Origin: Octopus sinensis
Lineage: Eukaryota
NCBI RefSeq assembly: GCF_006345805.1
Contig: NC_043002.1
Span: forward strand, 4,092,001 to 4,156,000
Direction of reading: 5' to 3'
Length of the DNA: 64,000 nt
Shown: positions 1 to 64,000 of the stretch, piece after piece
Layout of the letters: the number at the start of each line of letters is the position of its first letter
How positions within the stretch are numbered: position 1 is the first letter of the stretch
The notes under the pieces: generated by a model
Databases searched by the model: none
Told to the model about the DNA's origin: nothing
What the model saw: only the letters and a program-made list of their open reading frames with translations
Made by a program: the position numbers and the translations under genes

Positions 1-540
1 GGGCGGTGCGCATGGCAGTAAATATATAAAACTATTTCATTGTAGAGAAAAATCTTTGACTGAAGTCTCTTTTACAATCCATTCATATTACCAGCCTTAC
101 TATCATAGACCAAGTTCTTCAAGTGCTTTCTGTCTGAAAAACCATTTCTTTTCAAAGAGTCATTCTCTCCAGTTCTCCACTGGTTACAGATGCTACAAGT
201 ACACCAAGTTCTTCAATGAAATGTTCTTTGATTTCATTATTTGACACATAGAATATGGACATAGAAGCCAGTTCAGTGTGGACAAACATCTGTAGTCTCA
301 TCAAAAAGAAATGAATATACTGTTGCTGACTTGTCTTTATTTGATATTGATTTTCTTCCATAAATACTGAAAAACTTGATTATGCCATTCTGAATATCGT
401 TTGAAAACATTGACACCAGTGATTCCATTTTCGACGAGGTACATTGTGCCATATCTCGATGGTTGCTGTTAACACTGTCACATTTATCAAACAGTTGGAC
501 CTGTTCAAAGAAGTTTGCTTGGTTTTCTTTTCCATTTTTC
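1..540 (-). pseudogene. Decayed hAT-superfamily transposase fragment (DUF4371/ZMYM1-like), runs off window start
   Basis: Manual minus-strand translation across frameshifts gives YSFLFDETTDV-(fs)-ELASMSIFYVSNNEIKEHF and LVYDSKAGNMNGL*KRLQSKI..LYIYCHAHR. These match hAT motifs DETTD..EQ.S...RYV, YDGAxNMxG and HCxAH. Confidence 0.8.
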
Positions 541-1483
541 TTTTCTGTCTTTTACTGCTTTCAGTCATTAGACTGGGGCCACCATGAAACCATGAGAATT
601 TTAGTTGAGTGAATAGACTCCAGTAATTATTTTTTTAAAGCCTGGTGCTTCTATCAGTCTCTTTTGCTGAACTGCTATGTCGCTGGAATGCTAACACACC
701 AACACTGATTATCAAGCAGTTGTGCATAACAAACACAGATACAAATATAAGCACACACACTCACACACATACATACAACAATTTTCTTCCAGTTCCCCTC
801 TATTGAATCCACTCACAAGGCTTTGGCCTGAGGCAATAGCAAAAAACACTTGTCTAAGATGTCACAAAATGGGAGTGAACCCAGAGCCATTTGGTCTGGA
901 AGCAAACTTCTTACCATACAGCCATGCCTGCACCTTTTGTGGAGAGGAAAAGTATAAAGAAAACATACTAAAATATCAGGCATAATAGATTGTTGTTTGA
1001 CAAATTAAGATGAATTAAGATAAATATTTCAGGACATTGTTACAAATGCAGCTGTTTTCGTGACTTTTTTTCTCAATTTCTCACATTTTCAGACCTTCTG
1101 ATACACTTTCGAACATACTTTGGCGGGGGGGGGGGGGCAATGGATTAATTATTTTCTTGGGTACAGTATCCCCTGCACTTTGGTTACCTAAAGATATGGG
1201 ACTTCACACTTATGGAAATAGTAAAGTATGACCGTTAATTTCAGGAAAGGGTGTAAAATTTTGCCCTTATGGAAACTTAGACTTTAACAATTTAAAAACA
1301 ACACTTTCTTCTTAGCCAAAAAGCCAGTTCTTGGCATTTTAACAAACAATTTGAAAAATTATAATACAAAAAAAGCACATATATACATACATAAATGCAT
1401 GTGTGTATATGTTTTTATTATAGTTTTTCAAATTGTTTGCTATAATTTAATCTTAGCTAAAAGACCCAGAACTGGCCTCTGGG

Positions 1484-1487
<4 letters not shown>

Positions 1488-1529
<42 letters not shown>

Positions 1530-1735
1530 TGAGTATGTGTGAGGCATAATAGACTATTGTTTGACAAATTAAGATAAATGTTGTATGTATGTGTGTGAGT
1601 GTGTGTGTGTGTCTATGTGTGCATGAGTGTGTGCATATGTGTGTGATTGTGTGTATGTGAGTGTGTATATGTGTGTGTGTATATGTGTGTGTGTGTGCAT
1701 GAGTGCATATGCATGTGCATACAAGTATTCGTGTA
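1488..1735. repeat. (TG)n and degenerate TG/TA microsatellite
   Basis: Direct inspection. Confidence 0.95.
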
Positions 1736-1861
1736 TGCATCACTATAAACTCTTACAGTGTGTGAGGGGGAATTTTTCACTGTAAATATTTGTGTGTGTA
1801 TGTATTTTGGGGGGGTTACACTGTCTGTCTATATAAATATCTGTTTGTCATCATCATCACC

Positions 1862-1893
<32 letters not shown>

Positions 1894-2271
1894 CATTGTC
1901 GTCGTCGCCGCCACCACCACCACCATCATCATCATCATTCTTTAACGTCTGTTTTCCATGCTGACATGGGTTGAATCGTTTGATCAGAGCTGGCAAGGCT
2001 GGAGAGCTGCACCAGGTACCAATTTGATTTGGCTTGGTTTCTACGGCTGGGTGCTCTTCCTATTACCAACCATTGTCTGTCTGCATAAATATAAACATAA
2101 GTCAGCCTTCACAACCACCACCATTCACCATTCACCATCAACACCAAAATCAATACAATTACTGCCATTACCAACTTCTTAATGACCAACAACATCAACA
2201 ACAATATTATGAACAAGATAAGCAATTCCATCTAAAATAAATACCATCACATGAGATAATGTGGTATTCAT

Positions 2272-2645
2272 CATCCTCATCCTCATCATCGTTTAACGTC
2301 CGTTTTCCATGCTGGCATGGGTTGGACGGTTCGACCGGGGTCTGGGAAGCCAGGAGGCTGCACCAGGCAACAATCTTGATCTAGCAGTGTTTCTACAGCT
2401 GGATGCCCTTCCTAATGCCAACCACTCCATGAGTGTAGTGGGTGCTTTTTACACGCCACCAGCACAGGTGCCAGGGGAGGCTGGCAATGGCCACGTTCGG
2501 ATGGTGCTTGTTACATGCCACTGGCACGGAAGCCAGTCAAGGTGGTGCTAGCATCGGCCACATATGGATGGTGCTTTTTAGGTGCCAGGGTAGGCTGGCA
2601 ATGGCCATGATCGGTTGGTGCTTTTTACGTGCCACTGGCACAGAA
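2272..2645 (-). mobile_element. SINE-like family C copy ((GAT)n tail, internal ~59-bp repeats)
   Basis: Shares CCACTACACTC..GAGTGGTTGGCGTTAGGAAGGGCATCCAGC..CCAACCCATGCTAGCATGGAAA..GACG.TAAA.GATGATG with many other copies in the window. Confidence 0.85.
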
Positions 2646-3773
2646 TTCTAAAGTATTTTAAAAGTAGAATGAAATGTTTTTGATCTTAAGTCAATGCGGA
2701 TTGACTTAAGACTAAACAGCAACAATAAAACAAAGAAGAAGAATATGACCACTGCAGCCATTAGCAACACCACCACTATCACCAACTCCAAAAATGATGC
2801 AGTCAACACTGCCACTACCACCACCACCACTACCATTTCATTGTCTTTTGAATAACTAACCAGCTCCAACAATAATAGTATTTTCGTGACAGCAATGTCT
2901 GTAGCTACAGATGTTGTATGTCAACACAGTGGTGTTTATGTGTGTAGGAGTAGTGTGTGAATATTTCATGGCTCGACTCAAAGGTTCAAGAAGCAGAATG
3001 CCAATGAACCTGGTAACCCTTCAAGTAACTGTAATCATGCAACACTTCCTCTCACCTTACCCTTTCACACTATCTCTACAGTTACACTTATGACAATTTC
3101 AACTTATTGTAGAAGATACAGACCTAGGTTATTGCACTGTGGGATTGAAGCTACAATGCAGGGCCTTACAGAGAAAACTTAATTACACCACTACATTTGT
3201 CAAAAGAATTTTCTTTTAATATCTCTTCAACCTCAGATAGAAAAAGAGCGACTCTGAAGAGCCTGGTACTTAGCTCAGGCTTCAAGGTGTTAAGTGGATA
3301 ACCTCCTACTTGTCTTAACTACTAGTCTTTTAAATGCAATGTACTTAGATGGAATGGTATGACTTCCTGCTAGCTAGGTAAACTGAGGTTAACATGGAGA
3401 GACTTACACATTGTTAAAACGTAAGCTATTTGATTTTGTAGAATCTTCCTATTAACAATTACAAATTTGTAAATTGTTAACAGAAGAATAAGGAAGATGA
3501 AAGAAAATCATAATAAGTATAGATATTTGTGCATAATTAGAAAATAACAAAATTCTATACGTCTATCTAAATATTGATCTTTTCAAATAACTAAATATAA
3601 TTTCTTAAGGTTAATTAATGTTAAGTTAAATCATTACTTAAATATTTAAGTATAATAGAGCTACAATTAATGAAAAGTTTTTCCAGGGTTTAAAGGAGCC
3701 TCTTCAGACACTGTAAGATGTATGTACATATGTATGTTTGTTTGTGTGTGTGTCATTCTCTCTCTCCATATGC

Positions 3774-3808
<35 letters not shown>

Positions 3809-3813
3809 ATATA

Positions 3814-3849
<36 letters not shown>

Positions 3850-4095
3850 TGTATGTGTGTGTGTGTATATATATAACGATGATGATGATGATGATGATAT
3901 AGGGGCTTGACAAAATAATGGAAACACCTAGCAAAGTAGCATCCTAATTTTGAAATATCTATAAAACCATCAAATCTTGTTTATTTTTATGTTTTTTGAT
4001 TTATTATTAGTGGTGCTTAATATGTTTTGCTAAAATTGCTGTTTCTTTTCAGATATCATCAGAAAAAGGTAATTAAAATTCATTAACCGAAATGT

Positions 4096-4130
<35 letters not shown>

Positions 4131-4137
<7 letters not shown>

Positions 4138-4652
4138 GTATGCATCATGACCATTTTAAAATGCCCGCTGTTTAATTCCATGTGAGATATGGTTAAAATA
4201 TCACCGCAGTAACTACAGTGATGAAATAAATTTAAATTTATATAAATAAGGATAAGATAGTTAATTTAAAATAAAATAACAATTTTATCAAGTGGCCAGC
4301 ATGGAAAAAATAACCTTCAAAGGTAATAATTATTAAAATTATAAATTAGGGTATCTACGAGATACCACCATGCTGAAAATAGCAGCCATGATCTGACTCT
4401 AAAACTACCTTAATTTTCCATATATCAACATGGAGAGAAGCGAAGAGACAAGATGAAACAAGTAAAAGATTACTGGATAATTCTAGATCCCGGATTTCTG
4501 ACTTTGCATTTTGGAATGCATTCTTATTTATCCTTATTTATATAAATTTAGATTTATTTCATCACTGTATTTACTGCGGCAATATTTTGACCATATCTCA
4601 CATGGAATTAAATGGCAGGCATTTTGAAATGGTCATGATGCATACGTGCATA
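4131..4652. mobile_element. Foldback/MITE-like element with ~125-bp terminal inverted repeats, embedded in (TA)n
   Basis: 4131-4256 is the reverse complement of 4527-4652 (TATGCACGTATGCATCATGACC...), about 90% identical by eye. Confidence 0.8.
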
Positions 4653-4960
4653 TATATAATATATATATGTATACGTTCATATATGTAAGTATTCGTATGT
4701 TGTGCTTATATATATATGTATCTATGTTTCTCTTCAGTGTGTATTCTACAGACGAGGCAAAGCATTCCTAAATGCTAAGTCAGAAATCCAGGATCTAGAA
4801 TTATCCAGTAAATTTTTACTAGTTTCATCTTGTCTCTTCATTCCTCTCCGTGTTGATATATGGAAAATTAAGGTGGTTTTAGAGTCAGATCATGGCTGCT
4901 ATTTTCAGCATGGTGGTATCTCGTAGATACCCTAATTTATAATATTATATATATATATAT

Positions 4961-5495
4961 CAAAATCAAAGTGAAATTTGATGACAGACACGAGCACCGT
5001 ACGAGGGTCATCATTGACAGAGCGGCTAACCGGCTTTCGTGCCAGTGGCACATAAAAGGCACCATTTGAGTGTGATTGTTGCCAGCCTCACCTTACTGGC
5101 ACTTGTGCCCCATGCTAGTAGGGTGCTAAGAGCACCATCCGAGCGTGATCGTTGCCAGAGCAGCTAACTGGCTTCTGTGCCGGTGGCATGTAGGAGACAC
5201 CATTCGAGCATGATCGTTACCAGCATTGCCTTACTGGCACCTGTGCCGTTGGCATGTGTAAAAAAAATTTGAGCGAGGTCATTGCCAGTACCGCCTGACT
5301 GGCCCCCGTGTCGGTGTCATGTAAAAAGCACCCACTACACTCTCGGAGTGATTGGCATTAGGAAGGGCATCCAGCTGTTGAAACACTGCCTGATCAAGAA
5401 TGGAGCCTGGTGCGGCCATCTGGTTCACCAGCCCACAGTCAAACCGTCCAAATCATACTAGCATGGAAAGCGGACGTTAAACGACGATGATGATA
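4961..5495 (+). mobile_element. SINE-like family C copy
   Basis: Family C body, internal repeats and GATGATGAT tail. Confidence 0.85.
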
Positions 5496-5889
5496 TGCTT
5501 ACACCCCCACACACACACACACACACAGACATATATATATTTGTGTGAGAATGTGTATAGATGCAGCAGCTTAGACACTTTAGCAAAACTTGAAAGAACG
5601 TATGAAATTATGAGACTTAAAATTTTTCTGTGAGTTTTCTCTCTGTATTTTGATAGAAATTCTTGAAACTGAATTCTTCAAAAAATGATTTTGCAATCAA
5701 TCATTTATTCTGTTTCTCCCTTTTTACTTCCTGTAATTCCATTTAAGAATTCTCTGACACTTCTCTGATTGCTTCTCTCTCTCTCTCTCTCTTTTTCTTT
5801 TAGTCAATCACCCTCTGACATTCCTTTTCTCCTCTCCCCCATTTCCCTGTCTCACCCTGTATCTCTTTCTCCTTGTCTTTCTTTCACTC

Positions 5890-5925
5890 TCCTCCTCCTC
5901 CTCATACTACTACTACTACTACTAC

Positions 5926-5958
<33 letters not shown>

Positions 5959-6336
5959 CCTTTCTTCTTCTTCTTCTTCTTCTTCTCCTCCTCCTCCTTC
6001 TTCTCCTCCTCCTCCTCCTCCTTCTTCTTCTTCTTCTTCTTCTCCTCCTTCTTCTTCTCCTCCTCCTCCTCCTCCTCCTTCTTCTTCTTCTTCTTCTTCT
6101 TCTTCTTCTTCTTCTTCTCCTTCTTCTTCTTCTTCTATTCGTATATTCTTTCATAATATCATCCTCCATGAAATATCTAATAAAGGACGATGAGAGAGGG
6201 AGACCATCTTTCCAAGTAATTCACTTTAAGTGCTTCAAGTGTTTTCATGTTTCAGTCAGCAAAAGGTTAAACAAAAAAATGAAGGCATCAAACAAACAGT
6301 TATAATAAAACCTACTACTACTACTACTACTACTAC

Positions 6337-6370
<34 letters not shown>
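5890..6370. repeat. Compound trinucleotide microsatellites (CTC/TAC/CTT/GCT)
   Basis: Direct inspection; source of the poly-L, poly-R and poly-S/P ORFs. Confidence 0.95.
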
Positions 6371-6439
6371 ATTATTGCCTTGATATTGGAGTTGTATAAG
6401 CACTGTCACGATTATTGCATGTTTTGATCCTCAAAAACC

Positions 6440-6904
6440 TGGTCTAACCCATCCATCTCTTGGTCTAACCCATCCATCTCTTGGTCTAACCCATCCATCT
6501 CTTGGTCTAACCCATCCATCTCTTGGTCTAACCCATCCATCTCTTGGTCTAACTCATCCATCTCTTGGTCTAACCCATCCATCTCTTGGTCTAACCCATC
6601 CATCTCTTGGTCTAACCCATCCATCTCTTGGTCTAACCCATCCATCTCTTGGTCTAACCCATCCATCTCTTGGTCTAACCCATCCATCTCTTAGTCTAAC
6701 CCATCCATCTCTTGGTCTAACCCATCTATCTCTTGGTCTAACCCATCCATCTCTTAGTCTGACCCATCCATCTCTTGGTCTGACTTCATCAATTTCTTGG
6801 TCTAACCCATCCATCTCTTGGTCTAACCCATCCATCTCTTGGTCTGACCCATCCATCTCTTGGTCTAACCCATCCATCTCTTGGTTTGACTTCATCAATT
6901 TCTT
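6440..6904. repeat. 21-bp minisatellite TGGTCTAACCCATCCATCTCT, ~22 copies
   Basis: Direct tandem repetition; variant TGACTTCATCAATTTCTT occurs at 6781 and 6887. Confidence 0.97.
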
Positions 6905-7799
6905 CTAGATAGAAAACAAGAGGAAGAAGGTGGAGAAAGAGAGAGAGAGAAGAAGGGAAGGAGAGAGATAAGGAGGAAGAGAGAGAGAGAGAGAGAATTG
7001 ACCCAGTACTGGACTGCTTCTTTCTTTATTGATCCCAAAATGCTAAAAAAAATCCAAAGCTGATCTTTGTGGAATTTGAACTTAGAGAGGTGGAACAATG
7101 GTGCAGGGCCTTCTATCTGACACCCTAGCATCTCTGTCACTGAACCACTTAACTACTACAACAACAACTATTAAATCATCTTCATCAGTACACAATAGTC
7201 ACACTAATGGCGATTGGATGAGCCTCTATGACCACCAGACAAGCCTCTATGCATTCACTCAGCTGACTTGACATAGCAGCCAAATTTCCCTTAAATCATA
7301 TTCTGCTGTCTTTTGAAAAAATACTTTGGAGAATGTACCCTCTAAAATGCAAAAATAAGACAGGATGATCATGACTGAAGCACTTTCTATCATAAGTCTG
7401 CTGGGTCAGGTGTCTCGGGGTTAAACAACGACAATTGTAGCATTCACTTGGTAGTGTTATAAAAAATAAAATTATAATCCCAACGTAGAAATCCTCATAT
7501 CTCAGATTACCCCCCATCCCTAGAATGTAGGGTAGGATAAACTGCTGTTGAGGCCTTATAACTCACTCATGACATTTAAATGTTAATTGGGAATCAGAAC
7601 ATACCAGAAATGTAATTAAACAAAATAAAGAACAGCAAATAAAACACTCTAACATCAGTACTAATGAATCAATGGGGGAGACTCTACCTGCTTGCTCAGC
7701 CTACTGGAAATAACAGCTAAATTCCCCTCATATTATACACACCTTATTATCTTTATATTAGATAATGTATAATAGTATATTAGATAATGTAAAATAAAA

Positions 7800-8047
7800 T
7801 GTGCCCTTTTAAAGCCTAGCCAGGTTCATGGGCCCAGTTTCCCGGTTTCCATGGCATATGTGTTCCCAAGCTGGACGGGATGCCAGTCCATCAAAGCATT
7901 ATTCATTTTTGCCAGCTGAGTGGACTGGAGCAACGTGAAATGAAGTATTTTGCTCAAGAACACAATGCATCGCCCGGTCCAGGAATCGAAACCACAATCT
8001 TACGATCATGGTGTTGACACCCTAACCACTAAGCCATGCACTTCCAC
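7800..8047 (-). mobile_element. tRNA-head SINE (family D)
   Basis: Minus strand starts GTGGAAGTGCATGGCTTAGTGGTTAGG (A-box-like) and GGTTTCGATTCC (B-box-like). ATTAGATAATGTA flanks both sides (~7779 and 8048), consistent with a TSD. Confidence 0.75.
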
Positions 8048-8184
8048 ATTAGATAATGTAGTCCTAAATAACTGTGAAAAGATAAGTTGTTCACAACTGA
8101 AATACTTTTGATCATATTTTTGCTTTACCAGAACTGATCAAGGATCAATCAATAACAATGACATAATAAACATACACTTAACAC

Positions 8185-10220
8185 TATCAATCACACCATT
8201 AGACTATCAATCTTATCAATCACACCGTTAGACTATCAATCATATCAATCACACCGTTAGACTGTCAATCTTATCAATCACACCATTAGACTATCAATCT
8301 TATCAATCACACCGTTAGACTATCAATCTTATCAATCACACCGTTAGACTATCAATCTTATCAATCACACCATTAGACTGTCAATCTTATCAATCACACC
8401 ATTAGACTATCAATCTTATCAATCACACCGTTAGACTATTAATCTTATCAATCACACCATTAGACTATCAATCTTATCAATCACACCGTTAGACTATCAA
8501 TCTTATCAATCACACCATAGACTGTCAATCTTATCAATCACACCATTAGACTATCAATCTATCAATCACACCGTTAGACTATTAATCTTATCAATCACAC
8601 CATTAGACTATCAATCGTATCAATCACACCGTTAGACTATCAATCTTATCAATCACACCGTTAGACTATCAATCTTATCAATCACACCATTAGACTGTCA
8701 ATCTTATCAATCACACCATTAGACTATCAATCTTATCAATCACACCGTTAGACTATCAATCTTATCAATCACACCATTAGACTATCAATCTTATCAATCA
8801 CACCATTAGACTATCAATCTTATCAATCACACCGTTAGACTATTAATCTTATCAATCACACCATTAGACTATCAATCGTATCAATCACACCGTTAGACTA
8901 TCATCTTATCAATCACACCATTAGACTATCAATTATCAATCACACCATTAGACTATCAATCTTATCAATCACACTGTTAGACTATCAATCTTATCAATCA
9001 CACTGTTAGACTATCAATCTTATCAATCACACGTTAGACTATTAATCTTATCAATCACACATTAGACTATCAATCGTATCAATCACACCGTTAGACTATC
9101 AATCTTATCAATCACACCGTTAGACTATCAATCTTATCAATCACACCATTAGACTGTCAATCTTATCAATCACACCATTAGACTATCAATCTTATCAATC
9201 ACACCGTTAGACTATCAATCTATCAATCACACCATTAGACTATCAATCTTATCAATCACACATTAGACTATCAATCTTATCAATCACACCGTTAGACTAT
9301 TAATCTTATCAATCACACCATTAGACTATCAATCGTATCAATCACACCGTTAGACTATCAATCTTATCAATCACACCATTAGACTATCAATCTTATCAAT
9401 CACACCATTAGACTGTCAATCTTATCAATCACACCATTAGACTATCAATCTTATCAATCACACCGTTAGACTATCAATCTTATCAATCACACCATTAGAC
9501 TATCAATCTTATCAATCACACCATTAGACTATCAATCTTATCAATCACACCGTTAGACTATTAATCTTATCAATCACACCATTAGACTATCAATCGTATC
9601 AATCACACCGTTAGACTATCATCTTATCAATCACACCATTAGACTATCAATTATCAATCACACCATTAGACTATCAATCTTATCAATCACACTGTTAGAC
9701 TATCAATCTTATCAATCACACTGTTAGACTATCAATCTTATCAATCACACGTTAGACTATTAATCTTATCAATCACACATTAGACTATCAATCGTATCAA
9801 TCACACCGTTAGACTATCAATCTTATCAATCACACCGTTAGACTATCAATCTTATCAATCACACCATTAGACTGTCAATCTTATCAATCACACCATTAGA
9901 CTATCAATCTTATCAATCACACCGTTAGACTATCAATCTATCAATCACACCATTAGACTATCAATCTTATCAATCACACATTAGACTATCAATCTTATCA
10001 ATCACACCGTTAGACTATTAATCTTATCAATCACACCATTAGACTATCAATCGTATCAATCACACCGTTAGACTATCAATCTTATCAATCACACCATTAG
10101 ACTATCAATCTTATCAATCACACCATTAGACTATCAATCTTATCAATCACACTGTTAGACTATCAATCTTATCAATCACACTGTTAGACTATCAATCTTA
10201 TCAATCACACCGTTAGACTA
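8185..10220. repeat. 29-bp satellite ATCAATCACACCRTTAGACTATCAATCTT, ~70 copies, with a 718-bp higher-order duplication
   Basis: Head-to-tail tandem units without spacers; diagnostic variants recur at offset 718. Confidence 0.97.
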
Positions 10221-10519
10221 CATATCACAGCAATTAAATCTTAAAACAGTTCTTGGTGTTTGCTTTGTCTGCCCAACATATCCTGGTACAAAAGAAATAC
10301 AAATAATAAGAGACTCAACATCATCAAAAACAAACTCTCTTTACATAACGAACGGCACCAACACCCTCACACACCTCACCACGCTAACTACAATTCCGCT
10401 CCAGGCATCACCTTCCGTTTCACATGTTTAGTTACTTCAGCCACATGGAAACAATTCTGTAACTCTCCTCTGGCCATCTACACCTCATCATCACAACAGA
10501 GATATTCATTAATGGAAAT

Positions 10520-10910
10520 TGCAGCTGTGATACCAGTGCCAGTGACAAGTAAGCGAACCATCCGATCGTGGCCATTGCCAGTGTCGCCCCAACTGGCCTC
10601 CGTGCCAGTGGCACGTAAAAAGCACCATCCGTTCGTGGCCGTTGCCAGCCTCGCCTGGCCCCCGTGCCGGTGGCACGTAAAAAGCACCATCCGTCCGAGG
10701 CCGTTTGCCAGCTCCGTCTGGCACCTGTGCGGGTGGCACGTAAAAAGCACCCACTACACTCACGGAGTGGTTGGCGTTAGGAAGGGCATCCAGCCGTAGA
10801 AACGCTGCCAGATCAGACTGGGCCTGATGCAGCCTTCTGGCTTCTCAGACCCAAGTTGAACTGTCCAACCCATGCTAGCATGGAAAACGGACGCTAAATG
10901 ATGATGATGT
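10520..10910 (+). mobile_element. SINE-like family C copy
   Basis: Family C body and GATGATGAT tail. Confidence 0.85.
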
Positions 10911-11314
10911 ATAATACAAATGAAAAAAACTTTTGGGTACTTCAAATAAGACTAGTAGAATAATTTTCCCTAAGAGACAATAAAACAATTTACAAAATTA
11001 AATAACATTACAAACATCAACACAAATACTACAAAATAATTGTGCATGCATCTCAAATATCACCCAAAGCAATCTTAAGAAAAACATAAGCTAAACTATT
11101 TGACTGAAATGATAAACAACCTAATGAAAACAAAAAACAATACACCAAATCTATACACTAGAGAAATAAAATTCAACATCAAGCAACTAAACAAAGATTA
11201 AATATCTAATTATCTGAGATGAGTTGTTAACAAGATTATCATTTTTCCAGATTATTAACATTATCTCTATAGATGAACATCGAAATAAATATCAAATGGA
11301 AATTGTAGTTGTGA

Positions 11315-11562
11315 TACCTGTGCCGGTGGCACATAAAAAGCACCATCTGAACATGGCTGATGTCAGCCTCGCCTGGCATCTGTGCCGGTGGCACATAAAA
11401 AGCACCCACTACACTCACGGAGTGGTTGGCGTTAGGAAGGGCATCCAGCTGTAGAAACACTGCCAGATCAGACTGGAGCCTGGTGCAGCCTCCTGGCTTC
11501 CTAGACTCCGGTCAAACCGTCCAACCCATGCTAGCATGGAAGGCGGACGTTAAATGATGATG
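11315..11562 (+). mobile_element. SINE-like family C copy (5'-truncated)
   Basis: Family C 3' body and tail. Confidence 0.85.
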
Positions 11563-12109
11563 AAAAACATTTTTTTAATATTTTACATCTACTCTAGTTT
11601 TAAGGCAGCTGATTGACAAAATTGTTAGAATGTCAGATAAAATGCCTTGCAGTACTTATTGCAGCTCTTTATGTCTTGAGTTCAATTCCTGACATGATTA
11701 ATTATTGATTTCATCCATCAGGGTCAATAAAACAAAGTGGCAGTCCAGGACAGTTGATTGGTGAAACAGAACATTCGACAATATTTCTTCTGGCTAGCAA
11801 GGCAAAATGAATTGGCAAAATCATTCGTGTGCTTTGTGACATTTTGTCCATCTTTATGCTCTGAGTTCAAATTCTGCTGGGGGTCGATCTTGCCTTTCAT
11901 CATCTTGGGGTTGATAAAATAAGTACCAGTTGATCACTGGAGTTGATTTAAACATCCCAAACATTACTGGCCTTGTGCCAAAATTTTAAACTAATTTTTC
12001 TTCTGACATTTTAGTTTGAGTACAAATCCATTTCAGGCCAGTTTTGCCTTTCATCGATCTGGTGTCAATAAAATAAAGTACCAGCCCAGGGTGGTGCTCT
12101 GATCAAATT

Positions 12110-12530
12110 GCTCAACTTCCTTAAGCTCTTCACTCCTAATGGAGCATCGGCAATCAGTAATGTTTCTCCACTGCTCTTCTCTCTCAGCTGTTGTTTCTGC
12201 TTCACGCCAATTGGATTCCTACTTTTGCTTGCAGCTTTCTTTCAGGTTTTGTTGCTTCACATCACATTTCCCCAAGGGAGTGCCTTCCTCTCCCAGGTCT
12301 TGTTTTGAATTGTCATCCATGCTTCTGTAACTTTTTCCAAAGTTAAGAGTGTTGGCCCTACACAAACCCATATTTACCTCTAAGAAGGGGTGATCCATGT
12401 AAGTCTGGCCTCTATTCATTGACCTTTCCGGCATGGGAGGCCCAATCTCTGTGGACATAGTTCTCAGGTATACAATCCACTACATCACATCATAGACTGG
12501 ATCTTGTTGGTAGGAAATTCCTAAAGCATT
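12110..12530 (-). pseudogene. Highly decayed 3' end of an RTE-like LINE ORF
   Basis: Fragments ALGISYQQD, WASHAGK and NWREAETTAEREEQWRNITDCRCSIRSEE resemble the RTE C-terminus (ILGIxWxD, WxGH, W.E.E..A.DR..WR...C..RSEE); many stops. Confidence 0.5.
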
Positions 12531-13196
12531 GAACAAAATGTTTTATAGTGTTTATTCTGGGTTTTTTTTTGTTTTGTTTTGTTTAGTTCAGAAGTAGGTG
12601 GGGGAAAGCTTAGTTGTATCTCGCTGGGGCAAGATGGTGCCTAATAAAAAATACACACCAGAAGACCGGCAACGGTAAAACTAGTTCTGTACTCTCAGTT
12701 TTTATATTCTGTAGCCATCACAGATTGTTTATTGACCTAATGGCATGGGAAGAGGAAGACACTTCTTTCTGATTAGTTGCATGCATCACATGTTGTTTGT
12801 ATAGGTGCATAAGTATACTTAGTCTGAAACTAAATATTCCAAGTTCAAATCCAATCTGTTAAAAGGCACATGTTAAAGAATAAAACATTTGATGACACTT
12901 GAAGATCAAAACAATTGAAACCTAATGTAAGTATGATATTTTTTAAATTCTTATATCTAAAAATGAGGTTAATAATCTAAAAATTATCCTCTTATTAATT
13001 AAAGGAGTAAAAAACAACAGAAAAATTGGAATATTTTCAAAAGAAATTTATATCATATTTATAGATTGCATTTTTGAAAAATAATGCATTCCAATCTGTA
13101 TTCAAATATACCAGTTCACTGCATTCCAATATACCTGTGAAACACTATAGAACATTCCTGGACAAACTACAGCCCCATGAGGCTTGCTGAACAACA

Positions 13197-13525
13197 TCAT
13201 CATCATCATCTTCATCATCTTCGTTTAGCGTCCACTTTCCATGCTAGCATGGGTTGGACGGTTCAACTGGGGTCTGGGAAGCCATGGAGGCTGCACCAGG
13301 CTCCAGTCTGATCTGGCAGTGTTTCTACAGCTGGATGCCCTTCCTAATGCCAACCACTCCATGAGTGTAGTGGGTGCTTTTTACGTTCCACTGGCACAGG
13401 TGCCAGGCGAGGCCGGCAAACGGCCACAATCGGATGGTGTTTTTAACGTGCCACCGGCATGGGGTCCAGGCGAGGCTGGCAACGGCCACAATCGGATGGT
13501 GCTTTTTACGTGCCACCGGCATGAA
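13197..13525 (-). mobile_element. SINE-like family C copy
   Basis: Reverse-complement family C body with a (CAT)n run at left. Confidence 0.85.
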
Positions 13526-14114
13526 GACACATTTTGAAATTTTTCAGTTGTGCAACTCAACTAATGATGAGTCAAGTCATGTCTTATGAGACTTATTTCT
13601 TGAAAAGGTTGCCCATGCCTGCCATAAAAAGTAATTAGCTGCCTCGCCAATTTTAATACCAGCCACATCATAATAACAGCTTTAAATGTCCTGTCAAAAT
13701 TCTAACTGCTAGATAATTCATTTATCAAAAGGTTTTTTTCAAAATCATGTAACAAAGACTGCTACAAACAAAAACATGCACACAAGATGCAAAATAAACT
13801 GAGACCAGGGGTGGGGAAATGTTACTTTCATTCAAATTTGAAACTGCCCTTTGATACAGTCTCCAAAACCCCGTATGAGACAAAATACATTTAAAACTAA
13901 AAGCAAAATAATTCAATACAATTTATATACCTATGAATTTGTGAAATATGGTTAAAAAGTTTGCTTTGAAACCATGTGGTTTTGGGTTCAATCCCCCCAC
14001 TGTGTAGCACATTGGACAAGAGTCACCTATAGTGGTTCTGGGCCAGACAAAGCTTTGTAAGTGGATTTGGCAGATGGAAACTGAAAGAAACCAACCACAC
14101 GCACGCACACACAC

Positions 14115-14145
<31 letters not shown>

Positions 14146-14244
14146 TGTATGTATGTCATTATTCCTTTCTATTTCAAGATTTCTTGCCAAGATTTCTAAC
14201 CTAGATCCAAGGCTCCTTCATTGGAATTTCACCATCAACAATAC

Positions 14245-14632
14245 AGTATGTATGTATGTATGTGTGTATGTGTGTATGTGTGTATGTATCTATGTATGTG
14301 TGTATGTATGTGTGTGTGTATGTATGTATGTATGTGTATATGTGTGTATGTATGTATGTATGTGTATATGTGTGTATGTATGTATGTGTGTATGTATGTA
14401 TGTATGTATGTATGCATGTATGTATTCATGTATATATGAATGTATGTATGTATGTATGTATGTATGTATGTATGTATGTATGTATGTATGTATGTATGTA
14501 TGTATGCATGTATGTATTCATGTATATATGAATGTATGTATGTATGTATGTGTGTATGTATGTATGTATGTATGTATGTGTGTGTGTTTATGTATGTGTG
14601 TATGTATATGTGTTTGTGTGTTTGTGTTTGTG
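14245..14632. repeat. (TATG)n/(TG)n compound microsatellite
   Basis: Direct inspection. Confidence 0.95.
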
Positions 14633-15071
14633 TCTCCTTGTCTAGAAATTGTGTGATTGGTTGTAAATAAAATCCAATATTATACAAATGGTGTCTTTTG
14701 TTTCCAATCTTCTATAAGAACACGTTTAGCCACGAGGAACTAATACTTTGTTTGGATCCAGTTGAGGATTAAAGGCGAGAAGATCATCTGGCTGGAGAAA
14801 ATCTGCCTCAACAAATCCCTTCTGACCCATGCAGGCATCAAAAGTGCACGTTAAAACAAGGATGATAGTGAAGGATTCACTGCTTTTTCTGATCACAGAT
14901 GTGACCTCTGCAGGTTCTTTTTCCCTTGCAATTTGCTCTGTATAGTTGTCAAATTACCCTCAAGCTACACCCTATTGTTTGGAAGAAAAAGAAAGGACAC
15001 ATGAGACAATTTGATTCTTGCATATTATATCTAATAAAAGATGGAGTAGTTATGTGGAATTCTTTAACCAA

Positions 15072-15535
15072 ATGACTGTGCCAGTGGCACTTAAAGGGCA
15101 CCATTCGAGCATGATCGTTACCAGCGTCGCCTTACTGGCACTCGAGCTCCGTGCTAGTAGGGTATTAAGAGCACCATCCGAGCATGATCGTTGCCAGAAC
15201 AGCTATCTGGCCTCCATGCCAGTGACATGTAAAAGACACCATTCAAGCGCGACCGTTACCAGCATTGCCATACTGGCACCTGTGCTGGTGGCATGTGTAA
15301 AAGATTTGAGCGAGGTCATTGCCAGTACCGCCTGACTGGCCCCGTACTGGTGGCACGTAAAAGCACCCACTACACTCTCGGAGTGGTTGGCGTTAGGAAG
15401 GGCATCCAGCTGTAGAAACTCTGCCAGATCAAGACTGGAGCCTGGTTCAGCCATCTGGTTCACCAGACCTCAGTCAAAATCGTCCAACCCATGCTAGCAT
15501 GGAAAGTGGATGTTAAACGATGATGGTGAAGATGA
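15072..15535 (+). mobile_element. SINE-like family C copy
   Basis: Family C body and tail. Confidence 0.85.
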
Positions 15536-16418
15536 TGACTGCTTAAATTCCAGTTGACCTGAGAGTAAATGATGCTGACATTGGCCACAACAACAACAAC
15601 ATCCAGAACCACTTCCACCAGAATCACAACCTGCGGCAACAACAGCAGTAGCAGAATTGCTACTGCACCAGACAGAATGCATTGTGGAATTTCTTTTAAC
15701 CCTTTAAATGCTGCTGGGGGTCAGTTTTGCCATTCACCCTTTCAGGATTTACAAAATAAGTACAAGTTGAGGACTGGGATTGATATTAACAACTCCCTTT
15801 TTCCCCCCAAAATTACCAGTTTTGTGCCAAATTTAGAGGGAAATATTAAGACAACATTGCAGAATTTATAGACAGTTGTATTTGATTGAAGAGACTTTAA
15901 TGAATTACTAGTATTCATTTAATTGATGCCAGAGTAATTTGAAGTCAGAAAGCAATAGGATGTAGCTAAAGATATCTTGTTTAGCAACCTAGCAATTCTT
16001 CCTTCTATGCCCTTTCATGACCGATTATAATAAGAGAAGGAATAATTTCAAATAGTAGCACAAGATCAGAGATTCTGGAGGGGAAAGATGCAGTCAAACA
16101 GATTTACTCCTAGCCCTTAACTTGAATGATACTTTTTCTATCAACCCTAGAAAAATGGGTAAAGTTACGTTCTGGACTCATACCAGCTCATAAGGGTCAG
16201 TTTCCTGGTTCATGGCGTGTATATTCCCCACCTGGACATTGACCCTCAGGGGATGACAAAATAAATACAAGTTGAGTTCTGGGATTGATATTATCAACTC
16301 CCTTCTCCCCTCAAAATTGCCAAAGTCAATCTCAGCAAAATATGAACCCAGAATGTAATGATAAATGAAATGCTATCAATTTTGCCCACTCATTGCCATA
16401 GTAATAATAATAATAATA

Positions 16419-16451
<33 letters not shown>

Positions 16452-16453
<2 letters not shown>

Positions 16454-17990
16454 TTTAGGGATAAATGAAGGCTCTGGTATTCAGCATGCAAGCATGAAAG
16501 AGAAGATCAGGAAGGAATGTTATAGGAGAGTTCGTGCAGTCCTGAAATCTGAACTAAATGCACGTAACAAGGTGTTAGCTATAAATTCCTTAGCAGTTCC
16601 AGTTATTACTTATAGCTACAATGTGTTGAACTGGAATATGAGTGAAGTAAAGAATATAGATAGGAAAATACGCAAGCTGCTGAGTTGTAATAGGATGCAC
16701 CACCCAAAGGCAGACGTAGATCGCCTTTACCTTCCCAGAGCCCAAGGAGGTCGAGGCCTGATCCAATTTGAACTAGCTTACAAAACAACCACAATTGGAC
16801 TGGCCAAATATCTCGAAATATCGAATGACTGGATGCTAAAGCTCGTGGAAAATCACGAGAGACGAAAGAAGCTTCATTCTATTATAAAGGAAAGCAAAAA
16901 ATTTGCTATTGATCTCGTGCAGGATACCCAAACTGAACAACCCGAGGGAAGTACGGCAACTATTGTTGCAAAGAAGGTGAAAATGATGGCAACGAAAAAA
17001 GCGCACGAGCAATTGGCTGATAGGTGGGAGGAGAAACCTCTGCACGGCAAATATGTGACCCGCAGCAAACAAGCTGATGTTGACCAGAAGTAAACCCATC
17101 AGTGGCTACGGAGCTCAGGGCTAAAAGCAGAGAGCGAAGGTTTCATCCTGGCTGCTCAAGATCAAAGCCTATTAACCCGGAACTACCAGGCCAATGTGAT
17201 GAAAAATGGAGCAGACCCAAAATGCCGATTCTGCAACGACATGATTGAAACAGTGGACCACCTAATCTCTGGATGTAAAGTCTTAGCACCAGTGGAGTAT
17301 AAATTAAAACATGACAGAGTTGGCCAATATCTACACTGGCTAATAAGTCGGCATTACAATATCAAAACTGCCGACAAGTGGTATAATCACCACCCTGAGG
17401 CTGTAACTGACGGAGAAAATGTAACCATTCTGTGGGACTTTCCAGTACATACAGACCAAACCATCAAGGCCAATAAACCAGATATTGTTGTGAAAGACCA
17501 AAACAATAAAGTTTGCTTATTGATCGACATGAGCATCCCCTATGATCATAATATCTCAGCGAAAGAGTTTGACAAGCTCAGAAAATATAAAGACCTACTC
17601 ATTGAAATTGAGAAAATGTGGCATCTCAAGGCGGTTACAATACCAGTGATCGTAGGAGCACTAGGAATGATCAAGAAGGGAACCGAAAATTATATGAGAA
17701 TGATCCCTGGCTTACCATCCCTGCAAGAAGTGCAAAAGATTGTCTTAACTGGTACATCACACGTATTGAGAAGAGCATTGTCAATGTGAGAACTGTTGCT
17801 GCTCATGTATTTTAATTTAACTTTAAAAAAAAAAATTTTTTTTAAATGAACGAACTATTGAGTTTGGTTTAATGGCCTACCAATATATACTATGAGTTTC
17901 TTTGCCCTAGGAGTCGGGAAGACACTTGGCAAGAAATGGAAGCAAATTTGAAAGAAGAAAAAAAAAGTAATAATAATAATAATAATAATC
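16452..17990 (+). mobile_element. 5'-truncated R4/Dong-like non-LTR retrotransposon (RT C-terminus, CCHC, restriction-like endonuclease), one in-frame stop at 17091-17093
   Basis: YLGINE..., RLYLPRAQGGRGL, CRFCNDMIETVDHLISGC (CCHC), ANKPDIVV..LIDMSIP..KLRKY (RLE), ends LRRALSM*; (TAA)n on both sides. Confidence 0.9.
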
Positions 17991-18006
17991 ATAATAATAA
18001 TAATAA

Positions 18007-18534
18007 ATGCCCTGATGCAGTACCAGACAGTGGCTCTCATGGCTTCTGATCTTAACTGATTGGAAATGTTATCATGTACATACAGCAAATATTCTGCTCA
18101 ATACCACAGATTTGCTTGTCAGTTGTTTGACCATAACCAGTTGAGCATGTCCCTTAGTGGCTGACGATGTGTGCATCTCTGATCATGAGCAGAAGTAGTG
18201 GGGGAGCATCATAGCTATGTGTTGGGAGGAATTCTTTGGAGTTTGGATCATTCATCTATGGAAACATGAGTGTTTCGTTCAACATCCTTAAACAACTCTT
18301 ATTCGGGGACCATTTGAGTGGGATGGGCTACTTGACTTGAAGAAAATTCAAACTGGGCCCCACCTGCAAGGTCATGTGCTGTTTATCTTGATATGAGATC
18401 ACCATGTCGCACACTTGTGATTGTGATGCATGTGCTTGGTGTACCCTTATCAGACGGGTAGTCATGATGGGTATACTGGGCTTTGTGTATTTTACCCTAG
18501 TGTCACTTTGATGGTATGCACTGCTTTCTCACTC

Positions 18535-18535
<1 letters not shown>
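18007..18535. mobile_element. ~530-bp non-coding element bounded by (TAA)n on both sides
   Basis: Complex sequence with abrupt junctions into TAA arrays; no recognisable ORF. Confidence 0.55.
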
Positions 18536-18565
<30 letters not shown>

Positions 18566-18587
18566 TAATAATAATAATAATAATAAT

Positions 18588-19398
18588 GCAAAAGAAATAG
18601 ACAAAGAAAAATCCCGACAATGGTTGAGAAGCTCAGGACTCAAAGCAGAGACAGAAGGATTTTTAATTGCAGCACAAGACCAAAGCCTCCCCACCAGAAA
18701 TTACCAAAAACATGTAATGAAAATAAATATAACAAGTAACTGCAGAATATGTGGAGATGGACAAGAAACAATAAATCATATCTCTAGCTGCCCAGTCCTG
18801 GCTAAGAAGGAATATATTCACAGACACAACAGAGTTGGGACCTATATACACTGGAAACTATGCCAACATTATGGAATAACAACAGAAAAAAGATGGTATA
18901 GGCACACACCAGAAAAGGTCACAGAAAACGAGAAAGCAACCATACTCTGGGATATGCCAATACACACAGATAGAGAAATTAAGGCCAACAGACCAGATAT
19001 AGTTGTCAGAGATCATGAAGAAAAAAAATGTTTTCTAATTGATGTATCAATACCGGCAGATGACAACGTGTCTCTAAAAGAAATGGAGAAACTTTCAAAA
19101 TACAAAGACCTGGAAATAGAGGTAACTAGAATGTGGAATCTAAAAACAGAAACAATTCCTATCATAGTAGGTGCATTAGGCATGATAAAAAATATTCAGA
19201 CAAATACATAACAAAAACACCAGGACTTACAAACACATAACATACAGAAAATTGCACTACTAGGCACTGCACACATCCTACGCAGAGCACTTTCAATACA
19301 GTAACCATCAGAGCATCACAACAAATCACAGCACATACCCAAGGCACACAGAGCTGTGCTAGGTAGTGAAGTGAAAGCACGATATAAAAAATATACTA

Positions 19399-19400
<2 letters not shown>
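18588..19400 (+). mobile_element. Second, diverged 5'-truncated R4/Dong-like element
   Basis: WLRSSGLKAETEGFLIAAQDQ, CRICGDGQETINHISSC, ANRPDIVV..LIDVSIP..KLSKY; frameshift near 19190; TAA arrays at both ends. Confidence 0.9.
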
Positions 19401-19442
<42 letters not shown>

Positions 19443-19456
19443 TGAGGAGGATGATG

Positions 19457-19487
<31 letters not shown>

Positions 19488-19509
19488 CAACAAAAATAAT
19501 AATAATAAT

Positions 19510-19562
<53 letters not shown>

Positions 19563-19572
19563 TAATAATAAC
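19401..19572. repeat. (TAA)n microsatellite
   Basis: Direct inspection. Confidence 0.95.
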
Positions 19573-20311
19573 TTGGTAATAAACATGAATTTGTCAAATT
19601 TGGAAGGAAGAGTGCAGGTCAACTTAGTACACACCTTATTTAATCAACAATTAGTTGATTAAATTAGTCATGTACTAAGTTGATTCATACAATATTCTAT
19701 TGACTTTGGAAGGCTAAAAAGCAAAATAGAAACCAGAAAGAGATTTGAACTCGGAACATAAAAAAGACTTCAATAACAAAATGATGTAAACACAGCCAAA
19801 CATTTTGCAGTGTTTGGAGCTCTGCTACATGTTCTTTGCTGCCACATGTTTATGCTCCATGATGGTGATAATTACTTATTATTACAATTATAAGTATGCT
19901 GAGAGTTAACTGCATAATGTCCATTGTCTGGCTGACCAATTTGCTTTCTGGGATTTCTCAGTTGATAAGTGAGAGGCATTATCCAAATTCCATTCCTCAG
20001 TTGCCATAGTGAAGTCCTTTCTATTATTCAAAAGCGCTGGGTTTCTGCTGTCAGGCTGCCCTTTTCACCAATACAAAATGCATGGGGCTCTAGCACTTAA
20101 TTTGATTAAACATTGCTGTATGATATAATGGTGCAATAAGTAGGTCAAATAGCTCAGAAATTGTTCTAGATGTGTAACTAACTGACTGCCACATCAACTT
20201 GCTCGCTTGCTGTTGTTACAAATGTCATACCAACTGCATTAATTGTTACCATTTTGATTTATGAACATATGAACATAATGACCACCACCACCACCACCAC
20301 CACCACCACCA

Positions 20312-20363
<52 letters not shown>

Positions 20364-20394
20364 AGCTGTTACTGCTGCTGTTGTTGTTGTTGTT

Positions 20395-21545
20395 AAGCAA
20401 CAAGACGGGTGAGGGTGATTTCACTGCGTCTGTTCTGTGGGTTGGGAGATGTCTGGCAGGTTGGGAGTGGAAGTCCACTTTTCCCAGATCCGAAGGACAA
20501 GGAGAGGGTCACTGGCCAGAGCTTCTGGGGTGGGGGGTTTGGCATTTGCGGCGGGCGATGGATCCGTGGACAGTCGTAGATGACATGCTCCGCCGTCTCC
20601 TCTCCCATCCCGCACTTTCTGCAGGTTCTGTCTATGGCTCGGTCGATCTTGTAGAGCCAGTACTTGAGGTCCGGGTGATGACCACTTCTAAGTCGGCTGA
20701 GTGTTTCCTGCTGCTGCCTGGTTAGAGACGAATCAGCGGCACTGCTCGTTTTATTTCCATGGTTGCCGTAGATCCTCTTGACTCTTTCGTGTTTGAAGGG
20801 AGGTGGTTTAAGTGCCCGGTGGATCGCTGCTTTCACTGCATCGTAGTGGTGGTGGGCTGTTGACTGGTCCCATTCCATGCCGGCTTTTGCCTTCTCGTCT
20901 GCCAAGTCGTTGCCAGGGATTCCGCAATGCCTAGGGCGCCAGGCGAAGGTTATCTGGCACCCGTTGTCACTGAGGTTTAAAAGGAGAATGAGGATTTCAC
21001 ATTCGTCTTCAGTCTTGGGGGGTAGTGATGGGTGAGCTGCTTTAATCTTCTGCAAAGCGGAGAGGCTGTCACTGACAATTCGCACTCTCGAGACACCTTC
21101 TTCTGTCAGGACTTCTTGAAGGCCTTTTGGTCGCTTTTAGCTCAGATTGGAAGGAGGAGCACCATTTGCCGGTAGGGATTGCAAAAGATCGGTGAATCTG
21201 GGGATCACTTGGATGGCCAGTGGTAACTATGACGCCTCCACCACCAGTTGCGTTACCATCTAATGCAGAGCCATCTGTGTAGATTGTGAGGTCAAAGGCG
21301 TTCCACCCCCTTTCTAGCTGTCGCATCGGCCACGTCTCCGGTCTTTCTTCCGGTTAGCTCGAATAGGTGGTCTCCGACATGGTGGTAGTAGTGCATGTGA
21401 GGTTTCAGGCTGTGTCGTACCAAATATGGTGGTCCAGTTTCTTCGTGTTTTCTCCTTCCAGCTCGATTTCGTAGTTCTCTGTCGGACAGAGGTTGTGGTG
21501 GTTTGGTGGTGTGGGTTGGTAACGGGTTGGCAAAGGGATTTCTCC
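20395..21545 (-). mobile_element. 5'-truncated I-group-type LINE with RNase H domain and C-terminal CCHC; (AAC)n tail
   Basis: IYTDGS...SSFQSEL, VSDSLSAL, WRPRHCGIPGNDLADEKAK (RNase H); LSRLRSGH; CRKCGMGEETAEHVIYDC; frameshifts; AAC repeats 3' of the element. Confidence 0.88.
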
Positions 21546-21585
21546 AGGACGACCAATGCTGCTGCTGTTACTACTACTACTACTA

Positions 21586-21627
<42 letters not shown>

Positions 21628-21659
21628 AACTACTACTACTACATTATGGTACCAACTAA

Positions 21660-21885
21660 TAGCTGGCAGAAACGTTAGCACACCGGGTGAAATGCGTAAC
21701 CATATTTCGTCTGCCGTTACGTTCTGGGTTCAAATTCCGCCGAGGTCGACTTTGCCTTTCATCCTTTCAGGGTCGATAAATTAAGTACCTGTTACGCACT
21801 GGGGTCGATATAATCGACTTAATCCGTTTGTCTGTCCTTGTTTGTCCCCTCTGTGTTTAGCCCCTTGTGGGCAATAAAGAAATAT
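21660..21885 (+). mobile_element. tRNA-head SINE family A copy
   Basis: GCTGGCAGAA..GTTAGCAC..GTTCAAATTCCGCCGAGGTCGACTTTGCCTTTCATCCTTTC.GGGTCGATAAATTAAGTACC body shared with many other copies. Confidence 0.88.
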
Positions 21886-22369
21886 ATATAAATATATATA
21901 TTTGTTTAAGCCATATAAACATTGTTAGTGGGAGGGAGTCTCTGTCAATGGTAGCTTTCTGCATGCATATGTGGTGCAGCTGTGAGCCAAAAGTTTCGAG
22001 AAAGACTGGCAGTTACCCAAGTGGGCAAGTTTCTCTTCTATTCACCATCAATGGTGAGAAGAGGGCTATCTATCTCAATCAGGCAAGCATGGAAAAGCAG
22101 GCATTAAGCAAAAATAATGATGATGATGATAATGATGATGATGATATAGATATATATATATCCAAATGTTGGCAAACGAAATAGAGATAAGAATGTGCAT
22201 TGTCCGTTTGATTGGAAAATTTCTATAAGTGGCTGAAGATTGCTCGACATTTTAAAACTGATGTAATACTTACAGTGTTTAATAAAATGAAGTAGCATGA
22301 AACAATTGTACCACTCTACCTCGGATATACTTGTTGCTTATTTTGATATATATACATATACATATACAT

Positions 22370-22581
<212 letters not shown>

Positions 22582-23496
22582 GTTTTGTTGAATTTTCTGC
22601 TGCTTTAAATAAAGCATATTACTCTACCACTGGTATTTGAGTACTCTTTTTTTCCACCTTGTTTCACATTTATGTGTTTACTCCGGTATATAGTTTCATG
22701 GGCAAAAAAAATGTTCAACTTCTTGCCTAGAGCGAGCCCACAGCAATATCATATCTTCTCCACTACGATTCCCTAAAACTTGAGAACTACACAACCAATT
22801 CCATTCAAATTTTACACATGCCTTACTTAGGGTCTATGTAGTTTCACGGGGGAAAAAAATGTTCAACTTCTTGCCTAGAGCGAGCCCATAGCAATAACAT
22901 ATCTTCTCCACTATTTCAGTATTACGTGTTAAAAGTGAAACAAAAACATTTCTTTATTTTATGTCAGATGCTTTCACTTTAACAATAAAAATAATAATAA
23001 CAATTGTGTAGAGAGTGGTGTGTAGGGGAGAGCTCCTTCAATGGATATCTTGCTCATAAATCTGCTTTTTGTCCACTGCCTTTTCACTCATCTAATACTC
23101 TTTCACAAGCTGTCACTTTCTGCTTTTCTCTCTTCATCATGTACACATTACACACAGACATACTCAAACTAGTGCACTGTTGATTATGCACAACCGATTT
23201 TCAACATGATTACCCATAAGCATATGCTCACAAAAAACATGCTTGTGTGTTTTTATGCGTGTATGACATGATACGTGGAGTCAATAATGCAAATATGATT
23301 ATTCATATTTTCACTTATATACTTCTTAATAACATTGAAATTCAAAATTTTAGCACAAACTGTACAATCTAGTAATAAAATGTTTCAGTTAAATTTTCTC
23401 TTATGCAGGTTTTACTTTAAATAATTTTTAGAATATTTCTGGGTCTTAGAATCTTCAAAAATAAAAGTTTTTTTTCTTTCTTATATCAATGCATAA

Positions 23497-23915
23497 GCAC
23501 AGGCATTGTTGTATGGTAAGAAGCTTGCTTTCCAATCACATGGTTCTGGGTTCAGTCCCACTGTGTGGTACCTTGGGAAAGTATCTTCTACAATAGCCTT
23601 AGGCTGACCAATGCCTTGTGAGTGGATTTTATCGACAGAAACTGAAAGAAGCCCGCCATGTACATACATTTATTCATATATATATATATATATATATGCA
23701 TATATATATTTGTATCTGTGTTTGTCCCCCACCACCGCTTGACAACTGGTGTTGGTGTGTTTACATCCCTGTAACCCAGGGGATTCACAAAAATGACCAA
23801 TAAAACAAATACCAAGCTTAAAAATATAAGTACTGGGGTCAATTCATTTGACTAAAAATTCTTCAAGGCATTGCCCCAGCATGGCCAGAGTCCGATGACT
23901 TAGACATGTAAAAGA
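23497..23915 (+). mobile_element. tRNA-head SINE family B copy (diverged)
   Basis: TGGTAAGAAGCTTGC..GGTTCAGTCCCACTG..CCTTGGG.AAG body with internal TA/TG microsatellite. Confidence 0.8.
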
Positions 23916-24054
23916 TACATTAAAGAAACTTCTCTCTGTTGATGCTTAACAGACAATAAGAAAATAACGCAATAAAGGTTACACATGGAGCTATATTCAG
24001 AAGCAGCTTACTCTCTTACATGTCTAATACGAAATGTGCAAGCACAGATTTACA

Positions 24055-24400
24055 GGAAGGAATTACAACCGTGTTTTGTGGTCTGCTACCACAACAGCTC
24101 CTTTATAGGATCCAGTTAGCTGAAGACATCATCAGGAGGAACCACGTCCGGTTTCGGCCCCTGCTCCTCTACCGTTTTGACATGGCGGGGACCCCCCTTT
24201 CGGAGGTGTCTTCAGCTCTGGTGTTGGGTGCATGTCTTCTTTCTTCTTCTTTCTTCTGTTCCCTGGCCTCTTCGATGTATCGTCAGCGAGTGTCAGCCGG
24301 CAACTGACTGTCTTGTCAAATTTTTCCCTTTAAATACCTGCCGCATAGGCTCCAGCAGGCAGCCCCAGCAAGTTGTCATGTGACACTGTCTCACTTTAAC
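24055..24400 (-). mobile_element. 346-bp GC-rich insertion flanked by a 20-bp direct repeat (probable TSD)
   Basis: TGTGCAAGCACAGATTTACA at 24035-24054 and 24401-24420; internal 11-bp inverted repeat AGCTGAAGACA/TGTCTTCAGCT; strand inferred from G-U-compatible stems and a TATA-like motif. Confidence 0.7.
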
Positions 24401-24527
24401 TGTGCAAGCACAGATTTACACATGAATATGGAGTATTTGCATGAACACCTTGGGCAAGTGTTTTCTACTATTGGCCCAAATAATCAATGCCTTGTGAGTG
24501 AATTTGGTTGATGGAAACTGTACAGAA

Positions 24528-24943
24528 GAGGTGGCGAGCTGGCAGAATTGTTAGCACGCCGAGTGAAATGCTTAGTGGTATTTTGTCTGCCATTACGTTC
24601 TGAGTTCAAATTCCGTCGAGGTCGACTTTGCCTTTCATCCTTTTGGGGTCAATAAATTAAGTACCAGTTACGCACTGGGGTCGATATAATCAACTTAATC
24701 CATTTGTCTGTCCTTGTTTGTTCTCTCTGTGTTCAGTCCCCTGTGGGTAGTAAAGAAATAGGTATTTCGTCTGCTTTACGTTGTGAGTTCAAATTTCGTC
24801 GAGGTCGACTTTGCCTTTCATCCTTTCGGGGTCGATTAAATAAGTACCAGTTACGCACTGGGGTCGATGTAATCGACTTAATCCCTTTGCCTGTCCTTGT
24901 TTGTCCTCTCTGCATTTAGCCCCTTGTAGGTAGTAAAGAAATA
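24528..24943 (+). mobile_element. Dimeric family A SINE with a single 15-bp TSD
   Basis: Two tandem family A bodies; GGAAACTGTACAGAA at 24513-24527 and 24944-24958. Confidence 0.85.
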
Positions 24944-25149
24944 GGAAACTGTACAGAAAATAAAAGATATTTTGGGGTCCAAGTATTGCAATGGAACGGG
25001 AAAGGAAATACAATTATGACGCTAACACATTTATTCAATATGATTACCTTTATTTTGAATCACAGCCTTAAGTTTAGGTGCAAATGCTTCACACATGGCA
25101 TATAGCTGTTCTTGCAGAATTGAAGTCCATTCCTGGTGTTGAGCAAAGT

Positions 25150-26045
25150 ATGAGGACTACTCAAGATCCTTGTCTTCAAAATGGATCCTTGTCTTCAAAA
25201 CAGAAAAATCCAATGGGTTGAAATTAAGGCTTCATCCTTGCCTATGAATGACAGAATGTTTTCCTGAATCCAATTTTGTGTCTGTTTGGTGCTGTGGGAT
25301 AGTGCCAAGTCCTGTTGGAAGCTCCAAGGCGTGCATTGAAAGTGCTCATTCACCTATGGAAGCAGTTAAGCTTCTAGAATGATGCTAATTTATTGCTGGG
25401 CATTAATTTTAACACCTGAGGGCACAAAAACTAGGGAGAACCTTCCAGTAGCTGTCACAGCTGCCCAAACCATAACTGACTGTGGGTTTTTATGTTGATT
25501 TACAACTCGACAAAGCCAGATACATTCCAAAGTTGGTCATTCTGGTGGTTTACTGTCTGTTCGATGATGGTGGATCATCTTGTAGGTTTGGGTCCTGAGA
25601 TCCTCCTTCAGCACTCAATACATCAATGTTTGGTTTATTTTTGCTGTGGCAGCCAGTTTTCTGATGGAACGACAAGGATTTTGCTGTATCTTTTCTCTGG
25701 TACTTTTGATAAGTTGAGGTTTCGCACGCTTCCTTTTCAGTCACATTCAGGTTGATCAGTGATGGAACCAGTCTCTTGAAATTTCTCGACAGTTTGGAAA
25801 ACTGTTGTTCATCTAATTTTAAGCTTTTTTTGCTATATCTGCATTACTTTCACCTCCTTTATGGAGGGTTATGATTTTCTTTCGCTCTATAACCATTATC
25901 TAATTTATAAATCTGAATTTATTTAGCCTGAAACAAAAAGAAGACACTCTAAGCTTTCATAATGATGTATAACTTTCATATCTTATCACATTTATTGATA
26001 GTTATTAAAGCCTGAAACTTTGGTTGCCTTAATTTCAGGACACTA
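25150..26045 (-). pseudogene. Decayed Tc1/mariner transposase (DD37D/maT-like)
   Basis: GESNADIAKKLKI..TV..FQETGSITD (HTH); PQSVMVWAAVTATG..LVFVPSGVKINA; WSFQQDLALSH; multiple stops. Confidence 0.85.
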
Positions 26046-26321
26046 AGTGTGCATGTGCGTGTGTGATGATGGCTGTCCATTCATCACTGAGGAAGACAAT
26101 CACTGATCATTGCCCATGCAAAATGCCATCAATGTAGTTAGCTTCAACTGGGTTCATGTCTGTGACTTCCATACTTGCTATGATCTCCTTCTTGACTGGG
26201 TATTCTAGAGTTGCCTCACCAGCAATTGCACAACCTAAACTTTTAGGACCCAATGAGGCTTGCAAAGTACCTCACAGACCCCAATCACCCCCACTGACAT
26301 GATCCAGAGACAAGCCATCCA

Positions 26322-27035
26322 GTGCCAATATGGAATACAATAGTGTCTCATACTCAGGACCTTCATCAGCTTCAAGACCTTAGAACCACATTAGTCAAGA
26401 GACACTATCTACCCTCAATTATAGATAATGAGATTAATTGTGCCAAGAAAATATTTATCAAAACATTAAGGAAAACAAAACAAAATCCCACACTTCATCT
26501 AAAAATACTGCCCTGTATATCAACACACAACTCTAGAAGCATTGAGGTATACAACATCTATCAATGCTCACTAGGGGCCCAAAGATAAACCATGTTCTAC
26601 AAATATGTGAATTCATCAAATGTAAAAAAAACAACCCAAATCACTAAAAAGAATACTGGCAAATGCGAGACTTGACCCAACAGCAATGAAACTAATAGTT
26701 AAAAAATGCAAACATCCAAATTGTGGAACATGCCCCAACTTGCTGGCAGGTTCAAAATCCCACTTCAAGTGAGAACAGAGATTCACAATTAAGACCAATT
26801 TCACTTGTGCATCCGAAAATGTGATATCTTGCTCAGGATGTGGACACAACTATATAGGTCAGACAAAGATGTCACTTAGATGGAGAAGTACACTATGCGA
26901 GGAACAAATTCATTTCCTCTAACCAAACTTCATGGTTTTCCCCATCTACCAGTGCAAGGAAACAATCTCTATACAGGAACAATTAAATAAAGAGAAAATA
27001 TTTATTGAAAAATACAAACTGCATATGAAAACATA
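26322..27035 (+). pseudogene. Penelope-like element ORF C-terminal remnant (linker plus GIY-YIG endonuclease)
   Basis: KRHYLPSIIDNEINCAKK; CKHPNCGTC...FTIKTNFTCASENVISCSGCGHNYIGQTKMSLRWR, matching the PLE Cys-rich/GIY-YIG pattern. Confidence 0.85.
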
Positions 27036-27560
27036 ACCAATTTTGGATTTTGTAAATATTTTAATTCATAAACACATAACAAACTTTGTACATATTTTAT
27101 TTCATCATTTTAATTCATGATTTTATAAATTCATAATATAAATACTATAAATTTACCCTCACTAAAAAGTGTACCCTAAAAAAATAGTGCACCCCACCAA
27201 AAAAGTGTAATTACTTTCCCTATCTCAAATAATAGTAGTCACTGATTATCTTCCCCTAAATTTTTTCACATGCTGGTTCATTTACAAACAAACTCTCATA
27301 CAAACAATACAGAGTAAAGATTTCTTAAGATACTATGAAGTTGCAATATTTTCACCAATTTCCCAGTCATGATTATCAAAATGTGAAACCGGTAGATTAT
27401 CATAATATTTTATCTTATAAAATATATTAAAAATATATAAATTTGTGCATTTTCCTTCTTTTGTTATATATTTGTTTACTACAACTCACCACATGGGAAA
27501 AATCTCTTCAATGAAATTTGTTATTACTATATATATGTATATATATATATACATATATAT

Positions 27561-27640
27561 CATCATCATCTAGCGTCCGCTTTCCATGCTTGAACCGTCC
27601 AACCCATGCTAGCATGGAAAGCGGACGCTAAATGATGATG
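27561..27640. repeat. Foldback of a family C SINE tail (30-bp arms, 20-nt loop)
   Basis: CATCATCATCTAGCGTCCGCTTTCCATGCT versus AGCATGGAAAGCGGACGCTAAATGATGATG. Confidence 0.85.
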
Positions 27641-27651
27641 ATGATGACGAT

Positions 27652-27697
<46 letters not shown>

Positions 27698-27733
27698 TGC
27701 ACATGCACACACACACACACATATATATGCATG

Positions 27734-27780
<47 letters not shown>

Positions 27781-28205
27781 GTATGTATGTGTATATAAAT
27801 ATATATATATATATATGTATGTATATGTATGTGTATGTCTGTATGTGTATGTATATACAGAGAGTGGGGAAAGGAAGAGAAACAAACTCATACATAAATA
27901 CGTGTGTGTGTGTGTGTGTTTCTTGAATATTGGAGCCGATGATAATTAATCAAAACATCGCTAAAGATTTTCTCATAAATGAAATTCATGTTTTTATTTG
28001 CTTTTGCAGTTCAAGAAAGAATTTCCACTTTCAACTCACTTCTTATAGCTTTGAGTCAGAAGTTCAATGGAGTGTATGCATGTGATGCGTGCATGAGTGT
28101 GTGTGTATTTATGTGTCTCTGTGTTTGTGTGTGAGCACATGTGTGTATGTGTATGTGTGTGTATATGTGTATGCATGTGTATATGTGAATGCATTTGCAT
28201 GTCTG

Positions 28206-28257
<52 letters not shown>

Positions 28258-28269
28258 TATATATATATG

Positions 28270-28323
<54 letters not shown>

Positions 28324-29424
28324 TTCAGATGAATATATATATAGAGAGAGATTCAGATGAATATATATATAATTTTTGTATATGTACATTATGTAATGTG
28401 TATATGTATATATATATATATATATGTGCATTTATGCATACATATATGTTATGTGTATGTATGTGTTCATGGGAACATTATGTACATGTATGTAAGCAAA
28501 TGTTATGCCTATGTGTGTGTGTGTGTGTGTTGATGTGGTGGTAAGAGAACTTGCTGTGACATTGTCAAGCTCTCTCTCATTAATGATGATAATTAGTTTG
28601 CTGCAATGTCATTTGATGTGCCAGAGTTAGGAAATGCTCACCAAGGCATTTCTTCCTTATGCAATAATTCTTCTCTGTTTCAGAAGTGGGTGGTGGTGGT
28701 GGTGGTGGTGGTGGTGGTGGTGGTAGACATAATGCCATGAAGAAGAAAAAGAAAAGAAAAAATGCAAGTTGGGGTGGGGGTGGGGGTGGAAGAGGAGATC
28801 TTATAATGTCATATCTTGTTCAAACCCTTCATGTCTTTTTTTTCTTTTGATTAATTTGTTTTGAAAGTCTTTTATTCTTCTAATCTGTTCTTTTTTTTAA
28901 AGTTTGACATCATGCAAGGTCATTTTAAACTATCAATCCTCCACAGATAGTAAACAGATACCAGTAATATCATGAGGTCAGTTTCAATCATCAGTCTCCT
29001 CTTGCTATTGGACAAACAATGGAGTCTCTGGATTTTTTAAAATGTGGTTGCACTCAACCAGTGGGAAAAATCACAATCTGAATCCTTTCCCAACCGTCTC
29101 TGTGCATGCGTGCACACACGTGCAGATATGTGTGTGTGAGTGTGTGCATGCATGTGTGTGTATGCATGTGTGTGTGTGTATGCATGTGTGCATGTGTGCA
29201 TGTGCGCGTGTGTGTGTGTGTGTGTGTGTTTGTGTTTATATTTGTTCTCCATCAGCATCGTTTGAACACCAATGTCGGTTTGTTTACATCCCTGTAACTT
29301 TGTGGCCCAGCAAAAGATACCAGCATTAAAAATTAATGACTGGGGTTGACTTGCTTGACTAAACCTCTCAAAGTCATGCTCCAGCATGGCCACAGTTCAA
29401 TGACTGAAACAAGTAGACAATAGG

Positions 29425-29840
29425 TACAGGCATGGCTGTGTGATAAAAAGCTGGCTTCCCAACCACATGGTTCTGGGTTCAGTCCCACTGCATGGCACCT
29501 TGGGCAAGTGACTTTTACTGTAGCCTCGGGCCAATCAAAGCCTTGTGAGTGGATTTGGTATATGGAAACTGAAAGAAGCTTGTCATATATGTGTGTGTGC
29601 ACGTGTGTGTGTGTGTATGTGTGTGTGTGTGTATTTGTCCCCCACCACCACTTGACAACTAGTGTTTCTATGTTTACATTCCCATGACTTAGTGGCTCGA
29701 CAAAAGAGATCAACAGAATAAGTAACAGGCTCTCAGAAAAACAGTGCTGGGGTTGGGGGGGTTGATTCATTAGACTAAAAGTTCTTCAGTACTCCAGCAT
29801 GGCCACAGTCTAATGATTGAAACCAGTAAAAGATAAAAAG
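29425..29840 (+). mobile_element. Family B SINE copy
   Basis: Family B head, core and tail. Confidence 0.8.
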
Positions 29841-30166
29841 AATAATACAAAACATAAAGAATGTGCAAAAAAGAAAGAGGAAAAGTAAAAGAAAAAAAGA
29901 AAAGTAATTAAAAATAATTAATGAGTTGATTTATGATATTTCAATCAATATTTCTTTTATCTTTTAGTTTTTACTTGTTTCAGTCATTGGACTGGGGTCA
30001 TGCTGGAGCACTGCCTTGGAAGTTTTGGTTGAGCAAATTGACCTCAGGACTTATTTTTTGACTCTGGAATTAGTTCTATCGGTCTCTTTTGCTGAACCAC
30101 TAAGTTGTGCGTGTGGCTGTAAACAAACCTGTACCTGTTGTGATGCAGTGGCGGACAGACATGAAG

Positions 30167-30198
<32 letters not shown>

Positions 30199-30203
30199 CT
30201 ATC

Positions 30204-30250
<47 letters not shown>

Positions 30251-30254
30251 ATAT

Positions 30255-30321
<67 letters not shown>

Positions 30322-30379
30322 CACACATACACACACACACACATATATATATATGATTGACTGCTAGCTACTAAAGCCT

Positions 30380-30540
30380 TCTTTTTTTATTCTCTCTCTG
30401 TTTATTTTCTTGTGTTCCTTTCCGTTGAAGAGCGTAGGCTCGAAATGTAAAAGACATTCTCACCTTCCTCAGTGTTAAACTAATACACGTCTTTGTTGTT
30501 TACACACCTGTCTTCGTCTTTTTTTTTTTGCAAATTCCAA
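30380..30540 (+). mobile_element. Penelope-like terminal-repeat remnant with degenerate hammerhead core
   Basis: CTTT-CCGTTGA-A-GAGC gtag GCTC-GAAA-TG-TA-AAAG at 30418-30453; a homologous copy lies in opposite orientation at 32530-32680. Confidence 0.6.
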
Positions 30541-30559
30541 ACATATATACATATATATA

Positions 30560-30776
30560 CGAGGGGGTGCTAAAAAGTTCCTGGCTTTGGGTGAAAGAAA
30601 ATACAGGAAGATCTGCTAATTATGATTTTATTCAACAGATTCCCCTCTCAGATTCACACACTTATTGCAGCAGTCCTTCAGTTTTTCTAAACCCTGCAAA
30701 AGAACTCGCAAGATTGGGCCTCCGATCAGGCCTTTTGTGATGCTCATAAAACCAGAAACTTTTCAGCCCCACACCA
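30560..30776. mobile_element. Mariner-derived MITE remnant
   Basis: TA-CGAGGGGGTGCTAAAAAGTTCCTGG start; degenerate complementary end CCAGAAACTTTTCAGCCCC. Confidence 0.65.
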
Positions 30777-30785
30777 CCATTTGTT

Positions 30786-30825
<40 letters not shown>

Positions 30826-30830
<5 letters not shown>

Positions 30831-31452
30831 CTCACTTCTGCTGTTTACAGCAGTGCTTGGAAGGAAGGTGTGTAGCATGTGATTGTTGCATTGACCATGA
30901 CGGAGAAAGATGAGCTGAAAATTTGCATAAAATTTTGGCAAAATCTTGGCAATACCTGCTCAAAGGCCTACACAAAGTTTTCAAAGATTTTCATTGATCT
31001 CAACACAATCAATGAGATCTTGTGCAACTGAAACCCAAGTGTCTTGTTAGTCTGCTGAAAGAAGTTTTGTCACAAACTTGGCAGACATGAGTCTCATACC
31101 CAAACCTTCAGTGATAATGGACTGAACTGAACCGTAACTAATCTTCACATCCTCTGATAACTCACGGATATTGATTTGACGATTTTCCCTCACAGCTGCA
31201 AGCATATCTGTGATGTTTTTCTCAATTCTGCTAGCTGCAGGCCTCCCAGAATATTCATCAATATCGACATTTTTTCGGCCATCTCGGAAACGTCTGAACT
31301 ACTCATACACTCCTCTCCATACACTTTCTACAACTTTGTGTAGGTCTCTGAACAAGTATCATTATGAAAACTTTCTTTGTCATGGTCAATGCATTGATCA
31401 CATGCTACACACCTTCCTTCCAACCACTGCTGTAAACAGTGGAAGTGAACTA
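30826..31452. pseudogene. Foldback pair of mariner 5' ends and transposase N-terminus
   Basis: Plus: MTEKDELKICIKFWQNLG. Minus: RFRDGRKNVDIDEYSGRP..RENRQINIRELSEDVKISYGSVQSII..LGMRLMSAKFV. 30826-30980 is an inverted copy of ~31335-31452. Confidence 0.85.
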
Positions 31453-31654
31453 GAATGTCAAAACTTCATGCACATGCATAGCAGAGCTCAAGGTCAATTT
31501 TTGCCTAGTTGCTTCACTCTGTGTGCTTTGACTTTGTTACTATGACAACAGTCTGGATGCTTATTGAACAGATCACATATATATGCATATATATGTGTAT
31601 ATATATATATATATACGTGCTTGCGAAGACCAGCTGAGGCATGTGAAATCACTC

Positions 31655-32226
31655 AATCAAAAGCAAAATCAAAATCAAATTCGATGACTGGCGGCCGTGC
31701 TAGCAGGGTGCAAAGAGCAGCATACAAGCGTGATCATTGACAGAGCGGCTAACCGGCTTCCGTGCCAGTGGCACTTAAAAGGCACCATTCGAGCGTGATC
31801 GTTACCTGCGTTGCCTTACTGGCACTTGTACCTGTGCTAGTAGGGTGCCAAGAGCACCATCCGAGCGTGATCGTTGCCAGAGTAGCCAACTGGCTTCCGT
31901 GCCAGTGGCACGTAAAAGGGCACCATTTGAGCGTGATCGTTACCAGCATCGCCTTACTGGTACCTGTGCTGGTGGCATGTGTAAAAGATTCGAGTGAGGT
32001 CTTTGCCAATATCGCCTGACTGGCCCTGTGCCAGTGGCACGTAAAAAGTACCCACTACACTCACAGAGTAGTTGGCGTTAGGAAGGGCATCCAGCTGTAG
32101 AAACTCTGCCAGATCAAGATTGGAGCCTGGTGCAGCCATCTGGTTTGCCAGCCCACAGTCAATATTGTCCAATCCATGCTAGCATGGAAAGCGGACATTA
32201 AACGATGATGATGATGATGATGATGA

Positions 32227-32230
<4 letters not shown>
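31655..32230 (+). mobile_element. SINE-like family C copy (long)
   Basis: Family C body and (GAT)n tail. Confidence 0.85.
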
Positions 32231-32272
<42 letters not shown>

Positions 32273-32400
32273 TATATATATAATATATATGTATATATAG
32301 TTAATCCAAACACTAAAACACAAAAAGAAAATACAACAACGCAAGGACGTGGAACAAATATAATATTATTGGATGCTCAGGAAAGAAGGGAAGAAGGAGG

Positions 32401-32435
32401 GTTTTACGTTTCGAGTGGAGCTCTTCGTCAGAAAC
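32401..32435 (-). ncRNA. Minimal type-I hammerhead ribozyme motif (Penelope-type)
   Basis: Minus RNA: GUUU-CUGACGA-A-GAG cucca CUC-GAAA-CG-UA-AAAC. Intact CUGANGA and GAAA core, stem I 4 bp, stem II 3 bp, palindromic ACGU in place of stem III, GUA cleavage triplet. Confidence 0.75.
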
Positions 32436-32529
32436 ATAGGAAAAGGAAAGATCCAAAGAAGGGAAGATGGAGGGAAACAATCGCCAACGGTACACACGCG
32501 GTCACATACATATATATATATATAGTTGG

Positions 32530-32680
32530 ACTTCATAAAAAAACAAAAGTCGAAGACAGGTGTGTAAGCAACAAACAGATGTATTAGTTTAATGCTTGGG
32601 AAATGGGAAAGTCTTTTATGTTTCAGCAGAAAGGAACACAGAAATAAACAGAGAGAGAAAATAAAAAGAGGGAGAAAATA
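32530..32680 (-). mobile_element. Penelope-like terminal-repeat remnant with hammerhead stem II deleted
   Basis: Reverse-complement homolog of 30380-30540; reads CTTTCTGCTGA|AACATAAAAGAC, lacking the stem II segment. Confidence 0.6.
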
Positions 32681-32682
32681 TA

Positions 32683-32716
<34 letters not shown>

Positions 32717-33014
32717 AGAAAATGAAGAGGAGAGTGGAGACTTATTCACATCCAAAACTTTTTATCTAAAATGTTTTCTACATATTTTTAATAAAAAGTT
32801 TTGGATGTGAATAAATCTCCACTCTCCTCTTCATTTTCAATTGTAGACTCTACGGAATGTTTGCAGTTCTGAACAGGAACAAGGACCTATTCCAACAAAC
32901 AAGTACCAATATCTACTTATATTTGAGTACTATGTAATTCGAGTGTTGCAGATAGCCTGCATCAATACCATTTTATGAGATAATTGAGTATCTGAGAGGA
33001 TAATTTAACCCTTT

Positions 33015-33056
<42 letters not shown>

Positions 33057-33098
33057 CCATTTCAATATGGCTACCCCTAAGGGTGGATGCTACTGTAG

Positions 33099-33148
<50 letters not shown>

Positions 33149-33269
33149 AAGTATATATGGAAGTATATGGAAGTATATATATATATGGAAGTATGCTGTG
33201 TGTGAGAAGACCCGGCAAGACCAGTGAGAACAATCAAAATCAAAACATATATCAGAAAGCAGGGGTTAA

Positions 33270-34055
33270 GTGACCCATCCGTTCGTGTCCGCTGACAGCC
33301 TCGTCTGGCACCCGTGCCGGTGATACGTAAAAGCACCATTCGCTCGTGGCCGTTTGCCAGCTCTGCCTGGCCCCGTGTCGGTGGCACGTAAAAGCACCAT
33401 CCGTTCGTGTTCGTTGCCAGCCTCGCCTGGCCCCGTGCCAGTGACACGTAAAAGCACCGTCCGTTCGTGGCCGTTTGCCAGCTCTGTCTGGCCCCGTGTC
33501 GGTGGCACGTAAAAGCACCATCCGTTCGTGGCCGTTTGCCAGCTCTGTCTGGCCCCGTGTCGGTGGCACGTAAAAGCACCATCCGTTCGTGTCCGTTGCC
33601 AGCCTTGGCTGGCCCCCGTGCCGGTGACACGTAAAAACACCGTCCGCTCGTGGCCGTTTGCCAGCTCTGTCTGGCAACCGTGTCGGTGACACGTAAAAGC
33701 ACCGTCCGTTCGTGGCCGGTTGCCAGCTCTGTCTGGCCCCGTGTCGGTGGCACGTAAATGCACCATCCGTTCGTGTCCGTTGCCAGCATCGCCTGGCCCC
33801 GTGCCGGTGACACGTAAAAGCACCATCCGTTCATGGCCGTTCGCCAGCTCTGTCTGGCACCTGTGCAGGTGGCACGTAAAAAACACCACTACACTCGCGG
33901 AGTGGTTGGCGTTAGGAAGGGCATCCAGCCGTAGAAACACTGCCAGATCTGACTGGGCCTGACGAAGCCTTCCAGCTTCACAGACCCCAGTTGACCCGTC
34001 CAACCCATGCTAGCATGGAAAGCGGACGCTAAACGATGATGATGATGATGATGAT
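33270..34055 (+). mobile_element. Family C SINE with expanded internal ~59-bp tandem repeat (~10 units)
   Basis: Repeated GCACCATCCGTTCGTGGCCGTTTGCCAGCTCTGTCTGGCCCCGTGTCGGTGGCACGTAAAA followed by the family C tail. Confidence 0.88.
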
Positions 34056-34121
34056 ATATATATATATATGTATATATATATAGATATAGATATAGATATA
34101 GATATAATATATATATATATA

Positions 34122-34710
34122 CAGCCACACCTCGAATACTGCTGCCCACTGTGGTCTCCCCATACAAGACAAAACATCTCGATGATTGAATCACCCCAGA
34201 GAGCACTCACTAAACGAATTGAAGGCATGGCTGCTCTCGATTATTGGGATCGCCTTAAAGCCTTGAAATTCTACTCTCTCCAGTGTCGCCATGAGCGGTA
34301 CATCATTTGTACGATGTGGAGAATATACCGCCAACTTTGCCCAAACGACCTGAACATTAGCTTCAAGGTCCATCCAAGACTGGGACCACGGGCCATACAT
34401 CCCCTGCCCAATTCAAGATCACAGCATACATGTACACTGCAACATAATTTCTTTTCCTCAACAGGCCCTGCCCTATTTAACATTGTCCCGAAAGAGATCA
34501 AAGAGGAAAAGGATCCCATCAACTTTAAATGGAGTCTTGATAGATTCCTTTAAGGAATACCAGATAAGCCACCCATAATTGGATACAACTCACCCAACAA
34601 AAACTCACTACTTGAATGGACCATAAACAAAACTTGACTTAAACAGGATTCGAATAATCCTATCAGGTGGTGCTATTAAGTTAGACATTGCCTGGACCAA
34701 TCTTTGGTCG
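34122..34710 (+). mobile_element. 5'-truncated CR1-group LINE 3' end
   Basis: PHLEYCCPLWSP..IESPQRALTKRIEG..YWDRLKALKFYSLQCRHERY..GPALFNIVP..FKWSLDRFL. Confidence 0.85.
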
Positions 34711-34721
34711 AAACATATCTA

Positions 34722-34768
<47 letters not shown>

Positions 34769-35622
34769 TTACATGATGTGCTGCCACACAGTTTCCATTT
34801 ACCAAATTCACTCACATGATATTGGCTGGCTTGCCCAAGGTGCTGTGCAGTGGAATTGAACCTGAAACTATGTAATTGGAAAGTGAGCCTCTCAACCACT
34901 CAGCCCAGTCTGTATTTTTCTTTTTATATATTTTTTTTAAAATCTTTTTTAATTTCTGTAATTTCTTTAATTTAAAGTTACCCATGGTTGATTTACATTT
35001 TCACTCCTCAGTCAACAAATACTGGCAATATCTTGCTTTAAGCTCATTTATTTTCCTTCCGATCTATTAAAGGAGGCACAGCCATTTTCATATCCATCTA
35101 TACACTCGATGGGAACTTCCACCGACCGAATTCCTTCACAAGGCTTTGGACAACCTGAAGCTCTAGCAGAAGACACTTTCCCAAAGTGTCATGTATGAGA
35201 CTGAATCCGAAACCATGTGGCAGAGAAGCAAGTTTCCAAACCACACAGCCATGCCTGCAATTGGCAGAATTATTAGACTGGTGAACAAATATTTTCTGTT
35301 GATGGCTCTACCTTGCTCTTTGCTTTCAGAACATCTTCCACATTCTTCCATGGTCAACTTTGGCTTTCATCTCATATTTGCATATATCACAGACTACATC
35401 GTACAATGTTCAGTTTTTGTTAAGATGGTCGAGTAATTTAAGCTAATGCTTGGCTACTATCTCTAGCATACCAAGTGGCTTTGTACAGACGCCCTCCATT
35501 GAAACAGCAATATTGTTCATAATGAGATTTTGCCCCAGATCAGCACTAATCAGACGAACCCGATAATCAAAAGTTATCCAAGCTATGACAATTCTGTCCT
35601 GGTTTTTTTTTTTATAAATACA

Positions 35623-36035
35623 AGGCAGCAAGTTAGCAGAACCGTTAGCACGCCGGGCAAAATGCTTAGCAGTATTTCGTCTTGTCTTTACATTCTGAGT
35701 TCAAATTCCGCCAATGTCGACTTTGCCTTTCATCCTTTCGGGGTCGATAAATTAAGTACCAGTAACGCACTGGGGTCGATGTAATCGATTTAATCCCTTT
35801 GTTCTTGTTTGTCCCTTCTATGTTTAGCCCATTGTGAGTAGTAAAGAAATAGGTATTTCGTCTGCCGTTACGTTCTGAGTTCAAATTCCGCCGAGGTCGA
35901 CTTTGCCTTTCCTCCTTTCGGGGTCGATAAATTAAGTACCAGTAACGCACTGGGGTCGATGTAATCGATTTAATCCCTTTGTCTGTCCTTGTTTGTCCCC
36001 TCTGTGTTTAGCCCCTTGTGGGTAACAAAGAAATA
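35623..36035 (+). mobile_element. Dimeric family A SINE
   Basis: Two tandem bodies with junction TAGTAAAGAAATAGGTATTTCGTCTGC, identical to the 24.5-kb dimer junction. Confidence 0.85.
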
Positions 36036-37189
36036 AGGACCATTGGCATACTGGGTAAAATGCAGGGTGGCATTTCATCCATCTTTATGTTCTAAGTTCA
36101 AATTCTGTCAAGATTGGCTTTGCTTTTTATCCTTTCAGGGGTTGACAAAAGAAGTACCAGTTGAATGCTGGGCTCAATATAAATGACTTACCTCCTCCCT
36201 GGAACTTGCTGACCATGTACCAAAATTTGAAACCAATATTTTTTTAATACACATTATCCAATGTATCATTCCTTTAAAACTGCATGTTGTAATTTTAGGA
36301 ATATTCAACCACTATTTCAATTCAGCCTAGCAGCAACATAGAGGCTCTTTTGTTAGTTCCTATAAAAAGTTACTGATCTAGTGCTAAGCACTAGATCAGC
36401 TTTCTGATCTGGTAGACAGATTCAAAAGATTTCTAACTGTGACAATCATTTTCCATTTTACCTTTCTTTTTTTTTTTTAAATGTAGTCCATCTACTGTGA
36501 CCTTCCTTTTTTTTTGTAGGATATATGATGACTTCAGAAGGATTTGACTTCTATTTCTAGCATAGCAAGTGATTGCATAAAACCCCTCTGGTTGGCATGA
36601 TTGTTGTAATAGGATTGCAGTGGGAATAATAAAATAACCTGAGAAGAACATCACACAATACAACAAACAATGACAGTCGACATACACACAAAAATACTCC
36701 ACATCACTTCCGATATTCAACAATGCATACTGTGTTCTATTCAATGCAGTTCCATATCAGCACTTCAGCATATTTCCTACCATATTCAAATTCCATCAAG
36801 TAAAGAAAATGTGTTCCAATCAACTGCCATCAACACACATCAGCCATACCATCAACTAATTCTCTCAGCCAACGTCAGCCATTCACTGCCAATATTTCCA
36901 TAAAACATTTCACTATAGACTCCACAAATGGAGCAGAGAAGAGCAGATGAAGGCAGCCACTGTGTAATCACCCGGAAAAGTAGCAAACTACACAGCAAAA
37001 CAATATGCCTTCGCAATCTTTACACACATCATTAATCACATTCTTCCACATATATAGCACACTTTTATTTGTTTCAGCCAACGATGTGGCCATTCTAGAG
37101 CACTGCCATTAGTGTGATTGCAAGTTTATTTCAACTCCCTTCACTGCTTCTCTCTCCACGTTTGGTTCTGGTGAAGTGGTCAGTTGGAC

Positions 37190-37560
37190 AAGGCTGCCTC
37201 TTTTTCGGGTTTCTTGCTGTTTTTCAGATAAAAATTTGTCAAAATGTTCTTTGAAGACATCCAGATTTACACCTCACAGGTTTCTGAGGCCTGTTGGTAA
37301 GAAACTGAACAGAACCCTAAGCTGTTACTGTATTGGGTCCTTACTCTAAATGGAGAGGGTGGGGGTCTTTGCTACTATGCAGTGGCATCCAGTTCAGAGT
37401 TTGATATAGCATTCATTTCCAAAGTTAGGTGCTCAACCCTCTAGGACCCTCCAGAGATGTATCACTGTACATCTTTTGCTTTCTTCAATATGAAGGAGAG
37501 TCAGTTCTTTTAGCTTCTCCCAATAGCTCCTTTGTGCACCAGGGCAATCTTTTTGGTAAG
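37190..37560 (-). pseudogene. Decayed CR1-group LINE 3' end
   Basis: SYWEKLKELTL...IHLWRVLEG*APNFG...LFSFLPTGLRNL..VFKEHFDKFL, collinear with the 34.1-kb element. Confidence 0.7.
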
Positions 37561-39379
37561 GTAGTGTTGGATTACCTTGTAGGGAAAATGACCGTACATA
37601 AGGAGTTGGTGACAGAAATGTCTCCTTTTAAACGCCGCACGGTCGTCCCACAAAAGAAGAAGCCAAAATACAAGGTATAAAAAGAATAAGTGCCAAAAGG
37701 AATAATGAGGACGACAACCGTTCTGCTGTTTGAGAGAGAAGACTTTATTTACAGATGTGTACAATAAGATAAAGTATGGGTGCTAGTGATTTGCTGGTGC
37801 CTTTTATAACCTGAGGTGGGCTCCAGTGAAACCCCAAAAAGACTGTGTCATGGGACCTTATCCGAAGGCCATGATTGGTTGACTTACACACTGGTGTGAA
37901 ATAAGACTGCACCAATCCTGTCCTTGCTGTATTATTGCTGTCCTGTTGTCCTCCGCCCCCCTCTGTATACCCGGGTTTCACAAGTGACTGCATTTCCCAA
38001 CCCCACACTTCATGTGAAGTCTCTACTTCCTAGTCAGGCATCTTTGGCAACACCTTACCATTTATATTCTGACCCTGGACCTTGAGACTAAGCCCTGGCA
38101 CTTCACCATCTATTTCTCTCTTGCTCTACTCTACCATCCTATTTACATTCTGATCACCGTTCCTTGTGAGTGTGTCCAAGCACTTTACCACCATCTTTCT
38201 CCAGCTCCCTCTTGCCCACCCCTCTCTCTCTCTCACCAGGTAACCATGTATCTCCTCCACAGAAAGACACCTGTTTCTGTCTCTCTGTCATGCTCTAACC
38301 ATTCATAATCTGGTGTGTTTACGTCCCTGTAACTTAACAGTTCGGCAAAAGAGACTGATAGAATAAGTACAAGGCTTACAAAGAATAAGTCCTGGGGTCG
38401 ATTTGCTCGACTAAAGGCGGTGCTCCAGCACGGCCACCGACAAAATAACTGAAACAAGTAAAAGAGTAAAAGAGTATATATATGAAGGCACATGGCTTAG
38501 TGGTTGGGATATTCAGTCCACGATCCTAAGGTTGTGAGTTCAATTCCTGGCAACGCGTTGTGTCCTTGCAGTTTATTCTTCTGTTGTTCTTCTCCACTCA
38601 GCTGGCAAAAAGAAGTGGTACTTGTATTTCAAAGAGCCAACCTTGTCACATTCTGTCACAAAGTTGTACATGTTGGATAAATATGTAAGAATTTTCCAAC
38701 ATACTGTTTTGTTTTAAATATTTGATTAATGAGACAGAAGATGGAAGATATGAGAAAGTTTATTGATCACTACGACTGCTTCGACCCATCTAGCATTGAT
38801 ACTGAACATTGATGCTGAACATCATCTGGCTTAAGTGCATCTGTCGGTGTATATGTGTCTCTTCAGGTGATTACAAGATGTATCTCATTAAAATAATGTC
38901 TGTTCAGCAATATTTCTTCTCAGTACCTGTATTCAAAAGCAGCCAATTAAGGGATACAGCTTCATTATTATATTAGATCAATATAATTCTTATATTCAAT
39001 CAATAACAAATATGAGATCTAAAAAGAAACAAATACACAATACTGCTTGTCGAAGTATAACTACTTATGGAAAGTAGTAAATTTCTTGGATGTTACTATG
39101 GAACCGCACAAAGAGAGGACATCCATGAGACATGAGGTTGCTGGTTCTAATCCAGAATTTGGCAAGCTTTCTACCACCAGTTCAAGATCATCTGTAAAGA
39201 GTTGCTCAGCCACTCAAGATGCTGCCAAATATCTCCATTGCCATAGGTTAGAAAAGAAACGACAATGTTCTCAAGCTGTCTACCTGATGGTTTGAAATCA
39301 CATCCTTCCAGTTGGCAGAATCTGTACATTCAATTGTGTTCACTACAGAAATTTTGCTATCCATAGTGGCAAAAGAAGA

Positions 39380-39399
<20 letters not shown>

Positions 39400-39418
<19 letters not shown>

Positions 39419-39704
39419 TGAAGTTGTGTGGTGTCTGTCTCCTACGATTTAGATTCCTAACTACTCCCACATTTTGCGGTGCAGTGTAACCAAAACCGGG
39501 TATCTTATAGTCGTGATTCATATCGAGCCCTTCTGGGTATTAGCGCACATCTACGATGAGTCTACGATTAAAAAAAAATTTACCATCATTTTTTTCCATT
39601 TTTAATGCACTTTTTTTGCTATTATATAAGAGAAGTAACTCTCTAAAAATGCTTATATAGTTATTTCCTTTACAAACCCGAGCAACGCCGGGCGATACTG
39701 CTAG
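39400..39704 (+). mobile_element. Non-autonomous Helitron
   Basis: 3' hairpin CCCG-agcaacgc-CGGG followed by CTAG|T; 5' TATATAAAA end merged with (TA)n; homologous to 42288-42771. Confidence 0.8.
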
Positions 39705-39740
<36 letters not shown>

Positions 39741-40071
39741 ATATATATACACATATATAGTATTTATTGTGTATGTATATGTATGCCAAGAAGTTTCCTT
39801 GATTATTGTGATTGATGATGATGATGATGATGATGATGAAGTATGTGAAGAACTGCACACAGTTTCCAAATATTAAAACTTTCTTCATGGTGGCTCAGCA
39901 TATCTGAAAAAAAAACCCTGCTAAACTATCCTCAGGTTTTACATCTGACAAGGACTAAGGGTTCAACACTCCCAACACTCGCTCTTGTGAGACACTCATT
40001 CACTGTGATTGATATGTCTATCCCTATACAAATGCTAGTGGTTGACCCTATGTTGGGTTCATCCTTCCTTG

Positions 40072-40300
40072 TGGCGAGCTAGCAGACATGTTAGCGCGCC
40101 GGGCGAAATGATTTGCGGTATTTTTGTCTGTCGTTACGTTCTGAGTTCAAATTCTGCCGAGGTCGCCTTTGCCTTTCATCCTTTCAGGGTCGATAAATAA
40201 AGTACCAGTTTTGTACTGGGGTTGATATAATCGACTCAATCCCTTCGTCTGTCCTTGTTTGTCCCCTCTGTGTTTAGCCCCTTCTGGGCAGTAAAGAAAT
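40072..40300 (+). mobile_element. Family A SINE
   Basis: Full family A body. Confidence 0.88.
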
Positions 40301-40310
40301 ATATATATAT

Positions 40311-40737
40311 ATATACACATTAAATACTATATATATATATATATATATATACACATACACATTAAATACTATATATATATATATATATATATACACATAC
40401 ACATTAAATACTATATATATAAATATATATATTTCTTTATTACCGATAAGGGGCTAAACATAGAGGGGACAAACAAGGACAGACAAAAGGATTAAGTCGA
40501 TTACATCGATCCCAGTGCGTAACTAGTACTTAATTTATCGACCCCGAAAGGATGAAAGGCAAAGTCGTCCTCGGTGGAATTTGAACTCAGAACGTAGTGG
40601 CAGACGAAATACGGCTACGCATTTCGCCCGGCGTGCTAACGTTTCTGCCAGCTGGCCGCCTATATATATATAATATATATATACACATACACATTAAATA
40701 CTATATATATATATACACACACATACACATTAAATAC

Positions 40738-40776
<39 letters not shown>

Positions 40777-40795
40777 TACACATTAAATACTATAT

Positions 40796-40829
<34 letters not shown>

Positions 40830-40925
40830 CACATACACATTAAATACTATATATATTATATATACACATACACATTAAATACTATATATATATATATACA
40901 CATACACATTAAATACTATATATAT
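40311..40925. repeat. AT-rich minisatellite (ACACATACACATTAAATACT plus variable (TA)n), interrupted by a SINE
   Basis: Direct inspection. Confidence 0.9.
40432..40660 (-). mobile_element. Family A SINE (inverted relative to 40072-40300)
   Basis: Reverse-complement family A body. Confidence 0.88.
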
Positions 40926-41214
40926 ATATATATATATATACTCTTCTTTTGCCAGTTGAGAAATATATGCTCTGTTGAGATCCAATGAGACAAACATGTC
41001 TAAAGGCCAGAGCCCACCCCATGCGGCATTTTGCATATTTTCCAAAACCTCAATTGATCCACCAGTTTATAATCTCTCTTGCTTCCTCACCAAATTTTAA
41101 ACACTATGAGGAGCTCCTTTGTTTACAGATTGTAGAGATGAGCTCAGTGAAGAAAGGGGATTCGTAGTGATGATCCTGTAACACCATAGTTTAGATATAA
41201 TTCCTAATCAAATT

Positions 41215-41540
41215 CTGGCCTCCATGCCTGTGGCACGTAAAAGACACCATTCGAGTATGATCGTTACCAGCATCGCCTTACTGGCACCTGTGCCGGTGGC
41301 ATGTGTAAAAGATTTGAGCGAGGTCATTGCCAGTACTGCCTGACTGGCCCCCCTGGTGGCCCGTAAAAGCACTCACTACACTCTTGGAGTGGTTGGCATT
41401 AGGAAGGGCATCCAGCTGTAGAAACTCTGCCAGATCAAGATTGAAGCCTGGTGCGGCCGTCTGGTTTGCCAGCCCTCAGTCAAACCGTCCAACCCATGCT
41501 AGCATGGAAAGCGGACGTTAAACGATGATGATGATGATGT
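41215..41540 (+). mobile_element. SINE-like family C copy
   Basis: Family C body and tail. Confidence 0.85.
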
Positions 41541-42287
41541 TCCATAAATGTATATAAAGAAAGGCATGAATGCTACAATTCCTCTTCTATTGTTTAAAGT
41601 CAATAACACTGATCACCCATTGATGGGCAAATACTTTCGATTGCAAAATTTTCCCAACAACTGAATATTTAAGCATAAACAATAAAAATTGGTCTACATA
41701 AGTAAACAGAGGAGCCTCTATTTGCTTGAAAGAGCAGCCAAATTTTCTCAAATGCACTTTATTAACTTCAACAAAAAAAGAACATTGCTTAACAGAGATA
41801 AGGCCATTGTGGTTGGAACCCCTTGGAGTTAAAAAACTGAGGTTACCGACCACTGCTCAACCTTCCAAAAATAGCAGCTAAATTTCCCCAATCATAATTA
41901 TAATGGTTAAAGCTTGAATAACTTCCATGTCATCACAAACAAGAATTATTATGTTAGAATAGTTTTTAATCCCAGCTGGTACCGCAACAAGATGTTATAT
42001 AGTAACTAAATGGACAAAACAAGCTGATCTTGTTTACACAGCTGTTAGCCGTGACATTTGCTACATGCAAATTAAAAATAAGTCTAGTACAGAGGGAGGC
42101 AGTCACAGGGATAATGATAAATTACCTTTTTTGCATTGGTCATGAAAAAGACGGGATTGTGGTAGAGAGGTAGCAAACTTTTTGTTTCACTCAACATTAT
42201 CCAATGCAACCTTTCCCCTTGGAATCAAATCACCACACACAGGTTCTCTCACCATAACAGTGAGGGTATTGAAATCATCTGAATTAA

Positions 42288-42771
42288 TCTTTATATATAA
42301 AAGTCAAGTTGTGTGTCTGTCTCCTACGATTTAGATTCCTAACTACTCCCACATTTTGCGGTGCAGTTTAACCAAATCTTATAGTTGTGATTCATATCGA
42401 GCCCTTCTGGGTATTAGCGCACGTCTACGACGAGTCTACGATTTAAAAAAAAATTTACCATAATTTTTTTCCATTTTAATGCATTTTTTTGCTATTATAT
42501 AAGGGAAGTAACTCTCTAAAAATGTCTACGATGAGTCAACGATTTAAAAAAAAATTTACCATAATTTTTTTCCATTTTAATGCATTTTTTCGCTATTATA
42601 TAAGGGAAGTAACTCTCTAAAAATGTCTACGATGAGTCAACGATTTAAAAAAAAAAAAATTTACCATCATTTCTTTTCCATTTTTAATGCATTTTTTTGC
42701 TACAACTCTCTAAAAATGTTTATATAGTTATTTCCCTTACAAACCCGAGCAATGCCGGGCAATACTGCTAG
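42288..42771 (+). mobile_element. Non-autonomous Helitron with internal ~103-bp tandem triplication
   Basis: A|TC 5' end (TCTTTATATATAAAA), 3' CCCG..CGGG hairpin, CTAG|T end, no TSD. Confidence 0.88.
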
Positions 42772-42857
42772 TAGCTTATACAACTAGATGACTAGTTGTA
42801 TATAAGGCAGAATTTATTAGCTAAGGTTACAAATATCAATGTATACTAACTGGAGTA

Positions 42858-42981
42858 CAGGGTGTCCACAAAGTTTGGGTACATGGAGTAAATAAAATCA
42901 TAACATGAATTAAATATAAGAAATAATAATTTCTTAAAGTATGTGTTAATCCCCGTGTACCTTGACTTTGTGGACACTCTG
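42858..42981. mobile_element. Tc1/mariner MITE, 124 bp
   Basis: TA-CAGGGTGTCCACAAAGT ... ACTTTGTGGACACTCTG-TA. Confidence 0.9.
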
Positions 42982-43027
42982 TAGACTGTGACAAAGATAA
43001 TTCTCTGTTCTAGCAGAGAGCGTGTTG

Positions 43028-43146
43028 GATGTATAATATAGCTAAACTCAAACAGTAAATGGTGACTGGTGTAGCTCTGATCAAAGATGTATAATATAGC
43101 TAAACTCAAACAGTAAATGGTGACTGGTGTAGCTCTGATCAAAGAT
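43028..43146. repeat. 58-bp tandem duplication
   Basis: GATGTATAATATAGCTAAACTC... at 43028 and 43086. Confidence 0.9.
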
Positions 43147-44005
43147 AGGCATTTTACTCCTCTGAGTTGAGTATGTGTGTGTGTTGTGGAGTAGCAGGAT
43201 CACTTAACTGCTATTTCTAGCAGTCAAATATACAGACTTGGGGAGCAAGACAGCAAATGGATTAAAAAGACTAGGGAGAAACTAATTTTACTGTCAGCTC
43301 CCTTTTGGGAGATGACTGCATTTCTACATGAGCAGACATTAAACAGAAGGTAATGTAGGTGTGAGAGTTGTTTGGTAGAACGTTTGCTTCCCAATCACAT
43401 GGTCTTGGGTTCAGTCCCACTGCATGTCATCTTAGGCAAAATTTCCTATTAAAGACCTAGACTTGGTAGAAGGAAATTGAAAGAAACCCATCGTATGAAT
43501 ATGTGTGTGTGTGTGCGTATGTTACTGTCTTGACTCTGTGTGATGGTTGTAAACAAATGTCCTTTGTTTCCAGTCATCCATGAAAATACACCTGGTCACT
43601 GGTAATATTATCTTGTAAACAGGTGAGGGTTGGCTGCAGGCAGGGCACCCAGTCGTAGAAAGTTCAGCTGACACAAACCAGCATGGAAAAGAAGTGAATG
43701 TTAAAACGATGATGAAATGTAGCCCTCCTCGGATATTTCCTCGAGTAATAGGATATTACACACTGCCTTCTAGTAATAAGTTTATTACTGGCGCCATTTT
43801 AGTTAGATACCCAGTTTTCCTCATGTGGACATTTTGGGGACAGCCTGATAGCCATTACTCCTCACATGGCCATTTTTGGAAACCTATCATTTGGCAATCT
43901 TACAGATATACTTTGCAAGGACACCTCAGATTGCCAAGATGAATCCAACAACCCAAGCTTAATTGATTATTTATTCACAAATTAAAATACAATTTCTAGA
44001 TAAAC

Positions 44006-44395
44006 AGGCGTAGGAGTGGCTGTGTGGTAAGTAGCTTGCTAACCAACCACATGGTTCTGGGTTCAGTCCCACTGCGTGGCACCTTGGGCAAGTGTCTTCT
44101 ACTATAGCCTCGGGCCGACCAAAGCCTTGTGAGTGGATTTGGTAGACGGAAACTGAAAGAAGCCTGTCGTATATATGTATATATATATGTATGCGTGTGT
44201 GTTTGTCCCCCTAGCATTGCTTGACAACCAATGGTGGTGTGTTTACGTCCCCGTCACTTAGCGGTTCGGCAGAAGTGACTGATAGAATAAGTACTAGGCT
44301 TACAAAGAATAAATCCCAGGGTCGATTTGCTCGATTAAAGGCTGTGCTCCAGCATGGCCGCAGTCAAATGACTGAAACAAGTAAAAGAGTAAGAG
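44006..44395 (+). mobile_element. Family B SINE, full length
   Basis: tRNA-like head (TGGTAAG; GGTTCAGTCCC), core and AAGAGT tail. Confidence 0.9.
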
Positions 44396-44902
44396 TTCTT
44401 TGATTATGCCTTGTATCTTTTTTGAAGCAGCTCTCGAGAGTGAAATCCAAATATAAGAAAATTGAACTTTTTACCATATTCCATGCTGGAAATGGAAAAT
44501 GGACTTTGTTCCTACATCATCAGGAATGCAGCAAGTGACTTGTCCATTGGAATGAAATAAGCTGCTACTCTCAATATGTTCTGCATAGAAGGAGGGTGAG
44601 TAGGGTCAGCTTCATGCTAAAGGATGAGGGGATTGAAGCAGGAGTGGGGTTCAGTAGAAATGCAATGAAGAATGATTCATGGTTTTCCAAGTTCTTGTTA
44701 AACCATTTAATATCCAATTCAACTGACACACTTTGGATCAACAGACAGGCCTTGAGTCATGGATATTGGAGCTGAAAAATAGATGAATAATTACTAACCC
44801 GCATTCTTCACAGAAGCATTTGCCACGAATGGGTTGGGTTTGCTTCAGTAATTATTTGCGAATGGAGCATGACACAAAAAGGCTTCTTTGTACTTGCTAC
44901 TT

Positions 44903-45235
44903 ACTCTTTTACTTGTTTCAGTCATTTGACTGTGGCCATGCTGGAGCACTGCCTTTAGTCGAGCAAATCGACCCCGGGACTTATTCTATCGGTCTCTTTT
45001 GCCGAACTGCTAAGTTATGGGGACGTAAACACACAAGCATCGGTTGTCAAGCAATGCTAGGGGGACAAACACAGACACACACACATATATACGGTGGGCT
45101 TGTCTACCAAATCCACTCACAAGGCTTTGGTCGGCCCGAAGCTATAGAAGACACTTGCCCAAGGTGCCACACAGTGGGACTGAACCCAGAACCATGTGGT
45201 TGGTAAGCTAGCTACTTACCACACTGCCACTCCTA
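44903..45235 (-). mobile_element. Family B SINE
   Basis: Reverse-complement family B body. Confidence 0.88.
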
Positions 45236-46081
45236 CTTTGTTGAAAAAACCCCAAAGAAATCAATGTTCAGTTGATGGGCTGCATATATCCATCATTAAC
45301 ATCCAGTTCCTTATTGGCATGGACGGATGGTTTGATAGGATCCATTGTGTTCAAGGACAGCATCATGTCCCGGTGGTTTGGCAGGATTTCTACAGCTGGA
45401 CGCCTTTCTTAATGCCAACCACTTTACAGCATGGAATGGATGCTCTTTCATGCCATCTGCATTACTGAAGTTACCATGTAGTGCAGAGAATACACCCTGG
45501 GGTGAGTAGGTCAGCATCATGCTAAAGGATAAGGAGATTGATGAGAACTGGAGGAAGGCAGCAGCAGCACAGGATCCAGATGGCTGCACCCAACTAGTAG
45601 AGGAGTGGGGGAGAAAAAGGAAATGAACCGTGGGGACTGCTAGAGATAACAGTGATGTGTTTAGATGGCCCCACAAAGTACAAGGTAAGTTGAATTCATT
45701 TGCAAGATTGGATGGGAAGGAGAATGAGGGGATGCATACTGCTAAAATGGGTAGGGTTGAAGGATGACCAAGTAAGGAGCTGCAGATGTAGAAGAGACTG
45801 AAGGGCAAGAGAGATGGATGACATTATTGAGTAGCTTGCAGATGGTGAAGAGAGGCAGGCCTAATGCATGGGAGAGGTAGGAATCACTGTAATGCAAGTA
45901 GAGAGCACTTCTTTTGCTAATGAGGTCTTCTCAAGAGAACCCAGTCTTTTTGTCATCTTTTCCATCAGGCTCAGGATCCCAAAGTCAGCTTTCGTTACCA
46001 TATTTCTGTTGAGATGCTGTGTTTCTTTCAATTATTTTAAATATAACAAAGAATTCAGTAAAATAACATTATTATTATTAA

Positions 46082-46270
46082 CCCTTTCGTTACTGTATTT
46101 ATTTTGAGATGTTCTGTGTTTCTTTCAATTAATTTAAAATATAACAGAAGAATTTAGTAAAATAACTTACTTGTCATTCAGCTAGTGTTAGGATGAAAGA
46201 TTTTAATTCAAAACTTATGAAAACAAGACATTTGTACTACAGAGCCAGAGCTGGGTTGGTAACAAAAGGG
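46082..46270. mobile_element. piggyBac-type MITE, 189 bp
   Basis: TTAA-CCCTTTCGTTAC ... GTAACAAAAGGG-TTAA (11/12 TIR match, TTAA TSD); left end partially duplicated at 45989-46068. Confidence 0.9.
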
Positions 46271-46329
46271 TTAAGCACTTCCTCTCATCCTCTTTTGCAA
46301 GCTCTAGCCACATTAATGAATTTCTCTAC

Positions 46330-47095
46330 GCAACTGCCAGCCTCAGACATACATACACAACACACTCATACTCAAAGACCATGTCTCACTGCAGTCGGAA
46401 CTTTCTCCTAACAGTCCTCACACTAGCTACTACTTTGTCAGAGCAACCACCCACTGCCAGTAACATTTATTAGGCTGGAGACTCAGCTTCCAATGAGTTC
46501 ATATGACCCTACTGCACATGAAACACTTCCAGGTGGTCCATTTAATTCCAAACTTACATCAGTTTCTCCGCATATCAAGCAAGGCCATTTCCTTTCTACT
46601 AAAACTTCTGTCATTGTTAGGTTTACCTTTAAGTCTCCTCAATTTCAGCTTCCATACTTCCAATTCTTCTAATTCCTATATGGATCCAGCTGCACATCAA
46701 GACCCCCTGGAGAGCTTGAAGGCATATGAAAAATAGCAGAGGACTGAACCTTGATCAACACCTACCTCCATCACTTGCTGTACCTTGTACATAGCTCAAA
46801 CTGCCTGCCACAGGCCATTCATCATTTCCCCAATGCCCACTGAATGTCATACTCTGTAAAAGGTTTTCTTTGAAACAAAAGTCAAATATAACAGTTTATT
46901 CTGAAGTTGCCTAAAATGCATATGGTGCTGCTTCTCATCCAGGCCTCTATCACTGATCAACTGGGCTATAACTTTCTCCATAACCTTGGCCTATAAATTT
47001 GATTTCTGTATAATTATTTCTAAGGCTTCCCCTTTGTCCTTATAAAGAAATTTTATAGATGGTTAACACCCACAATATTTATAACCAGTCCATTC
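46330..47095 (-). pseudogene. Decayed RTE-clade reverse transcriptase
   Basis: Broken fragments collinear with RTE RT: KDKGEA..NY (KGKGD..NYRGIKL), KVMEKVI, AV*AMY, VGVDQGSVL, LKVN..T, WPCLIC. Confidence 0.75.
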
Positions 47096-49218
47096 AATAT
47101 CTCTGAAAGGAGCAAAAGAAAATCAAATCCTCTGGTTTTATTGAGATCTGAACTCTATACACATTAGGTTCCAAAGACTAAATTAGAACAGTTTAAAAAT
47201 GAATCGAAATAGAAAGGAACCAGAGCAGTAAACCAACGACTTTTTCCATCCTGAAAATGTTTGTAAAACAAGGTTGCAATAAGATGATTCCCCTTCATTT
47301 GTTGCTTGACATACCTGTTCAATTGTTTTGCATTATTTTATGAAACAGGTAAATTTATTTGTCATTTGGTATGTGGATGTGACTTTTCTAATCTAATTTT
47401 GTTATTGACTTGCTGCAGAAACCCCTTTGGCCTCCTATGCGAGCACAAAGAATATTTAAATAACCCAAATCTTTTCACACTGCTGTTAATCCCATAAATT
47501 AAGATGCAATTTGTTCTGATGAAGATAGAAAAAAAAATGACCGAAAAAGTGTCTTGGTCTAAAGATCAATAATGCTATTTTCCCTGCAACAAAGGCATAT
47601 TTTTTAAAATATAATCATCACTACAAAAGACTGACACATCAAACATGCATATAGAATATAAAATATGATTTTTAAATCCTCATGATTATATGATGAACAT
47701 TTATTCAATATTTACAATATATAGTTTAAAAAAAAAATTTTTTAAAAGTAATTTTGTTGGTTTTGAAGAACTTTTATTCATTTCTTCTACAGAGTGTATA
47801 GAATTCTGGTCCAGTAGAAAATTCCTCATGTGTGTCATCACCATGAAGATCTTGTATATTTGGAATTATATCAAGCACTTGAGAATGCCTCAAATAATAG
47901 TTTTAAATGGATGCTCAATACCATCATCTGCTGTCAGTTTTGAACCTGTGGTTTGGGGGAAAAAAGAAGAAAAATGTATAAGATATATACATGAAAAGGA
48001 AACTTCTGTTGGCTCCAGACTTTCATTACATGTTACATTCAGAAGAGGAGCAAATATAATTAGAATACAAGTCATAACTGTGGCAGAAACAGGATGAATA
48101 TTCTATTGAATTCCTTTTTAGAAATATCTATAATGCATTTGGACTGCTAGACTTTTCACTTGTACTTTCAGCCAAGCCATTGACAGTTCACATTTCTTTT
48201 TACTAAACAGTAAAGTAAATTAGACAAAACATGCAACACAAAGCAATAGATCTAAAGAATGTACGGCAATTAAGAGCACATCCATATCATTAGACTATGA
48301 ACTCACTAAAGAGACGGGGATATCACCACAATTACTGCAAAATCAGTATTAAATCTAATGCAAGAGTCAACAAGAATTTATTCAATGCATCAACAACTTT
48401 TGCTCGAGACCCAAACTCTACACTATGAGAAACAAGAAAAAGGATTAGAGATTAATCTTAGGCCAAGTAATGCCAAAATTATTTCAGCTCCAACCCTAGA
48501 CAAAAAAAAAATACAACCCACACTATGCAAGACACTTTCCATCCAATAGCTCAACTTGTACAAAACACTGAACACAATTCAATAACCTTAACAGATTTTG
48601 TAAATTACAACTATTTCTGGATAGCAGACCATTGACAAAGCTAAGAGACTTAGATTCTTCATGTGCTGGGTGAAATAAAATAAAATCTGGACTCAAGTCT
48701 AAGAGCTGACAATTGCAATTATGTACTAAATCAGTTGTACCGTTTCCGCACAAAATTCAGACTGGGGCGGTATCATTGTCATCACTTTAGTACACTACCA
48801 AGATGAAGTATAAAACCTAACAGGGTTTCAAACAATTTTTAACAGAAACACATCTATTGGATTAACCCTTCTTGACACCCCTTGGGACCTCCTCCGGTAT
48901 GGCAACCTCCTTTTCATAAAGTTATCTGAAAAATCTCCCATCACAATTTCATGCTAAGTTTCATTCCTAACACCAGCTCTTTTACTAAATTCTTCCCTAT
49001 TTTAGCAGAAATATGGCAATGAATGGTTTAAAATCAACTCCTTGCCTCGTGCTAGTTTTATTAGGACTCAAGAAAGGTAAAAAGCAGAAACCAATGCCCA
49101 CCCACCACTACTTGACTAAAGAGACCAATAGAATAAATACCAAGCCTTAAAAAAAAAAAGGTACTGGGTTTCAAATCATTAGACTATGAACTCACTAAAC
49201 AGACTGGGATATCACCAC

Positions 49219-50535
49219 TGTAGCAATATCGTTTCCCCCATTGCTATCTTCACTGTATTAAGAATAATCTTGTTCGAGATTACAAACATCTTCAGCTAGT
49301 TTAATGTTTGTTGTAAACACTAATCCGATTGGTTGACACGTGACGCGATTTGTCTCTACTTAGTTCGCACCACTGGTTGACATGTGACACGACTGGTCTC
49401 TGCACGGTTCGCACCGCTGGTTGCCACGTGACGCGATTTGTCTCCACTTATTTCCGCGCCATTGTTCCAAACAGCCAATCACAGCTTTCCATTTCTGAAG
49501 TTCGTTTGAGCCACCTAACCTGTATATAAGAGAGTGTTTCTCAGACACTTTTCGTCTTAGGTTTCTAGTTCTTCTCAGAACTGACCCCTGACCACAGAGT
49601 TCGTCTTTGGCTTCTAGTCCTGGTGGGGACTAAACCTCTGACCACACAGAGCATACTCAAACATGTTCCAGTTCGAAAGGCAGGCGACCAACAAGCAAAA
49701 CTATCTACGAAGATTTAGCTTGTACCTAAGATGGCTACAGATTCAACTCATACGGTTAGTGTGAAAATCTCACCACGGAAAAACAGTTGCAGAATATCTA
49801 TATCAAGAGAAAACCAACCAAGCAGAATATATAATGAAGACGCTGCAAAAACCAAGCAGCAGACACAACGTCATCGCCAACATCGTCTCTATCTACGAAG
49901 ATTTAACCTGTACACAAGATAACTACAGATTCAACTCAAGCGGTTAGGTGAAAATCTCACCACGGGAAAACGGCTACAGTAAATATATCTGAAAGAATGT
50001 TCATATCAAGAGAAAGATAAACACAACAAGTGATTCAACTAATCTCAGCTCCGAGACACAACATCTTGATATTGAACTCTTACACTTCGTGTACCTCATA
50101 AACAGTAAATCAATTACCTGTCTTTAGTTTTAGTTCTTGTAAGAACTGGCTTCAGAGACAGCGCTGCTCAACCAAATGATATACAATTGTTCCTGCTACA
50201 ACTAGTTACGATGCTAAATGTACACTCAACACGAAGAGTCTACTATCTTTGCCGCCTCCACCATCAGGTACTTTTCTATGTCAATCACATTCACCTTTCG
50301 CTCTGTCACACTCAGAAACACACAGACACAAAACCTGCTAACGCTTACAAACTCCCAACATCAACACGATTGTAAGATAAATAAGGTTTATCGCAAAAGA
50401 GAAGACTAGTCGTCAATCCACTTATGTTTTATTGTTACTGCATGTATTGTACGGCATGTAACAACTCATTAAGAATGGGATCGCGTGCGATTGTATTCCC
50501 TATACGATACAACCGCATATGAACCTGTTCTTATA
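49219..50535 (+). mobile_element. Probable solo LTR, 1317 bp
   Basis: Interrupts a repeat unit with CCAC (or ACCAC) duplicated at both ends; starts TGTAG, ends TTATA (not canonical CA); CCAAT and TATATAAG near 49480-49530; internal ~190-bp direct repeat; no ORF. Confidence 0.7.
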
Positions 50536-51110
50536 CCACAATTACTGCCAAATCAGTATTAAATCTAATGCAAGAGTCAACAAGAATTTATTCAATGCAT
50601 CAACAATTTTTGCTGATGACCCAAACTCTACACTATGAGAAACAAGAAAAAGGATTAGAGATTAATCTTAGGCCAAGTAATGCCAAAATTATTTCAGCTC
50701 CAACCCTAGACAAAAAAAAAATACAACCCACACTATGCAAGACACTTTCCATCCAATAGCTCAACTTGTACAAAACACTGAACACAATTCAATAACCTTA
50801 ACAGATTTTGTAAATTAAAACTATTTCTGGATAGCAGACCAATGACAAAGCTAAGAGACTTAGATTCTTCATGTGCTGGGTGAAATAAAATATAATCTGG
50901 ACTCAAGTCTAAGAGCTGACAATTGCAATTATGTACTAAATCAGTTGTACCGTTTCCGCACAAAATTCAGACTGGGGCGGTATCATTGTCATCACTTTAG
51001 TACACTACCAAGATGAAGTATAAAACCTAACAGGGTTTCAAACAATTTTTAACACAAACGCATCTATTGGATGAACCCTTCTTGACACCACTTGGGACCT
51101 CCTCCAGTAT

Positions 51111-51495
51111 ACTCTTACTCCTTTACTTGTTTCAGTTATTTGACTGCGGCCATGCTGGAGCACTGCCTTTAGTCGAGCAAATCGACCCCGGGACTTATTC
51201 TTTGTAAGCCCAGTACTTATTCTATCGGTCTCTTTTGCCGAATCGCTAATTCACGGCGACGGAAACACACCAGCATCGGTTGTCAAGCAATGCTAGAGGG
51301 AAAAAACAGACACACAAACTTATATATATACGATAGGCTTCTTTCAGTTTCTGTCTACCAAATCCACTCACAAGGCATTGGTCGGCCCGGGGCTATAGCA
51401 GAAGACACTTGCCCAAGATGCCACGCAGTGGGACTGAACCCGGAACTATGTGGTTGGTTAGCAAGCTACTTACTACACAGCCACTCCTGCGCCTC
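51111..51495 (-). mobile_element. Family B SINE inserted in array copy 2
   Basis: Full reverse-complement family B body interrupting CCTCCRGTAT|..CAACCTCC. Confidence 0.9.
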
Positions 51496-53019
51496 TGTCA
51501 ACCTCCTTTTCTCAAAAGTTATCTGAAAAATCTCCCATCACAATTTCATGGTAAGTTTCATTCCTAACACCAACTCTTTTACTAAATTCTTCCCTACTTC
51601 AGTAGAAATATGGCAATGAAAGGGTCAAATCAACTCCTTGCCTCCTGCTAGTTTTATTAGGACTCAAGAAAAGTGAAAAGCAGAAATCAATCTTGACAGG
51701 ACTTATCAGATGGGCAGAAACCAATGCCCATGGGCATGGCTGTGTAGTTCAGAGTTCAGTCCCACTGTGTGGCACCATGGGAAAATGTCTTCTAGCCTTG
51801 GGTTGACCAAAGCCTTATGAGTACACTTGGTAGACAGAAACTGAAAGAAGTCCATTGTACCTTTGTTCGTCCACTCACCACCACTTGACAAAAGAGACCA
51901 ATAGAATAAATACCAAGCCTTAAAAAAAAAAAAAGTTCTGGGTTCAAATCATTAGACTATGAACTCACTAAAGAGACTGGGATATCACCACAATTACTGC
52001 AAAATCAGTATTAAATCTAATGCAAGAGTCAACAAGAATTTATTCAATGCATCAACAACTTTTGCTCAAGACCCAAACTCTACACTATGAGAAACAAGAA
52101 AAAGGATTAGAGATTAATCTTAGGCCAAGTAATGCCAAAATTATTTCAGCTCCAACCCTAGACAAAAAAAAAATACAACCCACACTATGCAAGACACTTT
52201 CCATCCAATAGCTCAACTTGTACAAAACACTGAACACAATTCAATAACCGTAACAGATTTTGTAAATTAAAACTATTTCTGGATAGCAGACCAATGACAA
52301 AGCTAAGAGACTTAGATTCTTCATGTGCTGGGTGAAATAAAATAAAATCTGGACTCAAGTCTAAGAGCTGACAATTGCAATTATGTACTAAATCAGTTGT
52401 ACCGTTTCCGCACAAAATTCAGACTGGGGCGGTATCATTGTCATCACTTTAGTACACTACCAAGATGAAGTATAAAACCTAACAGGGTTTCAAACAATTT
52501 TTAACACAAGCACATTTATTGGATTAACCCTTCTTGACACCACTTGGGACCTCCTTCAGTATTGCAACCTCCTTTTCATAAAGTTATCTGAAAAATCTCC
52601 CATCAGTTTCATTCCTAACACCAGCTCTTTTACTAAATTCTCCCCTATTTCAGTAGAAATATGGCAATGAAATGGTTAAATCAACTCCTTGCCTCGTGCT
52701 AGTTTTATTAGGACTCAAGAACGGTGAAAAGCAGAAATCAATGCCCGTGGGCATGGCTGTGTAGTTAGAAGTGTAGTTCAGAGTTCAGTCCCACTGTGTG
52801 GCACCACGGGCAAATGTCTTCTCCAAGCCTTATGAGTAGACTTGGTAGACAGAAACTGAAAGAAGTCCAGTGTGCCTTTGTTCGTCCACTCACCACTACT
52901 TGACTAAAGAGACCAATAGAATAAATACCAAGCCTTAAAAAAAAAAGTACTGGGTTTCAAATCATTAGACTATGAACTCACTAAAGAGACTGGGATATCA
53001 CCACAATTACTGCCAAATC

Positions 53020-54437
53020 TGGCAACGGGTGTCATACCTGCGGACTGAAGAACAGCGATAATGTGCCCAATTTTCAAGAAAGGGAGCCGCGAAGACCCGC
53101 TTAACTACCGACCGGTTTCCCGGACATCAACAATCAGCAAGATGTTCGAAACCATCCTTAAAAAAGGTATGATGCTCCACCTCCAAAACACAGTCTATCT
53201 CTGATTCCCAACACGGCTTCGTGCCGAAGTGATCATGCTTGACCCAACTCACTGGTAATGGAAGAATTGGTGACGCGCATCCTCGATGATAGTGATGCTG
53301 TTGACATCGTTTTATTGGACTTTGCCAAAGCTTTTGACTCGGTAAACCACCACCTATTACTTGTCAAGCTCCAAGCATATAGTTTCCATCCAGATATTGC
53401 ACGATGGGTTGGAGCCTTCCTCCCAGATCGCTCCTTCCAAGTCCAAGTTAATGGTTCCCAGTCCGACGTCTCCAGTGCGAGCCTCAAGGTTCAGTGCTTG
53501 GGCCCTTATTGTTCTTAGTCTTCATAAATGACTTGCCCAACGACCTCACGCAACACACCCTTCTATTTGCCTACGATGTCAAACTGGTCGCTCCTCGCGG
53601 TGATATAGAGGATCTTCGTCGATGCCTCCACCAAATTTGGAGGTGGTCTAACGAATGGGACCTGTGTCTGAATGTGTCAAAGTGCTGTCATCTGCCTGTT
53701 GGCTCTCCTCCTGCAACTCAACTTGATTTCGAGCCGGGTCGTCTGCTGCTGGAGAGGACCAATCAGGTAAAGGACCTGGGTATCTTGGTGGAGTCCTCCT
53801 TTACACCTTCAACCCAGTGCGCTCATGCTGCCAACAAAGCATGCGGAATTCTGTTCTTGATTCGACGGTCAATCGGAATGCTCACAGCAGCCATATTCCT
53901 ACCACTCTATGTCACGCTGGTGAGACCCATATTGGAGTACGGGATTCAAGCCTCTTCTCCTTATCTCCTCAAAGACATAAAGCATCTCGAAAGAGTCCAG
54001 AAGCTGGCTACCCGAATGGCTCTTGGTCTCAAGAATTTGTCTTATGAAGAAAGGCTGAAGACGCTCGACCTTTATTCTCTAGAAAAACGCCGCCGCCGTG
54101 GTGATCTCATTCTTGCTCACATCATAAGCGGAAAGTGTAACCTCTCGAAAGAGCTGTTCTTCACTCCTGCTCCAGAGCTTCGGCTGCGGGGTTATTCCGA
54201 AAAGCTCTATCTGCGACGATTTCATCTCAATCGAAGGAGAGGGGCTTTCTCCGTCCGGGTTGCGGATCCGTGGAATAAGCTGCCAGACAAGATGGTGAAG
54301 ATGCCGACGACCGCTCAGTTCAGTTCAAAGTCTCCCTTGACCTCAAGTGGCCTGAACACTTTACATGAACACCACCCTGTACATAACTCCATGTCCCCCT
54401 ACATGGCTTTGCTTTTTGAGCCAAAAAATTAACTAAC
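53020..54437 (+). mobile_element. 5'-truncated CR1-clade LINE (RT domain, frameshifted, catalytic FADD changed to FAYD)
   Basis: GVIPAD..PIFKKG..NYRPVS; LDFAKAFDSVNH; GPLLFLVFIND; FAYDVK; RPILEYG; RRRRGDLI; LRGYSEKL..FSVRVADPWNKLP; 3' hairpin CCATGT/ACATGG and (ACTA)n tail. Confidence 0.93.
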
Positions 54438-54918
54438 TAATGCAAGAGTCAACAAGAATTTATTCAATGCATCAACAACTTTTGCTCAAGACCCAAACTC
54501 TACACTATGAGAAACAAGAAAAAGGATTAGAGATTAATCTTAGGCCAAGTAATGTCAAAATTATTTCAGCTCCAACCCTAGACAAAAAAAAAATACAACC
54601 CACACTATGCAAGACACTTTCCATCCAATAGCTCAACTTGTACAAAACACTGAACACAATTCAATAACCTTAACAGATTTTATAAATTACAACTATTTCT
54701 GGATAGCAGACCAATGACAAAGCTAAGAGACTTAGATTCTTCATGTGCTGGGTGAAATAAAATATAATCTGGACTCAAGTCTAAGAGCTGACAATTGCAA
54801 TTATGTACTAAATCAGTTGTACCGTTTCCGCACAAAATTCAGACTGGGGCGGTATCATTGTCATCACTTTAGTACACTACTAAGATGCTAAACTGATCAG
54901 AGAGCATTTGTAGTTTAA

Positions 54919-55640
54919 CCCTTTCGTTACCAAACCGCCCAAACCCACCCGTATTTACCTATTCATATTTAAATGAGAATATCAGTGCAAATCTCTTTAG
55001 TACATTCGTGAAAACACGTGATGATACTTCGTAAACACTTCATTTACGGTTTTGTACAACGATCGATGTGTAATTTTAATTCCGTGAATTTTGGGAGATT
55101 TTTTCCGAAATTTGTTCCTTTTGTGTTTTCAAAATTTGTAATTCTGACAAAAAATGGATACGAATTTCATTATATCAAGAAGCGAGTCAGAATTCGAAGG
55201 ATTTTCTACTGAAGACCTTGATAAATCTAACTATGACTAAAAAAAAAAAAAAGCATGTGGTATTTGATAATGAATCTGATGCTTCGTTTTCCATAAGTGA
55301 AAACAGTGAATCCGAGAGCTCCGACAGCGATAAAGAAAATGAATTGGCACCTGAATGGAGTGAAAATTTAAAAACTGTCTCTTTCGGTGATTTTTCTGAA
55401 GAAACTGGACCAAGCCACAGACTTTCCCAGGAGAGTAAAGCCTTAGACCATTTCTTTTTACTTTTTCGAATGTGCCTATTTGAAATCATTACGGCAGAAA
55501 CAAACGGTTACGCTAAACGTAAACAAAGCGAAAGAAACGATAGTTTGTGGTTTCCCACAACCTTAAATGAAATTAAGACTATTTTGCCATAAATATTATT
55601 ATGGGTATCAGAAAGTTACCCAGAATAACAAATTCTATTG
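54919..55640 (+). mobile_element. piggyBac left end with frameshifted transposase N-terminus (3'-truncated)
   Basis: TTAA-CCCTTTCGTTAC (same TIR as the 46082 MITE); MDTNFIISRSESEFEGFS; FSEETGPS..ALDHFFLLF..EIITAETNGYA..WFPTTLNEIK-(fs)-FAINIIMGIRKLP. Confidence 0.92.
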
Positions 55641-57570
55641 TATTTTGTTGTATACCCAATTGAATATTAGCTAATAACCCATTTTCTATAGCAATGTTTG
55701 AACAAAATTTTAATAATTTTATATTTTGTTGAATTTACCTGTATCTACCTGCAATTAGAGTCACTTTGTGACAAAAATTATAGTATAGAATTGGTTGAGA
55801 ACATTTCATTAAATTATCTTCCAAAAATCACATTAATATATTGATAAATAAAAAAGTAATAGTTGTTTAATGAAACAAGACTAAATTTATGATTACATTA
55901 GAAATTAATTGAAACACATAAAATCTGGACTCAAGTCTAAGAGCTGACAATTGCAATTATGTACTAAATCAGTTGTACCGTTTCCGCACAAAATTCAGAC
56001 TGGGGCGGTATCATTGTCATCACCTTAGTACACTACCAAGATGAAGTATAAAACCTAACAGGGTTTCAAACAATTTTTAACAGAAACACATCTATTGGAT
56101 GAACCCTTCTTGACACCACTTGGGACCTCCTCCGGTATGGCAACCTCCTTTTCATAAAGTTATCTGAAAAATCTGCCATCACAATTTCATGGTAAGTTTC
56201 ATTCCTAACACCAGCTCTTTTACTAAATTCTTCCCTACTTCAGTAGAAATATGGCAATGAAAGGGTTAAATCAACTCCTTGCCTCGTGCTAGTTTTATTA
56301 GGACTCAAGAAAGGTGAAAAGCAGAAATCAATCTTGATAGGACTTATCAGAGGGGCAGAAACCAATGCCCGCGGGCATGGCTGTGTAGTTAGAAGTGTAG
56401 TTCAGAGTTCAGTCCCACTTGTATAATACACTTAACAGATTTTGTAAATTACAACTATTTCTGGATAGCAGACCATTGACAAAGCTAAGAGATTTAGATT
56501 CTTCATGTGCTGGGTGAAATAAAATAAAATCTGGACTCAAGTCTAAGAGCTGACAATTGCAATTATGTACTAAATCAGTTGTACCGTTTCCGCACAAAAT
56601 TCAGACTGGGGCGGTATCATTGTCATCACTTTAGTACACTACCAAGATGAAGTATAAAACCTAACAGGGTTTCAAACAATTTTTAACAGAAACACATCTA
56701 TTGGATTAACCCTTCTTGACACCCCTTGGGACCTCCTCCGGTATGGCAACCTCCTTTTCATAAAGTTATCTGAAAAATCTCCCATCACAATTTCATGCTA
56801 AGTTTCATTCCTAACACCAGCTCTTTTACTAAATTCTTCCCTATTTTAGCAGAAATATGGCAATGAATGGTTTAAAATCAACTCCTTGCCTCGTGCTAGT
56901 TTTATTAGGATTCAAGAAAGGTAAAAAGCAGAAACCAATGCCCACCCACCACTACTTGACTAAAGAGACCAATAGAATAAATACCAAGCCTTAAAAAAAA
57001 AAAGGTACTGGGTTTCAAATCATTAGACTATGAACTCACTAAAGAGACGGGGATATCACCACAATTACTGCAAAATCAGTATTAAATCTAATGCAAGAGT
57101 CAACAAGAATTTATTCAATGCATCAACAACTTTTGCTCAAGACCCAAACTCTACACTATGAGAAACAAGAAAAAGGATTAGAGATTAATCTTAGGCCAAG
57201 TAATGCCAAAATTATTTCAGCTCCAACCCTAGACAAAAAAAAAATACAACCCACACTATGCAAGACACTTTCCATTCAATAGCTCAACTTGTACAAAACA
57301 CTGAACACAATTCAATAACCGTAACAGATTTTGTAAATTAAAACTATGTCTGGATAGCAGACCATTGACAAAGCTAAGAGACTTAGATTCTTCATGTGCT
57401 GGGTGAAATAAAATATAATCTGGACTCAAGTCTAAGAGCTGACAATTGCAATTATGTACTAAATCAGTTGTACCGTTTCCGCACAAAATTCAGACTGGGG
57501 CGGTATCATTGTCATCACCTTAGTACACTACCAAGATGCTAAATTTGATTAGAGAACATTTGCAGTTTAA

Positions 57571-58155
57571 CCCCTTAATTTTGGTTCATAATAAAAATCC
57601 GACCGTGAGAACCTGTTGTTATCTAAATGTAAATTTGAACCCAAATCTCGTTGGCACATTCGTTAAAACATGTGATTTCACATCGTAAACAGTTAAGTTA
57701 TAGTATCCGACATTGCTTGAAGTGATATCTCAACTCAGTGAATTTTGGGAGATTTTTTCCACATTCTTTTCGGCATCGATTTTTCTTCAACTTTGAAAAT
57801 GGATAGGAGTTTCATGTTATCAAGCATTGATTCTGAATTTAAAGCTTTTTCAAAGGAAAATAGGGAGATATCGAGAAAAAGAACGAAATAGGTACTAAAG
57901 CACGTTGTGTACAAAATAATGAATGATATTTTTTTATCCGAAAATGAAAGCAGCGCCTTCCGAAGAAACAAAGCGGCGATGGCGACAGCAACATCGGAAT
58001 GAAGTAAAAAAAACTTCAGACATGTTTTTATTAGCAATTTTTCTGGGGAGATAGTTTATCTATAGTTTTTCTTAGGAAGCGAAACCGTTAGACTTTTATT
58101 TTTTTTCAGTATGCTAGTTTGAAGCGATCACTTCGGAAACAAATTTACAGGAAAA
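57571..58155 (+). mobile_element. Second, strongly diverged piggyBac-like left end and transposase N-terminus
   Basis: TTAA-CCC start; shared islands with the 54919 element (CAAATCTC..ACATTCGT.AAAACA.GTGAT; GTGAATTTTGGGAGATTTTTTCC); MDRSFMLSSIDSEFKAFS..HVV..FEAITSETN; stops. Confidence 0.8.
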
Positions 58156-58611
58156 AAGACTACACTATACAAGACACTTTCCATCCAAGTCTAAGAGCTG
58201 ACAATTGCAATTATGTACTAAATCAGTTGTACCGTTTCCGCACAAAATTCAGACTGGGGCGGTATCATTGTCATCACTTTAGTACACTACCAAGATGAAG
58301 TATAAAACCTAACAGGGTTTTTAAAGAGACCAATAGAATAAATACCAAGCCTTAAAGTACTGGGTTCAATACATTCAACTAAAATTCAAAGCAATGTCAC
58401 AGAATGGTTGCACTTCAATGACTGAAACAAGTAAAAGAAGAAAGACAAGCGTTTACTAAAATCACTTAAATCGATTCAGTCACAGAATTCAGACTGGGGC
58501 GAAACCTTATTCATCACAATTAGTCCATTAATTGCCAACTATCCAATATTAGGGTATTTTGAAACCAAAAACTGTCACTACTGTAATATAAAAAGAAATA
58601 GTTTCATACAT

Positions 58612-58975
58612 ACTCTCTTTTACTTGTTTCAGCCATTTGACTGCGGCCATGCTGGAGCACCGCCTTTAGTCGAGCAAATCGACCACGGGATTTATTCTTT
58701 TGTAAGCCCAGTACTTATTCTATCTGACTCTTCTGCCGAACCGCTAAGCTACGGGGACGCAAGCACACGAGCATCGGTTGTCAAGCAATGCTAGGGGGAC
58801 AAACAGACACACTAACACATATATATATATACGACAGGCATCTTTCAGTTTCCGTCTACCAAATCCACTCACAAGGCATTGGTCGGCCTGGGGCTATAGC
58901 AGAAGACACTTGCCCAAGATGCCACGCAATGGGACTGAACCCGGAACCATGTGGTTGGTTAGCAAGCTACTTACC
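58612..58975 (-). mobile_element. Family B SINE
   Basis: Reverse-complement family B body. Confidence 0.88.
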
Positions 58976-59254
58976 ACGTCTAAAATATACAAAGCACTAA
59001 CTCCAAATTGTTCAGAACTGCACATACAAAAGCCATCCTTCCATCTCTAATCTTTCTAAGCTAGTCCAGTTTGCCCTCTTCACCATCTCATCATTTTAGC
59101 CCCTGCAAGTCAAACATGACTACACTCATATAGCCTAAGGGCAGTTTGCCCCATAACTCTCATAAAAATACAAATCTCTTTTATGAAATTTTCCAGTGAA
59201 GAGGATAAGAATTGGGCAGACTTTACTAAATGCATGTTTGCATGAAATTTACCA

Positions 59255-59650
59255 GGCACAGGAGTGGCTGTGTGGTAAGTAGCTTGCAAACCAACCACAT
59301 GGTTCCGGGTTCAGTCCCACTGCATGGCATCTTGGGCAAGTGTCTTCTGCTATAGCCCCAGGCCGACCAATGCCTTGTGAGTGGATTTGGTAGACGGAAA
59401 CTGAAAGAAGCCTGTCGTATATATATGTATGTGTGTGTATGTGTTTGTCCCCCCTAGCATTGCTTGACAACCGATGCTGGTGTGTTTACGTCCCCGTCAC
59501 TTAGTGGTTCGGCAAGATAGACCGATAGAATAAGTACTGAGCTTACAAAAGAATAAGTCCCGGGGTCGATTCGCTCGACTCAAGGCGGTGCTCTAGCATG
59601 GCCGCAGTCAAATGACTGAAACAAGTCAAAGAGCAAAAAGAGAGCAAAGA
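59255..59650 (+). mobile_element. Family B SINE, full length
   Basis: Head, core and tail as at 44006. Confidence 0.9.
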
Positions 59651-60140
59651 GTATACAGAAGCACCCGTAACCTTTTATGGTACTTCCAATATCAGTTTGT
59701 TCAGTAAACTCTAAATTTTTTCCAAGTTTTACCAATGTAATTGTAACATACCGTACCATTGAAAACACATTTCATTAAAAAGCTGATTAAAACTATGCAA
59801 GAGCACAAGATCTACCTCATCAGGTAACACCATCATTTCAGCAATGTACAGCTGAATAAATCAATGCTAGATTCTCATAACTTGATATTTTTTCCTTCCT
59901 ATATTTACAGGAAGTTCCCCATAGGGAACTCCCAATCGCACCACCATCTGGTCAATATCCTTACCTTCATTATCCTGACCGTCGTGCGTCTCGCAGCCTG
60001 AAATCACTAATCAGTCCATGTTGAGTGGTGCACTCTTCAGAGGAGCCATATTCTGTTCATCGTATGCAGTCTTTGGTTTGACTCATTCCCTGTACCATAT
60101 CCACTGCCTCCACATAAACCAAAATCAGAAACAGATTTCC

Positions 60141-60904
60141 GGTACTAGTCGCGCATCTGCACTAGCCAGTTGTAGGTAGTCGATCCTACAGCGACTTGCA
60201 TATGCAAATGAGCTGATTGGCGCATGCGCGATACATACTTGTAACGCACGTGCGCAATACATATTTGTTTGCGATCAACATAAAATACTATTTTACAGAA
60301 TAAAGTTGATTAAATAATTCTTAAAAATTAATTAATATTAATAATACTTTTTGAACAAAGTAAATAATTTTTTAAACTTAAATCTTCAAATGTATACCAT
60401 TCTGAAAGATGTTTAAGAATATTCTCAAAAGTCTTTCCCACTTTTCCCGTATTGATCCTTCCACAGAAATTCATCTAGGTAAGAATCCACCATGTTGGAG
60501 TGTACCCCCATCATGGTCTTAAAGCGTCCTTTCGCATTCTTCCAGTAACACTCCACAGAATTTGTGTGTACAAGTGTCACTGGATCTACAAAATTTTTTA
60601 CTTTGTTCAAAAAATATTATTAATATTAATTAATTTTCAAGAATTATTTAATTTATATAATTAATTCATTTATTTTATTCTGTAAAATAGCCTTTTATGT
60701 TGATCGCAAAATAATTAAGTTTAAGAAATTATATACGCTTGTGTAAAAAAAAATTATTATATAAGTTTTAAAAATTATTTACTTTATTCTGTAAAATAGT
60801 ATTTTATGTTGATCGCAAACCAGCTCATTTGCATCCGCAAGTCGACCACCCACGACTGGCTAGCACGTCTGCGCGCACCGGGTCCAGTCTACGTGACTAG
60901 TACC
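60141..60904 (-). mobile_element. Merlin internal-deletion element with long imperfect TIRs and transposase C-terminus
   Basis: Ends GGTACTAGTC / GACTAGTACC; flanks CAGATTTCC and TAGGTTTCC (7/9, 9-bp TSD); NFVDPVTLVHTNSVECYWKNAK..YLDEFLW (IS1595/Merlin C-terminus) at 60425-60595. Confidence 0.88.
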
Positions 60905-61384
60905 TAGGTTTCCAATGCTCATCCAGAGCATTCCAGCAACTTTTCCACGGAGAAGCCACAGTGTCTTTTGAATCTGCAAAAATAGATTAAAATATTTTCT
61001 CTCTTTTAAAATGATCTCATTTAGAATAATAACCAGAAAACCATCATTCAATACAGTATACAGGCAAATCTACAAATGTAATTGCAACTTCATCATATAA
61101 TAACCGGGCAGCAGTCGACAATTCCAAATTTAACATTCACCTATCTAGAACCATTAGTGAGCCAGAAAGTAATGCAATTGGCATAATTATATAAAAAAGA
61201 ATAAAGAACACAAAGAAACAAATTGTACAACTATTCTAACTATCACAGGTTCACTTTCCTACCTTTGAACAGTCCCTTTCAATGGCAGTATTACACCTAT
61301 GAACGAGGGTATATAATCCAACTACATAAAACTCCACAGGGTGGTAACATATCTAATTCCTTATAATAGTTTTTCGCTCTTTGA

Positions 61385-62020
61385 TCACCACCATAATAAT
61401 GTTCACCTCTCAGTGTCTCTTATTGAGCCAAAGAGATGGAAGTCTGAAGCTGCAAAACTATGTGAGCCTGGAGGGACAGATTCATCCACCCAAAAAAACA
61501 GGTGATTGCTTCCCTTGTTCTGAAGCTTGAACTAGGCTCATCATTGAACAAATTTGGCAGATTTTAAAAGGGTCTAAATGTATCCTTTCGGAGTTGATGG
61601 TTTCTCCTCTTTTTAAGAAACTAACACAACAACATGAGCATCCCAAAAGACAATTATTTCAGCTGACATCGAACTTTTTGTTCTTGTAGACATTGGATGT
61701 TACCAATTTCTTTACTACCCACAAGGGGCTAAACACAGAGAGAACAAACAAGGGCAAACGGACTAAGTCGATACATCGACCCCAGTGCGTAACTGATACT
61801 TAATTTATCGACCCTGAAAGGATGAAAAACAAAGTCGACCTCGGCAGAATTTGAACTCAGAACGTAGCAGCAGACGAAACACGGCTACGCATTTCGCCCG
61901 GCATGCTAACAGTTCTGCCAGCTCGCCGCCTTGTAGACATTGGATGATACCATTCTAATGTCACTTGTCACTCTGGTGAATCCAAGTGAAAAATCGTTTT
62001 GAAAAGAATTCAATAATTAA
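61385..62020 (-). pseudogene. Decayed mariner transposase interrupted by a SINE
   Basis: PE*QVTLEWYHPMS, VFWDA, RGETINS, SDFHLFG fragments. Confidence 0.75.
61706..61930 (-). mobile_element. Family A SINE with ~23-bp TSD
   Basis: CTTGTAGACATTGGATG(T/A)TACCA on both sides. Confidence 0.9.
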
Positions 62021-62349
62021 AGATCAAGAGCATATGCGTCATTTATATCTGTACCAAATAATTTCTTAGGAAAATGCGCCTCTTACAATAAAAAAATTGT
62101 ACAGCTCTTTGACTCATTCCTGTACAATAGCATAAAGTTGGATTTTACTCAAGGTTTCAATACATTTAACTTAGCAAAAACATTGTATGCAACATTTCTT
62201 GAAGAATGAACCAATAATCTCCCTCAACCTTCCAAAGGAGCCTTTATTTACAAAGCTACAACAAAACCTGAAAAGACTTCTAAAAGTACTCCCTATTACA
62301 AGGTGAACGCACCTGACCAAATACTATTAAACAGCTGATTCCTTTAACT

Positions 62350-63530
62350 GAAAAACCAACAGTCACTATAAATAATAGAACCTTGACAGATGTGGTGTCT
62401 GATTAACGGATAAGGGTTGAAGCATCGTGTCTTTCCCCTTAGCCACACTCCAATGACAGGTATCAAAAAATAATTTTTCCATTCCCGGAAATTTTCACTG
62501 TGGTTGATGCGGAAGTGGGTATAGATGAGATTTCCAAGAGAGTTATATGCAACCCAAGAATCGCTATATACTACGGACCCTTGGCGTATATATCGGGTAA
62601 TTAAGGGGATCAGTGTGGCGGCATCTCGCCTTTCCTCTTCACCACTCAGATGAAAGAGGTATGAAAACTTTTTTTTTGCCTACTCGCTCTATCCCAGTTT
62701 TTGTGAGTCTTCCACGATTGTATTTTCTTCCTACAATAACTGTTTCATCAATCCCTACTTCAACTCCTGGTCCACCAATTAAGGTCCTGGTAATTTTCAA
62801 CCCAATGCTGACAAACCTCGGAGCAGAAGGATCGCCAATCAATTGAGGTTGGATACAAAATGTTTAAATTTTCCATGACTAATGCATGCGACCAACAGTC
62901 TGTAAGGAAGTAGTTTACAAATAACAGGACTTTACAGGAAGGGATTCGCCGATTTACTAATGACATTGAAGCATTAGATTTCTTTCGAAAACATGTCATT
63001 CCCAGCACAGTTGACTGCCCTAGATGCACTCCACGAAAATACAAGCATCTTCCGATGTGGAAGGACTGTTCGCCGTCGAAGGCAAAGGCCAACGCAATGT
63101 GGATATTCTATATCCCTATACAACACTTTTTTGGAAGGAATTTTCGACCCAATGAAGGTAAACTTCACAACAGAAAGATCACCAATCAACAGACATGGCA
63201 AGCGTTATGTCTAAATTTCCCATAACAGATTTATGTGACCAACCTTGTGTTAGGAAATGATTGATAAATAAAGGAACTCTCCACGGAGGTAGACGGCTTC
63301 ACTCCAAAAAGTGTTCTTGAAGATAGACACAGACACTGAAAACCCGCATTTTGTTTTCCTTTGTTTCCAACAACGAACCATCTTCCTACATCGAAACATA
63401 TTAGTCCCATTTCGAGTAACACAAGGGGAATTACATGTTGGCGGAAAAATTGTAATGCCAAGTCATCTTTAAATCGAAATCTATAAGCCCCATCATACAA
63501 ACTTAAATCACAGGCAGTGCAAGATACCAT
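62350..63530 (-). pseudogene. Scrambled Merlin transposase fragments (at least three paralogs; one segment inverted)
   Basis: IDWRSFCSEVC, IGGPGVEVGIDET..RKYNRGR, RRDAATLIPLI..GSVVYSDSWVAY..NHSENF; paralogs HDASTLI..GSIIYSDCW and FFRQHVIP..VDW*SFCCEV; plus-strand FFRKHVIP..CPRC..TFLEG at 62950-63138. Confidence 0.9.
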
Positions 63531-63879
63531 CCTGATTTAGTGCTAGCTAAAAGGAATTGGTGCTAATTAAAGTGCTCGTGTCAATGATCAGATCAAATAA
63601 TATTACCATTCAGAAAAGGTCTTGCTTCATTGGTCAGCTGAAGTACCAGAGGTGATACAAAACTAATAACTTTTGAAAATATTTTCGTACCAATCGTATA
63701 CGATTTCTGTTTCACTCCTGTGACCAGGTGTTGGGGTTTACTGCTCGGATTCTGTACGGTTGATCGTGGGAATTTTCTGAAACCCCGCCAGTGCGCATTT
63801 TTTCATCATATTCCTTTAATATACGATGCATTACAACTGTTACACATTTTCGTTTCCACTTTTTGCTGCCGGGTGCGGA

Positions 63880-64000
63880 TCTAGATAATAACCGTCGTCT
63901 GTGGATGTTAAGTTTCTTCGGCAACAAGGAGCTCCCAGATCGGCTGCCGTTCCTTGATGTAAACCCTCTCTTTCAGGTATCCCCACAAGAAAATATCTGA
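63880..64000 (-). pseudogene. Tc1/mariner transposase C-terminal remnant, runs off window end
   Basis: SDIFLWGYLKERVY matches the (P)DFFLWGYLK..VY motif. Confidence 0.7.

What the first reader, a model, noticed from the sequence alone, without database searches (positions are those of the whole stretch)
48286..58370. Young ~0.9-kb tandem array interrupted by five mobile elements of four classes
Seen: ~8 near-identical units (a few percent divergence by eye) are interrupted by a solo LTR (unit nt 44), a CR1 LINE (nt 59), two piggyBac-like ends (both nt 520) and a SINE (nt ~615). The LTR, CR1 and SINE are each private to one unit. Units fall into short-tail (copies 1, 6) and long-tail (2, 3, 5) types. 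Inference: the array either attracts or tolerates insertions at an unusual rate (a TE trap, possibly a piRNA-cluster-like locus), or is homogenised around older insertions by gene conversion. The unit has no conserved coding capacity that I can recognise.
Basis: partly seen in the sequence, partly recalled or inferred. Interest (0 to 1): 0.7.

Follow-up and report, generated by a model that had tools for sequence, protein, structure and literature searches.

The report
Tandem array of SNORD31 snoRNA genes
The ~0.9-kb repeat is not anonymous DNA: each unit carries, on the opposite strand, an intact copy of a conserved small nucleolar RNA gene (SNORD31, a guide for ribosomal RNA methylation), so this is a multi-copy snoRNA gene array with an ordinary load of transposons, not a transposon trap.

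Summary
The repeat is real: five full or near-full and three partial units of 889 bp (about 1,015 bp in the long form) lie at 48283-58356.

Every unit contains a minus-strand C/D-box snoRNA that scores above Rfam's curated threshold for SNORD31. There are eight copies, plus a ninth, degenerate copy at 58456-58523. Each array copy has canonical C, D' and D boxes, a 10-bp terminal stem, and a guide identical to the family consensus (target: 28S Gm4166 in human).

The array is probably not young:
- Two piggyBac-like fragments share one junction, 14 nt from the snoRNA, yet are only ~66% identical. The units beside them are ~98% identical.
- Unit variants are mosaic.
- The private SINE is as diverged as the other young SINE copies in the window.

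This points to concerted evolution of an old array.

Private transposons make up 47% of the array, and it holds one young SINE in 10 kb. Neither figure exceeds the window or published octopus genome values, so the TE-trap reading is unsupported.

Most likely the snoRNAs are cut from introns of a repeated minus-strand host transcript, as with SNORD115/116. This is inferred, not shown.

The parts
48283..58445 (.). Whole tandem array: eight units plus the natural 3' end of the old SINE that closes the last unit.
   Evidence: The left flank below 48283 is unique sequence with no SINE similarity.
48283..49171 (.). Unit U1: complete, 889 bp, short tail.
49172..51944 (.). Unit U2: long tail, carrying the LTR-like insert and the young SINE.
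51945..52957 (.). Unit U3: long tail, 1,013 bp, no private insertion.
52958..54887 (.). Unit U4a: unit nt 1-523, carrying the CR1-type LINE. It ends at the piggyBac junction.
55918..56424 (.). Unit U4b: unit nt 398 into the long tail. A roughly 500-bp deletion fuses it to U5.
56425..57015 (.). Unit U5: unit nt 299-889, short tail. It differs from U1 at 4 of 591 positions.
57016..57538 (.). Unit U6: unit nt 1-523. It ends at the second piggyBac junction.
58162..58356 (.). Unit U7: an internally deleted unit (nt 238-264, 412-546 and 835-869) that still holds the snoRNA.
48725..48791 (-). SNORD31-type C/D-box snoRNA, copy in U1.
   Evidence: Rfam RF00089, 44.3 bits against a gathering score of 40. 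It has C box GUGAUGA, guide UACCGCCCCAGU followed by D' CUGA, and D box CUGA. It has a 10-bp terminal stem.
50935..51001 (-). SNORD31-type snoRNA, copy in U2.
   Evidence: 44.3 bits.
52387..52453 (-). SNORD31-type snoRNA, copy in U3.
   Evidence: 44.3 bits.
54807..54873 (-). SNORD31-type snoRNA, copy in U4a. Its 5' end is 14 nt from the PB1 junction.
55963..56032 (-). SNORD31-type snoRNA, copy in U4b. It has the stem variant A to G, which still pairs as G.U.
   Evidence: 43.0 bits.
56569..56635 (-). SNORD31-type snoRNA, copy in U5.
   Evidence: 44.3 bits.
57458..57527 (-). SNORD31-type snoRNA, copy in U6, with the same stem variant as U4b. It lies 11 nt (by the Rfam hit) from the PB2 junction.
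   Evidence: 43.0 bits.
58217..58283 (-). SNORD31-type snoRNA, copy in U7.
   Evidence: 44.3 bits. The 135 bp around it are 100% identical to U1.
58456..58523 (-). Ninth, old SNORD31 paralogue just outside the array. Its D box reads GUGA, its guide is shortened, and no terminal stem is predicted. It is probably decaying.
   Evidence: Rfam 46.1 bits. Only the snoRNA aligns to the unit, at 75% over 77 bp; flank similarity is not significant. Fold result.
49219..50534 (+). Private 1,316-bp insertion in U2, possibly a solo LTR. The target duplication ACCAC lies at 49214-49218 and 50535-50539.
   Evidence: It contains a 44-bp x 2.8 tandem repeat and an internal ~110-bp repeat. No other copy is present in the window.
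51111..51495 (-). Private young SINE in U2, full length, in the same sense as the snoRNA.
   Evidence: 90.8% identical to the copy at 59255-59650. It is 5.5% from a local young-subfamily consensus.
53020..54436 (+). Private 5'-truncated, frameshifted non-LTR retrotransposon (CR1-type RT) in U4a.
   Evidence: RVT_1 hits in two reading frames. Best named relatives are bird and Xenopus RTs at 39-49% identity.
54888..55917 (+). PB1: a 29-nt leader, a TTAA|CCC piggyBac-like 5' terminus, the start of a transposase ORF, then an AT-rich remainder.
   Evidence: Weak DDE_Tnp_1_7 match to profile positions 4-42, E = 0.08.
57539..58161 (+). PB2: a shorter homologue of PB1 with the same junction and leader.
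   Evidence: 67.8% identity over 320 bp, E = 4e-23. Identity falls from 98% in the units to 93%, then 86%, then 66%.
51718..51958 (+). Old SINE copy (SINE nt 34-326) that forms the tail of one unit and the head of the next. The equivalent segment is in every unit; its head is deleted in the short-tail units.
58327..58445 (+). 3' part of the old SINE at the right edge of the array, running to the SINE's natural end.
48666..48690 (-). Candidate 3' splice site (uuuuauuuuauuucacccag|) 59 nt downstream of the snoRNA. It is repeated in U1, U2, U3, U4a, U5 and U6, and absent from U4b and U7.
   Evidence: Simple consensus scan. Prediction only.

Best explanation
The locus is a head-to-tail array of genes for one C/D-box small nucleolar RNA, an orthologue or paralogue group of SNORD31, read from the minus strand.

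How it most likely works:
- Each unit supplies one ~70-nt snoRNA. Its C and D boxes are brought together by a 10-bp terminal stem.
- Its guide, UACCGCCCCAGU, sits immediately upstream of the D' box. It would place the fifth-nucleotide rule on a G in the conserved large-subunit rRNA sequence ACUGGGGCGGUA. In human this site is 28S Gm4166.
- Most likely (inferred) the array is transcribed as one long Pol II host transcript, and each snoRNA is released from its own intron. A strong acceptor-like site lies 59 nt downstream of the snoRNA in six of the eight units.

How it most likely arose:
- The repeat unit arose by tandem duplication of a ~1-kb segment. That segment comprised the snoRNA, its flanks and an old SINE.
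- The array has since been kept nearly uniform by unequal crossing-over and gene conversion.

The transposon insertions and deletions sit in spacer (intron) sequence. They are tolerated because only the ~70-nt snoRNA matters. Their density is that of the surrounding genome.

Shown: the repeat structure, the snoRNA features, the mosaic variants, and the old piggyBac junction. Inferred: transcription, intronic processing, methylation activity, and dosage as the reason for amplification.
For: - There are nine Rfam SNORD31 hits at or above the gathering score, all on the minus strand, one per unit. No other RNA family reaches threshold in the window.
- The alignment to the family model shows the C box, the 12-nt guide plus D', and the D box matching the conserved upper-case consensus.
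- The same elements are invariant in an alignment with SNORD31 homologues from unrelated metagenomic eukaryote contigs.
- A de novo box-and-stem scan of the whole window singles out exactly these eight copies, each with a 10-bp stem. Folding confirms the stem.
- The only variable position inside the snoRNA changes A-U to G.U in that stem.
- Between the array and the old ninth copy, only the snoRNA is still alignable.
- All three partial units (U4b, U5, U7) retain the snoRNA.
- Evidence for concerted evolution: the PB1/PB2 fragments have a Jukes-Cantor (JC) distance of ~0.44, against 11 differences in 513 positions for the units beside them; 22 of 237 site pairs are four-gamete incompatible; the private SINE is 5.5% from its consensus, like the other young copies.
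- SNORD31 is an intronic snoRNA of SNHG1 that guides 28S Gm4166 (PMC13507652).
- The transposon load is at background level.
Against: - There are no expression, processing or methylation data.
- Because the units are homogenised, the intactness of eight copies is not eight independent observations.
- Within the array, the snoRNA is not significantly less variable than the rest of the first 523 nt (1 variable column in 67, against about 20 in 456).
- The splice sites come from a crude consensus scan. The putative exon is the most variable part of the first half of the unit.
- U4b and U7 lack the predicted acceptor.
- PB1 and PB2 could have diverged by ectopic conversion from dispersed piggyBac copies rather than by age. 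However, the non-transposon leader is also more diverged (86%) than the units.
Confidence: 0.72

Rival explanations
1. TE trap or piRNA-cluster-like locus. The array attracts or retains transposon insertions at an unusual rate and produces small RNAs against them.
For: - Four to five private insertions of several TE classes lie in 10 kb.
- Four of the five lie on the plus strand, antisense to the snoRNA strand.
- All five young SINE copies of the window lie at 44-60 kb and none at 1-38 kb. A regional preference for insertion is therefore possible.
Against: - Private TE content (47%) is within published genome-wide repeat fractions for octopuses, 43-66%.
- The array has one young SINE per 10 kb, while its immediate flanks have more. 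Any enrichment is regional, not a property of the array.
- The two piggyBac pieces are one event.
- Each unit has an obvious non-TE function, the snoRNA.
- The array is 10 kb, small for a piRNA cluster. It is not built of nested TE fragments.
Confidence: 0.06
2. A functionless macrosatellite or segmental tandem duplication that merely happens to include a snoRNA (pseudo)gene. The snoRNA copies are uniform only because the whole unit is homogenised or recently amplified.
For: - The whole 889-bp unit, not just the snoRNA, is 96-99% identical between copies.
- Within the array the snoRNA shows no significant excess conservation.
- No expression data are available.
Against: - All boxes, the guide and the stem are intact in all eight copies, and the single substitution keeps pairing.
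- All three partial units (U4b, U5, U7) retain the snoRNA.
- The array copies look fitter than the adjacent ninth copy, which has lost its D box and stem. If there is no other SNORD31 locus, the array is then the likely working source of an otherwise conserved guide.
Confidence: 0.12
3. Functional snoRNA genes that are not intronic. Each unit is an independent transcription unit, or the array is a polycistronic precursor cut by endonucleases, as in plants, yeast and trypanosomes.
For: - A TATA-like UUUUAUAC lies about 20-25 nt upstream of the snoRNA stem (sequence).
- The putative exon is poorly conserved.
- U4b and U7 lack the predicted acceptor.
Against: - In U4a and U6 the piggyBac junction removes everything more than 14 nt upstream of the snoRNA, including the TATA-like motif. 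Both snoRNAs remain intact and homogenised.
- From general knowledge, animal rRNA-guide C/D snoRNAs are overwhelmingly intronic, and SNORD31 is intronic in SNHG1.
- An acceptor with a polypyrimidine tract lies 59 nt downstream of the snoRNA. This is close to the 60-90 nt typical of intronic C/D snoRNAs (the typical distance is from memory of Hirose and Steitz 2001).
Confidence: 0.12
4. Assembly artefact: a smaller array, or a single copy, inflated by mis-assembly of reads or haplotypes.
For: U1 and U5 differ at only 4 of 591 positions. No reads were available to check.
Against: Units differ by private insertions, private deletions and 85 variable columns arranged in distinct combinations. Artefactual duplication would not produce this.
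Confidence: 0.03

Closest known systems
SNORD31 (U31) in the vertebrate host gene SNHG1
   Same: It is the same RNA family by covariance model. It has the same box layout and an identical 12-nt guide plus D' box, so it is predicted to direct the same rRNA methylation, human 28S Gm4166.
   Different: In human it is a single copy in one intron of a host gene that carries seven other, different snoRNAs. Here there are eight near-identical copies in a homogeneous tandem repeat plus one old paralogue, and no other snoRNA family was detected within 64 kb.
SNORD115 / SNORD116 tandem arrays in SNHG14 (Prader-Willi locus)
   Same: These are head-to-tail repeats in which consecutive introns each yield one C/D snoRNA. 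Copy number is dynamic and non-allelic gene conversion shapes the repeat (PMC11608373 and PMC12429941). The architecture here is the same in outline: one snoRNA per ~1-kb unit, an acceptor-like site downstream, and mosaic variants.
   Different: SNORD115 and SNORD116 are orphan, eutherian-specific, imprinted snoRNAs present in 29-48 copies. The snoRNA here has a canonical, deeply conserved rRNA guide, is present in only eight copies, and is in a non-mammalian genome. Intronic organisation is not demonstrated here.
Small same-strand SNORD31 clusters in other eukaryotes (metagenomic contigs L076, L039, L078, L056)
   Same: They hold two to four SNORD31-like copies in the same orientation within 0.3-4.3 kb. 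This shows that local duplication of this snoRNA recurs.
   Different: Those paralogues are diverged from one another and irregularly spaced. They are not a homogenised 0.9-kb tandem repeat, and the organisms are unknown.
Concertedly evolving tandem RNA gene arrays (rDNA, 5S, U1/U2 snRNA arrays)
   Same: They show high within-array identity, mosaic variants, more diverged edge copies, and insertions tolerated in spacers.
   Different: Those arrays have tens to thousands of units, each with its own promoter. This one has eight units and probably depends on a host transcript.

Membership tests
SNORD31 (Rfam RF00089), C/D-box snoRNA | Covariance-model score at or above the curated gathering score (40 bits). 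| tested here: met
   Nine hits score 43.0-46.1 bits, with E-values of 3e-7 to 2e-6 for the whole window against all 4,227 families.
SNORD31 (Rfam RF00089), C/D-box snoRNA | C box RUGAUGA near the 5' end and D box CUGA near the 3' end, brought together by a terminal stem. | tested here: met
   All eight array copies have GUGAUGA and CUGA plus a 10-bp stem. The ninth copy has GUGA in place of the D box and no predicted stem, so it does not meet this feature.
SNORD31 (Rfam RF00089), C/D-box snoRNA | A family-specific guide immediately upstream of D', complementary to the 28S site methylated in human at Gm4166. | tested here: met
   The guide UACCGCCCCAGU plus CUGA is identical to the conserved consensus of the model. 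It is invariant in homologues from other eukaryotes. The target assignment comes from PMC13507652. Pairing to this organism's own 28S was not tested, because no rRNA sequence was at hand.
SNORD31 (Rfam RF00089), C/D-box snoRNA | A stable ~70-nt RNA bound by fibrillarin snoRNP proteins and required for the methylation. | not testable with these tools
   No expression or modification data are available.
Tandem intronic snoRNA host-gene array (SNORD115/116 type) | Head-to-tail repeat units, each with one snoRNA in the same orientation. | tested here: met
Tandem intronic snoRNA host-gene array (SNORD115/116 type) | Each snoRNA lies in an intron between non-coding exons of one long host transcript. 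| tested here: inconclusive
   An acceptor-like site lies 59 nt downstream of the snoRNA, and several donor-like sites follow it, in six of the eight units. There are no transcript data, and the putative exon is variable.
Tandem intronic snoRNA host-gene array (SNORD115/116 type) | An orphan snoRNA without an rRNA target; an imprinted, eutherian-specific locus. | tested here: not met
   The snoRNA has the canonical SNORD31 rRNA guide. The resemblance is one of architecture, not of membership.
piRNA cluster / TE trap | TE-fragment density clearly above the surrounding genome. | tested here: not met
   Private TE sequence is 47% of the array, against 43-66% genome-wide in octopuses. The array has one young SINE in 10 kb, against four in the ~6 kb of immediate flanks.
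piRNA cluster / TE trap | Abundant 24-31-nt small RNAs mapping to the locus. | not testable with these tools
   No small-RNA data are available.
piggyBac superfamily (the two 'ends') | A TTAA target duplication flanking terminal inverted repeats that begin with CCC, and a DDE_Tnp_1_7 transposase. | tested here: inconclusive
   TTAA|CCC is present at both 5' ends. No 3' end is present. The Pfam DDE_Tnp_1_7 match covers only profile positions 4-42 at E = 0.08, below threshold. The large protein database gave no hit.
Solo LTR | TG...CA termini, a 4-6-bp target duplication, and identity to the LTRs of a full element. | tested here: inconclusive
   A 5' TG and a 5-bp duplication ACCAC are present. 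The 3' end reads ...CTTAT, not CA. No related copy is in the window, and no TE library is available.

The most novel reading that the evidence does not exclude
This is a long-lived tandem amplification, tens of millions of years old, of a single housekeeping rRNA-methylation guide in a (probably cephalopod) invertebrate. It is organised like the mammalian SNORD115/116 arrays, with one snoRNA per repeated intron. It is kept uniform by gene conversion whose tracts stop at an ancient transposon junction about 14 nt from the snoRNA. That would imply selection on the dosage of one specific 2'-O-methylation guide. It would also provide a small, tractable natural system for measuring conversion-tract boundaries in a snoRNA array.
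Probability: 0.3. Interest if true: 0.55.

Novelty: new member of a known kind. Interest (0 to 1): 0.42.

Why it matters
It changes what the locus is. It is a multi-copy gene array for a deeply conserved ribosome-modification guide, not anonymous repeat DNA acting as a transposon sink.

Tandem, homogenised arrays of a canonical rRNA-guide snoRNA are unusual in animals. The well-known animal arrays (SNORD115/116, SNORD113/114) are orphan, imprinted and mammal-specific. An invertebrate example with a clear target would bear on two questions. The first is whether such arrays arise for dosage. The second is how concerted evolution works at this small scale. Here the units are about 98% identical while the transposon fragments embedded in them are about 66% identical, which gives a built-in clock.

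Practically, repeat-masking pipelines would probably mask this locus as a satellite and lose the snoRNA genes.

Tried and rejected
- Species identification with tools failed. The CR1 ORF's best hits were 39-49% identical, with bird, Xenopus and fluke names. A second LINE ORF gave only unnamed ENA hits and corals at 50-70%.
- An exact look-up of the CR1 ORF found nothing.
- A contig carrying a 71%-identical LINE protein (L121) has none of the window's SINEs, so it comes from another taxon.
- A literal search for a SINE sequence string in the paper library found nothing. 'Octopus' therefore rests only on my memory of the abundant octopus SINE.
- The piggyBac N-terminal ORF gave no hit in the large protein database and only a sub-threshold Pfam match.
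- I tested whether the left flank of the array is also SINE-derived, which would fit SINE-SINE recombination as the origin. It is not: the score equals the shuffle mean.
- I tested whether homology between the ninth copy and the unit extends beyond the snoRNA. It is not significant: 26 of 500 shuffles reach the score.
- An E-value-level Rfam scan of the whole window found no further snoRNA families. The many miRNA-model hits are far below gathering scores and sit on TG/TA microsatellites.
- There are no tRNA genes in the window.
- None of the 120 metagenomic loci with the guide motif shares anything with the window beyond the snoRNA core.
- TRF cannot see the array, because its period limit is 500 bp.

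Full report
**Observation**

- blastn of the first unit against the window, the direct-repeat families and a MAFFT alignment of the units with inserts removed define eight units between 48283 and 58356.
- U1 is a full 889-bp unit. U2 and U3 are full units of the long form, about 1,015 bp. U4a, U4b, U5, U6 and U7 are partial.
- Pairwise divergence between units is 0.7-4.3%.
  - a 1,316-bp element at 49219-50534, with a 5-bp target duplication ACCAC;
  - a full-length SINE at 51111-51495;
  - a 5'-truncated, frameshifted non-LTR retrotransposon at 53020-54436;
  - two piggyBac-like 5' fragments at 54888-55917 and 57539-58161, both joined to unit nt 523.
- TRF misses the array only because its period limit is 500 bp.

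- An Rfam scan at curated thresholds gives nine hits in the window. All are to SNORD31 (RF00089, C/D-box snoRNA), and all are on the minus strand.
- One hit lies in each of the eight units. The ninth lies at 58456-58523, just outside the array.
- A permissive E-value scan adds no other credible RNA family. The many miRNA-model hits are far below their gathering scores and sit on microsatellites.
- The model alignment shows, in every array copy, the C box GUGAUGA, the guide UACCGCCCCAGU directly followed by the D' box CUGA, and the D box CUGA. All match the conserved upper-case positions of the family consensus.
- A box-and-stem scan that I wrote picks out exactly these eight copies in the whole 64 kb, each closed by a 10-bp terminal stem. 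ViennaRNA predicts the same stem.
- The same boxes and guide are invariant when the octopus-like copies are aligned with SNORD31 homologues from unrelated eukaryotic contigs in metagenomes.
- SNORD31 is an intronic snoRNA of SNHG1 and guides 2'-O-methylation of human 28S G4166 (PMC13507652).
- By the fifth-nucleotide rule (established knowledge), the guide here selects a G in ACUGGGGCGGUA. That is consistent with this assignment.

**Anatomy of the unit and origin of the array**

- The tail of each unit and the head of the next together form an old, ~75%-identical copy of the window's abundant SINE, covering SINE nt 34-326.
The 'short tail' of U1 and U5 is a deletion of it.
- At the right edge, the old SINE runs on to its natural 3' end at 58445.
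- The left flank is unique sequence with no SINE similarity.
- The ancestral locus was therefore: left flank, ~700 bp containing the snoRNA, an old SINE, then the right flank. The repeat arose by a tandem duplication whose junction joins SINE nt ~313 to the unique sequence at ~48286.
- Ten nucleotides beyond the SINE end lies the ninth snoRNA copy.
- Only the ninth copy's snoRNA portion still aligns to the unit, at 75% over 77 bp. Similarity in the flank is not significant.
- The ninth copy's D box reads GUGA, and no terminal stem is predicted. It looks like an older paralogue in decay.

**The array is probably old and homogenised, not young**

There are three lines of evidence.

1. PB1 and PB2 are homologous over about 600 bp. 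This includes a 27-29-nt leader that precedes their TTAA|CCC terminus, and they join the unit at the same nucleotide. A single origin is therefore far more likely than two insertions.
   - They are only ~66% identical (Jukes-Cantor, JC, distance ~0.44). The units to their left differ at 11 of 513 positions.
   - Identity falls stepwise across the junction: 98% in the unit, 93% in its last 28 nt, 86% in the leader and 66% in the transposon.
2. The informative sites are mosaic. 22 of 237 site pairs show all four allele combinations.
3. The private SINE in U2 is 5.5% from a local consensus of the young subfamily. The other young copies in the window are 5.4-7.8% from it.
   - Two units separated since that insertion should then differ by roughly twice that amount, about 11%, instead of 1.5-4%.

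Unequal crossing-over and gene conversion among units explain all three observations.

If the octopus substitution calibration quoted in PMC13282606 applied, the PB1/PB2 split would be several tens of millions of years old. This depends on the taxon, which I could not verify.

An alternative for the first line of evidence is ectopic conversion of one piggyBac fragment by a dispersed copy. It is weakened because the non-transposon leader is also more diverged than the units.

**Transposon load**

- Private insertions occupy 4,771 of 10,074 bp (47%).
- Published repeat fractions for octopus genomes are 43-66%, with SINEs at 11.6%.
- The SINE family has at least 17 segments in the 64-kb window.
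- Of the five young full-length copies, one is in the array and four lie within about 4 kb of it on either side. None lies at 1-38 kb.
- Any enrichment is therefore regional, as might be expected around an actively transcribed locus. It is not a property of the array.

**How it most likely works**

- On the minus strand, 59 nt downstream of each snoRNA, lies uuuuauuuuauuucacccag|. This is a good polypyrimidine-tract acceptor. Donor-like sites follow it 80-145 nt further on.
- This spacing is close to the 60-90 nt between intronic C/D snoRNAs and their 3' splice sites in vertebrates (from memory of Hirose and Steitz 2001).
- In U4a and U6 the piggyBac junction replaces everything more than 14 nt upstream of the snoRNA, yet both copies stay intact. 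This argues against a unit-internal promoter.
- I therefore favour a minus-strand host transcript with one snoRNA per repeated intron. The closest analogue is the SNORD115/116 arrays of SNHG14, where consecutive introns each yield a snoRNA and non-allelic gene conversion shapes the repeat (PMC11608373 and PMC12429941).
- The resemblance is architectural only. Those snoRNAs are orphan, imprinted and eutherian-specific, whereas this one has a canonical rRNA guide.
- Transcription, splicing, snoRNP assembly and methylation are all inferred.

**Limits**

- The species could not be identified with the tools. 'Octopus' is my recollection of the SINE sequence.
- Because the units are homogenised, the intactness of eight copies is not independent evidence. 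Within the array the snoRNA is not significantly more conserved than its surroundings.
- The 'solo LTR' and 'piggyBac' labels remain unproven.
- No reads were available to exclude mis-assembly. The private insertions and distinct variant combinations make mis-assembly unlikely.

**Verdict**

- The TE-trap interpretation is not supported.
- The gene-conversion alternative is supported.
- The real identity of the locus is a tandem array of SNORD31-type snoRNA genes. That makes it a new member of a known kind, of moderate interest.

Noticed in passing
window 58380-58455 (minus strand): The antisense 3' end of the SINE reads cuugucuuucuucuuuuacuuguuucag| on the minus strand, a strong splice-acceptor-like sequence. 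It lies about 35-40 nt downstream of the ninth snoRNA copy. Every antisense copy of this SINE would carry the same motif, in the manner of Alu-style exonisation.
   Followed up: no
window 44012-44392, 44901-45234, 51111-51495, 58615-58977, 59255-59650: All five young copies of the SINE (5-8% from a local consensus) lie within 44-60 kb. The copies at 1-38 kb are all old (66-80% identical to the reference copy). This suggests a regional insertion preference around the array.
   Followed up: partly
L076 (metagenome contig Ga0210040_10018230), 614-4975: Four same-strand SNORD31-like paralogues lie within 4.3 kb in an unidentified eukaryote. L039, L078 and L056 have two each. Local duplication of this snoRNA recurs in other lineages.
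   Followed up: partly
window 16452-19208: Two copies of the C-terminal part of a LINE ORF2 (zf-RVT) lie at 17094-17786 and 18564-19208, with a 213-aa ORF upstream at 16452-17090. Relatives are at 50-70% identity, mostly on unnamed Mb-scale ENA contigs; the only named ones are corals.
   Followed up: partly
window 20396-21353 (minus): ORFs with a weak RNase H match (E = 0.01), next to the most GC-rich 2 kb of the window (48% GC). This is probably a retroelement fragment.
   Followed up: no
window 62347-63536 (minus): A fragment of an ISXO2/IS1595-like DDE transposase (PF12762, E = 4e-9), that is, a Merlin-type DNA transposon remnant.
   Followed up: no
window 10435-11511, 13229-13534, 31752-34009: A dispersed repeat family gives long stop-free frames on both strands with recurring peptide-like motifs (for example '...DLAVFLQLDALPNANHS...' and 'WCFLRAT.TGAR'). 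It is internally tandem at 32965-34009. Its nature was not determined.
   Followed up: no
window 5769-6905: Low-complexity tandem tracts: long homopolymer-codon runs and a ~21-bp repeat that encodes 'LGLTHPS' in one frame.
   Followed up: no
window 42423-42702 and 43028-43146: A 101-bp x 2.7 tandem repeat (93% matches) and a perfect 58-bp x 2.1 tandem repeat lie about 5 kb left of the array.
   Followed up: no
window 10432-10496 (minus) and 11549-11617 (plus): Two weak C/D-box-like candidates, each with RUGAUGA ... CUGA and a 5-bp terminal stem. Neither has Rfam support, and they are probably chance matches.
   Followed up: no
window 56400-56430: U4b is fused to U5 by a deletion of roughly 500 bp, running from the old SINE head to unit nt ~297. 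U7 has two internal deletions (unit nt 265-411 and 547-834). All three partial units (U4b, U5, U7) keep the snoRNA.
   Followed up: partly

What the first reader, a model, noticed from the sequence alone, without database searches (positions are those of the whole stretch)
54880..58155. Two strongly diverged piggyBac-like elements attached at the identical nucleotide of near-identical repeat units
Seen: copies 4 and 7 both leave the unit after AAGATG (54887 and 57538) and enter a ~30-bp linker absent from other units (GCTAAACTGATCAGAGAGCATTTGTAGT versus GCTAAATTTGATTAGAGAACATTTGCAGT, ~85% identical). Both then read TTAA-CCC and a piggyBac left end with ATG 235 or 228 nt downstream. The two elements are only patchily alignable (conserved islands, different TIR, proteins MDTNFIISRSESEFEGFS versus MDRSFMLSSIDSEFKAFS), while upstream units differ by a few percent. 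This identity gradient does not fit one recent duplication. Inference: (a) two piggyBac families independently use the same target, implying specificity beyond TTAA; (b) an old duplication whose repeat part was later homogenised up to a sharp boundary; or (c) mis-assembly.
Basis: partly seen in the sequence, partly recalled or inferred. Interest (0 to 1): 0.75.

Follow-up and report, generated by a model that had tools for sequence, protein, structure and literature searches.

The report
Two piggyBac lineages, one repeat-array site
In a tandem repeat array of an octopus-like genome, broken copies of two different piggyBac transposon lineages sit at the same TTAA of the same short flank, most likely through two separate insertions into old repeat copies whose upstream part was later homogenised; this is a curiosity of repeat evolution, not a new kind of element.

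Summary
Eight unit copies carry ...TACACTACCAAGATG. Two of them (ends 54887 and 57538) continue into a 27/28-nt linker "T", then TTAA, then a piggyBac-like left end; the other six continue AAGTATAAAACC.

The two elements are not decayed copies of one insertion. Copy 7 belongs to a lineage with members elsewhere in Octopus sinensis (80-84% identical in the 5' region) and is only 66% identical to copy 4. Copy 4 belongs to another lineage: dS about 1.6 and dN/dS about 0.2 against the first. Both had the same terminal repeat, CCCTTTCGTTAC; copy 7 lost 33 nt of it.

Seven other ends of these families have unrelated flanks. TTAA is therefore the true element end, T is host flank, and there is no sign of family-wide specificity beyond TTAA.

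Divergence steps at AAGATG: 2% upstream against 15-18% in T (p 0.004-0.0007). T's divergence matches copy 7's own decay (10.8%). The units show recombination among themselves.

Best reading (about 0.45): old paralogous unit copies were each hit at the homologous TTAA by a different lineage, and their upstream part was later overwritten by gene conversion up to the point where homology with the majority units ends.

Mis-assembly and the origin of T could not be tested. Interest is low to moderate.

The parts
48283..58356 (+). Irregular head-to-tail array of a roughly 0.9-1.07 kb unit. It holds 8 copies of the unit's 'A' end, several of them truncated. It is interrupted by a 1.3-kb insertion (49219-50534), a young SINE (51111-51495) and a LINE fragment (53020-54436).
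   Evidence: Self-BLAST, motif scan, sequence reading.
54437..54887 (+). Copy 4, 'A' part of the unit, ending ...CTACTAAGATG.
   Evidence: 98-99% identical to the other units; no variant shared only with copy 7.
54888..54914 (+). Linker T4 (27 nt). Host-type flank found only here and in copy 7.
   Evidence: No significant similarity to piggyBac-like interiors, to the unit or to the MITEs.
54915..54918 (+). TTAA target site at the left end of the copy-4 element.
   Evidence: TTAA also borders the left ends of L001, L005 and L006 and both ends of the MITE at 46078-46274.
54919..55917 (+). Lineage-A piggyBac-like element, internally deleted and 3'-truncated. TIR at 54919-54931 (CCCTTTCGTTACC). 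ATG at 55154. About 160 codons carry a single frameshift, inside an A14 run (55239-55252). Internal deletion at about 55634-55641. The 3' subterminal region (55642-55917) is fused by microhomology to unit position -130.
   Evidence: HMMER hits to piggyBac transposases.
57016..57538 (+). Copy 7, 'A' part of the unit, ending ...CTACCAAGATG. It is continuous with copy 6, and the 56425-57062 block is 99.06% identical to copy 1.
57539..57566 (+). Linker T7 (28 nt), paralog of T4 (4 transitions and 1 indel).
   Evidence: (permutation p<0.001 for T4 against T7).
57567..57570 (+). TTAA target site at the left end of the copy-7 element.
57571..58159 (+). Lineage-B piggyBac-like element, an old dead 5' fragment. 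TIR remnant CCCCTT followed by a 33-nt deletion. ATG at 57799. Several stops and frameshifting indels. 10.8% private substitutions. Truncated at about codon 115 and fused to unit sequence at an A-rich microhomology.
58322..58530 (+). Old diverged paralog of the unit (66% and 75% identical to unit positions 20-178 and 516-589). Its homology stops about 8 nt before the end of A.
46078..46274 (+). Complete 197-bp piggyBac-type MITE with TTAA on both sides and the same TIR (CCCTTTCGTTACT ... GGTAACAAAAGGG). Its flanks are unrelated to T.
56100..56269 (+). Related piggyBac-type MITE inside every regular unit, 56 nt after AAGATG (copy 5 shown; in copy 6 at 56706-56875).
   Evidence: and sequence reading.

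Best explanation
The linker T is ordinary flanking DNA that belonged to an older version of the repeat unit (A-T-TTAA-...). At least two paralogous copies of that version existed. A lineage-B piggyBac-like element inserted long ago at the TTAA of one copy (copy 7). A lineage-A element, internally deleted now or at insertion, inserted later at the homologous TTAA of the other copy (copy 4).

The array continued to recombine. The A part of both old copies was overwritten by gene conversion or unequal exchange with the now-dominant A-X units. Those donors lack T and the elements, so every conversion tract must stop where homology ends, exactly after AAGATG. This gives the sharp step from about 2% to about 17% and then 34% divergence. 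Both elements were later truncated at their 3' sides by separate microhomology-mediated deletions.

Shown: there are two lineages; TTAA is the true element end; the flank is not shared by other family members; the divergence step is real; the units recombine. Inferred: the order of events, the existence of old A-T units, and that using the same TTAA twice was coincidence or a local hotspot.
For: (1) Two lineages. In the 5' region copy 7 is 84.0, 82.4 and 79.5% identical to L001, L005 and L006, and 66.3% identical to copy 4. It is 77% identical to L001 over 600 bp. Copy 4 against L001 and L005 gives dS of about 1.6 and dN/dS of 0.19-0.21; its nearest relative is L002, with dS 0.65.

(2) Different ages. 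Copy 7 has 10.8% private substitutions plus private deletions of 33, 11, 6, 2 and 2 nt. Copy 4 keeps about 160 codons with one frameshift in a homopolymer.

(3) T is flank, not element. Lineage-B left ends at three other loci start at TTAA with unrelated upstream sequence, as do four MITE ends. T matches nothing inside the elements, the unit or the MITE.

(4) The step. A has 9 differences in 450 nt; T has 4 substitutions and 1 indel in 28 nt (Fisher p=0.004 and 0.0007). T's divergence is compatible with copy 7's private decay rate (p=0.33).

(5) Recombination among units. Five of 6 pairs of informative sites fail the four-gamete test, and copies 4 and 7 share variants with different regular units.

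(6) Long history of the region. A 66-75% paralog of the unit lies at the array's edge.

(7) The coincidence is mild. There are 7 TTAA per 889-bp unit and at least 5 independent piggyBac-type insertions in this 64-kb window. Insect piggyBac is documented to re-hit the same TTAA (PMC3078864).
Against: No empty A-T-TTAA site and no third copy of T were found, so the postulated old A-T unit is inferred only from the two filled copies. T shows no detectable homology to what follows A in regular units or in the old paralog, so it is unknown which junction is ancestral. Two independent hits on the same TTAA still need a chance of roughly 1 in 8, or a hotspot. The age of copy 4's insertion relative to the T4/T7 split cannot be measured. 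Only the window and a handful of external loci could be examined, and the source genome could not be searched.
Confidence: 0.45

Rival explanations
1. Reuse directed by a resident element. One element first occupied the T-TTAA site. Transposase bound to its shared 13-bp TIR then tethered an incoming element of the other lineage, which landed in the bordering TTAA (tandem insertion) or replaced the resident. Duplication, precise excision or deletion afterwards left one lineage per copy.
For: Both lineages share the TIR CCCTTTCGTTAC, so cross-recognition is plausible. Both elements have the same orientation at the same TTAA. For P elements, donors land in tandem with, or precisely replace, a resident element: 32 tandem insertions and 2 replacements among 34 (PMC3887531).
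Against: No remnant of a second element lies downstream of either copy. The 3' part of copy 4 keeps the same relative distance to lineage B as its 5' part (17% against 9% within B in the 3' part; 33% against 21% in the 5' part), so it is not a chimera. I know of no report of this behaviour for piggyBac. The scenario needs more steps than two independent hits.
Confidence: 0.15
2. One reading: T is a preferred target. It would be part of a dispersed sequence or a structural hotspot that both lineages recognise beyond TTAA.
For: Two lineages sit at the same TTAA of paralogous flanks. piggyBac hotspots that depend on about 100 nt of context are reported (PMC3078864). Post hoc, a YAGAR pentamer lies within 32 nt upstream of 5 of 7 other ends, against a 12.8% background. 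The L001 flank and the flank of the unit's own MITE share CAGAAACACAT (p about 0.001 before correction for 36 tests).
Against: The flanks of L001, L005, L006 and four MITE ends show no significant similarity to T (p 0.07-1.0). No other T-like sequence occurs in the 64 kb or in the fetched loci. The sample is small, and the motifs were chosen after looking at the data.
Confidence: 0.12
3. Recurrent rearrangement. The region is a patchwork made by template switching or end joining, and A was joined to pre-existing T-element modules. AAGATG would be a recurrent breakpoint or the end of a discrete sequence module.
For: Copies 5, 6 and 8 are truncated at different points, and both 3' junctions of the elements are microhomology joins. 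Three different sequences follow the end of A: X, T, and the sequence after the old paralog, whose homology stops within about 8 nt of AAGATG.
Against: Two independent joins at the identical nucleotide on both partners are very unlikely without homology. Homologous exchange inside A explains the same facts more simply.
Confidence: 0.1
4. One reading: an assembly artefact wrongly joins repeat units to element-bearing sequence from elsewhere.
For: The region is made of 98-99% identical repeats, and no independent assembly of it could be found.
Against: The window contains no Ns. The two modules differ in T and in element lineage, so they are not a duplicated or collapsed single locus. At 17% divergence the two T copies cannot be alleles. 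An assembler cannot invent the same junction with two different continuations.
Confidence: 0.08
5. One reading: one insertion was duplicated with the unit, and the two copies then decayed neutrally in place.
For: Same site, same orientation, and a homologous flank.
Against: The lineages differ by dS of about 1.6 with dN/dS of about 0.2. Copy 7 shares derived characters with copies at other loci. Copy 4 keeps a nearly open reading frame. Conservation is patchy (p=0.002), and the islands are the ones conserved across all lineages.
Confidence: 0.03

Closest known systems
piggyBac superfamily DNA transposons (Pfam DDE_Tnp_1_7; annotated in Octopus sinensis as 'piggyBac transposable element-derived protein 5-like')
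   Same: TTAA at the element border. Terminal repeat starting CCC. An N-terminal acidic region followed by the start of the DDE_Tnp_1_7 domain. A close relative (L005) encodes a 481-aa ORF matching the whole domain (E=4.6e-76). MITE derivatives carry TTAA on both sides.
   Different: Both copies here are dead 5' fragments without right ends. They represent two lineages that are 66% identical in the 5' region.
piggyBac insertion hotspots in experimental systems (Meir et al. 2011, PMC3078864)
   Same: Independent insertions repeatedly use one particular TTAA and ignore neighbouring ones.
   Different: There it is one engineered insect element in human cells. Here it is two natural lineages at paralogous sites, n=1, with no demonstrated context requirement.
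Concerted evolution of tandem repeats by gene conversion or unequal crossing-over (established knowledge)
   Same: Near-identity among the units, mosaic sharing of variants, and an identity step exactly where homology with the donor units ends.
   Different: The converted tract abuts transposon-bearing relics, so the boundary looks like an 'attachment point'.
P-element targeted transposition and replacement (PMC3887531 and the references in it)
   Same: A second element ends up at exactly the site of a resident element of the same family.
   Different: It is a different superfamily and repair mechanism. It is not documented for piggyBac, and no tandem remnant is seen here.

Membership tests
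piggyBac superfamily transposon | TTAA target-site duplication flanking both ends | tested here: inconclusive
   Copies 4 and 7 have TTAA at the left border only, because both right ends are missing. The related MITE at 46078-46274 has TTAA on both sides. L001, L005 and L006 have TTAA at their left ends.
piggyBac superfamily transposon | Terminal inverted repeat beginning 5'-CCC directly after TTAA | tested here: met
   Copy 4 has CCCTTTCGTTACC, matching L005 and MITE1 at 12 of 13 positions, and the MITE's right end is its inverted complement. Copy 7 retains CCCCTT followed by a private 33-nt deletion.
piggyBac superfamily transposon | Encodes a DDE_Tnp_1_7 transposase | tested here: inconclusive
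   The fragments alone give no Pfam hit because only the first 35-60 domain residues remain. Copy 4's 119-aa ORF finds 220 proteins at E<=0.001, including full-length piggyBac transposases. The lineage-B relative L005 matches PF13843 over positions 2-349 of 349 at E=4.6e-76, and P0151 is pre-annotated as PF13843.
piggyBac superfamily transposon | Catalytic DDD triad and C-terminal cysteine-rich domain | not tested
   These regions are absent from both window copies. They were not examined residue by residue in L005.
Site-specific (sequence-targeting) transposon | Most family members share the same flanking target sequence beyond the duplicated site | tested here: not met
   Seven other ends (L001, L005, L006, MITE1 left and right, unit MITE left and right) show no significant similarity to T. 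The sample is small.
Single insertion duplicated with its host repeat | The copies diverge neutrally, uniformly and about equally from their common ancestor | tested here: not met
   dN/dS is about 0.2 at dS of about 1.6. Private divergence of copy 7 is 10.8% while copy 4 keeps a near-intact ORF. Conservation is non-uniform (p=0.002).

The most novel reading that the evidence does not exclude
piggyBac-like elements of this cephalopod might preferentially integrate at a TTAA that already borders a resident piggyBac end, or at a specific roughly 20-30-nt context. That would be natural 'homing', in which different lineages come to occupy the same site. The second flank resemblance (L001 against the unit's MITE) and the YAGAR motif would then be traces of the same preference.
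Probability: 0.1. Interest if true: 0.55.

Novelty: new member of a known kind. Interest (0 to 1): 0.3.

Why it matters
If the best reading holds, the locus is a clear small example of how concerted evolution in a tandem array can create a sharp identity boundary that mimics site-specific attachment. It also shows that apparently diverged copies of one insertion can be different transposon lineages. That is useful as a caution for repeat annotation and TE dating in cephalopod genomes. Only if genome-wide flanks showed real targeting or homing by piggyBac-like elements would it bear on transposase target choice, which matters for piggyBac-based genome engineering.

Tried and rejected
(1) T as part of the element (an outer end). 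Rejected: L001, L005 and L006 start at TTAA with unrelated flanks.

(2) T as a copy of piggyBac-internal sequence around the internal TTTAAA, or of a MITE. No significant alignment.

(3) T as a diverged homolog of the first 36 nt of X (which would make regular units 'empty sites'), or of the sequence after the old A paralog. Anchored alignments are not significant, p 0.09-0.5.

(4) T as a hAT-like terminus (CAGAGAAC...). No further copies or inverted partner exist in the window. The 10 nt before it are also shared by T4 and T7, so it does not mark an element boundary.

(5) Copy 4 as a chimera of a lineage-A 5' part and a lineage-B 3' part. Rejected: the AT-rich tail is the 3' subterminal/UTR region of the element (L005), and it is proportionally as distant from lineage B as the 5' part.

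(6) External census of the array. Protein-index searches with copy 4's conceptual protein and with a 76-aa ORF from A found nothing. Exact look-ups of junction-spanning or nearby ORFs found nothing. A metagenome scan for T found nothing. A phage-collection search gave no match, as expected for this kind of sequence.

(7) More left ends through other HMMER hits (P0002, P0037, and the sequences fetched). They are other families or 5'-truncated contigs.
Full report
**Context**

The window is AT-rich eukaryotic DNA (62% A+T, no Ns), full of microsatellites and tRNA-derived SINEs. The nearest external matches to the elements studied here lie on Octopus sinensis chromosomes (GCA_006345805.1). The source is therefore an octopus or a close relative. 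The species was not determined.

**Check of the observation**

From 48283 to about 58356 there is an irregular head-to-tail array of a 0.9-1.07 kb unit.
- The motif TAGTACACTAC[CT]AAGATG occurs eight times.
- Six copies continue AAGTATAAAACCTAACAGGG ("X").
- Copies 4 and 7 continue with a 27- or 28-nt linker "T" (54888-54914 and 57539-57566), then TTAA, then CCC....
- The two T copies differ by four transitions and one indel. No further T-like sequence exists in the window.
- The 450 nt upstream are 98.0% identical between copies 4 and 7, and 98-99% identical among all copies. No variant is shared by copies 4 and 7 alone.
- The elements align at 66-68%.

**What the two elements are**

Copy 4's 119-aa ORF (55233-55589) finds 220 proteins at E<=0.001 in an exhaustive HMMER search. 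These include full-length piggyBac transposases and short Octopus proteins beginning MDRSF/MERSF. I fetched the DNA for four of them.
- L001 and L005 are two O. sinensis chromosomal loci.
- L006 and L002 are Logan contigs.
- L005 is a nearly full-length element. Its 481-aa ORF matches Pfam DDE_Tnp_1_7 end to end at E=4.6e-76.

Lineage assignment (TTAA through the first 20 codons):
- Copy 7 is 84.0, 82.4 and 79.5% identical to L001, L005 and L006. It is 66.3% identical to copy 4.
- Over 600 bp copy 7 is 77% identical to L001.
- Copy 4 is about equally far (65-69%) from all of these. It is closest to L002, at 72% over 679 bp.
- Over the first 140 or so codons, copy 4 against L001 and L005 gives dS of about 1.6, dN of about 0.31 and dN/dS of about 0.2. 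Against L002 it gives dS 0.65.

The two window copies therefore belong to two lineages, here called A (copy 4) and B (copy 7), which separated long ago while under selection as working transposases. They cannot be two decayed descendants of one insertion. The longest identical run is improbable under uniform decay (p=0.002).

State of each copy:
- *Copy 7* is an old wreck. It has 10.8% private substitutions, against 1.6-7.7% for its relatives. It has a private 33-nt deletion that removed most of the TIR region, further deletions of 11, 6, 2 and 2 nt, and several stops. It stops at about codon 115, where it is fused to unit sequence at an A-rich microhomology (58159/58160).
- *Copy 4* has an intact TIR, CCCTTTCGTTACC, matching L005 and a nearby MITE at 12 of 13 positions.
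  - About 160 codons are interrupted only by a frameshift inside an A14 run.
  - There is an internal deletion after ...KLPRITN, at about 55634-55641.
  - It then has about 275 nt that match the 3' UTR and subterminal region of L005 at 83%.
  - It lacks the right end and joins unit position -130 by microhomology (55917/55918).

Both lineages use the same terminal repeat.

**Is the linker part of the elements or a specific target?**

Lineage-B left ends at three other loci begin at TTAA and are preceded by unrelated sequence. The same holds for both ends of a complete 197-bp piggyBac-type MITE at 46078-46274 (TTAA on both sides). It also holds for both ends of a related MITE that sits inside every regular unit, 56 nt after AAGATG.

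Results of the permutation tests:
- Among the nine flanks, only two pairs are significant: T4 with T7 (p<0.001), and L001 with the unit-MITE left flank (p about 0.001, sharing the 11-mer CAGAAACACAT). The second is borderline after 36 tests.
- T is not similar to any interior part of the elements, to the unit, or to the MITE.
- T is not similar to the start of X or to the sequence following an old paralog of A.

So TTAA is the true end, and T is flanking DNA present in two paralogous copies. With a small sample, there is no evidence that these families recognise anything beyond TTAA.

**The identity step**

- A has 9 differences in 450 nt. T has 4 substitutions plus 1 indel in 28 nt (Fisher p=0.004, or 0.0007 counting the indel).
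- T is marginally less diverged than the elements (p=0.05).
- T's divergence is what copy 7's own private decay rate predicts (p=0.33).

T7 therefore looks as old as the copy-7 element, while the adjoining A is young.

The units recombine with each other. Of four informative sites, five of the six site pairs fail the four-gamete test, and copies 4 and 7 share variants with different regular copies. The block 56425-57062 (copy 6 into the start of copy 7) is 99.06% identical to copy 1 and includes the same SINE deletion. This shows recent copying that runs up to T7.

At the right edge of the array lies a 66-75% paralog of the unit (58322-58530). The region has therefore been duplicating for a long time.

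**Best explanation (confidence about 0.45)**

An older form of the unit carried A-T-TTAA. Two paralogous copies were hit at the homologous TTAA, first by a lineage-B element (copy 7) and later by a lineage-A element (copy 4). Ongoing gene conversion or unequal exchange with the majority A-X units then refreshed A in both. Each tract ended necessarily where homology ends, after AAGATG. Later microhomology-mediated deletions truncated both elements.

The double hit needs only a modest coincidence. There are 7 TTAA per 889-bp unit and at least five independent piggyBac-type insertions in these 64 kb. Reuse of one TTAA by independent insertions is documented for insect piggyBac (PMC3078864).

The weak points are these. 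No empty A-T-TTAA site and no third T were found. The ancestral state of the A junction is undetermined. The source genome could not be searched.

**Rival explanations**

- *Resident-element-directed reuse* (tandem landing or replacement, as in P-element targeted transposition; PMC3887531). It is plausible because the TIR is shared, but it leaves no remnant here. Confidence 0.15.
It is not supported by the other flanks. It cannot be excluded, given the small sample, a second flank resemblance, and a post hoc YAGAR motif present upstream of 5 of 7 other ends against a 12.8% background. Confidence 0.12.
- *Recurrent rearrangement at the end of A.* Confidence 0.10.
- *Mis-assembly.* It is untestable here, but unlikely to generate one junction with two different old continuations. 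Confidence 0.08.
It is contradicted by the lineage evidence. Confidence 0.03.

**Comparison with what is known, and verdict**

Both elements are ordinary, dead members of the piggyBac superfamily. Their lineages are already represented in O. sinensis annotation as "PGBD5-like" or uncharacterised proteins. The array behaviour is classical concerted evolution. What remains slightly unusual is one TTAA used by two lineages next to a flank of unknown origin. I rate interest at 0.3. Genome-wide flank tabulation and long-read validation are the decisive tests.

Noticed in passing
window 46078-46274 (and 45985-46077): Complete 197-bp piggyBac-type MITE with TTAA on both sides and the TIR CCCTTTCGTTAC(T). 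Directly upstream lies a partial, diverged second copy of its left half, which suggests a tandem or partial duplication.
   Followed up: partly
window 56044-56103 (unit X flank) against L001:2710-2740: The 25 nt upstream of the TTAA of the unit's internal MITE (ACAGAAACACATCTATTGGA|TTAA) resemble the flank of an O. sinensis lineage-B element at an unrelated locus (GCAGAAACACATGTAGCATTGA|TTAA). They share an 11-mer, with permutation p about 0.001 before correction for 36 comparisons. This is a second case of different piggyBac-type elements with similar left flanks, and it is unexplained.
   Followed up: partly
flanks of L001, L005, L006; window 46275-46306; 56081; 54898; 57550: A YAGAR pentamer (CAGAG, TAGAG or CAGAA) lies 17-32 nt upstream of the TTAA at 5 of 7 other piggyBac-type ends and in both T copies. 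The background at random TTAA sites in the window is 12.8%. The motif was chosen post hoc and the sample is small.
   Followed up: partly
window 58322-58530: Old diverged paralog (66-75%) of the array unit, directly after the last array copy. It lacks unit positions 179-515, and its homology ends about 8 nt before the AAGATG boundary.
   Followed up: partly
window 53020-54436: Non-LTR retrotransposon fragment (the 3' part of an RT ORF of 312 aa, with a weak RVT_1 match at E=4e-5). It is inserted between copies 3 and 4 of the array and replaces 11 nt of the unit.
   Followed up: partly
window 49219-50534: A 1.3-kb insertion splits the copy 1 / copy 2 boundary of the array. It contains a 44-bp tandem repeat (49330-49454). 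Its identity was not determined.
   Followed up: no
window 51111-51495, 58617-58985, 59240-59650: Young copies of a roughly 380-400-bp tRNA-derived SINE in both orientations, one of them inserted into the MITE of unit copy 2. An older copy of the same SINE forms part of every array unit, and is partly deleted in copies 1 and 6.
   Followed up: no
L005:1741-4160 (O. sinensis CM016871.1): Nearly full-length lineage-B piggyBac-like element with a 481-aa ORF covering the whole DDE_Tnp_1_7 domain. The cysteine-rich C-terminus lies in another frame after a stop. A SINE is inserted in its 3' subterminal region, and the right end was not located.
   Followed up: partly
window 8185-10220 and 6440-6885: Two long minisatellites: a 29-bp unit with about 71 copies at 93% match, and a 21-bp unit with about 21 copies at 95% match.
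   Followed up: no
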